In this document: positions 1-64,000 of the stretch, one piece after another
Layout: each line of letters opens with the position of its first letter
Position numbering within the stretch: the stretch's first letter is position 1
Assembly (NCBI GenBank): GCA_017617445.1
Contig: JAFZWE010000014.1
Span: 82-64,081 of the forward strand
DNA length: 64,000 nt
Reading direction: 5' to 3'
DNA from: Bacteroidales bacterium
GTDB taxonomy: Bacteria; Bacteroidota; Bacteroidia; Bacteroidales; WCHB1-69
Notes under the pieces: model-generated
Told to the model about the DNA's origin: nothing
The model's input: the letters and a program-made list of their open reading frames with translations, nothing else
Database searches by the model: none
Translations under genes and position numbers: made by a program

Positions 1-760
1 GCAGTTCACCGTGGCTGAGCCCGTGGCGGGTGTCACCGTGAATGCAGGCATGTCAACCGTGTAGGTAAATGTGTAGGTAGCCGTGTTATGGGCGCAATCC
101 TCATAGGTGTACACATACACAATATCGCCCTCGCAGGCAACCGCGCTCGGCGTGGTCGTGAGCGTCGGCGTCAGCGTGTTGCCGCAGCGGTCTGTCACCG
201 TCGGCAAGGTGATCTGGCTGCCATCCACTCCCGCGGCCTTGGCGTCGGCAGGGCAGTTCACCGTGGCTGAGCCTGTGCTCGGTGTCACCGTGAACGCAGG
301 CATGTCGATCGTATAGGTAAATGTGTAGTCGTGCGCATGATTTGCACAATCTGTAAACGTATAGACATACGTCACCGTACCTTCGCAGCTCGGCATCGCC
401 GTCGGGTAACCCGACTTCAGCGTGCCGGTCAATGTGTTGCCGCAGGCGTCCGTGACTGTCGGAAGCGTGATACTTGTGCCGGACACATCGGCAGCCTTAA
501 CGTCAGCGGGACAATTCACCGTAGCGCTGCCTGTGCTCGGCGTAATGGTGAAGTCCGGCATGTTCAACGTGATCGTCTGATTCACCGTGCTGCTGTTGCC
601 GCACGCGTCGGTCACCGTGTACGTTCTGGTGAATGTCTTCGCGCAGGCGCCGCTCAACGCGCCGTCACTGCTCGTCACCGTCAGGTCGGCGTTGGCCGTG
701 CAGTTGTCGCTGATGGTCAGGCCCTTGCTCGTCAGGTAGCCGATAGTGTTCGTTGCAGCG
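1..760 (-). repeat. Three tandem coding modules of about 252 nt (about 84 aa, HYR-like) at the left edge
   Basis: gcagttcaccgtggctgagcc occurs at 1-21 and 253-273. A diverged third copy (acaattcaccgtagcgctgcc) starts near 511. The peptides are DMPAFTVTP.TGSATVNCPAD... three times. Confidence 0.8.
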
Positions 761-3700
761 GGAGCGTCTGCATACACGCAGCCCGACACCGTCTCGCCCG
801 CCATCGTGCCGCTGATCGTCGGAGCGGTCAGATCCTGAACCAAGAAGCTTTGCGTCGCCTCCTGTGACACACATCCGTTATTATCTGTCACGGTCAAACT
901 CACCGTGTATGTTTTGCCGCACTGGCCCGTGGCTGCTTCAGTCACCGTAGTGCTGGCCGCATTGGCTGTGTTGGCATCTCCTCCCCAAGTGTAGGTGGTG
1001 TATGTTCCTGAGCCGCCGTTGACCGTGGCGCTCACGTTGAACGGTCCGCTGAACGGACACGCATTGGAAGGAACCGTGATGCTTTGGACGACCGGCAGCG
1101 CGTTCACCGTCACCGTCTGGCTGGCCGTGGCTGAACAGTGGGTGGTGGTATTCGTGGCCGTCACCGTGTAGGTGCCCGCCGTGCTGATTGATGAGGTGGT
1201 GGCGTTGCTGCCCAGTCCGTCGCTCCATGCAAAGCTGCAGTCGCTCGCGCTGGCCGTCAGAGTGGTGTTCTGACCCTGACAAATTTCTGTTGTACCGGAT
1301 ATGGTCACCACCGGCAGCGCGTTCACCGTCACCGTCTGGGTCGCCGTGGCAGAACAGCCGTTGTTGCCCGTTACCGACACCGTGTAGGTCTTGCTGCCCG
1401 CAGAGGCCGGTGTCACCGTGATGTTCGCGGTGGTCAGGTTGGAGGGCAATCCTGCATCGGCACTTGCCGATGACCATGAGTAGGTCGGTGAAGTCGCACC
1501 GGTCACGTTGGAGGAAACCGTCGTGCTCGCGCCCAAACAGATGGGCGAGGTGGAGACCGTCGGGGAAACCGTCAGCGTGTTCGCTGGAATGACTACCGTC
1601 ACTTGCTTGCTCTGCGGGTTGTTGCAGGCATCTTTCACCGTTACCGTCACCGTGATGTTTTGGGCGACATTGGTCTGTGCATATTCCGCGCCTGCCGCAG
1701 GGCTCTGGCTCACAAAGGTGATCGCACCGCCGCAACCGTCACTGCTTGCGGCCACTGCAGCGGAAGAGAGGTCAGGGATGGTGTACTTGCAGTTTCCTGC
1801 AGCCACCGGCGCAAGACTTCCTGCCGCCAGTTCGCCGATCGTAGGCGCCGTCTGGTCGCCGCCGCTCACATACTGCGTCTTCGTCTCCGTGTTACAACCG
1901 TCTGAAATAGTAAATGTACGCGTAATCTTCCAGTTGCAGTTGTCGGTCAAGGTCTGCTCATCCGTATGCTCCACCGTGATGGTACGGCTACAGTTGGAAG
2001 AGTACATGGCTTGCACCTGGGCATCCGTCTTCAACCGCGAGGCATTGCTTGTGGAATAGCAGGCGTTCACGTTTTCAATATCCGTCAGTCCGTTGTTCGT
2101 GAAGGTCAACGTCGGGGCGGAAATCGTGTAAACGTATGTCCAATCGTGGCTGTGACCAGCGCAGTCTGTAAATGTGTAAACGTATGTCACCGTGCCGGCG
2201 CAGGTCGGCATCGCCGTCGGGTAGCCGCTCTTCGGAACGCCGTTAATAGGAGTGCTGCAGGCATCCGTAACTGGCGGAAGCTGCGGGGCGGCGACATCCG
2301 TGGAGCAGGCCACCGTTGTACCGCCGTCAGCGGGCATCGTGAAGTCTGGCATGTTCAGCGTGATCGTCTGCGTCACCGTTGCCGACATGCTGCAAGTGTT
2401 CGACACCGTGTAGGTTCTGGAGAAGTACCTTGTACATGAGCCACTCACTGGGCTATCGCTGTGGCTCACGGAAAGTGTGCCGCAATAGTTCGTGATACCT
2501 GCGCCCGTTCCTTGCAGAGCCGCTTCCAGCTCCGCCACGGTTGAATATGCCTCAACATCGGTTGTCGCGCAGCCGCTCACTGTCAGTGCGGGCAGCGTAC
2601 CCGTGATGGTCACGTTCGGCTGAGTCACCTCCAACGTGTACTCGCACGTGGCGGTGTTGTAGTTCGCGTGCGTGGCGCGCACTTTCACGGCCTGCGTGCC
2701 CACTTGCGTGATGCCCGCCACCGTGGTGCTCCACGTTGCACCGTTGTCCTTGCTGTATTCGATGACGATGCTGCTGTTGTCGCTGCTGACAACGCCCGTG
2801 GCCGTGGCCGCAGGATGCAGCTCGGTGCCGTCATAGATCTTCGTCAACGCGCTGCCGCTCGGGCAGGTCAGCGTGATGTTGGCCTTGGTAATCGTAAACG
2901 TGCCAGGCTGCACCGTGACGGTGTAGTTCGGGTTGTTGCCCGCCGTCGCAGTCACTGTGATGGCGTAGGTGCCTACGTTCTCGCCCGCCGCACGCGCCAC
3001 CGTGTAAACCGGGTTGGCGCCGTTGGCCGGCTTGCCCGTCACCGTAGCAGTAAGAGGGCTGGGATCGGCCGTGCCATACACCTTCGAAGCGTTGTTAGCG
3101 GTGATGGTGATGGGCACCTTGTTGATGGTCAGCGTGCCGTTGGTCCTGTTCACGATGAACTGGGAGGTCACATTGTTGTTGTTGGCGTCCTTCACCACGG
3201 CTGTTCCTGAAATGGTGGTGGTGTAGCTGCCGGCGTTGGTTCCGGATGCGCTGGCCGTCAAACCGCTCACCGTGTACTGGTGTCCATCCACCGTGAAGCT
3301 CAGCGTCTGGAAGCCGGAAACAGATTTCGACGTACCATCGTAATTGTATGTGGCGCTGTTGGCCACCACCGTAACCTCGTACTTGTTGGTACGGTTGGTC
3401 ACCGTCAGCGTGCCTTCATTCTGCGTGATGTTGTAGTTGGTGGTGTTGGCTCCGTCCGTCAGCGTGTAGCCAAACGCATTGGCACTGCTGCCCACGAGAG
3501 TCTGCGAACCCGTGAAACTATAGGTTACTCCATGACCGGAAACCCAGCCATCGCCTGTCACGTTGACGTTGTGATTAGTCAGCGGACTGCCGTCGTACTC
3601 TTTGGAATCGTTAACGGAAGTGAGCGTGATATTACGCTGGTTGATGTTCAGCGTGCCGCCCACGTAGGTAAAGCTGTAGTTGCCGGTGCTGCCGCCGCTG

Positions 3701-5979
3701 ACCGCCGCCGCACTCGGTGTAATGGTGTATTGTCCTGCATTTGTTCCCTGACCATTCAACTTAATGCTCGTGAGCGAATGGCCCGACACTAAGCCTGTCA
3801 CCGAAACCTTTGAGCTGATGCCCGAAGTGTAGGTGGCGTTGTTTTCGCCCTGTGCCGAACCGTTGTAGGTGTAGGTCTGCGCCAAAGCTGTAATGGTCAC
3901 TGGCATCTTGTTGATCGTCAGCTTGCCTTTCGTCTGCGTACTCAGTGTGTAGTTGGCTGTCACATTCGTGCCACCACTCATCACCCTGAAATCGTTGCCG
4001 TACGAACCGTTGTCGTAGGGCGTTGTGGATGCGTTAGTACCAGACGATGCGTTATAGGTGATCGTGGCCGTGTGACCGCTCACCACATTGCTGAACGTGT
4101 AAGCAGTATTGCCCGACTGCTGGCTGCCGTTGTAGGTAACCGTTTTGTCCGCCACGGAAACCGTGACCGGACGTTGGTTCACCGTCAACGTGTAATTACA
4201 CTCTGAAGCCGTGTAGTTTGAGTTCGAAATTCTCACTCTCACCGCCTGAGTGCCCGCATTGGTGATGCTCGGAGCAGTGGAGCTCCATGTGCTACCATTG
4301 TTCGTACTATACTGTATGTTGGCATTTTCGTTGTTGACGACGCCTGATACTGTCGCAGTAGGCTGCAGGGCAGAGCCATCGTACGTCTTTGTGATGGCTG
4401 TCCCGCTTGGACAGTTCAGCGTTATCGTTTTCGGGTTCACCGTGATGGTACCCGACGCCGTGGCCGTGGCGCAGTTGCCCGCATCCGTCACCGATACGGT
4501 GTAGTTGTAGGTGCCCACGGCATTCGGAGTGCCGACAATATGGCCTGTGCCAGAGTTGTATGCTACCCCTCCAGGCAAGCCGGTAGTGCCACTCACACTG
4601 CCATACGGACTGGTGACCACGTTGATGTCCACAGACTGCCCGTAGGTGAGGGTGGGCGACAACGGACTCGGGTTCACCGTTACCTGCGGCCGCACCGTGA
4701 GGGTGTAGCTTCCGGTGGACTGCGCAAAATCAGTACTGTTCTGGTCTTTCACCCATCGGGTGAAGACATGTTCGCCCGCCTGCGTGTTGTAGGTGCCAAC
4801 AGGAGGCGTGTAGGTGGCGCCCGTGGCGCCCGATATTACATTGGTAGTGCCGTTGTAAGTATGCCTCCACTGATAAGTATACGGAGCAACGCCGTCGGGA
4901 GCGGTGGCCTGTGTGATCTGGGGCAGCGCGGCCGTGCTGCCGTAGCAAATGGTGGAGCTGCTGGTGGTGATGGAACCCGGACAGAACGAGCTTACAACAT
5001 GCTTGATGCTGCTGGAGTTGCATGCCCAGTTTCGAAGGTTGTCGGAATACCAAGTGGTGCCCGGTGCCGGATTCGATAGGTTTTTGGTGGAGGAATATCC
5101 ATAAGTATCAAGTCCATTAATAGAAACAAGTTGGGCTCCATAAATAACACCAGGACTCTGTTCATTTATATACGGCTGACCATCATTCAAACTATAAGCC
5201 TCTAAAACCTGACCCGATTCCACTGGCTTGACACTGGTAAGAGCAACGTAGTCGATTCTAATTGTGACTTCAACACCACTATGAGGACTTATTGGATCCA
5301 GTCTCCACCCTGTGATGTTTCCATTTGTTGTCCATTGCGGATGCTTGGAAGCATCAATTACAACAGTAACAGACTGACCAAAATTAGGATAATTCCCATC
5401 GCTGTGATATACTCTAAGCATACGGACGGGTGTCGCACCTGAGGCACGTTCAGCATTCCAGAAAAACTCAAACCTTTGGGCAAAAGCTGCATTTCCCGTC
5501 ACTTGATAGTGGATTATGAAATATTTATATATATTCGGGTCAAACGATCCCAAGTTATTCATCAAAATTTGCACATCACCCGTTGCGGAAATCGTCGAAT
5601 ACCCTGCATCATTGGAGATCGACGTATAGTTAACTGAATTTGAACTAGAGAGTTGGAAGTTACCAGTGGCTCCAAAGTCAGCAGAGTATGCCACTGGTGG
5701 GTTCGTGGCCGACCAAAGCACCTTGGGACTAGAACCCACCCCTGTATGCTCAAGTGTGACACTCGAGCCGCTACAGGTGTTGTAATACTGGGTTGAGCCT
5801 CCCTGTCCGTTAGGGGTACACTGCGCCCAGCCTTTCCCCACACCCAAGAGGGTGATGGCGAAGGTGAAAAGGAGGGCGAGGGCAAGCGGCATCCCGCGTT
5901 TCCCTGTCCGAAGGGCATCCATCCGGCGGTTGGTCATTCCTTGATTTTCCTGTTCTGAAAAGGTAATTGGTTTATTCAT
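1..5979 (-). CDS. Giant repetitive cell-surface (adhesin-like) protein. This is the N-terminal 1993 codons; the 3' end runs off the left edge of the window.
   Basis: I translated the minus frame whose first codon is at 5979-5977 by hand. It starts at ATG 5979 (alternative ATGs at 5937 and 5892) and reads MNKPITFSEQ...MPLALALLFTFAITLLGVGKGWAQ (signal-like), with no stop down to nt 1. The ORF track lists no minus ORF in this frame anywhere in 1-5979, as expected for an ORF with no in-window stop. Motifs: K.YDGS and KVYGTADP...GTYAIT (MBG YDG/YGX-type repeats); repeated NMPDFT..TVNCPAD..PTVTDACGN..YVYTFTDCA.H modules (HYR-like); TYTVSVTGNNGCSATATQTVTVNALP (Ig-like). Confidence 0.85.
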   Translation of the reverse strand, partial: MNKPITFSEQENQGMTNRRMDALRTGKRGMPLALALLFTFAITLLGVGKGWAQCTPNGQGGSTQYYNTCSGSSVTLEHTGVGSSPKVLWSATNPPVAYSADFGATGNFQLSSSNSVNYTSISNDAGYSTISATGDVQILMNNLGSFDPNIYKYFIIHYQVTGNAAFAQRFEFFWNAERASGATPVRMLRVYHSDGNYPNFGQSVTVVIDASKHPQWTTNGNITGWRLDPISPHSGVEVTIRIDYVALTSVKPVESGQVLEAYSLNDGQPYINEQSPGVIYGAQLVSINGLDTYGYSSTKNLSNPAPGTTWYSDNLRNWACNSSSIKHVVSSFCPGSITTSSSTICYGSTAALPQITQATAPDGVAPYTYQWRHTYNGTTNVISGATGATYTPPVGTYNTQAGEHVFTRWVKDQNSTDFAQSTGSYTLTVRPQVTVNPSPLSPTLTYGQSVDINVVTSPYGSVSGTTGLPGGVAYNSGTGHIVGTPNAVGTYNYTVSVTDAGNCATATASGTITVNPKTITLNCPSGTAITKTYDGSALQPTATVSGVVNNENANIQYSTNNGSTWSSTAPSITNAGTQAVRVRISNSNYTASECNYTLTVNQRPVTVSVADKTVTYNGSQQSGNTAYTFSNVVSGHTATITYNASSGTNASTTPYDNGSYGNDFRVMSGGTNVTANYTLSTQTKGKLTINKMPVTITALAQTYTYNGSAQGENNATYTSGISSKVSVTGLVSGHSLTSIKLNGQGTNAGQYTITPSAAAVSGGSTGNYSFTYVGGTLNINQRNITLTSVNDSKEYDGSPLTNHNVNVTGDGWVSGHGVTYSFTGSQTLVGSSANAFGYTLTDGANTTNYNITQNEGTLTVTNRTNKYEVTVVANSATYNYDGTSKSVSGFQTLSFTVDGHQYTVSGLTASASGTNAGSYTTTISGTAVVKDANNNNVTSQFIVNRTNGTLTINKVPITITANNASKVYGTADPSPLTATVTGKPANGANPVYTVARAAGENVGTYAITVTATAGNNPNYTVTVQPGTFTITKANITLTCPSGSALTKIYDGTELHPAATATGVVSSDNSSIVIEYSKDNGATWSTTVAGITQVGTQAVKVRATHANYNTATCEYTLEVTQPNVTITGTLPALTVSGCATTDVEAYSTVAELEAALQGTGAGITNYCGTLSVSHSDSPVSGSCTRYFSRTYTVSNTCSMSATVTQTITLNMPDFTMPADGGTTVACSTDVAAPQLPPVTDACSTPINGVPKSGYPTAMPTCAGTVTYVYTFTDCAGHSHDWTYVYTISAPTLTFTNNGLTDIENVNACYSTSNASRLKTDAQVQAMYSSNCSRTITVEHTDEQTLTDNCNWKITRTFTISDGCNTETKTQYVSGGDQTAPTIGELAAGSLAPVAAGNCKYTIPDLSSAAVAASSDGCGGAITFVSQSPAAGAEYAQTNVAQNITVTVTVKDACNNPQSKQVTVVIPANTLTVSPTVSTSPICLGASTTVSSNVTGATSPTYSWSSASADAGLPSNLTTANITVTPASAGSKTYTVSVTGNNGCSATATQTVTVNALPVVTISGTTEICQGQNTTLTASASDCSFAWSDGLGSNATTSSISTAGTYTVTATNTTTHCSATASQTVTVNALPVVQSITVPSNACPFSGPFNVSATVNGGSGTYTTYTWGGDANTANAASTTVTEAATGQCGKTYTVSLTVTDNNGCVSQEATQSFLVQDLTAPTISGTMAGETVSGCVYADAPAATNTIGYLTSKGLTISDNCTANADLTVTSSDGALSGACAKTFTRTYTVTDACGNSSTVNQTITLNMPDFTITPSTGSATVNCPADVKAADVSGTSITLPTVTDACGNTLTGTLKSGYPTAMPSCEGTVTYVYTFTDCANHAHDYTFTYTIDMPAFTVTPSTGSATVNCPADAKAAGVDGSQITLPTVTDRCGNTLTPTLTTTPSAVACEGDIVYVYTYEDCAHNTATYTFTYTVDMPAFTVTPATGSATVNC

Positions 5980-6209
5980 ATCGTAAGGTTGCTTTTCGTT
6001 CCGTTAATTTATCTGTTTGTTTTTTCGCTAACATGTTCATAACCATACCCATCGCGTGATTTTTTCACAAAACGACACATCCAATGGAGAAAATCCGAAA
6101 AATTTCGCCATTGTCAAGGGAAATCACACCTTGCAATAATATGCAATCGCTTATATATAAATCAGTTCCATGAAGATTAGGAGGTTTTCAACAATTTTCT
6201 CAAAACTTG

Positions 6210-6217
6210 CAAAAATA
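6210..6217 (-). promoter_or_regulatory. Candidate Bacteroidota -7 box (TATTTTTG) upstream of the giant surface-protein gene
   Basis: The reverse complement of caaaaata matches TAnnTTTG. It lies about 230 nt upstream of ATG 5979, which would imply a long leader. Confidence 0.35.
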
Positions 6218-6310
6218 CGTTTTTTTACCTCCCATATCACATTGGGTTTTAAAAAAAGTTGACAAAGTATTGGTAAAAAAATCCCCCCTCCGTTCACCTG
6301 AAATGGCAAT

Positions 6311-6339
6311 AAAAAAAAAGCCGCTCTTTCAAGCGGCTT
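6311..6339 (-). terminator. Rho-independent terminator after tRNA-Lys
   Basis: The minus strand reads AAGCCGCT-TGAAAG-AGCGGCTT followed by a T run of at least 8. Confidence 0.8.
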
Positions 6340-6342
6340 GCG

Positions 6343-6415
6343 TGTCTCAGCTGGGATTCGAACCCAGGACCCCATCCTTAAAAGGGATGTGCTCTACCTG
6401 CTGAGCTACTGGGAC
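6343..6415 (-). tRNA. tRNA-Lys (anticodon UUU)
   Basis: The minus strand reads GTCCCAG-TA-GCTC-AGCAGGTA-GAGC-A-CATCC-CTTTTAA-GGATG-GGGTC-CTGGG-TTCGAAT-CCCAG-CTGAGAC-A. This is a cloverleaf with one acceptor-stem mismatch and anticodon TTT. Confidence 0.9.
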
Positions 6416-6431
6416 TCCATTAAATGGGCTG

Positions 6432-6439
6432 CAAAAATA
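6432..6439 (-). promoter_or_regulatory. -7 box TATTTTTG for tRNA-Lys
   Basis: Matches TAnnTTTG, 16 nt upstream of the tRNA 5' end. Confidence 0.6.
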
Positions 6440-6511
6440 CAATTATATTTGACACAAACAAGAGTTTGAAAAAAATTTTTTATTTTGATAAAAAACTTAT
6501 TTTCAATAAAA

Positions 6512-6543
6512 TAAAAAAGAAGAGCATAACACAGCTCCTCTTT
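6512..6543 (-). terminator. Rho-independent terminator after arcC
   Basis: The minus strand reads AAGAGGAGC-TGTGTTAT-GCTCTTCTT (one G:U pair) followed by TTTTTT, about 20 nt after the arcC stop. Confidence 0.6.
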
Positions 6544-6563
6544 GGGTGGTATTTTTTCGGAAT

Positions 6564-7502
6564 TTATCTCACAATTCTTGTACCGCAGACGGGGTTTCCA
6601 AGCTGACCGGCTTCGGTGATGATGCACTCGGCGCCGCCGCTTTCAACGAAGTAAATGGCGGCACGGATTTTCGGAGCCATGGAACCTTCGGTGAAATGAC
6701 CTTCCTCCAGATACTGCTTGGCCTCTGCCACCGTGATGGTGTCTAAGGCTTTTTCGCCGGGCTTTTTGAAATTGAGGTACACTTTCGGCACATCGGTGAG
6801 AATGTAGAACTCGTCGGCGCCAATCTCCACAGCCGTCAGTGCAGAGGCCAGATCCTTGTCGATGACAGCCTCCACGCCGTACATACAGCCCTCCTTCACA
6901 ATCACCGGGATGCCGCCGCCGCCCACCGTCACCACGATGTGGCCAGCTTCAGACAACTGCTTCACTATCTCAATGTTAGCTACCTTCAGCGGCTTCGGGG
7001 AGGCCACCACTTTGCGCCAACCGTTGCCCTTGGGGTCTTCGCGGAAGATGGCACCCGTCTCCGCGGCATACTCCTCCGCTTCCTCTTCCGTATAGTAGGG
7101 CCCCACCGGCTTGGTAGGGTTCTTGAACATCGGGTCTTCCCCATTCACCTCCACCTGCGTCACCAAGGTGACCACATTTTTCCGGATGCCTTCCTTGACG
7201 AAAATGTTGCGGAAGGCCTGTTCAATCAGATAACCGATAGAGCCCTGGGTCTCCGAAACGCAGAAATCCATCGGCATGATGGGAAGCTCAAAGCTCTTGT
7301 TGCCCGCCTCATGCTGCAGCATCACATTGCCCACCTGGGGGCCGTTGCCATGCCCGATAACGATATTATAGTCCTGCTTCACCAGTCCCAACAGCGACTC
7401 ACAAGTTTTGGTAACATTCTGAATCTGTTCCTGATAAGTTCCTTTTTGGCCGCTTCTCAACAAGGCGTTTCCTCCAAAAGCGACCACTGCTAATTTTGCC
7501 AT
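6564..7502 (-). CDS. arcC: Carbamate kinase
   Basis: MAKLAVVAFGGNALLRSGQKG...IGHGNGPQVGN is typical carbamate kinase. I chose the start at ATG 7502 rather than the track start at 7607, because a -7 box sits at 7539-7546, inside the longer ORF. Confidence 0.9.
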   Translation of the reverse strand: MAKLAVVAFGGNALLRSGQKGTYQEQIQNVTKTCESLLGLVKQDYNIVIGHGNGPQVGNVMLQHEAGNKSFELPIMPMDFCVSETQGSIGYLIEQAFRNIFVKEGIRKNVVTLVTQVEVNGEDPMFKNPTKPVGPYYTEEEAEEYAAETGAIFREDPKGNGWRKVVASPKPLKVANIEIVKQLSEAGHIVVTVGGGGIPVIVKEGCMYGVEAVIDKDLASALTAVEIGADEFYILTDVPKVYLNFKKPGEKALDTITVAEAKQYLEEGHFTEGSMAPKIRAAIYFVESGGAECIITEAGQLGNPVCGTRIVR

Positions 7503-7538
7503 AACAATGATAATGTTAGTGTTTGAAAAATGAGGGCG

Positions 7539-7546
7539 CAAAAGTA
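7539..7546 (-). promoter_or_regulatory. -7 box TACTTTTG for arcC
   Basis: Matches TAnnTTTG, 37 nt upstream of ATG 7502. Confidence 0.55.
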
Positions 7547-7591
7547 CGATTAAATTAGGAATCGGCACCACATTGCAAGCAATATTTTTCG

Positions 7592-7599
7592 TATTTTTG
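7592..7599 (+). promoter_or_regulatory. -7 box TATTTTTG for the nusB operon
   Basis: Matches TAnnTTTG, 22 nt upstream of ATG 7622. Confidence 0.6.
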
Positions 7600-7621
7600 C
7601 CGCTCAATTATTTTAAACAAG

Positions 7622-8590
7622 ATGATAAGCAGAAGATATTTGAGAATCAAGGTGATGCAGGCGCTTTACGCCAAACAAGCCAACACCGAGGAGGACTTGT
7701 TGACGGGAGAAAAGGAGTTGGAAAAGTCCATCGAGCGTTGCGAAGAGCTTTCATTCCACTTTTATTCCATCTTTCCCGAGATCAAGCGTTACCTTGAAAA
7801 CAAGTTTGAGGAGCGCAAGTCCAAGAATTTCCCAAGCGAGGGCGACTTGAATCCCAACATGAAGTTTGTCAACAACTTGGTTATTGCCCAGATGGAGAAC
7901 AGTCGGCAGCTCAACCGCAAATGGGACGAGTTCAAGATCAACTGGGCGCAGCAGAAAGAGTTGATCATCAAATTATACAACAGTATCACAGAGCTTCCCG
8001 AATATCAGTTGTACATGCAGAACGAGGAGAACAGCTACAAGCAGGACAAGGAGCTGGTGCTGACCATCATTGAAAAGGTTTTTGCGGAGAGCACCCTGTT
8101 GCACTGGTATTTTGAAGAAAAGTTCGTGCATTGGTTTGACGATTACAACGATGCGCTCCTGTTGGTGTACCAGTCCATCACCTTCTGGAAGGCCAGCATG
8201 AAAGAGGTGCAGGCTGCCCCGTTGTACAAGGATGCCGCGGAGGACATTGCCTTTTTCAAGAACCTGTACCGCAAGACGATCAGCAACCGGCGTGAATACA
8301 TGGGCATGATAGAGGAGAACCTCAAGAACTGGGAATCCGACCGCATCATTGAGACGGATAAGATTTTGATGCAGATGGCGATTTGCGAATTGCTGGAATT
8401 TCCCAACATCCCGACGAAGGTCACCATCAACGAATACATTGAAATTGCGAAAACCTACGGGTCTGAAAAGAGCGGCATTTTCATCAACGGGCTGATTGAC
8501 AAGATTGCCAATGAGTTGAGGGAAGAGGGCCGTTTGAAGAAGACCGGGCGTGGGCTGTTAGACAGAAGCATTAACCAAGCAGGAGAGTAA
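7622..8590 (+). CDS. nusB: Transcription antitermination factor NusB (long Bacteroidota form)
   Basis: RRYLRIKVMQALYA at the N-terminus and ELLEFPNIPTKVTINEYIEIAKTYGSEKSGIFINGLIDKI at the C-terminus. Confidence 0.85.
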   Translation: MISRRYLRIKVMQALYAKQANTEEDLLTGEKELEKSIERCEELSFHFYSIFPEIKRYLENKFEERKSKNFPSEGDLNPNMKFVNNLVIAQMENSRQLNRKWDEFKINWAQQKELIIKLYNSITELPEYQLYMQNEENSYKQDKELVLTIIEKVFAESTLLHWYFEEKFVHWFDDYNDALLLVYQSITFWKASMKEVQAAPLYKDAAEDIAFFKNLYRKTISNRREYMGMIEENLKNWESDRIIETDKILMQMAICELLEFPNIPTKVTINEYIEIAKTYGSEKSGIFINGLIDKIANELREEGRLKKTGRGLLDRSINQAGE

Positions 8591-8593
8591 CCG

Positions 8594-9049
8594 ATGAAAA
8601 GAATCATATCCATTGGGGCACTGGCCATTTTTCTCATCTTGATGAACAGCTGTGGTGAAAAGACCGAGCAGACCATCATTCACAATCCGGCGACAGCGGA
8701 GGGGAAGAGGGTGAGCACCAAGGAAGACCCCAACGGTCCCAGGCTCACTTTTGACAAGACCACCCATGATTTCGGCACGGTGATTCAGGGAGAGAAGCTG
8801 ACCTACACCTTCAACTTCACCAATACGGGGAAAGCGCCGCTGGTTATAGAGAACGCCGCGGCCAGCTGTGGATGCACCACCTCCACGCCGCCCAAGGCAC
8901 CCATCAAGCCGGGAGAGAGCGGCAAGATTGACGTCACCTTCGACTCCAAGACCAAAAGCGGGGCGGTGGAGACCAAAGTCCGCGTGGTATCCAACTCCTA
9001 CCCCACCCCGACCGTACTGACCATCAAAGCCAATGTAAAAAAACCATAA
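8594..9049 (+). CDS. DUF1573 domain lipoprotein
   Basis: Lipobox LMNSC. FDKTTHDFGTVIQGEKLTYTFNFTNTGKAPLVIENAAASCGCT is the DUF1573 signature. Confidence 0.85.
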   Translation: MKRIISIGALAIFLILMNSCGEKTEQTIIHNPATAEGKRVSTKEDPNGPRLTFDKTTHDFGTVIQGEKLTYTFNFTNTGKAPLVIENAAASCGCTTSTPPKAPIKPGESGKIDVTFDSKTKSGAVETKVRVVSNSYPTPTVLTIKANVKKP

Positions 9050-9081
9050 GACCAATTATTCACCTTTAAAAAAAGACCATT

Positions 9082-9417
9082 ATGTTCAAATTGTTTATGT
9101 TAACAGCAGGTACCGCAGGCGGAGGCGCACAATCCGGCGGCGGCAGCGGTTGGAGCATGCTTATTTTCTTTGTCGCCATCATCCTGATTTTCTGGCTGTT
9201 CATGATTCGTCCGCAGCAGAAGAAGCAAAAGAAAATTGAAGAGGCTCGCAACTCCCTCTCCAAAGGGGACAAAATCATCACCATCGGCGGCATCCACGGA
9301 AAAATCGTTGATGTGCGCGAAAGCACCTTTATCATTGCCGTGGAAGACAACAGCCACATTGAAATAGAGAAAGCGGCTGTCGCCATCGATGAAAACAAAC
9401 TCAACGAAAGAAAATAA
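9082..9417 (+). CDS. yajC: Preprotein translocase subunit YajC
   Basis: A TM helix followed by MIRPQQKKQKKIEEARNSLSKGDKIITIGGIHGKIVDV. Confidence 0.85.
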   Translation: MFKLFMLTAGTAGGGAQSGGGSGWSMLIFFVAIILIFWLFMIRPQQKKQKKIEEARNSLSKGDKIITIGGIHGKIVDVRESTFIIAVEDNSHIEIEKAAVAIDENKLNERK

Positions 9418-9418
9418 G

Positions 9419-9871
9419 ATGGCCGGCATTCCTTGGAAACAGCAGCTGAACAACCAGCGGGAGCATCATGTCAAGATGCCCTCGCTGGCTTTTTGCATTT
9501 GCCTGTTAATCAGTGCCGTTTCCTGGTTTCTTGTCACATTGTCACAAGAATACACCCTTACCTACGACTTCAAAGCCACCTGCACAGAGTTGCCCGAAGG
9601 GAAAAAGAACGCGCACCTCTCTTCCGACGCCACCCTTCGCCTCACCTTCAAAGCCAAGGGCTTCGCCTTCCTCAACCCCCGTTTCATGGACAGCAACCGC
9701 ACGCTCAACTTAGACGTGACCACCCTGATCAAGCACAAGGGGGCCAACCTCAACAGCTACCAGTTCACCTCCAACGAAATCACCGAGTATCTGCACAACC
9801 AAAACGAACTGGGGGTGGAATTTGTCACGGTGGAATCGCCCAGTACGATCACCCTCTATTTGGAAAAATAA
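9419..9871 (+). CDS. YbbR-like domain membrane protein
   Basis: It holds the conserved position after yajC seen in Bacteroidota, with one TM helix followed by a beta-rich domain. I chose the start at ATG 9419 (MAGIPWKQ); the track start at 9389 overlaps yajC. Confidence 0.45.
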   Translation: MAGIPWKQQLNNQREHHVKMPSLAFCICLLISAVSWFLVTLSQEYTLTYDFKATCTELPEGKKNAHLSSDATLRLTFKAKGFAFLNPRFMDSNRTLNLDVTTLIKHKGANLNSYQFTSNEITEYLHNQNELGVEFVTVESPSTITLYLEK

Positions 9872-9903
9872 TGAACATATATATTATTGTATAGAATTAT
9901 TTG

Positions 9904-9911
9904 TACTTTTG
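9904..9911 (+). promoter_or_regulatory. -7 box TACTTTTG
   Basis: Matches TAnnTTTG, 18 nt upstream of ATG 9930. Confidence 0.6.
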
Positions 9912-9929
9912 CACGCAAAATATTTTATC

Positions 9930-10652
9930 ATGAAAAAAATCGCATTTACCCTGTTTGTCATTGCCCTCTTTGCCACTACCTGGGGGCAGGATTTGAAATT
10001 CCTTTATAACGGACAAGAACTTTCCCAGAGCACAGACCTAATGGTGACCGAAGTGAACGAAGACAACGAGTTCACCATCAATGTCGTCAACAACTTCACC
10101 GACACGCTGCGCTTGTATGTCGGGAAGAGAGTGGTCTCTGAAGTGGAGGGCTCCTATAACACCTTCTGTCTGGGGGTTTGTCTGGATCCTTCCATCTCCA
10201 CCTCACCTTCCCCACTGGTACTGGGTCCTGGAGACACCTCCACGTACGGCCAGTTCCATCTGCTCTACAATCCGGGGAGCAATGCCGGAACCACAACGGT
10301 GCAGTACAATTTTTCCGATCCTCAAAATGAAGTGAGCGGTTCTTTGAACATCAACTTCATTTCCAACGGGGTGGGAATTAACGAACAGAAAGCCGATATC
10401 AGCCTGTTCCAGGCGTATCCCAATCCTGCTTCAGACCAAGTGGTTGTGCAATATGAGGTGTCCGGTTTGGGGAACATGCCTGCCAACATCGTCATCACCA
10501 GCCTGGTGGGCAGCAAACTGCGCACCATCCCCGTCAACGGCAACTCCGGAAAGAGCGTCATTGACCTTTCCGACTTCGTGGCGGGCATCTATTTCTATTC
10601 CTTGGAAATCAACGGTCAGACTCTTGCCACAAGAAAGCTGATTATTAAGTAA
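9930..10652 (+). CDS. Secreted protein with a T9SS type A C-terminal sorting domain
   Basis: Signal peptide MKKIAFTLFVIALFATTWGQ. The C-terminus reads LFQAYPNPASDQVVVQY...GIYFYSLEINGQTLATRKLIIK. I moved the start from the track's 9822 to ATG 9930. Confidence 0.85.
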   Translation: MKKIAFTLFVIALFATTWGQDLKFLYNGQELSQSTDLMVTEVNEDNEFTINVVNNFTDTLRLYVGKRVVSEVEGSYNTFCLGVCLDPSISTSPSPLVLGPGDTSTYGQFHLLYNPGSNAGTTTVQYNFSDPQNEVSGSLNINFISNGVGINEQKADISLFQAYPNPASDQVVVQYEVSGLGNMPANIVITSLVGSKLRTIPVNGNSGKSVIDLSDFVAGIYFYSLEINGQTLATRKLIIK

Positions 10653-10666
10653 TTCCAAATAAATTA

Positions 10667-12427
10667 ATGGAAGTCACTCGCATATTTGACATCCTTCCGC
10701 ACTATGCCATTCATTTTCCGAGGGAAGATGCGCTCTGCGGAAAGGAGAATGGTATATGGCGGCAATACAGCACCAAACAGTATATCACCACCGTCAACAA
10801 CATCAGCTATGGGCTGATGCAGTTGGGGGTGAAGAAGGGTGACAAGATCGCCTCCATCAGTTCCGGCCGTCCGGAATGGAATTTTTTAGACATGGGCATC
10901 ATGCAGATCGGTGCCATCCACGTTCCCATCTACCCCACCATCAGTGAAAACGATTACAAATACATCCTGCATCACGCGGATGTCAAGATGGTGTTTGTGT
11001 CTGGCTGGGATATTTTGAGAAAAATAGAGAACATCCTTTCGGAGATCCCGCAGCTGAAGGACAATGTTTACACCTTCCGCAACCTGCGCGGCTACCGTCA
11101 CCTGAACGAAGTGATTGAGTTGGGAGCGGCCAACCCGAGTCCGCAGTATTTGAGTGAGATTCAGGAGCGCATCACCCCGGATGATGTCATGACCATCATC
11201 TACACCTCCGGCACCACCGGAACCATGAAGGGGGTGCAGCTGACCCATCGCAACATCATCAACAATTTCAAGGCCATTTTGCCCATTGTACCCGTTCATT
11301 CGCAGACCCGGGTATTAAGCTATCTTCCTCTGTGTCATGTATATGAACGCATGATGATTTATGCCTGGCAATATCTGGGGCTTCCCATTTACTATGCGGA
11401 AAGCATCGGAACCATTGCTGACAACTTGAAGGAGGTGCAGCCCACCATCCTCACCACCGTGCCCCGTTTGTTAGAGAAATTCTACGACCGGTTCATTGCA
11501 CAGGGAAGAAAACTCCCGAAAAAGCAGAAAAAGATATTCTTTTGGGCCAATGACATTGCCTGCCAGTATGAGTTTGAGTCTTCAAAAAAATACCAGCGCA
11601 AGTTGAATCTGGCGAGAAAACTGGTACTCAACAAATTCAAAGAGGCGTTAGGGGGAAAGTTGGAGGTGATCGTCTCTGGCGGTGCGGCCATCCAACCCCG
11701 TCTCAGCAGGATTTTCTGGGCGGCCGGCATCTCCATCATTGAGGGCTACGGTCTGACCGAGACTTCACCCGTCATTGCAGTGAGCAGCTTCTTCCGTAAC
11801 GGAAGCAAGTTCGGCACCGTGGGTCAGCCGCTGCCCGGTGTGGAAGTCAAAATTGCTGAAGACGGCGAGATTCTCACCCGTGGCGCGTGCGTCACCCCCG
11901 GCTACTACAAAGCCGACGACCTCACCCGCGAATCCATTGATAACGAAGGGTGGTTCCATACCGGCGACATCGGGGAATTTGAACCCGAAGGGCAGCTCAA
12001 AATCACCGGAAGGAAAAAAGAGATGTTCAAAACCGCTTTCGGCAAATACATTGTCCCCACACATGTGGAAAGCAAATTCAACGAGGACTCCCTGATTGAC
12101 AACATCATGGTGATTGGCGAAAACAAGAAATTCGCCGCCGCGCTGATTGTGCCCAACTTCGCCGACCTCCGCTCCTGGTGCGCCCGCAAGGAGATTCCCT
12201 ACACCACCAACGAAGAGATGATCAAACATCCGATGGTTCTCAAAAAATACAAGAAAGTGGCCGACCAATGCAACGCGCAGCTGGGAGAGACCGAACGGGT
12301 GATGAAATTTGAACTTATCGGATACGAATGGAGCGTGGCCACCGGAGAGCTGACCGCCACACTCAAGCTCAAACGGAAATTCATCACTGAAAAATTCTCG
12401 GAACAAATCGAAAAGCTTTTTGAATAG
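10667..12427 (+). CDS. Long-chain fatty acid-CoA ligase (AMP-dependent synthetase)
   Basis: AMP-binding motif YTSGTTGTMKGV, plus GYGLTETS and TGDIGEFEPEGQLKITGRKKE. Confidence 0.85.
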   Translation: MEVTRIFDILPHYAIHFPREDALCGKENGIWRQYSTKQYITTVNNISYGLMQLGVKKGDKIASISSGRPEWNFLDMGIMQIGAIHVPIYPTISENDYKYILHHADVKMVFVSGWDILRKIENILSEIPQLKDNVYTFRNLRGYRHLNEVIELGAANPSPQYLSEIQERITPDDVMTIIYTSGTTGTMKGVQLTHRNIINNFKAILPIVPVHSQTRVLSYLPLCHVYERMMIYAWQYLGLPIYYAESIGTIADNLKEVQPTILTTVPRLLEKFYDRFIAQGRKLPKKQKKIFFWANDIACQYEFESSKKYQRKLNLARKLVLNKFKEALGGKLEVIVSGGAAIQPRLSRIFWAAGISIIEGYGLTETSPVIAVSSFFRNGSKFGTVGQPLPGVEVKIAEDGEILTRGACVTPGYYKADDLTRESIDNEGWFHTGDIGEFEPEGQLKITGRKKEMFKTAFGKYIVPTHVESKFNEDSLIDNIMVIGENKKFAAALIVPNFADLRSWCARKEIPYTTNEEMIKHPMVLKKYKKVADQCNAQLGETERVMKFELIGYEWSVATGELTATLKLKRKFITEKFSEQIEKLFE

Positions 12428-12472
12428 ACTGCTTTCCCGCTCACTCCCCTCCCCGAAAACCACACGTCAAAC

Positions 12473-13753
12473 ATGAACCATCAAAACCTTTTTGAAAGCC
12501 TTCGGAATCGGCACCCCCAATTCACATACGAAGGATATTCTTTTGAATTATCTGAAAATCAAATCAATATAACCTACAATTTCCGTATTGGCGAAGCCAT
12601 CCGTTTCACCCCCCAAATGAGCCTGCAATTGGGACGTTACCCGATGGCGGCGCTTGACCGGGAACATCTGGACGGGATCATTTTCCACATCGGGATGATT
12701 GAGCTCATCAGCTACTGGAAATGTGCCTGCCCGCCCACCGTGCTCATCAAGGGGCGCAGGCTGACCGACGCGCAACAACGATGGTGGAAAAAGCTGTATT
12801 GGAAAGGGTTGGGAGAATTTTTCCACATTAACGGTATCCGCTCTGATGAAAGCCGGTTTTTGTCTTTCCAATTTGAAGAGGGCAGTCCCTCCACGGAAGA
12901 CTTCACCTACCGGCGGGTGGAGGAATCGGAAGCTGTCGTTGTTCCCATCGGCGGGGGCAAGGACTCGGTAGTCACTCTGGAGCAGCTGCGGCAGAAACGG
13001 CGGGTGGTGCCTTTTATCATCAACCCGCGGGGGGCCACCTTAGCATGTGCACGCATTGCCGGATTCCCGCATGAGGAGGACATCATCATCCTGCGGCGGC
13101 AGATTTCACCAGAGCTCTTGGAACTCAACAAGTCAGGATACCTCAACGGTCACACCCCCTTCTCCGCCATGCTGGCCTTTTACACCCTGCTGGTGAGTGC
13201 CGCCACCGGCATCCGCGATGTCGCACTTTCCAATGAGTCCAGTGCCAACGAGCCCACCATCCCCGGCACGGACATCAACCACCAATACTCCAAATCATCG
13301 GAATTTGAAGAGGATTTCCAGCAGTACGTCAAGGAAAACATCGCCGATCTCAACCACTATTACAGCCACCTCCGCCCCTACTGCGAATTGGAAATCGCCC
13401 GTTTTTTCTCACAATATCCGGCCTACTTCCCCGTCTTCAAAAGCTGCAATGCCGGCAGCAAAAACGACATCTGGTGCTGCAACTGTCCCAAGTGCCTCTT
13501 CGCCTACATCATCCTCTCCCCTTTCATTGACGACCCGACCATGATTCGGATTTTTGGGGAGGATTTATTAGACAAACCCTCCTTGGCACCCTATTTTGAC
13601 GAGCTGACGGGCTTTGCGGAGGAGAAGCCTTTTGAATGTGTAGGCACGATTGACGAGGTCAACCAAGCCATGTCGCTCATTGCCGAAAACAGAAAAGACA
13701 AATACCTGGTCAAGCGGTGGATGGATTTTCAAAAAGCTACAATTTCAAAATAG
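12473..13753 (+). CDS. PP-loop (N-type ATP pyrophosphatase-like) protein of unknown function
   Basis: VVPIGGGKDSVVTLE matches the SGGxDS PP-loop. There is also a C-terminal Cys cluster, KSCNAGSKNDIWCCNCPKCLF. Confidence 0.5.
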   Translation: MNHQNLFESLRNRHPQFTYEGYSFELSENQINITYNFRIGEAIRFTPQMSLQLGRYPMAALDREHLDGIIFHIGMIELISYWKCACPPTVLIKGRRLTDAQQRWWKKLYWKGLGEFFHINGIRSDESRFLSFQFEEGSPSTEDFTYRRVEESEAVVVPIGGGKDSVVTLEQLRQKRRVVPFIINPRGATLACARIAGFPHEEDIIILRRQISPELLELNKSGYLNGHTPFSAMLAFYTLLVSAATGIRDVALSNESSANEPTIPGTDINHQYSKSSEFEEDFQQYVKENIADLNHYYSHLRPYCELEIARFFSQYPAYFPVFKSCNAGSKNDIWCCNCPKCLFAYIILSPFIDDPTMIRIFGEDLLDKPSLAPYFDELTGFAEEKPFECVGTIDEVNQAMSLIAENRKDKYLVKRWMDFQKATISK

Positions 13754-14570
13754 CAATGATGCGGGAGGCCAGTGCGGCAGGGGCATCCACCCACGCCACC
13801 AATTGCACCGTGTCCCCATTCACCACACGCACGGCGGAAGCATCCACAATAGTGCTGTGACCTTCAGACCATGCAGCGTGAATTTTCTCCGAATCATCCA
13901 CACAAAACATCCAACCGCACAACGGTCCATCGGCATAACGATGCAATGAGTGCCGGACATCATAGGCGGTAGTCTGCGAATGCAGCTGGACATTCAAAAT
14001 CACGGAGGATAACCGGTTTCCCGGTACGATGAAGGCATCGCCATCCATCCGTCCCCGCAATTCGGGAAAAAGCTGCGGAATCACGCGCCCCGCATCAGAA
14101 ATGAAACTGCCGAATTCCCCATCCTCCAGAGTCCGAACCACATGGAACATGGCGGACTGTATTCCCCATTCATCATTTAAAACCTTAATTAAAAGGGCAA
14201 TGCCATTGGTTTCCGCCGATGAAGTGTACAGCATTGGGGCGGCATCATCACACTGCAAGTGATTGACTCCCATGATGACAGGCGTCCCCAAAGTATCATC
14301 GGTGGAAGGTCCCGCCAAAAGCACCCGACGCACTCTCCCGTGCAAATGTCCCTGACACAGTGTCGCCGGCAGACCGCCCAACTCCACCACCTGTTCCACC
14401 TCCCAAGGGATATCCGCTGCATTCCGTTCATGGGTCACCGTCACCCCGGGGAGCGCACCCTCAAACAAATCAGAATTCACCTGACTGATTTTCAGGAAAT
14501 CGTCACACTTCAACTGGGACAGCAACTGTTGTCCCACCTCATTCCAGCCGTTCAACCCCAACTCTACCAT
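13737..14570 (-). CDS. GAPDH-like protein lacking the catalytic Cys and His (probable pseudoenzyme)
   Basis: It aligns by eye to type I GAPDH. GLNGWNEVGQ aligns with GINGFGRIGR; SSAETNGIALLIKVLNDEWGI with [27 protein letters not shown] with TTVHAT. The start is ATG 14570, with an alternative at 14594. Confidence 0.65.
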   Translation of the reverse strand: MVELGLNGWNEVGQQLLSQLKCDDFLKISQVNSDLFEGALPGVTVTHERNAADIPWEVEQVVELGGLPATLCQGHLHGRVRRVLLAGPSTDDTLGTPVIMGVNHLQCDDAAPMLYTSSAETNGIALLIKVLNDEWGIQSAMFHVVRTLEDGEFGSFISDAGRVIPQLFPELRGRMDGDAFIVPGNRLSSVILNVQLHSQTTAYDVRHSLHRYADGPLCGWMFCVDDSEKIHAAWSEGHSTIVDASAVRVVNGDTVQLVAWVDAPAALASRIIAILKL

Positions 14571-15088
14571 AAACAAGCGTCTTCTTCCAACCATCGGCCC
14601 TGAACCTTTAGGGTCTGTTCAATCACATCGCGGGCGCATCCTGTACCGCCCGCACGCGGGGAGACGTAATCCACCATGGTCTTAATTTCCTCACAAGCAT
14701 CAGAAGGACAAGTTTTTACACCTGCCATTTGCATAATTTTGCAATCTGGAATATCATCTCCCATCATCATCACCTGCTCTTTGGAAAGGTGGTTTTCAGC
14801 CATATACTCTTTCAGTTTCTCCACTTTGTCCCTCACCTTCATAAAAATCTCCATCCCCTTAAAATCCACATATCTCAATTTCATGGTTTCAGAATAGCCG
14901 CCCGAAATGACCGCAATACGGTAACCCTTCTTCAGCGCATACTGGATGGCATAACCGTCTTTCACATTTGTGGCGCGAAGCTGGTCCCCATCGGGAAGGG
15001 TATAGATTTTCCCATCTGAAAGCACACCGTCAAAATCAAAAATAAAAGTATTGACCGATATCAACTTTTTCTGAAAGTCATCCTTCAT
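14564..15088 (-). CDS. kdsC: KdsC-family HAD phosphatase (KDO 8-phosphate phosphatase)
   Basis: FIFDFDGVLSDGKIY..., GDDIPD, about 174 aa. Confidence 0.8.
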   Translation of the reverse strand: MKDDFQKKLISVNTFIFDFDGVLSDGKIYTLPDGDQLRATNVKDGYAIQYALKKGYRIAVISGGYSETMKLRYVDFKGMEIFMKVRDKVEKLKEYMAENHLSKEQVMMMGDDIPDCKIMQMAGVKTCPSDACEEIKTMVDYVSPRAGGTGCARDVIEQTLKVQGRWLEEDACLW

Positions 15089-15930
15089 GATTCCTTGTTT
15101 GTTTGATTCATAATATATTGTGAAACAATTTGGTATATCTCCCTTAAATCATTCTCTGGCAACATTTGCAAATGTCGTGACATCACTGAATCATCCCTGC
15201 GGGCGGCGGGGCCTGTCTGCGATTCTTTTGGGGTAAAACGTTTCAATTTATCCAAAGTATTCTGTATCAATGGTTGAAGAACAGAAAAATCGATATTCGC
15301 ACGACCGAGGAGGTCGGCGCTGGCGATGTACATGGCATTGGAGAAATTGGATGCGAACACGGCAGCCAAATGCAGATGTCTCCGCTGTTCTTCATTCAAA
15401 AAATGAACATTATCAGATAATTGGGAAGCGAAACGGGCCAATATTCCGGTCGTCTGTTCATCATTGCCCTCCACGCAAAGAGGCACCTGGAGGTTGGAAA
15501 AATCCATGCCGGTGGTCAGTGTCTGGCACGGGTAAAGCACGCCGTAGCGGTCGGCGGCCGGCGCCAACAAATTTTGGGAAAGAGTACCGGCGGTCAACAC
15601 AGCCAAAGGCATACGAAAAGGGAATTGCGGAATCATCTCTTCGTATGCGTCATCCTTCACGGAGAAAATATACAAATCGCTGGTTGACTGTAAATCTTCC
15701 CATTGGCACACCGCTTTGGCGCCGCAAGTTTCGGCCAATTTCCGACATCTGTCGGGATTTCTCCCATAGATTTGGGACACTGGAATTTTTGCTTTTTTTA
15801 AGGCAAACACCAGCCATGAGGCCACATTCCCGCATCCCACCACGGTGACAGAACGCACAGGGGTATTCTGCAAAGGTTTGCGGGCGGGGAAATCGGGGGG
15901 CAATTCAGGCGTAGGTTCGTTGATTGGCAT
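15085..15930 (-). CDS. Rossmann-like / DUF2520 domain protein
   Basis: VTVVGCGNVASWL Rossmann loop. Its position next to kdsC is typical of Bacteroidota. Confidence 0.6.
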   Translation of the reverse strand: MPINEPTPELPPDFPARKPLQNTPVRSVTVVGCGNVASWLVFALKKAKIPVSQIYGRNPDRCRKLAETCGAKAVCQWEDLQSTSDLYIFSVKDDAYEEMIPQFPFRMPLAVLTAGTLSQNLLAPAADRYGVLYPCQTLTTGMDFSNLQVPLCVEGNDEQTTGILARFASQLSDNVHFLNEEQRRHLHLAAVFASNFSNAMYIASADLLGRANIDFSVLQPLIQNTLDKLKRFTPKESQTGPAARRDDSVMSRHLQMLPENDLREIYQIVSQYIMNQTNKES

Positions 15931-15932
15931 AT

Positions 15933-16730
15933 TTAGAAACTGGTTCCTTTAAAGGCGGAGGAGAGGTCGATGGGGTGGGGCGCGATGGCGAAAACCGCGG
16001 AGCCACTGCCGGAAAGAGAAGCGTAAACGGCGCCTTGACGGTAGAACTCCTGTTTGATTTCGGCCAATTGCGGATAGAGGGGGAAGAGGGCTTTTTCAAA
16101 ATCGTTAGGAATTTGTTCACGCCAGGTCTCCACGGGCTGGGTGAGCAAATCACAGAGCGGAGGGCGACCCGCCACCGGAGTGATGCGAGAATAGGCCTCC
16201 GCGGTGGGAATGCTGAAATCGGGTTTGAAAACGGAGATGCGGTAAGGCTCCAGCTGCAAAGGAAAAGGACGCAGGATTTCCCCACGACCCGTGGCGTATG
16301 AAGGAATATTTTCCAAAAAGAAGGGCACATCGCTTCCCAGCTGTGCGGCCAACCCTTTCAGCACATCCTTATGGATTTGCAAGTGGAAGGCGGCATTGGT
16401 CAGCTTGAGCACCACGGCAGCATCAGCGGAACCTCCGCCAAGCCCAGCCCCAGAGGGGATGTTCTTGACCAGCCGAATCTGCGCACCCGACAAATCATAC
16501 TTCTCCTGCATCAGTCGGAAAGCCTTGAGACACAAGTTTTTTTCAGGTTCTACTACAAAATCACCGCCAGTCATTTCCAAGTGGGTGTCCCCGTTCTTGG
16601 GAGTCACTTCAATCTCATCGCAGAGGGAATGGACCGGGAAGAACACTGTTTCCAGATTGTGATAGCCGTCGGGACGGTGGCCTGTCACATACAATCCGAG
16701 ATTAACCTTGAAATTGGCTAAGGATTTCAC
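15933..16730 (-). CDS. ispE: 4-diphosphocytidyl-2-C-methyl-D-erythritol kinase
   Basis: KVNLGLYVTGHRPDGYHNLETVF and PSGAGLGGGSADAA. The GTG start overlaps the upstream stop (GTGA). Confidence 0.9.
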   Translation of the reverse strand: MKSLANFKVNLGLYVTGHRPDGYHNLETVFFPVHSLCDEIEVTPKNGDTHLEMTGGDFVVEPEKNLCLKAFRLMQEKYDLSGAQIRLVKNIPSGAGLGGGSADAAVVLKLTNAAFHLQIHKDVLKGLAAQLGSDVPFFLENIPSYATGRGEILRPFPLQLEPYRISVFKPDFSIPTAEAYSRITPVAGRPPLCDLLTQPVETWREQIPNDFEKALFPLYPQLAEIKQEFYRQGAVYASLSGSGSAVFAIAPHPIDLSSAFKGTSF

Positions 16731-17704
16731 GACAGCAGATGTTCCTTTTTAATTTTATTCCATTGGTTTTCAGATAATTTTGCACCCACGGTAGCCACGG
16801 CTTCATCTCCTACCGAGGCCGCGAGACGCATGATTTTTTCTGCGGGCAATTGGTTCATGAGTCCATACAGGAACCCTGCGGCATAGGCATCACCGGCGCC
16901 ATTGGTATCCACCGGTTTACAGCCGTTGGTACCGGTCCAGAGCCGCTGCCCGTCTATCTGGGCCACCGAGCCTCGTCCGCCCATTTTCACCACGGCCACA
17001 CGGCAATACTGGGACAGGACATCCAGTGCCTCCTCCCCTTCCTTGCAGGCGAAGGCGCGGGCCTCGTCCTCATTGGCGAAAATAATATCCACATAATCCT
17101 TCAGCAGCATGGCGACAAAGTCGCGATGCTCCTCCACCAAGTTGAAGGAAGCCATATCCATGGAGATGGTCAGCCCAGCCTGCTTGGCCATTTGGCAGAC
17201 GTGAAGAATAAGGTCGTGGTTAAAAATCAAATAACCTTCCACATGCACATAATCATAACCCTTGAAAACCTCAGCATCAAGTTCTTGTGCAGTCATAGTG
17301 GAAGCGGCGCCGAGATATGTGGCGAAGGTGCGTTCGGCGTCTCCCGACATCAGTGTGGTAGCTACACCCGTATCAAGGCCTTCGGCATGAATCAGATGGG
17401 GTTGGATGCCGCTTCTGCCCATATCCTCTTCAAAAAAACGGCCCATCTTATCCATCCCGACTTTGCCCACAAAGCCGACCTCACCGCCGAGATGGGCAAT
17501 TCCGTGCATGGTGTTGGAGGTGGAGCCTCCCGTCACCTGCACCTGCTTCATCTCGCTGATTGCCTCATGCAAATTGCGTTTTGTTTCCACCTCAATCATC
17601 GTCATCCCCCCTTTGGGGAATGCAAAAGAGGATAAAATACTGTCATCAGGAACGTTGACAATCACGTCAACCAAGGCATTGCCAATGCCGATAATTTTTG
17701 CCAT
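16727..17704 (-). CDS. PfkB-family kinase (adenosine kinase-like)
   Basis: IGIGNALVD at the N-terminus and DTNGAGDAYAAGFLYG. Confidence 0.75.
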   Translation of the reverse strand: MAKIIGIGNALVDVIVNVPDDSILSSFAFPKGGMTMIEVETKRNLHEAISEMKQVQVTGGSTSNTMHGIAHLGGEVGFVGKVGMDKMGRFFEEDMGRSGIQPHLIHAEGLDTGVATTLMSGDAERTFATYLGAASTMTAQELDAEVFKGYDYVHVEGYLIFNHDLILHVCQMAKQAGLTISMDMASFNLVEEHRDFVAMLLKDYVDIIFANEDEARAFACKEGEEALDVLSQYCRVAVVKMGGRGSVAQIDGQRLWTGTNGCKPVDTNGAGDAYAAGFLYGLMNQLPAEKIMRLAASVGDEAVATVGAKLSENQWNKIKKEHLLS

Positions 17705-17724
17705 ACATCATAAATTTGAGGCTG

Positions 17725-17732
17725 CAAAGGTA
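17725..17732 (-). promoter_or_regulatory. -7 box TACCTTTG for the adenosine kinase-ispE-kdsC operon
   Basis: Matches TAnnTTTG, 21 nt upstream of ATG 17704. Confidence 0.55.
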
Positions 17733-17806
17733 CAATTAAATCGGCAAAAAAAACCTGTTTCACACAGAAAAACCACAAAATCTCACGCACGTTGAAAAAA
17801 ATGGCG

Positions 17807-17814
17807 TATTTTTG
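17807..17814 (+). promoter_or_regulatory. -7 box TATTTTTG for the degT-like gene
   Basis: Matches TAnnTTTG. It lies inside the track ORF start (17792), which supports ATG 17834 as the real start. Confidence 0.55.
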
Positions 17815-17833
17815 CAAGTTCAAAATCAAGCCC

Positions 17834-18970
17834 ATGTCACAACAGATTCAAATGGTTGACCTGCGAGGTCAATATCTGAAAATAAAAGATGAGATTGACG
17901 AAGCGATGGCGCAAGTGCTATCCTCCACAGCTTTCATTAACGGACCTATTGTCAAGGAGTTCCAGCAGAACCTGTCCGAATATCTCCATGTCGGGCACGT
18001 CATCACCTGCGGGAACGGCACCGATGCTTTGCAGATTGCGATGATGGCATTGGGGCTGCAACCCGGAGATGAAGTGATCACCACTCCCTTCACTTTCATC
18101 GCGACCGTGGAAGTGGTGGCGCTCCTGGGGCTCAAGCCGGTGTTTGTGGATGTCATTCCAGGCACCTTCAACATGGATGTCTCCCAAATTGAACGGGTCA
18201 TCACCCCCCGTACCAAGGCCATCGTACCGGTACACCTGTTTGGCCAATGCACTGACATGGAACCCCTTATGGATATTGCTCAGCGGCATCATCTCTATGT
18301 CATAGAGGATGCCTGCCAAGCGATTGGTGCAGAATACACTTTCTCTGACGGGCGCAAATGCAAGGCGGGGACCATCGGGCATGTGGGTTGCACCTCCTTC
18401 TTCCCCTCCAAAAACTTAGGTTGCTACGGGGATGGTGGCGCGTTGTTCACCAACGATGACGAATTGGCCACCCGAATCCGCGGCATTGCCAACCACGGCT
18501 CCTTTGTCAAATACCATCACGACCTGATCGGGGTCAACTCCCGTCTGGATTCCTTTCAAGCCGCCATATTAAATGTAAAGCTCAAGTATCTTGACAATTA
18601 CATTGCCTCACGTCAACGGGCGGCGAAGCTCTACCACTTTCTATTGTGCGATGTCGCCGAAATCAAGCCGCCCGTCACTGCGGCCCAAAGCACCCATGTG
18701 TTCCACCAATACACCCTGAAGCTGGATGAGAGACTGAACCGGAGCGATGTACAGGAAAAGCTTAAAGCTGCCGGCATCCCGTCCATGGTTTACTATCCCG
18801 TACCGATACATTTACAAAAGGCATTCGCCCCATTCGGGTATCATGCGGGGGACTTCCCGGTAGCGGAAAAGTTGTCGCGCACCGTGCTTTCTCTCCCCAT
18901 GCACACCGAGCTGACCAAGGATCAGCAGATCCACATCACGAAAACATTAAAGCAATCACTTGTCATATAA
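17834..18970 (+). CDS. DegT/DnrJ/EryC1/StrS-family sugar aminotransferase
   Basis: IQMVDLRGQY..., GTDALQIA, SFFPSKNLGCYGDGGA. Confidence 0.85.
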   Translation: MSQQIQMVDLRGQYLKIKDEIDEAMAQVLSSTAFINGPIVKEFQQNLSEYLHVGHVITCGNGTDALQIAMMALGLQPGDEVITTPFTFIATVEVVALLGLKPVFVDVIPGTFNMDVSQIERVITPRTKAIVPVHLFGQCTDMEPLMDIAQRHHLYVIEDACQAIGAEYTFSDGRKCKAGTIGHVGCTSFFPSKNLGCYGDGGALFTNDDELATRIRGIANHGSFVKYHHDLIGVNSRLDSFQAAILNVKLKYLDNYIASRQRAAKLYHFLLCDVAEIKPPVTAAQSTHVFHQYTLKLDERLNRSDVQEKLKAAGIPSMVYYPVPIHLQKAFAPFGYHAGDFPVAEKLSRTVLSLPMHTELTKDQQIHITKTLKQSLVI

Positions 18971-18978
18971 AGAAAAAC

Positions 18979-19527
18979 ATGATCATCATTGGAATCACCG
19001 GAACTTTAGGGGCTGGCAAAGGCACAGTGGTGGAATATCTGAAAGAGCACTACGGGTTTGCTCATTTTTCCGTGCGGGATTTTCTCAAAGAGGAGGTCGC
19101 CCGCCGCGGGATGCCGCAGAATCGGGACTCCTACACCTCTGTTGCCAATGAATTGCGGGCCCAGCACACTCCCTCCTACATCGTGGACTGTCTGTACGAG
19201 CGTGCCGCCGCACAAGGCACCAACGCCATCATTGAGAGCATCCGCACGCCGGGAGAGATTGACTCCCTCAGCCGGAAAAGCGACTTCCGCCTTTGGGCAG
19301 TGGATGCGGATCCCAACATCCGCTACCAGCGCGCCATTCTGCGCAATTCGGAAACCGACCAGGTTTCCTACGAAACCTTCATTGCCAACGAACAGCGGGA
19401 GATGACCTCCACCGACCCCAACAAGCAGAACCTCTCCGAGTGCATCCGACGAGCAGACGCGCTGTTCTCCAACAACGGCACTATAGAAGAACTCTACCGA
19501 CAAATCCAAGCCATCCTCCACCTTTAA
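18979..19527 (+). CDS. P-loop nucleotide/nucleoside kinase-like protein
   Basis: Walker A motif IGITGTLGAGKGT, about 180 aa. Specificity cannot be called. Confidence 0.5.
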   Translation: MIIIGITGTLGAGKGTVVEYLKEHYGFAHFSVRDFLKEEVARRGMPQNRDSYTSVANELRAQHTPSYIVDCLYERAAAQGTNAIIESIRTPGEIDSLSRKSDFRLWAVDADPNIRYQRAILRNSETDQVSYETFIANEQREMTSTDPNKQNLSECIRRADALFSNNGTIEELYRQIQAILHL

Positions 19528-19539
19528 AATTCAAATAAA

Positions 19540-20313
19540 ATGTTTCTCTGGGAATCCATCGCTTTCGGGCCGATACACAGCCGCCGGCTGGGCAGCTCTC
19601 TCGGCATCAACATCTCCCCCACCGACGTGAAAATCTGTTCCTTTGACTGCATCTACTGCGAATGCGGGTGGACGCTGACCAAGGAGATTCTCCCCTCGCG
19701 GTTTGCGCCGGCGGACATCATCCTGCAAGCCATTGAAGACAAACTGAAAAGATGCCGTGAAGAACAGACCCACATTGACAGCATCACCTTTTCCGGGAAC
19801 GGGGAATCCACCTTGCACCCCCAGTTCCCTGAAATCATCGACCGGCTGACAGTATTGCGAGACCATTATTATCCCGGCACTGCCATCACCTGCCTCTCCA
19901 ATGCCACGCAGCTGCAAAACGAGGCCGTCCGGCAGGCCCTGCTCAAAATTGAAAACCCGATGTTGAAACTGGATGCCGGTCTCCCCTCCCTATACCAACT
20001 CATCAACCGCCCCACCATCCCCGTCAACCTGGAAGACACCATCGCAGGGCTTCGCGCATTCCACGGACAGTTCATCATGCAATCCATGTTCCTCAAAGGC
20101 GAAGTGGATGGCATCCCGTTTGACAACAGCAGCGGGGAGAACCTGGCCGCCTGGCTGGAAGATGTCCGACTTCTGCGCCCCCGTAAAGTGGTGCTCTACT
20201 CGCTGGACCGCGAGACCCCTGCCAAAAAATTGATCAAGATTTACATCAACGACCTGGAAACCATTGCAGAAAAGGTCAGAGCCCTCGGTATAGAGGCCCA
20301 AGTTTACGAATAA
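19540..20313 (+). CDS. Small radical SAM protein
   Basis: CSFDCIYCEC is a Cx3Cx2C motif, preceded by GPIHSRRLGSSLGIN. Confidence 0.75.
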   Translation: MFLWESIAFGPIHSRRLGSSLGINISPTDVKICSFDCIYCECGWTLTKEILPSRFAPADIILQAIEDKLKRCREEQTHIDSITFSGNGESTLHPQFPEIIDRLTVLRDHYYPGTAITCLSNATQLQNEAVRQALLKIENPMLKLDAGLPSLYQLINRPTIPVNLEDTIAGLRAFHGQFIMQSMFLKGEVDGIPFDNSSGENLAAWLEDVRLLRPRKVVLYSLDRETPAKKLIKIYINDLETIAEKVRALGIEAQVYE

Positions 20314-20323
20314 AAAAACGAAT

Positions 20324-20866
20324 ATGGAAGTTATCCCATTGCCCATTGAGGGTGTTTTATTAGTGAAGCCGCAAATCTTTGGAGATGCCAGAGGCTGGTT
20401 TTATGAAACTTACAATGAAGAGAGATACCGACAGGCAGGCATCACGGAAACATTTGTACAAGACAACCAGTCTTTTTCGCAAAAGAACGTGGTCCGCGGA
20501 CTGCATTTTCAGAAGCCGCCCCATACCCAAGCGAAGCTCGTGAGCGTCATCCAGGGAGCTGTGTTAGACGTAGCGGTGGACCTGCGGGCGGGCAGTCCCA
20601 CCTACGGAAAGTATGTCTCCGCACTTCTGACCGGGGAAAATCATCACCAACTGTTTGTACCCAAAGGATTTGCCCACGGATTTTCCGTTTTGGCCGACCA
20701 TACCATTTTCGCCTACAAATGCTCCAACCTTTACAACAAAGCCTCCGAAGGAAGCATCATCTACAATGATCCTGACATCAACGTGGAATGGGGAGTGGAA
20801 CATCCCATACTTTCAGAAAAGGACACCACAGGCCCTACCCTAAAAGAATTTGTCACGCCGTTTTAG
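20324..20866 (+). CDS. rfbC: dTDP-4-dehydrorhamnose 3,5-epimerase
   Basis: GDARGWFYETYN, RGLHFQ, FVPKGFAHGF. Confidence 0.9.
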   Translation: MEVIPLPIEGVLLVKPQIFGDARGWFYETYNEERYRQAGITETFVQDNQSFSQKNVVRGLHFQKPPHTQAKLVSVIQGAVLDVAVDLRAGSPTYGKYVSALLTGENHHQLFVPKGFAHGFSVLADHTIFAYKCSNLYNKASEGSIIYNDPDINVEWGVEHPILSEKDTTGPTLKEFVTPF

Positions 20867-21354
20867 CGTTTCCAAACCTGAAAAGTGAAATCAAACGGGT
20901 TTTTTTCGTCTGCAGCATGGAACTCCTCTTCTGCCACATGCCATTTCTTTTCATCTAAGACCGGGAAAAAAACATCCGCCTCAAAATCGGCATGAATCTG
21001 CGTAAGATAGATAGTATCTGCAAGATTGACAAACTGTTGATATATTGTTGCGCCGCCAATCACAAAAATCTCCTCTTCTTTCTGCAAGGCCTGAAGCGCT
21101 TCATCCGCACTGGAGAAAAACTCCGCACCGGGATTTTGCAGCATGGTTTGCCTTGAGAGCACCACATTGCGCCGTTTGGGGAGCGGCTTCACCGGAAGCG
21201 AGTCCCAGGTAGTGCGGCCCATCAAGATGGGATGCCCCGTGGTAAGTTCCTTAAAATGCTTTAAATCAGCGGGCAAATGACAAAGCAGCTGGTTCTTGTA
21301 CCCCAACTCGCGACGATTTCCCATAGCGGCAATCAAGCTGATATTCATAGACAT
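20863..21354 (-). CDS. folA: Dihydrofolate reductase
   Basis: ISLIAAMGNRRELGYKNQLLCHLPADLKHFKELTTGHPILMGRTTWDSLP. Confidence 0.9.
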   Translation of the reverse strand: MSMNISLIAAMGNRRELGYKNQLLCHLPADLKHFKELTTGHPILMGRTTWDSLPVKPLPKRRNVVLSRQTMLQNPGAEFFSSADEALQALQKEEEIFVIGGATIYQQFVNLADTIYLTQIHADFEADVFFPVLDEKKWHVAEEEFHAADEKNPFDFTFQVWKR

Positions 21355-22061
21355 TACATCTTTTCGTTGCTGGCCGACACCACAAAGCAGCCGTAAAGGG
21401 CGGCAGTTTCTGTGCGGAGGCGACGGCTTCCCAATTTTATTTCCTTATATTTTTTTGATTTACAAATATCTATTTCCTCCTTGCTAAAATCCCCCTCCGG
21501 CCCAATCAGCAGCAGCACCTCACCCTCGGGCAACGGTTCATCCACCAACTGTGCCGTATTTTCATCATCACACCACGCAATGTAACGGGCGAGCTCTTGA
21601 GTTTCATTTTTCTCAATAAAATCCTTAAAACCAACCACCTGCATTTCCGGAAGCACTGAAGTTTGGGACTGTTTCAGGGCTGAAACCGCAATCCTTTGCA
21701 AGCGGGACAGGTCCTGCTTGCGCCGTTCCGAGTGCTCACAAATGATAAAGCTGATCTTCTCGCAGCCGATCTCCACGGCCTTTTCCACCAGCCATTCCAT
21801 CCGGTCACTGTTCTTGGTCGGGGCGACGGCAAGGTGAAGGCGGCAGCGGCGCGGGGGAGTGCGGTGCCTTTCCAGCACATTCACCATGCAGGCAGACGCA
21901 TCAGCCACGGCAATTTCACCCACAGCACATCTCCCCTGACCATCCGTCAGGGCAATGGTATCGCCTGCCACTTTACGCAATGTACGCACACAATGGCGGG
22001 ACTCCTCCACCGACAAGACAACACTTTCCGACTCTAAATCAGTTGCAAAAAAAGTAAACAT
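21354..22061 (-). CDS. rsmE: 16S rRNA (uracil1498-N3)-methyltransferase
   Basis: The N-terminus reads FFA...ESRHCVRTLR; the C-terminus reads LIGPEGDFS..E. Its TAA stop overlaps the folA ATG by 1 nt. Confidence 0.8.
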   Translation of the reverse strand: MFTFFATDLESESVVLSVEESRHCVRTLRKVAGDTIALTDGQGRCAVGEIAVADASACMVNVLERHRTPPRRCRLHLAVAPTKNSDRMEWLVEKAVEIGCEKISFIICEHSERRKQDLSRLQRIAVSALKQSQTSVLPEMQVVGFKDFIEKNETQELARYIAWCDDENTAQLVDEPLPEGEVLLLIGPEGDFSKEEIDICKSKKYKEIKLGSRRLRTETAALYGCFVVSASNEKM

Positions 22062-22063
22062 CC

Positions 22064-22822
22064 TTACACTTTTTGGGAATTGGGTTCAAAAATGCGGAAT
22101 TTCGCCAGCCTCCACTTTTGGAGACGATAGCAGATGGAGGTGGTCACCACTCCCCATCCGTATTTGACACTTCGCCGGAAATTGATGGAAGAGGCTTCTG
22201 GAAAATATTTCGTGGGACAGGTGATTTCTGCGATTTCATATCCGGCGTAAAAAATCTGCGCAAGCATTTGATTATCAAATACAAAATCATCCGAATCCGC
22301 AACATAGTCGATCTCTTCCAAAACCTTACGGGAAAAAGCGCGATAGCCCGTATGATACTCTGCCAATTTCTGATTCATTACAAGATTTTGGAACCAGGTC
22401 AGGCAGCGATTAAAGAAATATTTGTAATAAGGCATCCCCCCTTTCAGTGCACCTTTCCCCAAAATGCGGGAGCCCAGCACCACCGGATACACCTCATTGG
22501 CAATTAGATAGCACATAGACTCGATCAACTTGGGCGAATATTGGTAATCCGGATGGAGCATGACAATGATATCCGCTCCCAACGACAAAGCCTTTTGGTA
22601 GCACGTTTTCTGATTAGCGCCATACCCTTTATTGCTTTCATGCCGGATCACATGCCGGATGCCCAGTTCACGGGCCAGCTCCGAGGTGCAGTCGGTAGAG
22701 GCATCATCCACCAGCACCACCTCATCAACCAAAGGAAAAGGGATTTCATCATAAGTGGCCCTCAGTGTACTGCCAGCGTTATACGCCGGAAGGACAACGC
22801 ATATTTTTTTTTGTTTCAGCAT
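22064..22822 (-). CDS. Family 2 glycosyltransferase
   Basis: VVLPAYNAGSTL...VLVDDASTD...HPD. Confidence 0.8.
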   Translation of the reverse strand: MLKQKKICVVLPAYNAGSTLRATYDEIPFPLVDEVVLVDDASTDCTSELARELGIRHVIRHESNKGYGANQKTCYQKALSLGADIIVMLHPDYQYSPKLIESMCYLIANEVYPVVLGSRILGKGALKGGMPYYKYFFNRCLTWFQNLVMNQKLAEYHTGYRAFSRKVLEEIDYVADSDDFVFDNQMLAQIFYAGYEIAEITCPTKYFPEASSINFRRSVKYGWGVVTTSICYRLQKWRLAKFRIFEPNSQKV

Positions 22823-22823
22823 T

Positions 22824-24665
22824 TTATTTCTTCATGCTTTGTAACCTGTTCAAAATATTCCGTTCCTTTTCATACACATCCGGACGATAATGCACATTGC
22901 CATTAGGACCAATAAAACAGGTGTAATACTCTATAAACACGGGCATTACCTTTTTCAGATGCACATTGGTGGGACGGAGGGGGCGGTAGAAGACCGTATC
23001 TTCAGGGGCCAGGTTTTTGAAGTACTCCTCCTCCTTCTGTGTGTACTCCTCCAGAAACTTCTCCCCATCCTCGCTCACAGGCTCATTGCCCAGAATGATC
23101 ATCACCTGTTCCAAGCGGGTGGAGTCGTAATCATTCATCATCAGCAGGAGCTCCGTCAGTTCAAAAGGTTGCTGCACACGCACGCAGCCGTGGCTGAACG
23201 CGCGACGGCGGTGGCTGAATGCCCCTTTGTTGTTGGTATCGTGGAGGTACACCGATTCCGTATTGTTGATATTGAACTTCACCCTGCCCAGCGCATTGTG
23301 GGGACCAGAGCTCTGAATCAGCTGATACGGAATATTTTTGGGACTCACTTTCTTCCAATTGATCGTTTCCGGAAGAACCTCTTTTTTTGTGCGGGAATCC
23401 ACCACAAACAATTTTTCCTTTTTCACCACCCCCATATTGTTCCGTACCATTTTGTAATAATACTCATCCTTAATGATGCTGTACGGGATTTTCCATTCTG
23501 GATTCAGCGCAATGTAATTAATCTCGCTATAGAGCAACGGGGTTTCCGTTTTGAGTGCCTTCAAAATACCATTCACCCTCAGGGAATCGCTGTTGGACTT
23601 GCGATTATACTTGCCGCAGACAATTTTCATCCGCAGGGCCAGGGTGTCTGCCGAACGGGCCTCCAAAGTGAAATCGGGAATGTTGACCGCCACAAAATCC
23701 GACCCTTTCTTCCTCTTGGTCTTCCAGCGGAGCCGCTCCAGGTTGGCCGACAGCTTGTCGATGTAATACTGGGGTTGACGGTTGAGTTCCAGGAAAGTCT
23801 CCTCGTCCAGCTTGCGGCTGCGGGGGAGTCCGCGGTTTTCCCTGAAAGTGTGGATGGCCATCATCAGCGTGCGGTTCAAGGTATCGACAGGAACATAATC
23901 CTCTGGGATTTCCTTCAGGGTTTTCAGTCGCTCGCCCACCAGATGAAGGTTTTTTGCATAGTGATTGGAATCTGCCGCAATAAACGGGATAGAATCAAAC
24001 ACCACATCCTTGATTGCCAAATACTTGCGCAATTCAGATTGTAAAGCAAGATACACAGAATCCGTAGGTTGCAGCGAAGTCAAGTAGCTGGCAGCATGAG
24101 ACGATTGTTCCAAAGCCGTGGGGATGAACGTTGGCGGCATGCTGTCGATTTCATACAACCACTTCCCCCCATTCATTTCCACAGGATCGGTAGCCCCGTA
24201 TGCCATGGATTTGGCATACAGAAGATAGCTGTTGGTCAGCGTGGTTTCCAGTCGTGCCAGAACGCCGAAAAGCTGTTCGGAGCTGGTGATTTTTTCAGAT
24301 TGGATCAGGGCAATGTCTGTGTTAACATTCTGGAATGAGAACATTTCCACGGGAAGTCCATGTTCTTCCGACTTACCCAGGACCGAAAGCAAATCGTTGA
24401 CCAGATTTTCCTGGAATCCGTTGGCGGTCCAGATGCGTTCCGGTTGTTTCTGGTAAAAATCCTTGGTGGGGGAAGCGAACATCAGTTCTCCGTCAGCCAG
24501 AGAACTGATGTAATGATTGAAAAACTCGGAATAATCTTTTTCGTTGTAATACTTTTGGAAAGCCGACCACTGTGGTGTGTTCTCCAGCTGGCCTTTCCGA
24601 TGGCACCCTGTCAGGGTGAGCAAAAGGAGCAAGAATACGTATAATGTGCTGTGATTCGGCTTCAT
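22824..24665 (-). CDS. L,D-transpeptidase family lipoprotein (YcbB-like)
   Basis: Lipobox LTLTGC and catalytic motif SHGCVRV. I chose the start at ATG 24665; the track start at 24671 is a TTG. Confidence 0.8.
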   Translation of the reverse strand: MKPNHSTLYVFLLLLLTLTGCHRKGQLENTPQWSAFQKYYNEKDYSEFFNHYISSLADGELMFASPTKDFYQKQPERIWTANGFQENLVNDLLSVLGKSEEHGLPVEMFSFQNVNTDIALIQSEKITSSEQLFGVLARLETTLTNSYLLYAKSMAYGATDPVEMNGGKWLYEIDSMPPTFIPTALEQSSHAASYLTSLQPTDSVYLALQSELRKYLAIKDVVFDSIPFIAADSNHYAKNLHLVGERLKTLKEIPEDYVPVDTLNRTLMMAIHTFRENRGLPRSRKLDEETFLELNRQPQYYIDKLSANLERLRWKTKRKKGSDFVAVNIPDFTLEARSADTLALRMKIVCGKYNRKSNSDSLRVNGILKALKTETPLLYSEINYIALNPEWKIPYSIIKDEYYYKMVRNNMGVVKKEKLFVVDSRTKKEVLPETINWKKVSPKNIPYQLIQSSGPHNALGRVKFNINNTESVYLHDTNNKGAFSHRRRAFSHGCVRVQQPFELTELLLMMNDYDSTRLEQVMIILGNEPVSEDGEKFLEEYTQKEEEYFKNLAPEDTVFYRPLRPTNVHLKKVMPVFIEYYTCFIGPNGNVHYRPDVYEKERNILNRLQSMKK

Positions 24666-24673
24666 ATACAAAA

Positions 24674-25987
24674 CTATTTATGGTTTTCGTAGAAAATCCG
24701 GGCGCGTTCTTCAAGAGCCGGGAACTGGTTGCGGTTGACCAAGGAGACGCAGGCGCGCAGTCCTTCGGTCCGGGTGCTGTTGCAGCTGGCGAGGGAGATG
24801 GCGCTGATGCCGTAACTGAGCAGTTCACGGAGAAGCTGTTCGCCGCTGAGACCGGGGTACGACAGGGTGAAATAGAAGCCGTCGGCCAACTCCTCTGCTC
24901 CGTCGTGGTCATACACGATTTTGAAGCCGTTATCCATGAAGATTTTCTTCATGATATGGGCTTTCTCTGCATATTCGCGCACATCATCAAGGTAATTGTA
25001 GGTGCCGTCGTTGCAGGCTTTGAAGATAGCGGCGAGGGCATACTGTGCCGAATGGGACGTACCGGAACTGACAGCATAGACGGCGCCGTTGATCATGGCG
25101 CGACGCAACATCGGATGTCCGAAATACGGGATAAGATCCGGGAACTCGCGGGAGCCAAACTTGTCGGAAACAGCCAGCACAGCGATGCGTTCACCGGCAT
25201 AGCTGAACGCCTTGGAGCCAGAGATCATCAGCGCATAATTGTCGGTGTACTTGCCGACAGAGGGCTGGAAGGGCGGCACGCCGGGTTGGGAGATGTCGCG
25301 GCGGAAGTCCATGCCGAAATAGGCCAGGTCTTCAATCACACACACATCGTACTGGGTGGCCAACTCGCCAATGGTACGCAGTTCCTCATCGGTGAAGCAG
25401 ATCCAGGAGGGGTTGTTGGGGTTAGAGTAGATGATGGAGTGGATATGTCCTTTTTGGAGATAGCTCTCCAACTTGGCACGCAGTTTGTCGCCGCGGTAAT
25501 CATACACATCAAAAGACTCATACTTGAGACCGAGGATCTTATGCTGGTTCTTCTGGACCGGGAATCCGGGGTCAATAAAAAGAGTGGTATCTTTCTGTTT
25601 CTCGCGGCGTGCGAGGGTCATGAAGCTGATCAGGCCAGCCATCATGGAGCCGACCGTCGGGAAACAGGAGTCGGGCGAGATGTCAAGGTCGATGAAATTC
25701 TTGATGAAACGGGAGGATTCCTTTTTCAGCTCAGGGGTTCCGTCAAGGTCGGGATAGATGGTGGCAATACCCTCCTGCAGGGCTTTGACCTGTGCATCCA
25801 CGCCCACCTTGCAGGCCGGGATACCGGGAATACCCATTTCCATCCTCACAAACTTCACTCCGGAGGCGTCCTCAATGTCATTGATCAGCCTTTTGATTTC
25901 GCGGATGGATGCTTTGCCGACTTCTTTAATACCGTTTTGGGCGAGAATTTTTTCAACCAGTTCAGAATCAATAGGTGTGTGTTTCAT
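24674..25987 (-). CDS. PLP-dependent class I/II aminotransferase
   Basis: YSNPNNPSW, ISGSKAFSYAGERIA (Lys motif), 437 aa. Confidence 0.8.
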   Translation of the reverse strand: MKHTPIDSELVEKILAQNGIKEVGKASIREIKRLINDIEDASGVKFVRMEMGIPGIPACKVGVDAQVKALQEGIATIYPDLDGTPELKKESSRFIKNFIDLDISPDSCFPTVGSMMAGLISFMTLARREKQKDTTLFIDPGFPVQKNQHKILGLKYESFDVYDYRGDKLRAKLESYLQKGHIHSIIYSNPNNPSWICFTDEELRTIGELATQYDVCVIEDLAYFGMDFRRDISQPGVPPFQPSVGKYTDNYALMISGSKAFSYAGERIAVLAVSDKFGSREFPDLIPYFGHPMLRRAMINGAVYAVSSGTSHSAQYALAAIFKACNDGTYNYLDDVREYAEKAHIMKKIFMDNGFKIVYDHDGAEELADGFYFTLSYPGLSGEQLLRELLSYGISAISLASCNSTRTEGLRACVSLVNRNQFPALEERARIFYENHK

Positions 25988-26044
25988 AATATCGTTATTT
26001 TATTAATTAATTTTCAGCAAATTGAACCAACGGCTTGGCGGGTG

Positions 26045-26052
26045 CAAATTTA
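26045..26052 (-). promoter_or_regulatory. -7 box TAAATTTG for the aminotransferase-ldt-GT2-rsmE-folA operon
   Basis: Matches TAnnTTTG, 58 nt upstream of ATG 25987. Confidence 0.45.
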
Positions 26053-26087
26053 CATAAAATTCTGGATTATACCCTTTTATTTTTCAC

Positions 26088-26095
26088 TATATTTG
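26088..26095 (+). promoter_or_regulatory. -7 box TATATTTG for ygiQ
   Basis: Matches TAnnTTTG, 38 nt upstream of ATG 26133. Confidence 0.5.
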
Positions 26096-26132
26096 CACGC
26101 CGATTCACAAGACCCTTTTTTCATAAAGAAAC

Positions 26133-27872
26133 ATGCCGTTTTTACCGACCACAAAGAAAGAAGTAGAGGCCAGAGGGTGGGACATTCTGGATGTCATCAT
26201 CATCAGTGGGGATGCCTATGTGGACCATCCCTCCTTCGGTCCGGCGGTCATCGGGAGGTGGTTGGAGAAACTGGGATTGCGTGTGGCGATTGTGCCCCAG
26301 CCCAACTGGCAGGACGACGGCCGAGATTTTGCCAAACTCGGAAAACCACGGCTGTTTTTCGGCATCACCGCCGGCAACATGGACTCGATGGTGAACCACT
26401 ACACCGCCACGCGCCGGCTGCGCCACGACGACGCCTACACCCCCGGCGGACAGCACGGCTTCCGGCCGGACTACGCCACTGTGGTCTATTCCCGCTGGGT
26501 ACGGCATTTCTTTCCTGACACCCCCATTGTCATCGGCGGCATAGAAGCCTCCCTCCGCCGGCTTTCCCACTACGACTATTGGAGCGACTCCCTCAAGCCC
26601 TCCATCCTCATGGAGTGTCCCGCCGATGTGTTGGTGTACGGCATGGGCGAGCGCCCCATGACCGACCTGGTCCGCATTTTCCAGCAGGACGACTGGAAAA
26701 GCCACCTCCACGAGTGCCGACAGATCGCCTTCGTCACCAACCGCCCCGCAGATTATTGCGACAAAAGCGAGGCCCTGGTGCTGCACCCTTTTGAAAAAGA
26801 GTTGAGCAACAAGCGGTTTTACGGGGAGAACTTCGTCGCTTTTGAGACCGAGTCCAACAAAAAAACACAGCGCGTCATCATCCAGCCCTACAACAGGAAA
26901 AGCCTGCTCATGATGCCCCCCTACCCTCCCGCAACCGAGGAGGAGATGGACAGCTATGCCCTCTTTGACGTCATGATGAACGCCCCGCACCCCAAATATG
27001 CCAAACGGGGTTCCATCCCCGCATGGGAGATGATCCAGAACTCCATCACCATTCACCGGGGTTGTTTCGGAGGATGCAGCTTCTGCGCCATCACCGCCCA
27101 CCAAGGCCGTTTCATCAGCTCGCGGAGCGAAAAGTCCATCCTGGCGGAAGTCGCCCACCTGGCTCAACGGCCGTACTTCAAAGGGCACGTGACCGACCTG
27201 GGCGCCCCGTCCGCCAACATGTACCGGATGCACGGGAAAAACGAGTCGGCCTGCGCCCAGTGCGCCCGCCCCTCCTGCATTTACCCGCAAATCTGCCCCA
27301 ACCTCATCACCGACCACAAACCCCTGCTCCAGCTGTACCGGAAAGCATCGGCCATCGGCGGCGTGAAACGCATCACCATCGGCAGCGGCATCCGCTACGA
27401 CCTGCTGCTGGCCGACGACCGCGCCGACCACGAAAACGGTTTGACCGACTATCTTTCAGACGTGGTCCGGCACCATGTCTCCGGACGGCTGAAAGTGGCT
27501 CCCGAACACACGGAAGACAAAGTGCTGAAGCGGATGAGGAAACCCTCTTTCAACCATTTTCTCGCCTTCAACCGGCGCTTTCAAAAGCTCAATCGCGAGG
27601 CAGGACTGAAACTGCAGCTGGTCCCCTACTTCATATCAGCGCATCCCGGATGCACGCTGGATGACATGAAAGCCCTGCACAAAGCCACCGCCCACCAGCA
27701 TCTTCATATCGAGCAAGTGCAGGACTTCACCCCCACCCCAATGACCTACTCCACCGCCATGTATTTCCTGGGCTATGACCCCTACACAGGAGAAAAAGTG
27801 TTCAGCGCAAAAGGCAAACGGGAAAAAGACCAGCAGAAAAGCCAGTTCTTCCCCTCGCATCCTTCAAAGTGA
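26133..27872 (+). CDS. ygiQ: YgiQ-family radical SAM protein
   Basis: MPFLPTTKKEVEARGWD..DVIIISGDAYVDHPSFG and GCFGGCSFCAITAHQG. Confidence 0.85.
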   Translation: MPFLPTTKKEVEARGWDILDVIIISGDAYVDHPSFGPAVIGRWLEKLGLRVAIVPQPNWQDDGRDFAKLGKPRLFFGITAGNMDSMVNHYTATRRLRHDDAYTPGGQHGFRPDYATVVYSRWVRHFFPDTPIVIGGIEASLRRLSHYDYWSDSLKPSILMECPADVLVYGMGERPMTDLVRIFQQDDWKSHLHECRQIAFVTNRPADYCDKSEALVLHPFEKELSNKRFYGENFVAFETESNKKTQRVIIQPYNRKSLLMMPPYPPATEEEMDSYALFDVMMNAPHPKYAKRGSIPAWEMIQNSITIHRGCFGGCSFCAITAHQGRFISSRSEKSILAEVAHLAQRPYFKGHVTDLGAPSANMYRMHGKNESACAQCARPSCIYPQICPNLITDHKPLLQLYRKASAIGGVKRITIGSGIRYDLLLADDRADHENGLTDYLSDVVRHHVSGRLKVAPEHTEDKVLKRMRKPSFNHFLAFNRRFQKLNREAGLKLQLVPYFISAHPGCTLDDMKALHKATAHQHLHIEQVQDFTPTPMTYSTAMYFLGYDPYTGEKVFSAKGKREKDQQKSQFFPSHPSK

Positions 27873-28053
27873 CAGTCGCTTTCCGCAAAAACACCACCTC
27901 TTTCGGCCACCACCTTTCATCGCAATGCCCACCGAGATGGCATAGAAATCAAACAACCGCAGGCCACACCCCCCATTCAAACATTGCAAGCCCCTGACGG
28001 ACAACTCCTAAAATAAGTAGCTCCGCTGCTTCCCATTTTCCAATTAAAAATTG

Positions 28054-28061
28054 TATTTTTG
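28054..28061 (+). promoter_or_regulatory. -7 box TATTTTTG for lgt
   Basis: Matches TAnnTTTG, 24 nt upstream of ATG 28086. The track start at 28059 is a TTG inside the box. Confidence 0.55.
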
Positions 28062-28085
28062 CAACCTCTTTTTAAAAGCAAAAAT

Positions 28086-28970
28086 ATGAATCACATTCTG
28101 GGTTTTGTTACATGGACTGCTGACCCGATTGCCTTTTCACTGGGCAATCTGCAAGTGCGGTGGTACGGCATTCTGCTGGCCACCGGCTTTGTACTGGCGT
28201 ATTTCACATTGCAGAAAATCTTCCAAAAAGAGAATATATCCCAAAAGACATTGGACAAGTTCGCCATCTGGACCATTATATGGTGTATTATCGGCTTGAG
28301 ATTAGGGCATTTCCTGTTTTACGAACCCGAATATTTAGTGCAACATCCCTTGCAGGTGCTGCTTCCTTTTGACGAAGAGTGGAAATTCATCGGTTACGGG
28401 GGGCTGGCCAGTCATGGCGGGGCCCTTGCCATGCTGTTGTGGGTGATCTATTTCTGCTATACGAGAAAGATGAACTTCTTCTGGCTGCTGGACCGGCTTT
28501 GCATTGCAGTGCCCATTGCGGCGGCCTTTGTGCGGTGCGGCAACCTGATGAACCACGAGATTGTGGGCAGCGTGACTGATGTACCCTGGGCGTTCAACTT
28601 CATTCATGGAGGTGTGGATGCCGACGGATCCCCCATCGCGGGAACCTACCGCCATCCCTCCCAGCTGTACGAATCCCTGGTTTACCTGAGCTTGTATATC
28701 AGTCTGGTCATCTACTATTTCAAATTCGCCAAAGGGAAAGTGCCTCCCGGAAGAGCTGCCGGCATCATGATCACCGTCATCTTCGTGGCCCGTTTCTTCA
28801 TTGAATTCCTGAAAGCCGACCAAGTGGCCAAGGAGGCAGGCATGAGCCTGAACATCGGGCAATGGCTGAGTATCCCCTTCGCCCTCATCGGCATCGGACT
28901 GATTGTTTATTCCATCATCAAAAAGAAGGAATGCCCACAATATGTGGAACCTGCTGAAAAGAAAAAATAA
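28086..28970 (+). CDS. lgt: Prolipoprotein diacylglyceryl transferase
   Basis: Polytopic membrane protein with VRWYGILLATGF and RHPSQLYESL. Confidence 0.85.
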   Translation: MNHILGFVTWTADPIAFSLGNLQVRWYGILLATGFVLAYFTLQKIFQKENISQKTLDKFAIWTIIWCIIGLRLGHFLFYEPEYLVQHPLQVLLPFDEEWKFIGYGGLASHGGALAMLLWVIYFCYTRKMNFFWLLDRLCIAVPIAAAFVRCGNLMNHEIVGSVTDVPWAFNFIHGGVDADGSPIAGTYRHPSQLYESLVYLSLYISLVIYYFKFAKGKVPPGRAAGIMITVIFVARFFIEFLKADQVAKEAGMSLNIGQWLSIPFALIGIGLIVYSIIKKKECPQYVEPAEKKK

Positions 28971-28990
28971 CCCAACACAACTTTCGGAAC

Positions 28991-29533
28991 ATGGAAGAAA
29001 AAGATTACACGGTTGGCACGCGCATCAACCACGAAAAATATGGAGAAGGCATCATCAGCCAAAACAACACACTGACATTCAAGGCTATTTTCATCCGAGG
29101 CGGAGAGATTGAGTTCTCCAAAACGGCAGCCTCCTTCGAGGTGCTGGAACCGGGCAGCATGGATGACGGACAGCCCCGCATCAGTGTGAAGGAGTTTGAG
29201 AAAATGCTGACTTTGGTGTTAGCCAAATACAACGCCATTGAGCACACCGCCACCCTCGGCAAAAAATGGGAGGGAGGCACCATGCTCCTGCAGCCCGCCA
29301 ACCCGGAGCTCAAGCCCAAGGAGATTCCCGTGGAGACCTTCTTCCACAAGATCGTCATGATGCGCGACCGGCTGCGCGTGCTGGAACAGAACATCAACAG
29401 TCACGCCGTGCTCAGCGACGAAGAGAAAGTCAACTTGCAGCAATACATCACCCGTATCTATGGTTCCATGACCTCCTTCAACATCCTGTTTGAAGACAAG
29501 GCTGATTATTTTGAGGGAGTCAAAGGAGCATAA
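28991..29533 (+). CDS. Hypothetical protein (180 aa, soluble)
   Basis: A clean ORF with no family motif that I recognise. Confidence 0.5.
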   Translation: MEEKDYTVGTRINHEKYGEGIISQNNTLTFKAIFIRGGEIEFSKTAASFEVLEPGSMDDGQPRISVKEFEKMLTLVLAKYNAIEHTATLGKKWEGGTMLLQPANPELKPKEIPVETFFHKIVMMRDRLRVLEQNINSHAVLSDEEKVNLQQYITRIYGSMTSFNILFEDKADYFEGVKGA

Positions 29534-29593
29534 TTTTTTTATTATCAATTATTTAAAAACCATTTAAAACCTTTACAATTCAATTTCAAAAAA

Positions 29594-30064
29594 ATGATTC
29601 AACGCATTCAATCCCTACTCTTGTTGATTGCCGCCGGCATATCCGTGGCCATCACTTTTCTCACCATCGGGAATTTCAATTTTGCCAACACTGACTTTGT
29701 CTATACCGCCTTTCACATCCAGAACATGGCCACAGGCGCAACACACAGCACCTTTTATGTAGCCGGTCTCTGGTACATTTCCGCCATTCTCTCATTAGTG
29801 ACCATTTTCATGTACAAAAACCGTCCCAGCCAAGTCAAGCTGAACGGCATCAACATGTTGGTCATGCTGGGAGCACTGGTGACCATGCTCTACCTTTATC
29901 CGAATTTCATTTTTGAAAAAATGATTGCCGGCTTCAAAGAGGACATGATGATTTTCAACCACTGGGTTTTTCTGGCACTGATTCCGGCCGTGTGTCTGTT
30001 TTTCGCCAACCGCGCCATCAAAAGCGACGAGAAGAAAGTCCGCGCTGCCGACCGCCTCAGATAG
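29594..30064 (+). CDS. DUF4293-like membrane protein
   Basis: MIQRIQSLLLLIAAG..., four TM helices, 156 aa. The DUF4293 call is from memory. Confidence 0.55.
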   Translation: MIQRIQSLLLLIAAGISVAITFLTIGNFNFANTDFVYTAFHIQNMATGATHSTFYVAGLWYISAILSLVTIFMYKNRPSQVKLNGINMLVMLGALVTMLYLYPNFIFEKMIAGFKEDMMIFNHWVFLALIPAVCLFFANRAIKSDEKKVRAADRLR

Positions 30065-30073
30065 CACATCGTT

Positions 30074-30868
30074 ATGTTAGAATTCATCACCTTCGGGATT
30101 ACCGATTTAATTGACATACTGCTGTTTGCACTCCTGTTATATCAGGTGTACAAGCTTTTGCGCGGCACAGCGGCCATCCGGATTTTCTGGACGATAGCCA
30201 TCCTCTTTATTTTATGGAAGATACTGAGTGCTATGCACTTGCGATTGGTCGGAGCCATTTTGGAACAGATCATCAGCGTGGGTGTCATCGCCCTGATTGT
30301 GGTCTTTCAGCCGGAAATCCGAAAGTTCCTGCTCATCATCGGCAATGCGCGCATTGTCAAGATGTTAAAGTTCCACAAAAGGGACACCTCCGTTTCGTTT
30401 GCACCGGAGATTGACGCGGTGGTTCGTGCCTGCAGACGCATGTCCAACTCCAAGACCGGAGCTCTCATCATCTTTGAAAAAGAGACGCCGCTGGACGAAA
30501 TCATCGCCACTGGCGAAAAATTAGACGCCATCGTTTCGCGCGAGCTGATTGAGAACATCTTCTTCAAGAACAGTCCTTTGCATGACGGCGGGCTGATCAT
30601 CAAGAACCACCGCATCATGGCTGCCCGCTGCATCTTGCCCGTTTCCGACCGCGAGGACATCTCCCCCGACCTGGGTCTGCGCCATCGCGCGGCCATCGGG
30701 GTCACCGTGCTCACCGATGCTGTGGTGGTGGTGGTCTCCGAACAGACCGGCTCCATCTCCCTATGCCAGGGTGGCGAAATCACCCACAGCATCTCCCCCG
30801 TGGTGCTTGAAACCCAGCTGAAAGACATCTTCATGAATGAGAAGAAAGAGGAAGATGAGAAAAAATAA
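30074..30868 (+). CDS. cdaA: Diadenylate cyclase (c-di-AMP synthase, CdaA type)
   Basis: Three N-terminal TM helices, then GALIIFE, SPLHDGGLII, GLRHRAAIG, VVVSEQTGSISL. Confidence 0.9.
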   Translation: MLEFITFGITDLIDILLFALLLYQVYKLLRGTAAIRIFWTIAILFILWKILSAMHLRLVGAILEQIISVGVIALIVVFQPEIRKFLLIIGNARIVKMLKFHKRDTSVSFAPEIDAVVRACRRMSNSKTGALIIFEKETPLDEIIATGEKLDAIVSRELIENIFFKNSPLHDGGLIIKNHRIMAARCILPVSDREDISPDLGLRHRAAIGVTVLTDAVVVVVSEQTGSISLCQGGEITHSISPVVLETQLKDIFMNEKKEEDEKK

Positions 30869-30890
30869 AACCACATAACCCCAAATAAAA

Positions 30891-32096
30891 ATGAAAAAAA
30901 TCCTCACACTGATGCTTTTAGCCGCCCTGTTCCTGCATGTTCAGGCCAATGACGGGGTATTTTACGCCTCTGGCAACCATCTGGTTCCCATCATGGAAAC
31001 AGACATTTCCGTCACCAAGGAGGTACTGACCATCACCCGCGAGGGGGATTACGCCATCGTGGATGTGTATTATGAGTTTTTCAATCCCAAAGGCGCAAAG
31101 GAACTGCTGGTGGGCTTTGAAGCCCCTCCCCCCTACAACTCCTCTGCGGAGTTAGACGAACTCCTGAAAAAAAATCCTTATATCCAGGATTTTACCGCCC
31201 AAATCAATGAAGAGAAGTTGAGATACCAAATCGCCATCGTCGTACCTGACAGTAACTACTACCAAAACGGCCAATTCATCCATCCAGATTCCAAAGAAAT
31301 TAAAGAATATTACGATGAATCCGGTATGTTTGAAGGCACCTATGTTTACTATTTCACAGCAAAATTCAAACCCGGGAAGAACATCATCCGCCATCGCTAC
31401 AAATGCAGACTCTCCATGGTAAACGGAATCCCCTGGCAGTTTTTCTACACGCTCACCGCAGCCAACCGCTGGGCCAACCGACAAATTGACGACTTCACGC
31501 TGAACATCGACATGGGCGAACACACGACATTTGAGATTCCCAACACCTTTTTCACCTCCATGGATGGATGGACCATGACTGGGAAAGGCCGCGACACACT
31601 GCTCCAGTCCTCCTGGTATTGGGAATCACCCTCCCGCGCCATTTTCCACATGCAAAAAGGAGGGATCTCCTTTCACAAAAAGAACTTTCATCCGGAAGGA
31701 GAACTCACCATTGAGGAAGACAACCATTTTTGGGAACTTTTCGATGACGAAAAAAACAGCACGACTGACACGACTACCATCCTGTTAGACTATATCCGCT
31801 TGAAATACTTCTGTCTCAACTGTACTTCGAGCTGGCCGGGATTTAACCATGTTCTTGACGTCATGACCAACCATGACAGTGAAGAGTGGGACCCCTATTC
31901 ACCCGAAGAATTTTCACAGGAGATGCGGAAAATTCTCAAAAACCTTCCCTTTGCCTATCGGGGATATGTGTTTAAAAACAAGCAACTTCAACAGTATTTT
32001 GAATCCACCCAATGGTATGTTCCCAATCCGGCATACGACGGGTCCCAATCCGACTTCAGCAAAGAGGAAGTCCAATGGGTGGAATTCTGGAAATAA
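30891..32096 (+). CDS. Secreted YARHG-domain protein
   Basis: A signal peptide, plus LPFAYRGYVFKNKQLQQYFESTQWYVPNP (YARHG) near the C-terminus. Confidence 0.7.
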   Translation: MKKILTLMLLAALFLHVQANDGVFYASGNHLVPIMETDISVTKEVLTITREGDYAIVDVYYEFFNPKGAKELLVGFEAPPPYNSSAELDELLKKNPYIQDFTAQINEEKLRYQIAIVVPDSNYYQNGQFIHPDSKEIKEYYDESGMFEGTYVYYFTAKFKPGKNIIRHRYKCRLSMVNGIPWQFFYTLTAANRWANRQIDDFTLNIDMGEHTTFEIPNTFFTSMDGWTMTGKGRDTLLQSSWYWESPSRAIFHMQKGGISFHKKNFHPEGELTIEEDNHFWELFDDEKNSTTDTTTILLDYIRLKYFCLNCTSSWPGFNHVLDVMTNHDSEEWDPYSPEEFSQEMRKILKNLPFAYRGYVFKNKQLQQYFESTQWYVPNPAYDGSQSDFSKEEVQWVEFWK

Positions 32097-32105
32097 GTGG
32101 GAAAC

Positions 32106-33134
32106 ATGAACGACAATCTGGATCCATCAAAAAAGCGGCTTTCAGCTGCGGAAAAAGAGTTTGAGAGAGCCATCCGTCCGGCGGATTTCCGCAATTTCTA
32201 CGGGCAGGAGAAAGTGATTGAGAACATCATTGTCTTTGTGCAGGCGGCCCGTGCGCGGGGCGAGGCTCTGGACCATGTGCTGCTCTACGGCCCTCCCGGA
32301 CTGGGAAAAACCACGCTGTCGCACATCATTGCCAACGAGATGGGGGTGAACCTGCGCGTCACCTCGGGACCTGTCATCGACAAGCCCGGCGACCTGGCCG
32401 GGCTGCTCACCAATTTGGAGCCCAACGATGTGCTTTTCATTGACGAGATCCACCGTCTGTCGCCCGTGGTGGAGGAATACCTCTATTCCGCCATGGAAGA
32501 CTACAAGATTGACATCATGATAGAGACCGGACCGAGTGCGCGAAGTGTGGAAATTGCGCTGAATCCCTTCACGTTGGTGGGGGCCACCACCCGGTCAGGA
32601 CTGTTGACTGCCCCGTTGCGCTCTCGTTTCGGCATCAACTTGCGTCTGCAATACTATGATGCACAAACCCTGGCGAAAATCCTGAAACGTTCCGCCGGCA
32701 TATTGAAGATAGAGCTCTATGACGATGCCGCTCTGGAGATTGCCAGCCGGAGCCGGGGCACCCCGCGTATTGCCAACCTGCTGCTCCGCCGCGTGCGTGA
32801 TTTCGCCCAAATCAAGGGCAATGGCGTGATTGACTCCCACATTGCACAAATCGCATTAGAGGCGCTCAATGTGGACCAGCACGGATTGGACGAGATGGAC
32901 AACCGCATTTTGAGCACCATCATCGACAAGTTCAAGGGCGGTCCGGTGGGACTGACCACCATCGCCACGTCTGTGGGCGAGGATGCCGGCACCGTGGAGG
33001 AGGTTTACGAGCCGTTCCTCATCCAGGAGGGATACCTGATGCGCACTCCGCGCGGGAGGGAGGCCACCGACTTGGCCTACCAGCACCTGGGCAAAAGCCG
33101 CTTCATCGTCAACGGACAGCCAGAACTGTTCTAA
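32106..33134 (+). CDS. ruvB: Holliday junction branch migration helicase RuvB
   Basis: [43 protein letters not shown] chose the start at ATG 32106; the track start at 32097 is a GTG. Confidence 0.95.
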
Positions 33135-33138
33135 AAGT

Positions 33139-33522
33139 TTACAGCACGTTCAGCAGGTTCCGCAACAACCACCATAGCACCATCAGGATCAAGTAGATCC
33201 CCACCACGGCGGAACTGCTTAAAAAATTCCGCAACCGCACACACCTGTGAGGTGGCACGAACCACATCACACCCGCGAGCGCCACGGCATACGGAATGGA
33301 AAGAATCATGAACACATTATATCCCAATGCTTTGCAGAACTGTCCATGCAACAGGCAATGGAAAGCCCTTTGGGTGCCACAAGCCGGGCAATCCCAACCG
33401 GTCAACCAATGGAAAAGGCACTGGGGCACCCATGGCGTTTGCTCCGGATTAAAGAAAAAAAGAACCGTTCCCACAATCAAAAGGGCAACGGTTCCTATGA
33501 CAGCAATGTATATAGGTTTCAC
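33139..33522 (-). CDS. DUF2752 membrane protein
   Basis: Four-Cys motif (CLFHWLTGWDCPACGTQRAFHCLLHG) plus TM helices. Confidence 0.7.
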   Translation of the reverse strand: MKPIYIAVIGTVALLIVGTVLFFFNPEQTPWVPQCLFHWLTGWDCPACGTQRAFHCLLHGQFCKALGYNVFMILSIPYAVALAGVMWFVPPHRCVRLRNFLSSSAVVGIYLILMVLWWLLRNLLNVL

Positions 33523-33545
33523 TCTTATATCTGGAATCCAGTACG

Positions 33546-34214
33546 TTATAAAGCAAACATCGCAGCGCCTGTCACCACATAAAAAATGACGTTAATAACG
33601 ATGCTCAGCAATCCCAGGAAGAATCCCCACCAGAACCAGTTGCGGGCCTTTCGGGCGGACTCTTTTGCACCGGCATAATTTCCTGCCTCCCATTGTCCAT
33701 TCACCTTTGAGGCATGCACAATGGAGACGATACCAAAGGGAAGACAGCAGAAAATGGTACACAGGATGGCTCCTGTCAAATAGCTGTTGGGCTTGCCTCC
33801 CGGAGGCGGGGTCTGGTAACTGCCGGCATAGGGAGCCTGATAACCCCTTGAAGGAGAATTCTGATAGCCGCCAGGGGTGCCGTAATTGGGAGAACCCTGT
33901 GGCGGGGGCGTGCTACTTGCATAGTTCGGTGAAATGTCCGGGCCGGAGAAGTTCACCACCGTAGCCGAGGCAATGCCGAAATAATCACACCAGGGGAGCG
34001 TAGAATTGCCTATTCGGACCACATCTGATGGTTTCAACTGCATCCTTTCCCGGCACAGCGTACCGTTCACGTACGTGCCGTTAGTGGAATTATTGTCCGT
34101 GATAAAGACATTGCCGTAATTGTCTTGTTCCATTTGGCAATGACTGCCCGATACGGTGGGGTCATTAATTACCACATCATTATGCGAGCCTCGCCCGATG
34201 CGCAAAATCCTCAT
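33546..34214 (-). CDS. FHA domain protein fused to a P/G/Y-rich linker and a CD225/dispanin-type membrane domain
   Basis: FHA: RIGRGSHNDVVINDPTVSGSHCQ...STNGTYVNG...VRIGNSTLPW. Linker: PPPQGSPNYGTPGGYQNSPSRGYQAPYAGSYQTPPPGG. CD225-like: YLTGAILCTIFCCLPFGIVSIVHASKV. Confidence 0.8.
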   Translation of the reverse strand: MRILRIGRGSHNDVVINDPTVSGSHCQMEQDNYGNVFITDNNSTNGTYVNGTLCRERMQLKPSDVVRIGNSTLPWCDYFGIASATVVNFSGPDISPNYASSTPPPQGSPNYGTPGGYQNSPSRGYQAPYAGSYQTPPPGGKPNSYLTGAILCTIFCCLPFGIVSIVHASKVNGQWEAGNYAGAKESARKARNWFWWGFFLGLLSIVINVIFYVVTGAAMFAL

Positions 34215-34275
34215 ATTTCAAAATGTTATTTGGTTGTAAAAAATTTAAGCGTGGCAAACCTTAGATTTACGGCAG

Positions 34276-34283
34276 CAAAAATA
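34276..34283 (-). promoter_or_regulatory. -7 box TATTTTTG for the FHA-CD225 / DUF2752 pair
   Basis: Matches TAnnTTTG in the 79-nt gap between the MORN gene stop (34294) and ATG 34214. Confidence 0.55.
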
Positions 34284-34293
34284 CAAAATTTAA

Positions 34294-36039
34294 TCAATTT
34301 ACAATATTATCATTTTGCCACTGCTGATTCTCCCTTTTCCCGTTTGCGTAATACATTATTCCCGTTCCATCCCGCACACCGTTCTTGAACTGGCCCTCAT
34401 ACCTGTCGCCATTGGCGAAATAATAGACGCCCTGCCCTTCCTTTTTCCCTGACCTGAACTGACCCTCATATCTGTCGCCATCAGCATAATACAAAACTCC
34501 ATAGCCCTCCCTGGCCCCGTTATTGAAATCCCCTGCATACCAGTTTCCAGAAGACCAATAAAACCTCCCGTGGCCCGTACGCATATTCATAAAGAAATCC
34601 CCCTCATACCGGTCGCCATCAGGCCAATAATACGTACCTGTTCCATGTTGAAGACCGTTCTGGAATTGTCCCTGGTACCACTCCCCATTCACCCAATACA
34701 TGGTTCCATAGCCCGATATCTCATCCTCCACAAATTCTCCCTCATACACTCTTCCATCAGCATAATATAGTACACCCTTGCCCTCTTGAAGATCCTCACT
34801 GAATTGTCCCTCGTACCTGCTTCCATCAGCGAAGTGATAAGTTCCCTGTCCGTACATCATATCGTCCTGGAATTGTCCTTCAGACCAATCCCCATTGGCA
34901 AAGTGGAAGGCTCCTTGGCCGTTTAACTTGCCATGTTCATAGTGTCCCTCCGACCAATCCCCATCAAACCAATAGAACCTGCCTTCACCTTCCATGTTTC
35001 CCTGATTAAAATCGCCCTCATACCGGTTTCCGTTTCTAAAGTAATATGTTCCCTCACCCTGCGGAAGGCCATCTTTGAGCAGTCCCACATATTGATCTCC
35101 CGATGCATAAAAAAAAGTTCCCTGTCCGATGGGGTGACCATCTTCAAAATGTCCCACATATTGGTCACCGTTGGCAAAATAGAACGTACCCTGCCCGTTA
35201 GGCACACCATTCCTGAATTGTCCCACATAACTGTCACCATTGGGAAAAGAGCACGTGTCTCTCACTTCTCCTCCAGCCTGTTCAACATGAATGGTACGGG
35301 TTGTTCCCTTCCTTGACACCTGCACATCCGCATTTCTTGTTTGTGCGCGGTTGTTGGGCGAGCAGGAAATCAACAGCTGACCATTCTGTTTGGAAAGGAT
35401 AATCCAATTGGCGGAAGTTTTGCAATTCTCCCTTTTCCAAAAGAAATTGGCGGTCACACTCACCTGCTGGCTACCGCCAGTACCGGCAAAGGAGAGGAAT
35501 TCCGGATGGACATCCAGTTCAGTCCGTCCTTCCTGTTGCGTAATCACGAATCCTCCTGTTTCATTTTTTTGGGTTTTTAGCACCACCCTTCCCTTTCTAC
35601 TGTCTGCCGTCGGGTTGGCACTGACCCTGAAAGTAATCTTCTTTTCCTTCAAATCCTTATTCACCACCTCCAACCATGAAGGTGTGCTGGCCACATACCA
35701 TGCTGTCGGAGCCTTGCTAAAGCTAACCTCAAGCATCCCTTCCTCGGCAGAGCAATGCAAATCAGTGGCCGCCAGTTTAAATACATTAATTTTGTTTCTG
35801 CACTCCTCGCATTCAAGTTTTGCCCTCGGATCATACGCTGCCTCCTTGCAATCTTTAAAGAGTTTTTCATACCATGTCACTGCATTATTATACTCTTTTT
35901 TTTCTTTGCATTCCCTGGCGCTTTGTAATATCAGATTACAATCGGACTGTGCCATAGCAGTTCCCATTGTTCCCCACGTCCCCCAAAAGAGAATCAGGAG
36001 AGCGCCCACCCACATTGAACACTTATTTTTATTCATCAC
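34294..36039 (-). CDS. Exported protein with two BACON-like domains and 13 MORN repeats
   Basis: Signal peptide MWVGALLILFWGTWGTMGTAMAQ. BACON-like: WYVASTPSWLEVV...RVSANPTADSRKGRVVLKT and ANWIILS...CSPNNRAQTRNADVQV. There are thirteen Y.G.F..G...G.G.(Y/F)...G(D/N) units. Its ATG overlaps the kinase stop (ATGA). Confidence 0.8.
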   Translation of the reverse strand: MMNKNKCSMWVGALLILFWGTWGTMGTAMAQSDCNLILQSARECKEKKEYNNAVTWYEKLFKDCKEAAYDPRAKLECEECRNKINVFKLAATDLHCSAEEGMLEVSFSKAPTAWYVASTPSWLEVVNKDLKEKKITFRVSANPTADSRKGRVVLKTQKNETGGFVITQQEGRTELDVHPEFLSFAGTGGSQQVSVTANFFWKRENCKTSANWIILSKQNGQLLISCSPNNRAQTRNADVQVSRKGTTRTIHVEQAGGEVRDTCSFPNGDSYVGQFRNGVPNGQGTFYFANGDQYVGHFEDGHPIGQGTFFYASGDQYVGLLKDGLPQGEGTYYFRNGNRYEGDFNQGNMEGEGRFYWFDGDWSEGHYEHGKLNGQGAFHFANGDWSEGQFQDDMMYGQGTYHFADGSRYEGQFSEDLQEGKGVLYYADGRVYEGEFVEDEISGYGTMYWVNGEWYQGQFQNGLQHGTGTYYWPDGDRYEGDFFMNMRTGHGRFYWSSGNWYAGDFNNGAREGYGVLYYADGDRYEGQFRSGKKEGQGVYYFANGDRYEGQFKNGVRDGTGIMYYANGKRENQQWQNDNIVN

Positions 36040-37538
36040 TTTTGACTGTTATCCATTTTTGCAGATGGTTTCATTTTCACTTGCGAAACACTTTGTGGAG
36101 AAATCTGTTCCAGTATTCTGCTGATCACAAATTCTTTTTTGCACAACGTATCAAAGAATGGTCCCTCACCCAATCCTTTTGAATTCAAATCCTCAATTTC
36201 CATTACGATTTTGCTTTTCTCATCCTTTATTTTTTGTGTATAGAGTGCGATTCTTTTTTCCAAGCCGTATTCGTTCCCCGTCTTGCTGAATAAATCATCT
36301 TTTTCTATATTTTCAATTTCCTTCAATCGATCCATTGCCTCTATGACATGGGTTGGATTGGTCATATCGTTGGAAATATTTATTCTATTCACATGAAAAT
36401 CAAATTCCCTGATCGCTTTATCATACGTGCTGTCCAATTCGTGGATTTTCTTCTCCTGTTTTCTCATTTCAGCTTCTACCTTCTGCTGATGCTGTTTCAC
36501 ATTCATAAAAATAGCGATTGACAGCCCGGAAATCACCGCAACAGCAACAGCAATCACCCACCATATCCACTTCTTGTTCTTTCTAACCACCACAATGGAT
36601 TTGCTCCCGATGGTTTCGTCCACCAGTTCAGAAGGACGGATATTGCGCAGGTCATCCATAAAGTCCTTCACGGTCTGATGGCGGTTTTCAGCCTTCAGTT
36701 GCATGGCTTTCAGGATGGTGCGGTTCATTTCCTCCGGGATATTCGGGTTAAGCTCCCTGGGTTCAGGCATTCGCTCTGTCATTCGGGCTGCGGCCTCCAG
36801 CGGCACACGCCCGGTGAGAACGAAATAGAGGGTGGCCCCGATGGAATAAATGTCAGTATAGGAACCCTTGCGGCTGTTGGCCGTGTACTGTTCGGTAGGC
36901 GCATAGCCGTGTGTGAGCATGGCGGTGTGCATCTGGGTCTTGTCGTGTTCAAATTCGCGAGCAGAACCGAAGTCAATGAGAATGGCTTTGTAGTCATCGG
37001 TAATCATGATGTTTTCGGGCTTGATATCGCGATGCAGGATGTTCCGTTCGTGAATATAGCCCACAGCATTTGTGATCTGCGCCAGATAGTTCACTGCCTC
37101 GGAATATGAAAGCGGACCTTTTTTTTCCACAGTATTCTGCAAAGTACACCCCTCAATGAATGGCATGACCATGTAGGATGTGTTATTCTCGTCAAAAACA
37201 TCAATCACCTCCACAATGTTGGGGTGATGGAGAGCTGCCAGCGTTTTGGCCTCTCGCACAAAAGCCTCGCGGTACTTCTCAAACATCTCCTTGCTGATCC
37301 CCTGCAGCTGCACGGTACGGGCTTGTGTGTTGCGCACGCATCTTCCAGCCAAAAAAAACTCCTTAATACAAACGGAACGATTAAGACCTTGTTGTACAGC
37401 CCTATAAGTAATACCGAAGCCTCCCTCCCCTATCTTTTTTTCAATGATGTATTTGCCGCCATATAATTCCGTACCTGACGGCAACTCTTTCTGATTGTGG
37501 GATGTTTCTATTTCTGACATATCGTTTTGCATTATCAT
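36036..37538 (-). CDS. Hanks-type Ser/Thr protein kinase with a TM helix and a helical C-terminal domain
   Basis: GEGGFGITY, VCIKEF, HRDIKPENIM, DFGSA, YAPTEQ. TM helix: WIWWVIAVAVAVISGLSIAIF. Confidence 0.9.
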   Translation of the reverse strand: MIMQNDMSEIETSHNQKELPSGTELYGGKYIIEKKIGEGGFGITYRAVQQGLNRSVCIKEFFLAGRCVRNTQARTVQLQGISKEMFEKYREAFVREAKTLAALHHPNIVEVIDVFDENNTSYMVMPFIEGCTLQNTVEKKGPLSYSEAVNYLAQITNAVGYIHERNILHRDIKPENIMITDDYKAILIDFGSAREFEHDKTQMHTAMLTHGYAPTEQYTANSRKGSYTDIYSIGATLYFVLTGRVPLEAAARMTERMPEPRELNPNIPEEMNRTILKAMQLKAENRHQTVKDFMDDLRNIRPSELVDETIGSKSIVVVRKNKKWIWWVIAVAVAVISGLSIAIFMNVKQHQQKVEAEMRKQEKKIHELDSTYDKAIREFDFHVNRINISNDMTNPTHVIEAMDRLKEIENIEKDDLFSKTGNEYGLEKRIALYTQKIKDEKSKIVMEIEDLNSKGLGEGPFFDTLCKKEFVISRILEQISPQSVSQVKMKPSAKMDNSQK

Positions 37539-37578
37539 TATTTCTTCTATGATGACAGCAGTTCACTGCTGTTAAAAT

Positions 37579-38127
37579 TCATTTTAGGGATATTTCAACT
37601 TCAGAGAAGACCAGGCATGTATCCACTGTATTTTGCTCTCCCTGCGTCTCTGCTTGTTCGCAGTCTGGCTCCTCCTGGGTGCACTTCTCCACTGAAGAGG
37701 GGGGCAGGGCACTCTCATCGTGTTGTGTCCATGCGAACACCAGCGCGCTGCCAATAGCCAACACGCCGATGATTCCCAGCACGAGGGGTAGAATGTACAT
37801 GCGCTGACGGAACAGGCGCCGCTTAAAAAAACAGCGTTTCCTTGGTGCATTTTCCACAATATCCGTTATCGGAATCGGGGCAACATTCCCGAAATACCTC
37901 CTCCAAGGCAATGTGGTATTGCCAATCCTGACAATATCGTTCACATTCAGCACCGTCGGGCCTTTGATGAGGTTTCCATTGACATAGGTACCATTGGCGC
38001 TCCCCAAATCCACGATGTTAAAAGTATCTCTGTCTATTTGCGCAATCTGACAATGATGTCTGCTCACTGTATCGTCATTGATGTCAACATCATTCTGCGC
38101 ACCCCTTCCGATTGTCACTACCTTCAT
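37579..38127 (-). CDS. FHA domain protein with a TM helix and a short Cys-containing acidic tail
   Basis: TIGRGAQNDVDINDDTVSRHHCQ...SANGTYVNG...VRIGNTTLPWRRYF. TM helix: MYILPLVLGIIGVLAIGSALVFAW. Confidence 0.85.
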   Translation of the reverse strand: MKVVTIGRGAQNDVDINDDTVSRHHCQIAQIDRDTFNIVDLGSANGTYVNGNLIKGPTVLNVNDIVRIGNTTLPWRRYFGNVAPIPITDIVENAPRKRCFFKRRLFRQRMYILPLVLGIIGVLAIGSALVFAWTQHDESALPPSSVEKCTQEEPDCEQAETQGEQNTVDTCLVFSEVEISLK

Positions 38128-38128
38128 T

Positions 38129-38977
38129 TTAATATTTTTTTGACTTCATGAAACCTTTGATTGCAGAAGCGAATTCTTCGCACGACTGGTACCGTGAAGA
38201 GGGATTCTTAGCCAAAGCCCGTTCCACAATTTGCTGCAATTCATTGCTAATCATAGGATAATACTGGATCATAGGCGGGACGGGGGCGTATTTGATCTTA
38301 TGTCTGATTTCAGCCAGATTTTGTCGCGGATTGGGATTGTCGGACGTGAACGGAAGATGGCCTGTAAGCATTTCAAACAGCATGATTCCCAAGGCGAAGA
38401 TGTCTGTGTACTTGCCCACCTGACCTTTTTCCGCTTGCTCTGCCGGCATGTAGGCAGGCGTGCCGAAGCCGGTGCTGCTCGTGGCCTCCGAGATACGCGA
38501 GGCAATTCCCAAATCAATGAGTTTCAAATTGCCATCGGACTGTATCATGACATTGTTGGATTTGATGTCCAAGTGCAGGACTCCCTTTCTGTGGAGGTAA
38601 CCCACCGTGTCCAGAATTTTCAGGAACATGGGCAGTGCCCTCTGTTCCGGAATCAGCCCTATTTCCCTGTAAATGAAATATTCAAGGCTCCTTCCTTCTA
38701 CAAACTCCATGACAATGAACAATTGTTCAGTCTCTTTCATGTCAATGAAGTCCACCAGCTTAGGAATATTGGGGTGCTGCATGTACAGGTACATTTGAGC
38801 CTCCATCTCCTTGAATTTCTGTTTGATGACAGGATTTTTAAAATGTCTTATTTTCAATTCCTTGATAGCCACCGGATAGCCGCTCCGCAAATCCTTTCCC
38901 AGATAAACCCTGGCGGTCCCTCCTTCGGCTATCAGTTGTTCAACACGGTACCATGGGATTCTCGGTAAATTTTCCAT
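38129..38977 (-). CDS. Soluble Ser/Thr kinase-domain protein with an atypical HLD catalytic loop and a DLG motif
   Basis: AEGGTARVY, VAIKEL, HLDIKSNNVM, DLGIA, PAYMPAEQ. It is 282 aa with no TM helix. Confidence 0.85.
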   Translation of the reverse strand: MENLPRIPWYRVEQLIAEGGTARVYLGKDLRSGYPVAIKELKIRHFKNPVIKQKFKEMEAQMYLYMQHPNIPKLVDFIDMKETEQLFIVMEFVEGRSLEYFIYREIGLIPEQRALPMFLKILDTVGYLHRKGVLHLDIKSNNVMIQSDGNLKLIDLGIASRISEATSSTGFGTPAYMPAEQAEKGQVGKYTDIFALGIMLFEMLTGHLPFTSDNPNPRQNLAEIRHKIKYAPVPPMIQYYPMISNELQQIVERALAKNPSSRYQSCEEFASAIKGFMKSKKY

Positions 38978-38985
38978 CTCTCTTA

Positions 38986-40131
38986 CTATTTTTCGCTTGG
39001 GGTTTGGGTTGAATCGTTCGCAGCGTCAAGTTTCACCTCCTTGTTTTTTTTCGGAGACGATGCCGGAACAGGGGCAGGCATAGATTCCAATGAGTCCACA
39101 AATTTCTCCATGGCATCAATGATATTCTGTTTCTGTTGGTCTGATGCAGCCTTATATTGGCTTTGGATGGTGCTTTTTGCCGTGGTCGTCTCCCATTTCT
39201 GCTGGGCACAGAAATCTTTTTCGTGACCCTTCAATTGTTTCAAATAAAATTCAAAAACCTTGTCTTTGCTCTGGGCTTTCAGTTTTTCGTTTTCCTTTTG
39301 AAGTTCCTTATTTTTTTTCAGTGCCTCCTCTTTTGCTTTCTTTTCCCTTTCCAACTCTTTCTTAAGGTTCTCAAATTCTTCTTTTATTTTTTTCAACTGC
39401 GTTTCCGCTGCCACCTTTGCTGTTTCAGATTTTGATGCCTTTTCTTCAGCGTCTTGGGCTGCTTTTGATGCCTTCCTTGCTTTTTCTTCCGCATCTTTCG
39501 CTTTATTTTCCGCATCTGTGGATTTGCTATTTGCTGCTTTCTCCCTCATCTTTGCGGCATTGGCCAGTTCCCTGTCTGCTTCTGCCCGCTTTTGGGCGGC
39601 AACTGCACTGTCTTTGGCAGCCTGCGCCACGGCATTGGCATACTCGCTTTCTGCTTTGTAGAATTCGTTTTCTGCCTGGCGCATTTGCTCCTCCAAATCC
39701 ACACTGTTCTTTCCTGTTTTGGATTGTTCCACAGCAGTTTGTACGGTTTTCTTTGAAGCTCTCCCGCCCATTTTCCCAGAACCCGCATACCAGAAGATGC
39801 CTCCAGCGGTCAGCAGCAACACCCCCGCCACAATCCACAGCCCCCACACGCCGCGTTTTGCGCCCGGCTCCGACCGTTTCTTTTTTTTCTCAAAATAGCT
39901 TTGCCACGGCAATTCGGTATTGCCGATTTTCAAAATGTCGCCCGGTCGAAGGGGAACCGATCCCCGGATGCGCTGGCCATTGACAAAGGTGCCATTGGTG
40001 GAATCCAAATCCACCACAGCGTAATTGCCATCGTCATCCTGAACAATCTGCAGATGATTGCGGCTCACCTTGTCATCCTTGACAATGATGTTGTTGTTTT
40101 CGCTAATTCTTCCTACAGTTATTACTTTCAT
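38986..40131 (-). CDS. FHA domain protein with a TM helix and a K/E/A-rich coiled-coil tail
   Basis: TVGRISENNNIIVKDDKVSRNHLQ...STNGTFVNG...LKIGNTELPWQSYF. TM helix: VWGLWIVAGVLLLTAGGIFWY. The long tail contains AEEKARKASKAAQDAEEKASK. Confidence 0.85.
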   Translation of the reverse strand: MKVITVGRISENNNIIVKDDKVSRNHLQIVQDDDGNYAVVDLDSTNGTFVNGQRIRGSVPLRPGDILKIGNTELPWQSYFEKKKKRSEPGAKRGVWGLWIVAGVLLLTAGGIFWYAGSGKMGGRASKKTVQTAVEQSKTGKNSVDLEEQMRQAENEFYKAESEYANAVAQAAKDSAVAAQKRAEADRELANAAKMREKAANSKSTDAENKAKDAEEKARKASKAAQDAEEKASKSETAKVAAETQLKKIKEEFENLKKELEREKKAKEEALKKNKELQKENEKLKAQSKDKVFEFYLKQLKGHEKDFCAQQKWETTTAKSTIQSQYKAASDQQKQNIIDAMEKFVDSLESMPAPVPASSPKKNKEVKLDAANDSTQTPSEK

Positions 40132-40145
40132 ACCATTGTTTCCGT

Positions 40146-41396
40146 TTATTTTCTTAAAGCCTGCAAATTTTCACGAATCACCTCCATCTCCCCCAACAAA
40201 CTCATCTGTTTGGATTTGATTTTTTCGTACTCTGATTTTTTCTCGTTATAAAAATCTTCTCTGCCATCCACCACATTCTGAGCTGCATCTTGTGTATTTT
40301 TATTTTTATTCAGCGATTCATCGCGTTTTTTTTCTGCATCTCTCAACCCCTCCAATGCTACTTGTTTTAAGCTGTCAGCTTTCCGCAATTCCGCCCCATT
40401 GGTTTTAAGCTCCGACTCTATTCTCAAAGAATCCTTTTGTAATTCTTTGATTTTAATTCGGTTAGTAACCGGTTTCCAAGCAATAGACACAGCCAGTACA
40501 AGGGCGAGAGCAATGGCGGTAATCAGGATATACTTGAGTTTTTGGGGCATGTCCGAGGCTTTTTTTCCACGTTTTCTCCGCGGAGTGTTGAAGCTCACAC
40601 ATGCCGTTTTGGCCCAAGGGCTGTTGTCAATCTGAATCAGCTCAAGGGTGCAGTTGTCCTGTCCTCCAGGCTGGACGGTCTCCCCTTCCATGGCAAGCCG
40701 TATCAGCTGTTCTCCTTTTTCTTCCAAGGCACAGTCTTGACTGAGCACATTCTCAATGGTGCCATCGGAAATCATGCCAGAGAGTCCATCAGTGCAAATG
40801 AGAAAGACATCCCCATTTTTGGGGCGTATCGGACGGTTTTCATAGTTGAAAGAGGGTTGGAGGGTGGTGGAAACGCCCAGGGCCTTGAGAATACGGTTTT
40901 TTTGAGCATGGTGCTCTGCCTCCTCATCGGTAATCTCACCGGCATCCACCAGGGTTTGCACGAAAGAGTGGTCCTTGGTTATACGGTGCAGTTTCTTCTC
41001 CTTGCCAAGAAAAAGGTAGATTCTGCTGTCGCCCACATGGGCAATCCACACGTCGCAGCCCCTCATGAGCAGGATACAGGCGGTAGTGCCCATACCTTTG
41101 TAATCCGGATTGGCAGCAGCGAAGCCCATCACCTGCATGTTGGCAAATTGCAGCGCATCGTTCAGTGCCGCGACGGGATCTGGATACTCCTCTTTTTTCA
41201 GATAGCTGATGATGCTTTCCACGGCGAGTGAGGAGGCCTTGGCACCGCCCACATGTCCGCCCATGCCGTCGCATACCACAAACACGTCCCCATTCGGAGT
41301 TTTCAATGCCATGTCGTGGCTGTCCTCCTGAACTTCCCGCACATTGCCCACCACACCTTTTGCAAAAATATGATCTGTGTTGGTTGTTAGACTCAT
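40146..41396 (-). CDS. PP2C-family Ser/Thr phosphatase with a TM helix and a coiled-coil tail
   Basis: REVQEDS, VVCDGMGGHVGG, HVGDSRIY, ICTDGL, GGQDNCT. TM helix: YILITAIALALVLAVSIAW. Confidence 0.9.
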   Translation of the reverse strand: MSLTTNTDHIFAKGVVGNVREVQEDSHDMALKTPNGDVFVVCDGMGGHVGGAKASSLAVESIISYLKKEEYPDPVAALNDALQFANMQVMGFAAANPDYKGMGTTACILLMRGCDVWIAHVGDSRIYLFLGKEKKLHRITKDHSFVQTLVDAGEITDEEAEHHAQKNRILKALGVSTTLQPSFNYENRPIRPKNGDVFLICTDGLSGMISDGTIENVLSQDCALEEKGEQLIRLAMEGETVQPGGQDNCTLELIQIDNSPWAKTACVSFNTPRRKRGKKASDMPQKLKYILITAIALALVLAVSIAWKPVTNRIKIKELQKDSLRIESELKTNGAELRKADSLKQVALEGLRDAEKKRDESLNKNKNTQDAAQNVVDGREDFYNEKKSEYEKIKSKQMSLLGEMEVIRENLQALRK

Positions 41397-41406
41397 AATT
41401 ATTTAA

Positions 41407-41841
41407 TTAGCTGTTTTTTTGTTCCCATACTTTATAAAAACTTTCCGGCAGATAAACATTTCTAATATCAGCCTCTATTGCCCTGAAAAACAGAGGTGCA
41501 ATATCAACAGGTGAAAACCCCGCAATGCCACACCCGATCTCCGTCACCAAGAAATCCAATTCAGCATGCATTTGAGCAAATTGGAGGAAATCTTCCACGT
41601 AGGGTTGGATGGTCTCCACACCGCCCTGCATAGTGGGGATAGCGTAAGACTGTCCAAACAAGCCCACGCCCTCACCCCACACAGCACCGAAATGCTCATG
41701 GGCGAAACGCGCCGCCCCACCGCCATGCCGCCCTTGAAGGTTACTGCCAAACACAAAAACCTCGTTGGGAGCGAGGTGTGCAATTCTATTGGATGATATG
41801 CGTTTTTTGTTCATTTTCTGAAAAAAAATTGGTTTATACAT
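41407..41841 (-). CDS. Small Rossmannoid protein (macro- or SLOG-like, family uncertain)
   Basis: VFVFGSNLQGRHGGGAARFA..GQSYAIPT..LVTEIGCGIAGF. It overlaps the upstream stop by 8 nt; an alternative ATG is at 41814. Confidence 0.55.
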   Translation of the reverse strand: MYKPIFFQKMNKKRISSNRIAHLAPNEVFVFGSNLQGRHGGGAARFAHEHFGAVWGEGVGLFGQSYAIPTMQGGVETIQPYVEDFLQFAQMHAELDFLVTEIGCGIAGFSPVDIAPLFFRAIEADIRNVYLPESFYKVWEQKNS

Positions 41842-43363
41842 AAAAAGTGATCACCGCCTCACCGAGGGCAATCATGTCTCCGCTTCTCAGTGTGCAGCGT
41901 TGAAAGAACTGTCCGTTCACCAGGATACCCTGTGTGTAGGTCTTGCTCCTGTTGATCACCTCGAACGCGATGCCATTGAAGGAAATTTCAGCATGGAGGC
42001 CTGAAACGGTGCCATCGTTAAGAGCCACGTCATTGTCCGGGTTTCGTCCGAGGGTGACACGCGGCTTGACCATGGAATAGGCGAACATGTCTCCCTTGAC
42101 ATTGCAATGGAACCTGGGAAACAGGTTTTTCGTCTGCATCAGCTGTGTCAGCCGCACCTCCTCTTCCTCCGCCTGTCTGCGATGTTCATCCACAGCCTGT
42201 TGTTTTTTCAGGCTGACAATTTCCTCCATAGAACGGGCGAGTTCTTCTTTCTGACGAGCTTCACTCTCCGCCATTTTTTTTGACTGGGATTTCGACTTCC
42301 AATGGATGAACAGGATGATAAAAACCACAAGCAGCACAATCAACACGCCAGCCATAATCACCCAAAGCAGATGTTCCTTCATCCAGTCGCCAACAGTTTT
42401 CTCCGGCGGCGGAAATGAAAGCGGAGGCAGGTGATAAGAGACGCCCTCCACATCCAAAGACATGAAATGCCTGCTGCCATCCTTGTTGGCATCAGTGGTG
42501 AACACAATTTCATAGTCTCTTCCGTATGCGCGCTGGTCCATATCACCGTACCACTCCTGGAGTTTGTCCACCGTGTATGCAGCGTCCGCCTGGGTGTTGT
42601 GCGTGGGAGATGCTGAGGTGTGCAGTCCGTATGTGGGTCTCAATCGCTCCACCACGGCCGTTTCCTCACTGCCGGGTCTAAAAGGATAGGTAATCACGTA
42701 TATGGGGGTGCTCAATTCTTTCGCGCCTCGCACGATTCCGTCCCCATTATTGGACCTTCCCGTCTCCACATTATAGCCGGCAGTAACCAAAACGATAATG
42801 CGTGCCCGGTCCGTCGGTTCGTTTTTCATCATTTCAAAAGCCTCTGACAAAGCACTGTACAAGTCTGTTTGCAGGGGCTGAACAAAAGTCTCTTGGCTGA
42901 AACTGTGATTTTCCACAGCCTCCACCAGTTTGTCCTTGTCGTCTGTGAATTGGGAGGACAACGGAGTGAGCATTTTCTGTCCATCTCGTTTGCGATTAAA
43001 GACAGCCACGTTGAATTTGTCCTCCGAAGCCAAGGGAGTCTCCTTGAAGAAACGAATCAGCACCTCTTGTGTGAAAGAGGATTGTTGTCCATGACTGGCC
43101 ATATCCTCCCACAAAAAGAGAATGCTTTTCGGGGTTTTCTTCAATGACAGATCCGACAATTTCAACTGGAAGTTCACATCCCCGCCCTGATCATCTCTCA
43201 ATTTGAATTGCTCCTCGGTCAACGCATCCGGCTTCTGTGTGTGCCACACAAAAGAAATCTCTGGATAATTGTCCTTGTCATACGCGCCTAACATTCTGTC
43301 CCGCTGCGCACACGTTTCCCCCACCAACAAGGCAAAAAACAAGCATAAAAGAAATCTTCTCAT
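41834..43363 (-). CDS. Signal peptide + vWA-like ectodomain (degenerate MIDAS) + TM helix + coiled coil + C-terminal FHA
   Basis: Signal peptide MRRFLLCLFFALLVGETCAQ. vWA-like layout: ILFLWEDMASHG ... FNVAVFN ... TDLYSAL ... RIIVLVTAGYN ... PIYVITYP. TM helix: LLWVIMAGVLIVLLVVFIILFI. FHA: TLGRNPDNDVALNDGTVSGLHAE...VNGQ. Confidence 0.7.
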   Translation of the reverse strand: MRRFLLCLFFALLVGETCAQRDRMLGAYDKDNYPEISFVWHTQKPDALTEEQFKLRDDQGGDVNFQLKLSDLSLKKTPKSILFLWEDMASHGQQSSFTQEVLIRFFKETPLASEDKFNVAVFNRKRDGQKMLTPLSSQFTDDKDKLVEAVENHSFSQETFVQPLQTDLYSALSEAFEMMKNEPTDRARIIVLVTAGYNVETGRSNNGDGIVRGAKELSTPIYVITYPFRPGSEETAVVERLRPTYGLHTSASPTHNTQADAAYTVDKLQEWYGDMDQRAYGRDYEIVFTTDANKDGSRHFMSLDVEGVSYHLPPLSFPPPEKTVGDWMKEHLLWVIMAGVLIVLLVVFIILFIHWKSKSQSKKMAESEARQKEELARSMEEIVSLKKQQAVDEHRRQAEEEEVRLTQLMQTKNLFPRFHCNVKGDMFAYSMVKPRVTLGRNPDNDVALNDGTVSGLHAEISFNGIAFEVINRSKTYTQGILVNGQFFQRCTLRSGDMIALGEAVITFYV

Positions 43364-43370
43364 ACACCAA

Positions 43371-43997
43371 TTACAACGACGTTCTGAATTTCATAGTGGT
43401 TTTCCCCATACGGATGGTATCCCCATCCTGCAAATAACGGGGTTCCAGCTCAATATCCTCTTCATTGACAAATGTTCCGTGAGAGGACTGCATGTCGGTG
43501 ATGGAATATTTGCCAGCCCTGTACAGCAGCACCGCGTGTTTTCCAGAGACCATATTGTCATTGATGGTGATACTACAATCCATATCACGCCCGATAATGT
43601 TCCGGCCCTCATAAAGTTTGAAATCTATTCCCATGACATCCAAACTGTAGGAGACCAGCCAACCCACCATCTTGCGTGCATTTCTAAAAACATTATCTGA
43701 AACGGGCCCACAAGTTCCAGTAGCCGCACCCTCTACCAAAGTCTCATCATCTCCGAAGACCGTATGCGAAACAGGGGTATAGCTGCCTCCTGCATTTCCA
43801 CCCACATGCATTACTGTTTTTCCATTTGTCGCTCCATCAGGATAAACACTTGTAGCCTGCTGATCTTCCCCCTCATTGGAAAAAACAACTGTTTTGCTGC
43901 TATTCACGTTTCCCCCAACGCTTTTCATTTTACAAAACGGGCACTTGTCCCCCTGATAATAATGTCCGTTTGGACATTGTTTGAACTCATTTCCCAT
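43371..43997 (-). CDS. Zinc-ribbon + FHA domain protein
   Basis: Zinc ribbon CPNGHYYQGDKCPFC at the N-terminus. FHA: NIIGRDMDCSITINDNMVSGKHAVL...SSHGTFVNE...IRMGKTTMKF. Confidence 0.8.
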   Translation of the reverse strand: MGNEFKQCPNGHYYQGDKCPFCKMKSVGGNVNSSKTVVFSNEGEDQQATSVYPDGATNGKTVMHVGGNAGGSYTPVSHTVFGDDETLVEGAATGTCGPVSDNVFRNARKMVGWLVSYSLDVMGIDFKLYEGRNIIGRDMDCSITINDNMVSGKHAVLLYRAGKYSITDMQSSHGTFVNEEDIELEPRYLQDGDTIRMGKTTMKFRTSL

Positions 43998-44033
43998 AGT
44001 TTAAAGTTTATAATAATTTTTTAATGTGCGTGG

Positions 44034-44041
44034 CAAAAATA
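44034..44041 (-). promoter_or_regulatory. -7 box TATTTTTG heading the FHA/kinase/phosphatase operon
   Basis: Matches TAnnTTTG, 37 nt upstream of ATG 43997, in the 88-nt gap after the preceding gene. Confidence 0.55.
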
Positions 44042-44085
44042 CGATTTTTTTAAGAATGAAAGATGGGGTTTATACAACATGACCT

Positions 44086-45177
44086 TTAGTATTTCCTATT
44101 AAGCACTGCACTCTCTGGCGCCAGACCACTCCCCTCTTGCCACAATATTCTCCAGATAATCTTTCTGTCTGACATGGGGATTATAACAGCTTCCCCATAC
44201 CCGCCCCAACCAGTCTCATATTTAACCACATACTTCTCTCCATCCCATTCTCCTTTCATATTTTCAATTTCAAGATCCCCATCCATCTTCATACCCACCG
44301 CATATATTACGAAATAGCCGCCTTTAATATGGGATCCTGAACATTCCAGATTCAAAGAAAAATCCCATGACGGGAAACTGCCTAATTCAATATCAACAAT
44401 ATAGTTAGATTCCCCCTGCCACTCCCCCGATATATCAGGAACATACACAAAGTCACTCCCGTAATCAAACTCATCGTACTCGTCCTCCGAACTGTTCTCC
44501 CACACCTCAATTTCCGCTATCTTGACAGATGTACGGATGGACTGATGTATGTGATACGGAAGATCTTCCGCATCATAGTTCGTATCAAAATCCGATGGCG
44601 GACTAATGGAAGCAATCCCATCCCATTGAGCATCCGTAAACTGGTCCAAATAGAAAACAAAAGCGATATTGCAGTTCCCTTTTTGGGCTATGGCAAGGGT
44701 AGCAGAGGATATGGTATGGGTGAAATGATTGTAGTACAAAAAATCCGTAAAAAATTCCAGTTCCGGATATGCATTTTCCATATCGCCCCATGTATCTCCA
44801 ACACGGACATGCCGTTCGGTCTGGAAGTTTCTGTTCCGGGTACAAAACCCACTCAACCGTGCATTGTCATTGAAAAATGCGGCCGTAGTATTATTGATCA
44901 AATAATAGTCATACCCTTCATAATAATATATTGCAGCATCCTCATCCCAATTGTCCTCGCGTCTGAATCTTTTAATAGAGGCGTTGGCATTCTCATTGCG
45001 CAGCTCCGCCATAGTCATGCCAAATCCAAGTTTCACACCGTCAATATAGAAATCCCATCCGGCGGGGAATTTTATTCCCTCCTCAAGCCCCCTCCCCCGA
45101 GAATCAAAAACAGAATCCTCCCCTTTTGAATCCATCATGAAAAAAAGCACAATAAACATCAACGCAGGAAGCTTCAT
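44086..45177 (-). CDS. Hypothetical exported protein (AT-rich, no recognised domain)
   Basis: MKLPALMFIVLFFMM looks like a signal peptide. I chose the start at ATG 45177 (alternative 45207), because the track start at 45285 falls inside or upstream of the -7 box at 45283-45290. Confidence 0.5.
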   Translation of the reverse strand: MKLPALMFIVLFFMMDSKGEDSVFDSRGRGLEEGIKFPAGWDFYIDGVKLGFGMTMAELRNENANASIKRFRREDNWDEDAAIYYYEGYDYYLINNTTAAFFNDNARLSGFCTRNRNFQTERHVRVGDTWGDMENAYPELEFFTDFLYYNHFTHTISSATLAIAQKGNCNIAFVFYLDQFTDAQWDGIASISPPSDFDTNYDAEDLPYHIHQSIRTSVKIAEIEVWENSSEDEYDEFDYGSDFVYVPDISGEWQGESNYIVDIELGSFPSWDFSLNLECSGSHIKGGYFVIYAVGMKMDGDLEIENMKGEWDGEKYVVKYETGWGGYGEAVIIPMSDRKIIWRILWQEGSGLAPESAVLNRKY

Positions 45178-45282
45178 GCCAGGAAGAAATCTGATTCCAA
45201 GACCCATCTTTTTGATATAAAAATTGTTACAATAAATTTTTGTTAATAAATTCCGGAAAAGAATTTCATTTTTTATCAGCTG

Positions 45283-45290
45283 CAAAAGTA
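45283..45290 (-). promoter_or_regulatory. -7 box TACTTTTG for the 44086..45177 gene
   Basis: Matches TAnnTTTG. Confidence 0.45.
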
Positions 45291-45381
45291 AAAAAAAACA
45301 GTTTACAGCCCCATTTTCCAGCTTTGATTTTCAGGAAGGACATTCACAAAAAAAGTTCATCAGCTTTTGCGAAAAAAGTTG

Positions 45382-45389
45382 TATTTTTG
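45382..45389 (+). promoter_or_regulatory. -7 box TATTTTTG for tRNA-Ser
   Basis: Matches TAnnTTTG and ends 5 nt before the tRNA 5' end. Confidence 0.65.
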
Positions 45390-45393
45390 CCGC

Positions 45394-45480
45394 GGAAAGT
45401 TGCCGGAGTGGTCGAACGGGGCAGACTCGAAATCTGTTGAGCTCTTCGGGGCTCCGGGGGTTCGAATCCCTCACTTTCCG
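45394..45480 (+). tRNA. tRNA-Ser (anticodon CGA)
   Basis: GGAAAGT acceptor stem pairs with ACTTTCC. The anticodon arm is GCAGA-CTCGAAA-TCTGT. There is a long variable arm (TGAGCTCTTCGGGGCTCC) and a T arm GGGGG-TTCGAAT-CCCTC. Confidence 0.9.
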
Positions 45481-45487
45481 CAAACAA

Positions 45488-45517
45488 AAAGGCGATGCAA
45501 AAAAGCATCGCCTTTTG
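45488..45517 (+). terminator. Rho-independent terminator after tRNA-Ser
   Basis: GGCGATGC-AAAAAA-GCATCGCC followed by TTTT. Confidence 0.75.
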
Positions 45518-45639
45518 TGTTGTATGCCGAATTCCGTTGAATGCTTGCATTCAAAAGGATGAGGCGTACAACAGGAGCGTCATTGCGGAGCAAGGACGTT
45601 TTGGTTTGCAAGGACGCCCGCGGCAGCGCAGGGATATTC

Positions 45640-45655
45640 AATCCCTCACTTTCCG
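45640..45655 (+). repeat. Direct repeat of the tRNA-Ser 3' end (att-like remnant)
   Basis: aatccctcactttccg is identical at 45465-45480 (inside the tRNA) and at 45640-45655. The second copy is preceded by a T-arm-like AGGGA-TATTCAA-TCCCT. Confidence 0.7.
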
Positions 45656-45720
45656 TCAAAGGTCAAGAACCAATTGCTGACACAAGAACAGACTGACATC
45701 AAAAAACTTATCCCAGCAGA

Positions 45721-46581
45721 TTACCTGACCACCTTTGTAAACACGGGGGCTTCGCCATTGGCGACAGTCACATAGACCTTTATTTCGCCAGCGGGCGGCA
45801 TTTTGGAGTTATCCTTACGGGGAAGGTCCTCGGCGAAAAACAGGTATTCCACCCCTTTCGGAATGCTCCGGATGGCCACTGTCTTGGCCTTCGCGTTCAG
45901 CATCGGATAATCGCCCACGGCGGCATTGAAGATGTCGGCCTCATCATCACTCACCTCATGGGGTTTTGAAAACGCCTCCGGTTTGGCATACTCACCTTTG
46001 AGAAAACCGTTGGCTTTCAGGAATTCGTCTATTTCTTGGGGCATGGCATTCAGTCGGGCGGCACGCACACCGTAGCCGGGCAGCACCTCCGCATTGGGTT
46101 CTGCGCGCACCAAATCCTTCACGCTGGACTCAAGGCCGCCACTGCCGAAAGTGCAGAACGGCACAATCTTCTTGCCGCTCAGGTCCACCTGGTTGAGGAA
46201 GGCGGCGACGGGTGGCGCATAGGTACCGAACCAGACCGGGAAACCGATAAAAACCACATCGTAATCAGCGAGGTTGGCAGCCACAGGCTTAATGTCAGGG
46301 AGGACACCCTCTTCCCGCTCTTTCATGCAACGGTCAATGGTAGCCTGAAAATCCCCATCGTACGGCTGTTCCATGACAATCTGCTCAATGTCAGCATCAA
46401 GTCTTTTGGCAATTTCCTTCGCCACAGCCTGGGTGTTTGAAGTCTGGGAATAGTAGAGAACCAGCATTTTAGGTGCTTTTTCTTTGGAGACGACCGGTTG
46501 CGGGGCCATTTTCTTGGAGCCGCAGGAGACCGTCAGCATCATTGCAGTCGCAAAGACCAACACGGATTTCATTTTTTTCAT
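45721..46581 (-). CDS. Flavodoxin-like domain lipoprotein
   Basis: Lipobox MMLTVSCGS. Flavodoxin-like: KMLVLYYSQTSNTQAVAKEIAKRL...VVFIGFPVWFGT. Confidence 0.65.
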   Translation of the reverse strand: MKKMKSVLVFATAMMLTVSCGSKKMAPQPVVSKEKAPKMLVLYYSQTSNTQAVAKEIAKRLDADIEQIVMEQPYDGDFQATIDRCMKEREEGVLPDIKPVAANLADYDVVFIGFPVWFGTYAPPVAAFLNQVDLSGKKIVPFCTFGSGGLESSVKDLVRAEPNAEVLPGYGVRAARLNAMPQEIDEFLKANGFLKGEYAKPEAFSKPHEVSDDEADIFNAAVGDYPMLNAKAKTVAIRSIPKGVEYLFFAEDLPRKDNSKMPPAGEIKVYVTVANGEAPVFTKVVR

Positions 46582-46608
46582 AAGCTTTCGTTTTTAATAA
46601 AAAGTTTG

Positions 46609-46616
46609 CAAAGGTA
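46609..46616 (-). promoter_or_regulatory. -7 box TACCTTTG for the flavodoxin-like gene
   Basis: Matches TAnnTTTG, 28 nt upstream of ATG 46581. Confidence 0.55.
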
Positions 46617-46703
46617 AAAAAATTTGGAGTTCTGTCCACATGACTGTTTAGATTAATTTGGAGGATTTTGAGAAAGTAGTAGCTGCCATATCGGATAAAT
46701 GTG

Positions 46704-46711
46704 TATTTTTG
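46704..46711 (+). promoter_or_regulatory. -7 box TATTTTTG for the 46738 gene
   Basis: Matches TAnnTTTG, 26 nt upstream of ATG 46738. The track start at 46699 precedes the box. Confidence 0.55.
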
Positions 46712-46737
46712 CGCATTATATAAAATCAATTAAAACA

Positions 46738-48810
46738 ATGTTTTTTGCAGAGTTACTTTTTGTCGTTCTTTTTATACTATTGCTTCCTATAAGCAAAAAA
46801 GCACGAAAAATAGTGGTTGACCATATCGGTTTGTGGGCTTTGTTGATCTTGTTGTTGGGGTGGATCTGGTACGGTATCGGTTTTGCGCACTCCATGGAAG
46901 GGTCTGTGGGCTTTGTTGTCTGTGCCCTGATGTCTTCACTTGAAATGTTCGTCTCGCATTCCGACCTCATTGGGATTGAGATCAAGCCTGCCGGAAACCT
47001 GTTTTTGGAGCAGAACGCATGGTACCTGCCCGTATTTTTCCTGTTGCATTTCCTGGCACTGTTCGTCAGTGCGGTATTTCTCATCAACCTTTTTGGCAAC
47101 AGACTGTATTCCAGACTATCCATGCGTTATTACCGCTGGTTTTCCCACCCCAAAACCCTTTATATTTTTTACGGTATCCATGAGAACACCCTGCTGATGG
47201 CAGAGAATTTCAAGAAGGAGCTTGACCGCACACAAAAAGGGAAATACCAAATGGTTTTCATTGAGACCCACAATGTCCCGTTTCACATTCCCCAGAGGTT
47301 CTCGTTTTTGAGGATTCTCATTGGTTCAATGGACCACACGACAGGCATCAACCATGCTGACGAGCTGGATGCTTGGCGAGTACTGGAGCAAGTGCACCCG
47401 TTAGGGAAAGCTTTCTTTGACGGACTCTTGGCCAAGTGCGTGAAAAAATCCACCCAGACTCACCTGTTTCTTTTCTCAAATCAAGAGGAGGAAAATATAC
47501 ACATGTTAACTATTGTCAATCAGGCGGAGCAGCTGTGCCGTTCTTCGGAGAATTTACTGAATGTTTACTGTATGGCACAGCGGGATGCCAAGAATCTGGC
47601 ATGGGAGGCCAGCAGGGATGCCAACATCCACATTGTGGATGATGCCATGTTGGCGGTCTCCCAACTGATGGAAAACCGCGCCAGCCTTCCCGCCAACTTC
47701 GTGCGTCCTGACACCACACGCGCCGTGGCCACCGCACCCTTTAGAGCCGTCATCATTGGGTTCGGCCCTATCGGACAGTCCATGCTTCACTTTTTGTACG
47801 AACACAGCGCATTTCTTGACACTGACGGCAACCGCAACGAAATAAACATCACAGTGCTGGACGAGGAGATGGATCATGTCAAACCGCTTTTTTTTGCAAA
47901 ATATCCCGCACTGAAGGACAATGCGTCCATCACGCTACTGCAACAGGAGATGGGATCCCCTGAATTCCTGCATACAGTGGAAGAAAAACTGTCCAACGCC
48001 AACTATTTCGTAGTCGCTCTCAACAATGACAAGTTCAACCTGTCGGCCGCTGCCGACCTCGCCGACTGGCTGATACTCCACCGTTCCGACTTTGCCGAGT
48101 GTAGGATTTTTGTGCCGGTGTACAGTCCCATCGGTTACCAGCAGGCTGCAGAACTGGCGGCTCAAAAAGACAGTCTCATCATCCCCTTTGGGGAGAAAGT
48201 GCTGGCATTCACGCACGCCAACATCGTTAAAGACACCGTTTTACAGAAATCAAAACATTTTTTTGCCGCCTATCAAAGATACATTGGAGAAAAAGAGACC
48301 TGGGAGGAACGTGCCAGACGGCTGAAAGGGAGTACCGCCCTCAACAACCAACGCCTGCTGGTGCAACAGCAAGACCAGGCCAATGCCTACCATATCACCA
48401 GCAAGATGATTCTCACAGGCATCAACTCCACCCACGACACCCGTTTCCAGGAACTTCTGGGAGCCATCCGGCAAAGACAAAATGCCCTTCTGGCATCCAT
48501 GCAGAGGAATCCTAACGGGAAACCCGACACAGGAATCGGCTATTCCACTGACAGCAACGGCGTGATTCTGGAAAACCTGGCCGCATGCGAACACTTGCGC
48601 TGGATGGCCTCCGCCGAACTACTCGGATATACGGACTTTCCTGAAAACGAATGGGAAAATGTCAACAAAAAGGATTTCCTGAAAAAAAGGCTCAATTGCC
48701 TCAAGGATTGGAAAACCATGAGCTTGTTTCCCGCTTTGGACGAGACCAAAGCACTTGACCGCTCCGTAGTGGATGTGAGTTTCCTGCTCATGGCCGAAGA
48801 CGAACAATAA
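46738..48810 (+). CDS. Membrane protein with Rossmann (TrkA-N/RCK-like) domains and a C-terminal RyR-like domain
   Basis: N-terminal TM helices. Rossmann loop AVIIGFGPIGQSML. C-terminus: LAACEHLRWMASAELLGY...KKRLNCLKDW...LDRSVVD, which resembles the bacterial RyR-domain signature. Confidence 0.5.
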   Translation: MFFAELLFVVLFILLLPISKKARKIVVDHIGLWALLILLLGWIWYGIGFAHSMEGSVGFVVCALMSSLEMFVSHSDLIGIEIKPAGNLFLEQNAWYLPVFFLLHFLALFVSAVFLINLFGNRLYSRLSMRYYRWFSHPKTLYIFYGIHENTLLMAENFKKELDRTQKGKYQMVFIETHNVPFHIPQRFSFLRILIGSMDHTTGINHADELDAWRVLEQVHPLGKAFFDGLLAKCVKKSTQTHLFLFSNQEEENIHMLTIVNQAEQLCRSSENLLNVYCMAQRDAKNLAWEASRDANIHIVDDAMLAVSQLMENRASLPANFVRPDTTRAVATAPFRAVIIGFGPIGQSMLHFLYEHSAFLDTDGNRNEINITVLDEEMDHVKPLFFAKYPALKDNASITLLQQEMGSPEFLHTVEEKLSNANYFVVALNNDKFNLSAAADLADWLILHRSDFAECRIFVPVYSPIGYQQAAELAAQKDSLIIPFGEKVLAFTHANIVKDTVLQKSKHFFAAYQRYIGEKETWEERARRLKGSTALNNQRLLVQQQDQANAYHITSKMILTGINSTHDTRFQELLGAIRQRQNALLASMQRNPNGKPDTGIGYSTDSNGVILENLAACEHLRWMASAELLGYTDFPENEWENVNKKDFLKKRLNCLKDWKTMSLFPALDETKALDRSVVDVSFLLMAEDEQ

Positions 48811-48814
48811 AACA

Positions 48815-48934
48815 ATGATCATCATGTCTGAAATATTCATCAGTTATTCAAGGAAAGACAAAGACACTGTCAGGCACATCGTCAACGAGACCGAGCAAAT
48901 GATTGGAGTAGTGTGCCTTCTATGCCACCAGTAG
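48815..48934 (+). pseudogene. Truncated TIR-domain gene (N-terminal 39 codons only)
   Basis: My own translation gives MIIMSEIFISYSRKDKDTVRHIVNETEQMIGVVCLLCHQ*. IFISYSRKD is the conserved first strand of bacterial TIR domains. No TIR continuation appears in any frame downstream. It starts 5 nt after the preceding stop. Confidence 0.55.
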
Positions 48935-48988
48935 CACTCCCGATTTGTCGGTGGCAAACCAGAAATAGGCATTTTTATTAATTTGTTC

Positions 48989-49225
48989 CTAAGCTGCACT
49001 ATACCCATTCAGCCACCCTGCCGGCAATGCATTGAAACCTGTGATATTATTCTCATTTTGACGGTTTCCCGGACTACAGTTTTGAGTGTCTTCAAACCAG
49101 CCTGTTTTCCCTGCCAATGCCTTGGCAATATGATCAGGGTTGTTTTCCGCGCACCAATACCGAGGATGCGTTTTTACATATTCTATAAGCTGCCCAATTG
49201 CACAGGCATCCATACGCACCCACAT
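48989..49225 (-). pseudogene. Fragment of a FISUMP (Fibrobacter succinogenes major paralogous) domain gene
   Basis: ...IAKALAGKTGWFEDTQNCSPGNRQNENNITGFNALPAGWLNGY resembles the middle of the FISUMP domain. The family's N- and C-terminal parts are missing. The upstream part of the track ORF (up to 49510) is out-of-frame read-through of the DUF1295 gene. Confidence 0.45.
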
Positions 49226-49248
49226 TTTGCCACTATTATCCGAATTTT

Positions 49249-50126
49249 CTACAAAAACATCCTCGTTCTTTTCTGATACTCCGCATAGCCCAGTTTGTTC
49301 TGCAGCTGGCGCTTCTCCATGAGGGGAACGCTGATGAAGCAGAACAGTCCGGTGTTGAGCAGGGCGCCGGCCACGCAGAAGTCGCTGAGGGAGCAGCCCG
49401 TCCCCGTCTCTATCCATAGTGCCAGATACATCACCCAAACGCCCCACCACATCAGGATTTCGCCGAAGTAGTTGGGATGGCGGCCATGCTTCCATAGCCC
49501 CATCTCGCAAATCTGTCCCTTGTGGGCTTTGGCGAAACGGTGCCGCTGCGTGTCAGCCACCAGCTGCAGCGTGGCAGCAGCCAGGCACATGGCGAATCCG
49601 AGCCAGCACACGATATTGGCTTGAAATGCCGCCTCTATGACGAGAAAACCGGGAATCATCACCAGAAAGACAATGACAGTGGGCATCATGGTCAGTCCGA
49701 AAAAATTGATTATCTGGAAGATGACAGGATGTTGCTCTTTGCGGTACTTGGCATAGCGCCAGTCCTCGCTGTTGAGGTTTTTAACGTGAACGCCCAGTTG
49801 CCCGTGAGCCGGATGCCCCAGTACCAGACGGCAATCAGCAGCAGCACCGTGGCGGAGGTCCAGCTGTGGAGATGACACGCCCAGAGGGTGAGCATCACGG
49901 GCGGCGCAACGCTCCAGTAGGGGTCGTAAACAGAGACATTGCGGAACACGAGGCCGAAAAGCCACACCACCACCGTGGCGGCAGCATCGGCGATGAACAG
50001 CGGCCAGAGGTAGTGTCCGCCGGTGCCGTCGAGCGCGCGGTACACCAACAGCCCGACCACAAAGGCGAGCGCGTAAACCACTGTGAGTACGACAAAACTG
50101 AGACTGCGGGATTCTTTGATGGGCAT
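49249..50126 (-). pseudogene. DUF1295 (steroid 5-alpha-reductase-like) membrane protein, frameshifted
   Basis: The N-terminal part is in one frame (49710..50126: ...YDPYWSVAPPVM...WYWGIRLTGNWAF). The C-terminal part is in another (49249..: KNLNSEDWRYAKYRKE...GLWKHGRHPNYFGEILMWWG). The frame switch is near 49785-49790, next to a T5 run. Confidence 0.7.
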
Positions 50127-50163
50127 TCCTTTTTATCGTTTTTTTATGAATAAAATAACATTT

Positions 50164-52581
<2,418 letters not shown>

Positions 52582-52611
52582 TCATAACAATTGAATTCAA
52601 TTTCTTTTAAT

Positions 52612-53400
52612 ATGTTAAAAATCAGAGATTTATTCTTTATTTTTGGGGTGATGGCCTGCACTATTTTCGCCGCCTGCACCCATTCAACAGAGGCCGGGAA
52701 CACTGCACCGAAAGAGGTGATTGCCACCGATGATGCCAGCGACTTTGTGGTGATCACGGAAGTTGTGCCGGATGCTCTCCTCGAAATCCGCTACTACAGC
52801 ACCTACAACTTCATCGGTACCCGTATCGACGGATACAACGAGCCCACCGCACTGCTCACGCGCGAGGCCGCCGACAGCCTCCGCGTCGTCAGCGACGAGC
52901 TGAAAGAGCAGGGCTATCGTCTGAAAATCTACGACGCCTACCGTCCGCAGATGGCCGTTGACCACTTCGTGCGCTGGGGCGCCGACCTCGCCGACACGCT
53001 GATGAAGGCCTACTTCTATCCGGATCTCATCAAGGATGTGCTGTTCGACCGCGGCTACATCGCCCGCCGCAGCGGCCACTCGCGCGGCTCCACCGTTGAC
53101 CTTACCCTCTTCGACATGAATACGGAAAAAGAAGTTGACATGGGCGGTACCTTCGACTGGTTCGGACCGGAAAGCCATCCCGACTTCGGCGGCAACCCCG
53201 AAACGGGGCAGTACACAGGCAAATGCAACAGTCCGCAAGGCCGCACCATCACTCCCGAGCAGTTCGAGAACCGCATGATTCTGCGCCGCGCCATGTTGCG
53301 CCACGGCTTCAAGCCCTACGATGAGGAGTGGTGGCACTTCACCCTGAAAAACGAGCCCTATCCAGATACGTATTTCACCTTCCCAGTGAAGCAGCTGTAA
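52612..53400 (+). CDS. D-alanyl-D-alanine dipeptidase (VanX/DdpX-type M15 peptidase), lipoprotein
   Basis: Lipobox IFAAC, then IRYYSTYNFIG, SGHSRGSTVDLTL and EWWHF. I chose the start at ATG 52612; the track start at 52591 is a TTG. Confidence 0.85.
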   Translation: MLKIRDLFFIFGVMACTIFAACTHSTEAGNTAPKEVIATDDASDFVVITEVVPDALLEIRYYSTYNFIGTRIDGYNEPTALLTREAADSLRVVSDELKEQGYRLKIYDAYRPQMAVDHFVRWGADLADTLMKAYFYPDLIKDVLFDRGYIARRSGHSRGSTVDLTLFDMNTEKEVDMGGTFDWFGPESHPDFGGNPETGQYTGKCNSPQGRTITPEQFENRMILRRAMLRHGFKPYDEEWWHFTLKNEPYPDTYFTFPVKQL

Positions 53401-53506
53401 CGAAGCGGTAGAACGCCCGCGGAAACGTGCCGGATTAGCTTCAAATCAAAATGCAACTTCCCTCTTCCTATCTCATTACACCAAGAGAGAAGATACCTTT
53501 CATATT

Positions 53507-56500
53507 TCATCTTTCAGGCGAAGGCAAAAAAGAGCTCTCCACATGAAAAAAAATCTCTATGGAATCAAGCAAACCATCAATGGATGATGCACGTCCTCCA
53601 ATAGTGGGTGAATGTGAATCTATAGTACAAGGTATAGTAGCCCAGCTATATGAAGCTCCCATTGTGCAGCTAAACAACGATACCACGATCTTATAATCAC
53701 CTGATTGCAGCAACGTATTTATCTTAATGGTATTGGCACGTCCGCCCTCATAAAATCCCTCATAATTAATGAATGAAGGATAGATCGATTGAATACAGCT
53801 GATATCATACATAGGAGCTAACCAACAGAGATTGAAATAGTCAAAATGTTGACAACTTGCTGTGTATACTGGGTATCTTGGGTAAGCATCAGGAATGTAC
53901 ACGGTACCGTTATCCGTATATACAGGATATTGTTGTTGATTATCGTTGAACGTATAGTATGAGGGGGCAAAATAACCACCGACATAATCCAGCAAAACAT
54001 AGGTGTCGCTCCACTCATCATAGCGATAAATTTCATATCTGAGAGAAACCTTTATATCTTGTGAGCAATCCACTCCGTTTCTATCCACAAAAATTTCCCA
54101 ACCCACATCGGTTTCGTCTCCGCTGAATGTATCGTAGATGGTTTGCCTAATAGCATTGGAAATATCCGGCTGGGCTTGTGAAAGACTGCGCACTTTAAGA
54201 AATGGCGCATCACTCACACTCAAATACACTGTATAAATACTGTCACAGCCATTTATGGTAAACAAACTGTCGGAAAAAATGTATATGGAATCCGGTGTGG
54301 TAAAGACAGAAGCAGGAATATGCATTCGGAAATGGCTTGCATCATCATACCAATCGTAACCATTGGTGCTTGCCTCCGAATAACTAACGCGCTCGGTTTG
54401 TGCAAAAGAATAGCTCGGATAGATGATAATCAGGTCGGAAGTGTCAGATATGTAACAGCCGTTAGCATCTATGCCGTGGAAAACGATATAGTAGTTGCCA
54501 CCGGGAAGATATGCGTCCTCGTAAATGTAATTATTATTTGCAGACCCCAATTCCTGTACGGGATTCATCGAATCATCCAACAAGGTGGCCGTGATGGTAT
54601 AGTCACCATAGCCTCCATTCAGTTCTGCATATAGTATTACAGGCACATTGTCACAAGTATGGTTGTTGTATATGAAAGAGGTCAAGATAAGTTCAGTGGG
54701 TTGCGTCACTGTAATAGTTTCAGAAGCAATGCAACCAGTGGCATCGGTCACGGTAACAATATAGGAACCGGCTGCTATGTTTGGAAAAGTAACAGCATTT
54801 AAGGATGTCGGGATAGTGTTGGTAGCATCTCCATATGAGAAAGTATAATTTGGGGTTCCCCCTGAAACTTCAATAGAGATGGAACCGTTGTTTTCTCCAT
54901 AGCATAAGGCGGAAGACATCGAAATACCATCAATAAGAAGTGGTCCGGGAACATTGACTTGTATTGGAATACTAGTACTATTTCCACATAAATCCTCAAA
55001 AACAACTATAGCCAGCGTGGTATCATAGATAATACAGCCTGCAGGAGGACTTTGAGAAAAGGAAGAAAAGGACATGCCCCAGTTGTCAACATAATGTGTA
55101 GTGACGTAATTAGAAAGGTCCGGAACCTGAAATTCGCATGGGTTAGACGAAGGTTCTGCATTACAAACAGGAGAAGTGACATCCAACCACGGACTGATGG
55201 TATCCATAAGTTCGAACACCTCAAAAATAGGCACTGACACATTCCCAAAACGATCTACAGCGTAATATTCTCGTGTAACAAAATTGTAGCCACAGGTATT
55301 GGAATCAAAATTATAGCTAGTGGAATTATGGATGAGAGTATCCAACAATGTGCAGTCAATCACCCCGCCATAAGCAGATAGCTCTACAACAGAAGTAAAA
55401 GCAAGAGGAAGGGTATAGAATCCATCAGCATCAATAAAAAAAACGATGGTATCCAGGTTTTGCGTCCAAACATACGGTTCCGTAGTGTCAACTACAATAA
55501 AGCGTTCTTCAAAGGAGCTTGTATTACCGGAGCTGTCTGTAACAATATAGGAACGTTCAACAACAATGGGATAGGAGTCATAATTAGGATCATCGATATC
55601 AGAAAAAACAAGTTCATTCACCAAATTGAAATCGGTAATGGAGATACTATTGGGCAGTTCGTTCACATCAGTATATGCATTCGGGATAGTGTATTCACAC
55701 ACTTCGTTGAGGTATATGTATTGTTGTTCAAGAGCCCCCCTAATCTGAGGAGCAGTGGTATCAATGATGGTCAACGATGCGCTAAAAGTGGAGGTATTTC
55801 CGCATTCGTCAGAGGACAACCACGTCACATTGTAAGTACCTGGACTAAAATTATTTGTAGTAAAATCTCCCATATAGGATACTGTCGTATTGGTTTGACT
55901 GCATTCGTCAAATGCCATGGGGTAGGCCAGCCATTCCTGGAGCTGTTCGTATTCCGAATCAATATTAAAAGTGGCATCTACGTTCGTTCGTGTAAAGTAC
56001 GGACTGCCATAATCACGAACATTGAATCTTTCCATAGCAGAGGTTACATTACCACACGCATCTTCAGCTCTCCATTGGATTTGATAGTAGCCACTACAAG
56101 AAGATTGTTCCACCCATCCGTAGAAATGGATTCCGTCGGGCATCAGACCCGAAGCTGTCGCATCAAAGGGAACAAAAGTGTACCCGTTGTAATAGTACGG
56201 GACTGGCACCAACGGATTTCCGTTTCCATCAACAGCCTGAGGGATTTCCAACCAGTAAAGAAGGTCACTTTGATTTCCCGATCCATCACACTCAACATAA
56301 ACTTCAAAGGGCAGTGTGACAAACTCGGGACGTCCGTCAGTACATGCTGTTGTGAAACTCACCTCTTCGCCATAACTTGTGCCCACCTCATTTGTAGCGT
56401 ATGCCCTCACGTAGTAAGTAGTATTGGGTGCAAGGCCTGTTAGACTGCTGGTAAAGCTGCCCGTGCCTGTTCCGTTGGTGGTGTGGCTGTTGCTCACGGT

Positions 56501-59500
56501 CGGATTCTGCGAAGTACTCCAGCACACGCCGCGGGCCGTGATGGCTGCACCGCCGTCATTGGTCACATTGCCGCCGCAGATGGCTGTAGTGGAAGCAATA
56601 TTGGTAACGGTGGAAGTGGTGACGGTGGGCAGGGTGGCACTCCATACTACAACGGCAACAGAATCTATTGAAGTACAGAGCGGTTGATAACTGTAGTCAA
56701 GCGAGGAGTGAACTTCCACATAATAGACAGTGGTGATATCGGGGGTGGCCCGATATACCGATGCATTGGCACCCAATATCTGGTTGGATTCGGCCATAGA
56801 GTTCCTGTACCAACGGTATTGCATAGCCTCAGCGCTACCGCTTTCAAGCACAGCCGTAAGTACCACCTCCTCACCGCTTTCAATGGTGTCGTGAGAGGTG
56901 GAAAGATGTACCACAGGGGCTTCATAAACATCAATTTCAAACGGATCACTCCATGTTGCACAACCGTTTTCATCCAAAATCATCACACTGTATTGGTAAG
57001 GATTGCTTATTGGGGGAAGCGGACCCGATTCTTCAAAATAGTATCGGTAAGTTTGTGCAGTTTCTCTCGGATTTCCATTCAGATACCAATGGTAGGTTGT
57101 GGTAAGAGGGGCTATGTCGCCATCCACCCATGCTATCATAGTAATTGGTTCATATTCGCATACATAATGGTTTCCCTCAATGGCAACCAAAGGATGTCCA
57201 ACCACAGCCACAGTAATGTCATTGGTGGCGGTGCATCCGTACCCATTGCTTCCCGTCACATAGTAGGTGGTGGCATTGGCAGGGGTGACATGGATAGTCG
57301 CACCCGTTTCACCCGTACTCCACACATAATAATCCATACCCGTGGCAACAAGGGTAGCTGTATCCCCTTCACACAGGGTGGTGTCACCGCTGATGGTCAC
57401 CGATGGGGCATCCACCACTACAACAGTGAGAGAGTCGGTGGAAGTACATTGCGGGTCAACATAGCTATCGATGGTGGAATAGACCTCCAAATAATAGGTG
57501 GTGGTGGCATCCGCACTTACAGTGAGTACGGGACCCGTTGCTCCCCAAATTCTGTGGGACTCCGTAATGGAATCCTCATACCACCGATACTGTAAATAGC
57601 CCGGTCCGTTATTATCAATAACCGCTGTCAATGCCAGCATTCCTCCATGGCAAACCGTATCCACGGGGGCAGTGATGTGTGCGGCAGGAGATTCATAGAC
57701 AAGAACTTCAAATGGGTTGCTCCATGCGGAACAGCCAGTCTCCACATCCTCAATCTTAACACTGATCTGATATGGAACTTGGTCAGGTGGAAGGATATTC
57801 CCATAATAGAACCGATAGGAATCTGTTCCTTGATTTTCCTGCCCGTCAAGATACCATGTGTAGGTAGTGGTAGCCGGTGTGTTCTGACCACCATTGACCC
57901 ATGCGTTCAGATAAAAATTGTTGTATTCGCAAATATAGCGATTGCCCGAGATGGCCACGAAGGGGGTGAAGCCGGAGCAATTGGTGGTGAAGGTCACCTC
58001 CTGTCCATACCCCGTTCCCGCTCTGTTGGTAGCGTATGCTCTGATGTAATAGGTTGTGTTCGGAGTTAAGTTTGTCAGCGAACTAACGAAGTTACCCGTG
58101 CCGGTACCATCAGTGGTATGGCTGTCATTTATAGTGGGGTTGGGTGAGGTACTCCAGCAAACGCCGCGTGCCGTGACAGCCGCACCGCCATTGGAAACGA
58201 CAATACCACCTCCTGTCGCAGTAGCGGGTGCAATGTTTGAAAGAAGCGCAGTGACAACTGTAGGCACCTGTGCATGTGCAATCACATGAAACATGATTTC
58301 AACAGAATCCAGAACCGCTCCTCTGGTGGAATTGTTTCCACCCATATAATAAGGAAGGGCTTGATCCCATGTCATGGTGGGATTTTCAGTTCCGCCATCA
58401 CGCTTATTAAGGGTGGCTACAATTTTATAGTCGCCCACACCTGTCGCATTGTACGAGCCAAAACTGCTGATCAGGATGGTGTTTGCACGAGCATCCTGAT
58501 AGAAATCTCCGGAAAGCGTATGGGCATATCCCGAAGGAAGGTAAGCTTCATTGTAATCTGGCGACAGCCAGCAGAGGTTGAAATAGTCATAGTGTTGGGA
58601 ACCAATGTTGCCATATAGGCTCGGGATGGAAACGCTATTGATAGTGCTTGCACAATACGCCAACTGCATATTATCACAGAAGGTGCGGTATTGCGGGCGG
58701 AAATGGACATTGACATCCGGCATCAACTGATAGGTACCTGAATTTTCGTCCAAGCGATATAGCTGGTATTCAAGGGAGACGTGCATTTGCGGATCACATC
58801 CCACACAATCTTTGTCAACAAAAATTTCCCACCCCACATTGGTATCGTCAGAAGTGAGAGTGTCGCGGAGGGAGTGTTCCACCGCATTGGCAATGTCTGG
58901 CGCAGCTTCTGACAGTCGGCGCACCTTCAGCTTAGGCACATTCGGGACATAAAGGGTTATGTTCGCCGTGCTGCTATTTTCACATGAATCGCTGAATGAA
59001 ATGGTTACATTCCTGGAGTTAGTGATGACGGTGCCCGCAATTGGAGATTGCGAATAAAGATACAGTCCGCTACCGTTATCCACATAATGTGCCAAAACGG
59101 TGTCACGGAAATCAGGGACAAGAAATTCACAATCATTGGATGTGGGCAAGGCATCAAAGGCATCCGGCATATTCACCAACTGCGGGGAAGTCATGTCAAC
59201 GACAGTCCAATTTTCCATTGCTAATCTGCTGTTTCCACAACCATCAGTAGCAGTCCAGGTGACGTGATAAACCCCCGTGGATCCACAATCCGGGGTGAAT
59301 GTTTCCGTATGGGTGACCGTAACACCTGAACAGACATCCATAGCATCCATTGATTCCACCCAATCCGTAAACAAAGCAGGGTTGTAACCGCACTCAACAA
59401 TTTGATTTATTGGATATTGTGTAAACATTGGACTTCTCGTATCTGTGATATGGAATATTTCTGTAACATAGGCAGCATTACCATAGGTATCCATGGCCTC

Positions 59501-62500
59501 CCATACGATTTGATAATGACCTGCGTTACCACATTCAGGAACCCATCCGCGGAAGTGGATTCCATCGGAAAGAAGGCCAGCAGAAGTGGTATCAAAAGGC
59601 AATCGATAGCCATCCTCATAATAATAGAAGTTCAAATGCTCAATCGTACCGCAGTAGTCATCAACCGCCTGCAAGCTATTCAACCATGCAAAAAGCACAT
59701 CACGGTTGCCCTCCCCGTCGCAATCCGCCATTACACTTTGAGGTATAGTGATGAAATAAGGAGGAATCGTATCCCTTACCGCAGGTTCATCAACAAAAAC
59801 AGTTACGGTCCTAGTGCCTATACAGCCGTAAGCTGTGGTACCGGTAACTGTGTAGTTGGCCGTATTGTTCGGTCTCACCGAAATGTTCGTGCCCATGTCG
59901 CCATTGCTCCATTGATAGGTGTCCGCGCCCGTGGCGGTAAGGGTAGTGTTTTGTCCCGAGCTGATAGCAATGTTGCCGCTGACACTTACCATAGGATTCT
60001 CCACGACAACAACAGTGAACGAATCCGTGGCGGTACACCAAGGATACCTGTTGTCGTCTAATTCGGAGTAAACCTCCACATAATAGGTAGTTGTGGCACC
60101 CAGTACCGTTGTATAAACAGGACTATTGGCTCCATGGATTTTGTTGGCTTCGGCAATGGAATTCCGATACCATTGGTAGTGCAACTGGTCAATATTGCCA
60201 TTGCCCAGTGCGGCTCTCAAAACCACTTCGTTCCCGAAACATATAGTATCATCCGAGGCAATGACATGCACTTCTTCCGGAGCATCGTAAACGACAACCT
60301 GGAAAGGTTCACTCCACGCGATACAGCCATTCCCGTCGGTGACTTTTACTTTGATTTCCGTTATTCCAGGGTCTAAATAAGATTCACTTTCAAAATAATA
60401 TCGGTAAATATTGGGGGCCACATAGCTCATTCCGTCCAAATACCATTCATAGGAGGTAGTGCCAGGAGTGCTCAATTCACCGTTCACCCATGCGTTCAAC
60501 ATAATAGGAGCATACTCACATACATAGGGATTCCCTTGGATAACCACCTCTGATTGTGGGGTGACCGAAACGGTAACACTATGGATAACGGAGCAGCCAC
60601 TGCCATTGCTGCCAGTCACCGTGTAAGTGGTGGTGGATGTAGGGGTCACAGTCATGCTTTCGCCGTTTAGTCCTGTATTCCAAGAGTAATTTCTCATGCC
60701 TGAGGCTGTGAGTGTGGTACTCTCACCCGCACAGAGCACAGTGTTCCCGCTGATGGCAACAGACGGAGCATCTACAACCACAACCGTGAAGTCATCCATA
60801 GAGGTGCAAAGTGCATCGTGGTTACCCCCCGATTCTGAATAAACTTGGACATAGTAAGTAGCGGTGGCATTTGGGATGACCGAGCAGGTTGAACCATCTG
60901 CTCCAACAATCCTGTTTGCCTCGATGGTAGGATCGTTCTCGTACCACCGGTAAACTATATTATCAAGGTTGGAGTTTCCCAAGGTGGCAGTCAGCGTGAC
61001 CTCCCCACCTATGCATACAGTATCGGTATTGGCAATGATATGCGTTACAGGGGTTTCATAGACCGTGACGTAGAATGGATTGCTCCAAGAGGAACAGCCA
61101 TTGGAGTCCGCCACTTCCACTCGGTATTCGTATGTCCCAATGGGTATGTAATTCTCTTCATATTGATACCTATAGGAGTACGGTCTGAACTGACCATCCA
61201 TGTACCAATAATAATTTGTGGTAGCCGGTGCGCTCATGTCTCCATCAACCCAAGCGGTCAAAGCCACTGCGTCATATTGGCAGACATTTTGTGCGCCGGA
61301 AATGGCGACATTGTGGGTGTCGCAGAATGTGGACAGACTCACTTCCTCCCCATACCCTGTACCTGCGCTGTTCGTGGCGTACGCCCTCACATAGTAAGTA
61401 GTATTGGGTGCAAGGCCTGTTAGACTGCTGGTGAAGCTGCCCGTGCCTGTTCCGTTGGTGGTGTGATTGTCGGCAATGGTCGGGTTGTGGGCTGTGCTCC
61501 AGCACACGCCACGGGCCGTAACGGCTGCACCGCCGTCATTAGTCACATTGCCACCGCAGGTGGCGGAAATGGAGGCGATGTCGGTCACATTGCTGGTAAT
61601 CACTGTCGGGGCCAGGGAGTTGACCACAACGGTCACACTCGCCGTGCCCGTGCAGCCGTACTGGTTCGTGCCCGTCACCGTGTAGGTGGTGGTGGATGCG
61701 GGGGTTACAGTGATGGCTGCAGTGGTGGCATTGGTGCTCCACTGGTAGCTGGCGGCGCCGCTGGCCGTCAGCGTGGCACTTTGGCCATGGTTGATGGCGG
61801 TGGAACCGCTGATGCTTACCGTCGGCAATTCGTGTACCGTCACCGTCACGATCGCTGTACCCGTGCAGCCGTACTGGTTCGTGCCCGTCACCGTGTAGGT
61901 GGTAGTAGCGGTGGGCGATACGGTAATGCTTGCCGTGGTGTCACCAGTGCTCCAGACATAGCTGTTAGCACCCGATGCCGTAAGGGTGGTGCTTCCACCG
62001 GCGCAGATGGAGGTGTCGCCGCTGATGGTCACAACTGGCACTGTATGAACGTTGACAGCAACAGCCTGATCCATAGTGGAGGTGATGCAGCCAGGAGCGC
62101 TTTCCACAACAACGTGGATCATATACGGGGTCTCTCTTGCAGCCAAACCTTCAGCAACATACACATTCGTGTCGTAACCAACTGGCTGGTTGTCCAAGTA
62201 CCACTGATAAGTGTAAGTGTCAGCAGGATCAACATTGGCCGTCAGTGTGACATTGCCACCGTCGCAAACAGTGAGTGAGCCTTCAGCTACAACGCTAACT
62301 GTAGCGTGCGGGTTCACCGTTACAACCGGAGCAGCAACCTCTTCAGAGGTACAACCGCTGGCATTCAGAGTAACAATAGCACTGTATGTGATTTCAGTGA
62401 TGTCATTGTCAACAACCGTCGGGTAGTCAGTGAAGGTGTTGGCGGTGATACCAACCATCTCAGTACCATTCTTGTACCAAGTGTATGTAGCTTCGCCAAG

Positions 62501-64000
62501 GACATCTTCGAGAGTAGCATTAGCCGTCACTACAACTGCTCCACCGTCGCAAACAACAGCGTTGCTTACAGTAATGTCGGTGATAATCGGGTCTGCATGG
62601 ACATTGATCACAACGTCAGCAGAACCAATGCAATCGGAAGTGGTCTGGTAAACAAGCACCGTGTAGGTGTACGTTCCAGCTCTCAGATCGTTCGGAGTGA
62701 CATAGGTCTCTTCGTTAGCACCCGGGATGGTGTCACCTTCGAGCAACCACTGGTAAGTGAGGTTCTCAGCATTTCTGTCGATGATGTGAGATACCAAAGT
62801 GGTGGTGCCGACGACGCAGTAGTCAGCTTCAACAGCTTCAGCATTCACAACAGGAGCAGCATTCACAAGAACATTGTAAGTAGCGCTAACCGTGGTGCAA
62901 CCATTTTCGTTATGGACAATCACCTGGAAGATGTACGGATCAACGCTCGGTTCAAGAACGGTGTCGAGTTCATTCGTGGTGAAGCCGAGAGTGTTGTTGA
63001 ACAGTCTCCATTCGTAAGTGAAGCCATCAACGAGATCGCTGTGGTCATTGACATTAGCTGTCAACTGGACAGAGGTAGCATTGTTGCCCGTGCCGCAGAT
63101 AACCGGATCACCAGAGATAACAACTGTCGGATTCGGAAGGACAGTCACCGTGATGGTGGAAGAGTCGGTCACGACAGACTGGCAACCGGAAGCAGTCAGT
63201 GTAGCAACAACAGTGTAGGTATAAGTGGTGATGTCGCCGTCAACTGTGATGTCTGACTCAGTCAGAGTAGCACCGTGAGCGTTGACAATTTCTTCACCGT
63301 TTCTGGTCCAAGTGTAAACAGCGTCACCGAGGACTTCATCGTAGTAAGCAGTAGCCGTCAGAGTGTACTGACCACCTTCGCAAATGACAGTGTCATTGTC
63401 ACTAACCGTGATGGTCACTTCCACATTGTTGCACTCGGTTCTGAAACTCACCTCTTCGCCATACGCTGTCCCTACCTCATTCGTTGCGTACGCCCGCACG
63501 TAGTAGGTAGTATTCGGTGAAAGTCCGGTAATGCTGCTGATAAACGTTCCTGTACCGCTGCCGTCTTCCGTGTGGCTGTTGCTCACGGTCGGATTCTGTG
63601 AGGTGCTCCAGCACACGCCGCGGGAGGTGACGGCTGCACCGCCATCGTGAGTCACATTGCCACCGCAGGTGGCAGTAGTGGAGGCGATGTCGGTCACATT
63701 GCTGGTAATCACTGTCGGGGCCAGGGAGTTGACCTCAACGGTCACGCTCGCCGTGCCCGTGCAACCGTACTGGTTCGTGCCCGTCACCGTGTAAGTGGTG
63801 GTGGAAGTGGGAGAAACTGTGATGTCCGCGGTATTATCATTGGTGTTCCACTGGTAGCTGGTGGCGCCGGTGGCTGTCAGCGTGGCACTTTGTCCATGGT
63901 TGATGGTGGTAGTACCGCTGATGGTTACCGTCGGCAATTCACGCACCGTCACCGTCACACTCGCCGTGCCCGTGCAGCCGTATTGGTTCGTGCCCGTCAC
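53507..64000 (-). CDS. Giant repetitive cell-surface protein. This is the C-terminal 3497 codons; the N-terminus lies beyond the right edge.
   Basis: A single open frame spans the whole range. It has four Fn3-like modules (ARGVCWST..NPT...GLAPNTTYYVRAYATN), Ig-like modules (TTYTVTGTNQYGCTGTASVTV), HYR-like modules (YHVTWTATDGCGNS, YQIQWRAEDACGNV), and an unassigned domain present twice. Confidence 0.9.
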   Translation of the reverse strand: MTGTNQYGCTGTASVTVTVRELPTVTISGTTTINHGQSATLTATGATSYQWNTNDNTADITVSPTSTTTYTVTGTNQYGCTGTASVTVEVNSLAPTVITSNVTDIASTTATCGGNVTHDGGAAVTSRGVCWSTSQNPTVSNSHTEDGSGTGTFISSITGLSPNTTYYVRAYATNEVGTAYGEEVSFRTECNNVEVTITVSDNDTVICEGGQYTLTATAYYDEVLGDAVYTWTRNGEEIVNAHGATLTESDITVDGDITTYTYTVVATLTASGCQSVVTDSSTITVTVLPNPTVVISGDPVICGTGNNATSVQLTANVNDHSDLVDGFTYEWRLFNNTLGFTTNELDTVLEPSVDPYIFQVIVHNENGCTTVSATYNVLVNAAPVVNAEAVEADYCVVGTTTLVSHIIDRNAENLTYQWLLEGDTIPGANEETYVTPNDLRAGTYTYTVLVYQTTSDCIGSADVVINVHADPIITDITVSNAVVCDGGAVVVTANATLEDVLGEATYTWYKNGTEMVGITANTFTDYPTVVDNDITEITYSAIVTLNASGCTSEEVAAPVVTVNPHATVSVVAEGSLTVCDGGNVTLTANVDPADTYTYQWYLDNQPVGYDTNVYVAEGLAARETPYMIHVVVESAPGCITSTMDQAVAVNVHTVPVVTISGDTSICAGGSTTLTASGANSYVWSTGDTTASITVSPTATTTYTVTGTNQYGCTGTAIVTVTVHELPTVSISGSTAINHGQSATLTASGAASYQWSTNATTAAITVTPASTTTYTVTGTNQYGCTGTASVTVVVNSLAPTVITSNVTDIASISATCGGNVTNDGGAAVTARGVCWSTAHNPTIADNHTTNGTGTGSFTSSLTGLAPNTTYYVRAYATNSAGTGYGEEVSLSTFCDTHNVAISGAQNVCQYDAVALTAWVDGDMSAPATTNYYWYMDGQFRPYSYRYQYEENYIPIGTYEYRVEVADSNGCSSWSNPFYVTVYETPVTHIIANTDTVCIGGEVTLTATLGNSNLDNIVYRWYENDPTIEANRIVGADGSTCSVIPNATATYYVQVYSESGGNHDALCTSMDDFTVVVVDAPSVAISGNTVLCAGESTTLTASGMRNYSWNTGLNGESMTVTPTSTTTYTVTGSNGSGCSVIHSVTVSVTPQSEVVIQGNPYVCEYAPIMLNAWVNGELSTPGTTSYEWYLDGMSYVAPNIYRYYFESESYLDPGITEIKVKVTDGNGCIAWSEPFQVVVYDAPEEVHVIASDDTICFGNEVVLRAALGNGNIDQLHYQWYRNSIAEANKIHGANSPVYTTVLGATTTYYVEVYSELDDNRYPWCTATDSFTVVVVENPMVSVSGNIAISSGQNTTLTATGADTYQWSNGDMGTNISVRPNNTANYTVTGTTAYGCIGTRTVTVFVDEPAVRDTIPPYFITIPQSVMADCDGEGNRDVLFAWLNSLQAVDDYCGTIEHLNFYYYEDGYRLPFDTTSAGLLSDGIHFRGWVPECGNAGHYQIVWEAMDTYGNAAYVTEIFHITDTRSPMFTQYPINQIVECGYNPALFTDWVESMDAMDVCSGVTVTHTETFTPDCGSTGVYHVTWTATDGCGNSRLAMENWTVVDMTSPQLVNMPDAFDALPTSNDCEFLVPDFRDTVLAHYVDNGSGLYLYSQSPIAGTVITNSRNVTISFSDSCENSSTANITLYVPNVPKLKVRRLSEAAPDIANAVEHSLRDTLTSDDTNVGWEIFVDKDCVGCDPQMHVSLEYQLYRLDENSGTYQLMPDVNVHFRPQYRTFCDNMQLAYCASTINSVSIPSLYGNIGSQHYDYFNLCWLSPDYNEAYLPSGYAHTLSGDFYQDARANTILISSFGSYNATGVGDYKIVATLNKRDGGTENPTMTWDQALPYYMGGNNSTRGAVLDSVEIMFHVIAHAQVPTVVTALLSNIAPATATGGGIVVSNGGAAVTARGVCWSTSPNPTINDSHTTDGTGTGNFVSSLTNLTPNTTYYIRAYATNRAGTGYGQEVTFTTNCSGFTPFVAISGNRYICEYNNFYLNAWVNGGQNTPATTTYTWYLDGQENQGTDSYRFYYGNILPPDQVPYQISVKIEDVETGCSAWSNPFEVLVYESPAAHITAPVDTVCHGGMLALTAVIDNNGPGYLQYRWYEDSITESHRIWGATGPVLTVSADATTTYYLEVYSTIDSYVDPQCTSTDSLTVVVVDAPSVTISGDTTLCEGDTATLVATGMDYYVWSTGETGATIHVTPANATTYYVTGSNGYGCTATNDITVAVVGHPLVAIEGNHYVCEYEPITMIAWVDGDIAPLTTTYHWYLNGNPRETAQTYRYYFEESGPLPPISNPYQYSVMILDENGCATWSDPFEIDVYEAPVVHLSTSHDTIESGEEVVLTAVLESGSAEAMQYRWYRNSMAESNQILGANASVYRATPDITTVYYVEVHSSLDYSYQPLCTSIDSVAVVVWSATLPTVTTSTVTNIASTTAICGGNVTNDGGAAITARGVCWSTSQNPTVSNSHTTNGTGTGSFTSSLTGLAPNTTYYVRAYATNEVGTSYGEEVSFTTACTDGRPEFVTLPFEVYVECDGSGNQSDLLYWLEIPQAVDGNGNPLVPVPYYYNGYTFVPFDATASGLMPDGIHFYGWVEQSSCSGYYQIQWRAEDACGNVTSAMERFNVRDYGSPYFTRTNVDATFNIDSEYEQLQEWLAYPMAFDECSQTNTTVSYMGDFTTNNFSPGTYNVTWLSSDECGNTSTFSASLTIIDTTAPQIRGALEQQYIYLNEVCEYTIPNAYTDVNELPNSISITDFNLVNELVFSDIDDPNYDSYPIVVERSYIVTDSSGNTSSFEERFIVVDTTEPYVWTQNLDTIVFFIDADGFYTLPLAFTSVVELSAYGGVIDCTLLDTLIHNSTSYNFDSNTCGYNFVTREYYAVDRFGNVSVPIFEVFELMDTISPWLDVTSPVCNAEPSSNPCEFQVPDLSNYVTTHYVDNWGMSFSSFSQSPPAGCIIYDTTLAIVVFEDLCGNSTSIPIQVNVPGPLLIDGISMSSALCYGENNGSISIEVSGGTPNYTFSYGDATNTIPTSLNAVTFPNIAAGSYIVTVTDATGCIASETITVTQPTELILTSFIYNNHTCDNVPVILYAELNGGYGDYTITATLLDDSMNPVQELGSANNNYIYEDAYLPGGNYYIVFHGIDANGCYISDTSDLIIIYPSYSFAQTERVSYSEASTNGYDWYDDASHFRMHIPASVFTTPDSIYIFSDSLFTINGCDSIYTVYLSVSDAPFLKVRSLSQAQPDISNAIRQTIYDTFSGDETDVGWEIFVDRNGVDCSQDIKVSLRYEIYRYDEWSDTYVLLDYVGGYFAPSYYTFNDNQQQYPVYTDNGTVYIPDAYPRYPVYTASCQHFDYFNLCWLAPMYDISCIQSIYPSFINYEGFYEGGRANTIKINTLLQSGDYKIVVSLFSCTMGASYSWATIPCTIDSHSPTIGGRASSIDGLLDSIEIFFHVESSFLPSPER
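61570..61625 (-). repeat. Exact 56-nt repeat, copy A, within the giant gene
   Basis: tggaggcgatgtcggtcacattgctggtaatcactgtcggggccagggagttgacc is identical to 63679-63734, 2109 nt (703 codons) away. Confidence 0.85.
63679..63734 (-). repeat. Exact 56-nt repeat, copy B, within the giant gene
   Basis: Identical to 61570-61625. The flanking ~250-nt Fn3-like and Ig-like cassettes are also highly similar. Confidence 0.85.

Follow-up and report, generated by a model that had tools for sequence, protein, structure and literature searches.

In type VI secretion systems (T6SS), the PpkA-PppA-Fha1/TagH pathway, consisting of a transmembrane (TM) Hanks kinase, a PP2C phosphatase and an FHA adaptor, governs assembly of an envelope machine, and the vWA domain of P. 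aeruginosa PpkA faces the periplasm. In actinobacteria, the operon fhaA-fhaB-pstP-rodA-pbpA-pknA-pknB encodes two Hanks kinases along with a TM PP2C and a pair of FHA proteins. In the TerY-P triad, the vWA protein TerY, a PP2C and a kinase are encoded together (Anantharaman et al. 2012, Gao et al. 2020). Phosphorylation control was also proposed for novel T7SS subtypes, in which FHA proteins and a vWA protein accompany a PPM phosphatase and an active TM kinase of EssB-like topology (PMC11217815). These subtypes, T7SSc-j, were reported from Bacillota and Actinomycetota only (Garrett & Palmer 2024, PMC11217815), and the same paper cites the A. tumefaciens case of the T6SS threonine phosphorylation pathway. 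Sulfolobus ArnA (zinc finger and FHA, approximately 210 aa) and ArnB (vWA) are encoded side by side and act together with a phosphatase and Hanks kinases; the FHA domain of ArnA binds its phosphorylated partner, and ArnB, a cytoplasmic protein whose MIDAS is intact, regulates archaellum expression (PMC6509490). Finally, Deinococcus DRA0331-DRA0334 comprises a vWA protein, a TM kinase, an FHA protein and an FHA-PP2C, for which a local kinase/phosphatase/FHA circuit was proposed (bioRxiv 10.64898/2026.01.23.701218).

The window, i.e. the whole stretch of 64,000 nucleotides that was analysed, carries ten co-directional ORFs on the minus strand between positions 33546 and 43997, all at the coordinates given by the first-pass annotation. 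Their products include five FHA proteins (one of them, g10, an FHA-CD225 fusion), two Hanks kinases, a PP2C, a vWA-fold ectodomain, a macro-fold protein and an exported 2xBACON/13xMORN protein. The cluster is real, conserved and so far undescribed, and belongs to uncultured gut Bacteroidales. All ten genes of the extent proposed earlier were confirmed; the cluster is probably one gene longer at either end. From upstream to downstream, the features are:

44086-45285, minus strand: exported or N-terminally anchored protein of 373-399 aa without a Pfam family; probable upstream member
44034-44041, minus strand: TATTTTTG box, a Bacteroidetes -7-type promoter motif; intergenic, 37 nt upstream of the g1 ATG
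43371-43997, minus strand: g1, cytosolic, 208 aa; zinc ribbon (CPNGHYYQGDKCPFC), Thr-containing linker and FHA (E 8.3e-19)
41834-43363, minus strand: g2, 509 aa; signal peptide, beta/vWA-fold ectodomain, TM (335-353), long helix and divergent FHA (Pfam, AlphaFold, Foldseek)
41407-41841, minus strand: g3, macro-fold protein of the A1S_2505 family (NCBIfam NF049995, 145.6 bits, cut-off 45)
40146-41396, minus strand: g4, 416 aa; PP2C (Pfam PP2C_2/PP2C; PP2C_2 E 1.1e-14), TM (289-307) and coiled-coil tail
38986-40131, minus strand: g5, 381 aa; FHA (E 3.6e-20), TM (95-113) and K/E/A-rich coiled coil
38129-38977, minus strand: g6, soluble Hanks-type kinase of 282 aa (Pfam Pkinase E 2.9e-51)
37579-38127, minus strand: g7, 182 aa; FHA (E 3.9e-20), TM (112-130) and Cys/acidic tail
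36036-37538, minus strand: g8, 500 aa; Hanks kinase (Pfam Pkinase E 2.6e-47), TM (327-345) and helical tail
34294-36039, minus strand: g9, 580-581 aa; signal peptide, Cys-flanked TPR-like hairpin, 2 BACON and 13 MORN (Pfam)
34276-34283, minus strand: second TATTTTTG box; intergenic, 62 nt upstream of the g10 ATG
33546-34214, minus strand: g10, 222 aa; FHA (E 7.8e-20), P/G/Y-rich linker and CD225 with two hydrophobic segments (E 9.1e-23)
33139-33522, minus strand: DUF2752 membrane protein, 127 aa, GTG start (PF10825, 63.8 bits, cut-off 27); probable last gene

Pfam searches bore out the domain calls of the first-pass annotation. FHA domains were recovered in g1, g2, g5, g7 and g10 (E 5.5e-12 to 3.6e-20), and canonical pThr-binding residues are present in four of the five, the exception being g2, which has no SxNGT loop. 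The g5 domain is canonical (GR...SxxH...STNGT). For the FHA domain of g1 the nearest solved structures are M. tuberculosis FhaA and GarA; the zinc ribbon of this protein is kept in 37 of 37 orthologues and its linker holds conserved Thr positions. Both kinases and the PP2C were likewise confirmed, with catalytic motifs retained in g6 (VAIK, HLDIKSNN and DLG; Gly loop degenerate) and g8 (GEGGFG, VCIK, HRDIKPEN and DFG). Identity of g6 to orthologues in related loci is mostly 60-76%, falling to 43-47% for the most distant. The phosphatase g4 keeps all metal-binding motifs (REVQED, DGMGG, GDS, DGL and QDN) and reaches 225.4 bits with the Stp1/IreP model (cut-off 230). Topologies were called by a crude hydropathy and positive-inside analysis, which places the vWA domain of g2 outside the cytoplasm and predicts g8 to be membrane-anchored with an extracytoplasmic helical tail. 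In g7, seven K/R residues precede the TM segment and none follows it, and the protein is therefore predicted to be N-in.

The vWA-like ectodomain proposed for g2 scored just below threshold in Pfam (22.4 bits vs 23.8), and the vWA fold was confirmed by the predicted structure: the AlphaFold model has a pLDDT of 83, and its Foldseek matches are vWA proteins, namely ITIH1 (E 4.7e-12), PitA, integrin beta, Rpn10 and TFIIH p44. Its MIDAS is non-canonical, reading W-E-D-M-A-S-H, with VTAG replacing TDG. The ectodomain family is small, with 98 clusters at 90% identity and, among 1.84 billion, 181 representatives at 50%, nearly all of about 500 aa. Ten contigs from several samples yielded an identical g2 protein. 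The g3 product, described earlier only as Rossmannoid with a suggested Macro/SLOG check, proved to have a macro fold, by NF049995 and by an AlphaFold model (pLDDT 84.6) whose top Foldseek matches are all macro domains (PARP14, YmdB, Poa1p, TARG1 and DarG). It matches PHROG 2072, its A1S_2505 family is phage-borne with homologues in 324 phage records, and Bacteroidales homologues are 75-88% identical. As an optional accessory, g3 probably binds or removes ADP-ribose.

The MORN and BACON calls on g9 were upheld (Pfam MORN 1.4e-69, two BACON), the 13 MORN units standing in an exact 23-residue register. Among relatives, the TM kinase is always followed by an exported gene; in one group of these partners the N-terminal hairpin/BACON part is common and the C-termini vary (MORN, PEGA or OM beta-barrel). 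CD225 in g10 was also confirmed, and the FHA-CD225 fusion forms approximately 80 clusters, the named ones from Bacteroidales MAGs only.

The core order, ZnR-FHA, vWA-TM-FHA, PP2C-TM, FHA-TM, soluble kinase, variable FHA 'clients', TM kinase, exported partner, FHA-CD225 and DUF2752, is repeated in 37 other Bacteroidales MAGs (L001-L037). Because it recurs in these 37 loci, the gene arrangement is far beyond chance, and fortuitous adjacency, which would have refuted the original claim, is not borne out. Carriers amount to 37 species out of 185,579, all of them MAGs, and gene content differs strongly between loci. The position of the core gene g5 between PP2C and soluble kinase is constant, while g7 belongs to the variable FHA-TM 'client' set, whose number in the stretch between the kinases ranges from 0 to 6 among relatives. 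The 89 accessory FHA proteins all have an N-terminal FHA domain; it is fused to CD225 (7), Asp protease (5), FtsK (4), subtilase (2), DUF4190 (2), DUF805 or DUF4234, and the remaining proteins are TM plus coiled coil. The surplus of FHA readers, flagged earlier as an oddity along with the exported partner and the CD225 fusion, is thus a family trait (up to nine FHA genes per locus), and the other two are real features that recur in relatives. DUF2752, which starts 23 nt after g10 in the window, follows FHA-CD225 in L009, L016, L017, L024, L037 and L064, and L017 and L037 contain one more FHA gene beyond it. For the 44086-45285 product, a Pfam search gave no match; its residues 74-263 share 47% identity with the C-terminal domain found in an L064 FHA 'client', which sits directly ahead of the TM kinase, and a homologue lies within the cluster in L005. 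Both flanking genes are probably cluster members.

At least eight related loci add an EccC/EssC-like FHA-FtsK ATPase and WXG100 proteins. The ATPase matches EccC (3.5e-15), EccC5 and YukB better than FtsK (3.5e-7) and, unlike canonical EssC, has no predicted TM segment and one clear Walker A. The WXG100 candidates, of approximately 90 aa, match EsxA, EsxB, gbs1074 and HP0062 over their full length (E 7e-7 to 1e-5). In L030 and L036, and weakly in L034, a WXG100-like domain of approximately 85 aa heads longer proteins, a pattern like that of polymorphic toxins. L064 combines macro, PP2C, g5-like, soluble kinase, FHA-CD225, DUF2752, FHA-FtsK, WXG100, up_399-like domain and TM kinase in a single run. 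In the searched literature T7SS come from Gram-positive phyla only.

We regard the cluster, with a probability of about 50%, as a pThr-dependent inner-membrane signalling and assembly platform. Since in at least eight relatives one FHA client is an EccC/EssC-like FtsK ATPase followed by WXG100 proteins, the family is best read as a chassis, both regulatory and structural, for T7SS-like export in Bacteroidales, which the window carries without ATPase or cargo. For this locus the T7SS link is by association in relatives only, because the window contains no FtsK/EccC homologue and no WXG100-like ORF; several relatives also stop at DUF2752 with no ATPase in view. In such a platform, the g2 ectodomain and/or g9 with the g8 tail would read an envelope or extracellular cue, and g8 and g6 would phosphorylate their own Thr sites as well as those of linkers, e.g. 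the conserved g1 positions. FHA domains would dock on these pThr sites, so that the membrane 'clients' (coiled-coil g5, g7, and g10 CD225 with DUF2752) assemble with the cytosolic adaptor g1 in a complex that g4 would reset. The output would then come either from an ATPase gene at another site in the genome or from CD225/DUF2752, the membrane modules, in their own right. Two features of g2, an FHA domain without SxNGT loop and a vWA domain without canonical MIDAS, count against this reading, as does the departure of the FHA-FtsK proteins from canonical EssC.

In this reading the family parallels both the kinase/PPM/FHA/vWA sets found in T7SSc-j and the T6SS pathway PpkA-PppA-Fha1. With T7SSc-j it shares a vWA protein, a PPM phosphatase and separate FHA proteins; relatives of the window also have an FHA-bearing EccC/EssC-like ATPase and WXG100 proteins. 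The g8 kinase shares the TscD/TsdD plan of a cytoplasmic kinase, one TM and a helical extracytoplasmic tail, the topology described for TscD/EssB (PMC11217815). However, the host is a diderm, the g2 vWA is periplasmic and FHA-fused whereas TscE is cytoplasmic, the PP2C is membrane-anchored, FHA proteins are far more numerous, no ubiquitin-like TsxB was seen here, and the window lacks an ATPase or WXG100 gene. The cluster resembles the T6SS pathway in combining a TM Hanks kinase with a PP2C and an FHA adaptor, but vWA is fused to FHA here and to the kinase in PpkA. A T6SS phosphorylation module proper was rejected, T6SS genes being absent and the TagH model TIGR03354 reaching 30-40 bits (cut-off 120). 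The likeness of g1/g2 to ArnA/ArnB is an architectural resemblance that does not imply orthology; the g2 vWA differs in being extracytoplasmic, with a degenerate MIDAS and an FHA of its own. All four domain types of DRA0331-DRA0334 occur here as well, a likeness by domain content, whereas the Deinococcus operon has four genes, a PP2C-fused FHA and a link to the DNA-damage response. The first-pass annotation had also drawn comparisons with TerY-PP2C-kinase triads and FhaA/FhaB-PstP-PknA/B modules, which hold as resemblances and fail as memberships. Like TerY-P, the cluster joins vWA, PP2C and Ser/Thr kinase; in contrast, its vWA is exported and non-MIDAS, it comprises 10-12 FHA-dominated genes, and a PADLOC search of the g2 vWA and g4 PP2C proteins gave no match. 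The FHA domains are nearest FhaA/FhaB, but distribution is patchy, not universal, and membership in the FhaA/PknB division cluster was rejected on missed NCBIfam equivalog cut-offs and the lack of PASTA and rodA/pbpA. No paper describing this gene cluster was found in the searched literature, so that the concern that it might be an already characterised system did not materialize.

An anti-phage or abortive-infection system appears rather unlikely. In such a system, phage attack or envelope damage would be sensed by the vWA domain in the periplasm or by the exported partner, the kinases would become active, FHA-tagged effectors (CD225 and other small membrane domains, proteases) would come together and damage membrane or proteome, and the macro protein would counter or sense ADP-ribosylation. 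It would fit the variable, paralogue-rich accessory set with its protease and small-TM 'effector-like' fusions, the patchy distribution with two copies in one MAG (L021 and L024), the phage-borne g3 family, a type I R-M system adjoining one relative and phage-like genes adjoining L065. The kinases g6 and g8 also resemble the defence kinases PD-T4-6 and mad6 in PADLOC, but these matches are generic to the kinase domain and no other cluster protein matches any PADLOC model. Moreover, the cluster has no nuclease, NADase or other classical effector, its flanks in the window are ordinary chromosomal genes (ruvB, flavodoxin and GH97), and the sole clear output among relatives consists of an ATPase of the secretion type and its WXG100 cargo. 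A housekeeping role in regulating envelope growth or division, equivalent in Bacteroidales to that of FhaA/FhaB-PstP-PknA/PknB, is very improbable: the PstP-like TM-anchored PP2C, FHA-TM proteins and two kinases, FHA domains nearest FhaA/FhaB/GarA and PknB/Stk1 as top NCBIfam kinase model agree with it, but equivalog scores are far under the cut-offs (PknB_PASTA 223 and 211 vs 450; FhaB 60 vs 125), PASTA, rodA and pbpA are missing from the cluster, and the small g2 family, the few MAG-only carriers and the strong variation in gene content speak against it. There is equally little chance that a T7SS-like locus is decaying here without coherent function after losing ATPase and cargo: both are missing locally and close relatives hold richer versions, but all twelve ORFs, flanking genes included, are intact with lengths like those of orthologues, catalytic motifs are preserved, the ATPase-less FHA-CD225 plus DUF2752 ending is shared by L009, L016, L017, L024 and L037, and the identical g2 protein comes from several samples.

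Spacers of 7, -8, 10, 14, 8, 1 and 40 nt, as listed earlier, agree with the ORF coordinates. The value of -8 between g2 and g3 needs the upstream ATG, however; homologues of g3 all begin MNKKR, and the probable true start is ATG 41814 (135 aa), giving +19 nt. An ATGA overlap reported for g8/g9 had to be corrected, the real junction being GTGA (GTG start) or a 1-nt TGATG overlap (ATG start). Both TATTTTTG boxes were found at the reported sites in intergenic DNA. The one at 44034-44041 is only suggestive as the cluster promoter, because the motif is just mildly enriched in the window (44 copies vs 31 ± 6 expected). Downstream, a convergent ruvB starts 4 nt past the DUF2752 gene, and on the other side a strong hairpin terminator (45487-45516) lies between the 44086-45285 gene and the flavodoxin gene.

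A gene-neighbourhood survey, in which one genome per species was scanned and the window proteins were compared by BLASTP with the ORFs of each locus, showed that the order of the FHA-rich cluster recurs in 37 Bacteroidales loci. Among the groups represented are Prevotellaceae, Bacteroidaceae, Alistipes, Odoribacter, Tannerella, Paraprevotella and termite-gut lineages; all loci stem from metagenome-assembled genomes, two of them from a single one. The ten minus-strand ORFs of the window (g1 to g10), whose coordinates in the first-pass annotation agree exactly with the ORF listing, and their surroundings are as follows:

43371-43997, minus strand: g1, Zn-ribbon-FHA protein
41834-43363, minus strand: g2, vWA-like ectodomain, transmembrane (TM) segment and FHA domain
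start probably at 41814, minus strand: g3, putative macro-domain protein
40146-41396, minus strand: g4, PP2C with TM segment
38986-40131, minus strand: g5, FHA-TM protein
38129-38977, minus strand: g6, predicted soluble kinase
37579-38127, minus strand: g7, FHA-TM protein
36036-37538, minus strand: g8, predicted TM kinase
34294-36039, minus strand: g9, exported BACON/MORN protein
33546-34214, minus strand: g10, FHA-CD225 fusion
33139-33522, minus strand: DUF2752 membrane protein, 127 aa, GTG start, 23 nt downstream of g10 (PF10825, 63.8 bits against a cut-off of 27)
44086-45285, minus strand: up_399, exported protein adjoining the cluster on its upstream side, no Pfam family
30891-32096, plus strand: protein with signal peptide, DUF4424 and C-terminal YARHG
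32097-33134, plus strand: ruvB, zero spacer to the preceding gene, both convergent to the cluster
46699-48810, plus strand: 703-aa ORF, several hydrophobic N-terminal segments, no Pfam match

In the relatives, the genes for the Zn-ribbon-FHA and vWA-TM-FHA proteins are followed by optional FHA, macro or Zn-ribbon genes and then by those for the PP2C-TM protein, the FHA-TM coiled-coil protein and the soluble kinase; the series ends with zero to six FHA-TM genes, the TM kinase, an exported protein, FHA-CD225 and DUF2752. Identity to the window proteins is typically 50-77% for the kinases and PP2C, falling to 43-48% in the most remote loci, and only 28-42% for g2. Because the synteny recurs, a fortuitous adjacency of these genes was rejected. 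The finding is real, and the interpretation given in the first-pass annotation is supported and can be sharpened. In fifteen other loci outside Bacteroidales (L038-L052), the match to g2 was confined to its FHA domain; these loci had no related neighbours and were set aside. A reduced variant without vWA-FHA (L065, 5458-12601) comprises a soluble kinase, a kinase-FGE-sulfatase fusion, a 484-aa protein, FHA-CD225 and FHA-subtilase, and lies beside phage-like genes (DNA polymerase III alpha, HNH, NUMOD4).

The FHA, Pkinase, PP2C, MORN, BACON and CD225 domains called initially were confirmed by Pfam. All five proposed FHA proteins (g1, g2, g5, g7 and g10) pass PF00498 with E-values of 5.5e-12 to 3.6e-20. 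The canonical phospho-threonine contact pattern GR...SxxH...S/T-x-N/H-G-T is present in g1, g5, g7 and g10; g2 keeps GR and SGLH and has a divergent third loop. The cytosolic g1 carries an N-terminal Zn-ribbon, CPNGHYYQGDKCPFC, which all orthologues retain and which additional paralogues also carry. Its linker is variable overall, yet contains conserved Thr positions, which we read as candidate phospho-acceptor sites. Recurrent ribbons were noted across L001-L037, P0101 and P0189: the signature CPNGHYYQGxxCPYC (g1 residues 8-22, window 43974-43930) is found in g1 orthologues, in a 489-aa protein combining the ribbon with a degenerate kinase and in small proteins adjoining the macro gene, and a differently spelled Cys ribbon forms the C-terminal extension of some macro homologues.

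The FHA domain is N-terminal in all 89 accessory FHA proteins of the window and the 37 loci. Its partners are CD225 (seven proteins), a retropepsin-like Asp protease (five), FtsK/SpoIIIE (four), subtilase and DUF4190 (two each) and DUF805 and DUF4234 (one each); most often the partner is a TM segment combined with a coiled coil or with sequence of unknown type. The 5:2:1 ratio of readers, writers and erasers, singled out at first as lying outside described systems, is real; since some loci (L008, L011 and L058) contain nine FHA genes, it is a trait of the family and not peculiar to the window. The CD225 fusion likewise held up (g10, 80.6 bits against a cut-off of 27.1). FHA-CD225 fusions form approximately 80 clusters, annotated merely as 'CD225/dispanin family protein', and the few with a source name are all from Bacteroidales; other CD225 relatives have Zn-ribbon or GYF domains in place of FHA. 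DUF2752 follows FHA-CD225 in six relatives, and for this reason the DUF2752 gene of the window was counted in the cluster; the two look like a unit. One gene caller gives just a 56-aa product for 33139-33522.

Both kinases proposed from the sequence contain a Pkinase domain (Pfam). The motifs GEGGFG, VCIK, HRDIKPEN and DFG were found in g8, and VAIK, HLDIKSNN and DLG in g6, whose glycine loop is degenerate. Having the Pkinase domain together with the catalytic Lys, the HRD-type Asp/Asn and the DFG Asp, g6 and g8 are predicted to be Hanks-type Ser/Thr kinases. The single PP2C, g4, matched PF13672 with 55 bits (cut-off 24), and all its metal-binding motifs are there (REVQED, DGMGG, GDS, DGL, QDN). 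One TM segment each was located in g2 (335-353, after a signal peptide), g4 (289-307), g5 (95-113), g7 (112-130) and g8 (327-345, between the kinase domain and a helical tail), and two hydrophobic segments in g10. Hydropathy and positive-inside analysis thus predict a cytoplasmic location for the catalytic and FHA domains and a location outside the cytoplasm for the vWA fold and for the tails, whether coiled-coil or helical.

The vWA-like ectodomain of g2 missed the Pfam gathering scores (VWA 22.4 against 23.8, VWA_2 22.7 against 27), and the assignment stands by structure comparison. Comparison of an AlphaFold model (pLDDT 83, from a 23-sequence alignment) settles the predicted fold as vWA, with matches to ITIH1 (E 4.7e-12), the pilus adhesin PitA, the integrin beta I-like domain, Rpn10 and TFIIH p44, and the modelled C-terminal domain matches the FHA domains of GarA and OdhI. 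The domain has no canonical MIDAS: the beta1 loop reads W-E-D-M-A-S-H instead of DxSxS, where E86, D87 and H91 never vary within the family, and beta4 ends in VTAG(L/Y)N instead of TDG. Signal peptide and TM segment place it outside the cytoplasm (predicted). The g2 family comprises 98 clusters at 90% identity; even the closest of them are just 43-44% identical to the window protein, and those with a source name are from Bacteroidales bacterium. At 50% identity, 1.84 billion proteins include 181 representatives of the family, nearly all of 490-550 aa with a constant ectodomain position.

The gene after the TM kinase encodes an exported protein in every related locus with that position. In g9, Pfam detected two BACON domains and eleven MORN stretches, and a regular-expression count bore out the 13 MORN units in a perfect 23-residue register (residues 271-569). 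The exported partners fall into two groups. The first, including g9, has a signal peptide, a Cys-flanked TPR-like hairpin, usually BACON, and variable C-termini (MORN, PEGA or outer-membrane beta-barrel); the second is an unrelated family of approximately 450 aa. Relatedness of the partners rests on weak BLAST matches and the common hairpin; jackhmmer with the 270 N-terminal residues of g9 gave no match at 1e-3 among all locus ORFs. Upstream of g1, up_399 shares 47% identity with the C-terminal domain of an in-cluster FHA-tagged protein (L064, 18042-19439) and has a homologue within the L005 cluster.

Taken as a whole, the domains, motifs, folds and gene associations point, with a probability of roughly one half, to a phospho-threonine-dependent membrane assembly platform, of which the interactions and the output are inferred. 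The vWA ectodomain, the exported partner of the TM kinase, or both would sense an extracytoplasmic stimulus, which would lead to phosphorylation by g8 and g6. Variable FHA-tagged membrane proteins ('clients') and the Zn-ribbon-FHA adaptor could then dock, and the TM PP2C would reset the complex.

What such a platform may serve is suggested by the relatives. An ATPase of approximately 1100 aa with an N-terminal FHA domain followed by FtsK/SpoIIIE is encoded in the clusters of L003, L006, L033, L034, L002/L062 and L064, and L030 and L036 have a 913-923-aa FtsK/SpoIIIE protein between the Zn-ribbon-FHA and vWA-FHA genes. These eight loci are a minimum, each locus having been taken only up to 10 kb from g2. 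Against the PDB, a related ATPase matched Thermomonospora curvata EccC (3.5e-15), EccC5 and Bacillus subtilis YukB ahead of FtsK (3.5e-7). [quoted passage not shown]

L003, 16150-19827
L006, 15784-19445
L033, 17317-21280
L034, 7790-11479
L030, 2624-9256
L036, 3138-9791
L062, 20938-21524
L064, 11029-14632

The ATPase genes are followed by genes for proteins of 87-97 aa. A profile of eight such relatives of approximately 90 aa matched EsxA, EsxB, gbs1074, SAG1039 and HP0062 over the full length (E 7e-7 to 1e-5); in these WXG100-like proteins, W-x-D replaces W-x-G. In L030 and L036 the same domain of approximately 85 residues heads longer proteins (258-539 aa), which is the pattern of polymorphic toxins. 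A separate 627-aa protein of L036 (7908-9791) has a different N-terminal domain, common to L030 9261-9752, and a weak lipase match. L064 presents the whole set in one run: macro, Zn-ribbon kinase, PP2C, g5-like, soluble kinase, FHA-CD225, DUF2752, FHA-FtsK, WXG100-like, FHA genes, up_399-like and TM kinase. Both the EccC/EssC-type ATPase and the WXG100 protein are missing from the window, in contrast to the relatives: tblastn with the related FHA-FtsK and FtsK proteins gave FHA-domain matches only, and the WXG100 profile found no ORF in the six-frame translation. Since one client in the relatives is an EccC-like ATPase with WXG100 cargo, the family can be read as a T7SS-like chassis and the window as its ATPase-less form. 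The FHA-FtsK proteins have no TM segment at the threshold used and one clear Walker A motif, so they are not canonical EssC.

The closest described parallel is T7SSc-j of Bacillota and Actinomycetota. These subtypes encode a PPM phosphatase and an active membrane kinase with a topology like that of EssB, together with a cytoplasmic vWA protein and stand-alone FHA proteins, and control by phosphorylation was proposed for them (Garrett and Palmer, PMC11217815). T7SS were reported only from these two phyla in the literature searched, and no report of a T7SS-like system in Bacteroidota was found. A more far-reaching reading, which we put forward tentatively, is that diderm Bacteroidales possess a so far undescribed T7SS-like system for export or antagonism that is gated by phosphorylation, and that the cluster is one form of it. 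The FHA-TM proteins, vWA-FHA, TM kinase and TM PP2C would then constitute an inner-membrane platform, on which the soluble EccC-like FHA-FtsK ATPase would dock via phospho-threonine and drive export of WXG100 proteins and WXG100-headed toxins. In the window organism, the ATPase might come from another locus, or the CD225/DUF2752 membrane proteins might be the output.

The small protein g3, introduced as Rossmannoid and possibly of the Macro or SLOG type, gave no Pfam match, neither to Macro nor to any other family. It belongs to the A1S_2505 phage non-structural family (NCBIfam NF049995, 145.6 bits against a cut-off of 45; phrog_2072 in PHROGs), for which a literature search returned unrelated Acinetobacter papers only. 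A PDB sequence search yielded one marginal match (E 0.92), which made a fold comparison necessary. Nearly all of the top 50 Foldseek PDB matches of the AlphaFold model (pLDDT 84.6) are macro domains, including PARP14 macro 1, YmdB, Poa1p, TARG1 and DarG (probability ~1.0, TM 0.55-0.66, E only ~1e-3). By its modelled fold, g3 is a macro domain. A weak alignment pairs the GGGAA and GxGxxG loops with PDB entry 6ln0, whose chain bears the name 'Non-structural protein 3'. In it, N-x-V-F-V-F-G-S-N...GGGAA and E-I-G-C-G-I-A-G of g3 resemble macro phosphate-binding loops, the one support for a putative binding or hydrolysis of ADP-ribose. The gene is optional in the cluster (8 of 37 loci, plus L058/L059 and L064). 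The family includes 324 phage records (~50% identity) and more than 8000 close homologues in metagenomes; the 120 best-scoring of the latter are 74-99% identical to g3, a far stronger conservation than that of its neighbours. An anti-phage or abortive-infection system seems improbable to us; PADLOC matched only g6 and g8, with generic kinase models, so the cluster is not filed as TerY-P, PD-T4-6 or MADS. The g3 family also occurs outside the cluster, for instance adjoining a Tpt1/KptA gene. In L060 (9456-13341) and L061 (8103-11987), a close homologue lies near a Tpt1/KptA-type RNA 2'-phosphotransferase, a radical SAM gene and a DUF3791/DUF3990 pair, which hints at an ADP-ribose-related role.

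The resemblance to TerY-P, the vWA/PP2C/kinase triad, and to FhaA/FhaB-PstP-PknA/PknB modules had been pointed out before, and membership was found in neither by PADLOC and NCBIfam. TerY-P needs a cytoplasmic vWA with MIDAS, whereas the vWA of g2 is non-MIDAS and predicted to be extracytoplasmic; PADLOC returned no family for g2 and g4. PknB_PASTA_kin scored 223 and 211 bits against 450 (kinase domain only) and FhaB_Rv0019c at most 63 against 125, and the ORFs include no PASTA domain and no SEDS/PBP gene (rodA/pbpA). A housekeeping regulator of envelope or division is a quite unlikely explanation, and a decaying remnant equally so. The type VI secretion (T6SS) phosphorylation pathway was also rejected (TagH TIGR03354 at most 39.9 bits against 120), and no T6SS component was detected among the twelve genes or their immediate neighbours. 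The NCBIfam equivalogs FhaB, TagH, OdhI, GltG, EspA, PknB_PASTA and Stp1 all remained under their cut-offs, Stp1 just so (225 against 230). Partial likenesses exist: the Zn-finger-FHA (212 aa) and vWA pair ArnA/ArnB of Sulfolobus mirrors the invariant g1/g2 pair (PMC6509490), and the Deinococcus DRA0331-0334 operon has the same four domain types (bioRxiv 10.64898/2026.01.23.701218). Literature searches on FHA/PP2C/vWA, CD225+DUF2752+FHA, Hanks-type Bacteroides and FtsK+WXG100 retrieved no description of this cluster, in line with the view that it is not an already characterised system. What is new here is a variant among known Hanks-kinase/PP2C/FHA/vWA modules.

Bacteroidales are a dominant order of gut and rumen microbiota, and to our knowledge Hanks-kinase signalling is almost unexplored in them. 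The locus represents a conserved signalling set of several genes in which FHA proteins predominate and which includes an extracytoplasmic vWA receptor; its relatives link this set to EccC-like ATPases, WXG100 proteins and cargo resembling toxins. If this link is functional, T7SS-type secretion would extend to a Gram-negative phylum and a natural system of secretion gated by phospho-threonine docking would be at hand. Even without secretion, the cluster offers a tractable case of many FHA readers sharing two kinases and one phosphatase, and it links CD225 (IFITM-like) and macro domains with signalling in bacteria. The locus is of interest chiefly for three features: its association with T7SS-like genes in a Gram-negative phylum, its extracytoplasmic vWA-FHA receptor, and the pairing of FHA-CD225 with DUF2752.

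With regard to gene layout, the spacers originally read as 7, -8, 10, 14, 8, 1 and 40 nt match the coordinates, and 79 nt separate g9 from g10. All g3 homologues start at MNKKR; g3 itself therefore likely starts with the ATG at 41814, which makes the g2/g3 spacer +19 instead of -8. The 4-nt ATGA overlap reported for g8/g9 proved incorrect: the junction is AAG TGA TGA, which gives a GTGA overlap if GTG is the start and a 1-nt overlap if it is ATG. Both TATTTTTG boxes were found in intergenic DNA as described; the motif is only mildly enriched in the window (44 copies against 31 ± 6 expected). A scan for sigma-70 promoters and terminators was uninformative within the cluster, where terminator-like sites do not exceed chance. 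One border of the cluster is the convergent ruvB, the other a strong hairpin terminator (45487-45516). This hairpin, a perfect 12-bp palindrome flanked by A-runs and T-runs between a flavodoxin-like gene and the cluster, is likely a bidirectional terminator. The G+C content of the cluster region (34001-46000) is 0.44-0.48, compared with up to 0.60 across the window, and the GC skew is consistently negative, both compatible with acquired DNA.
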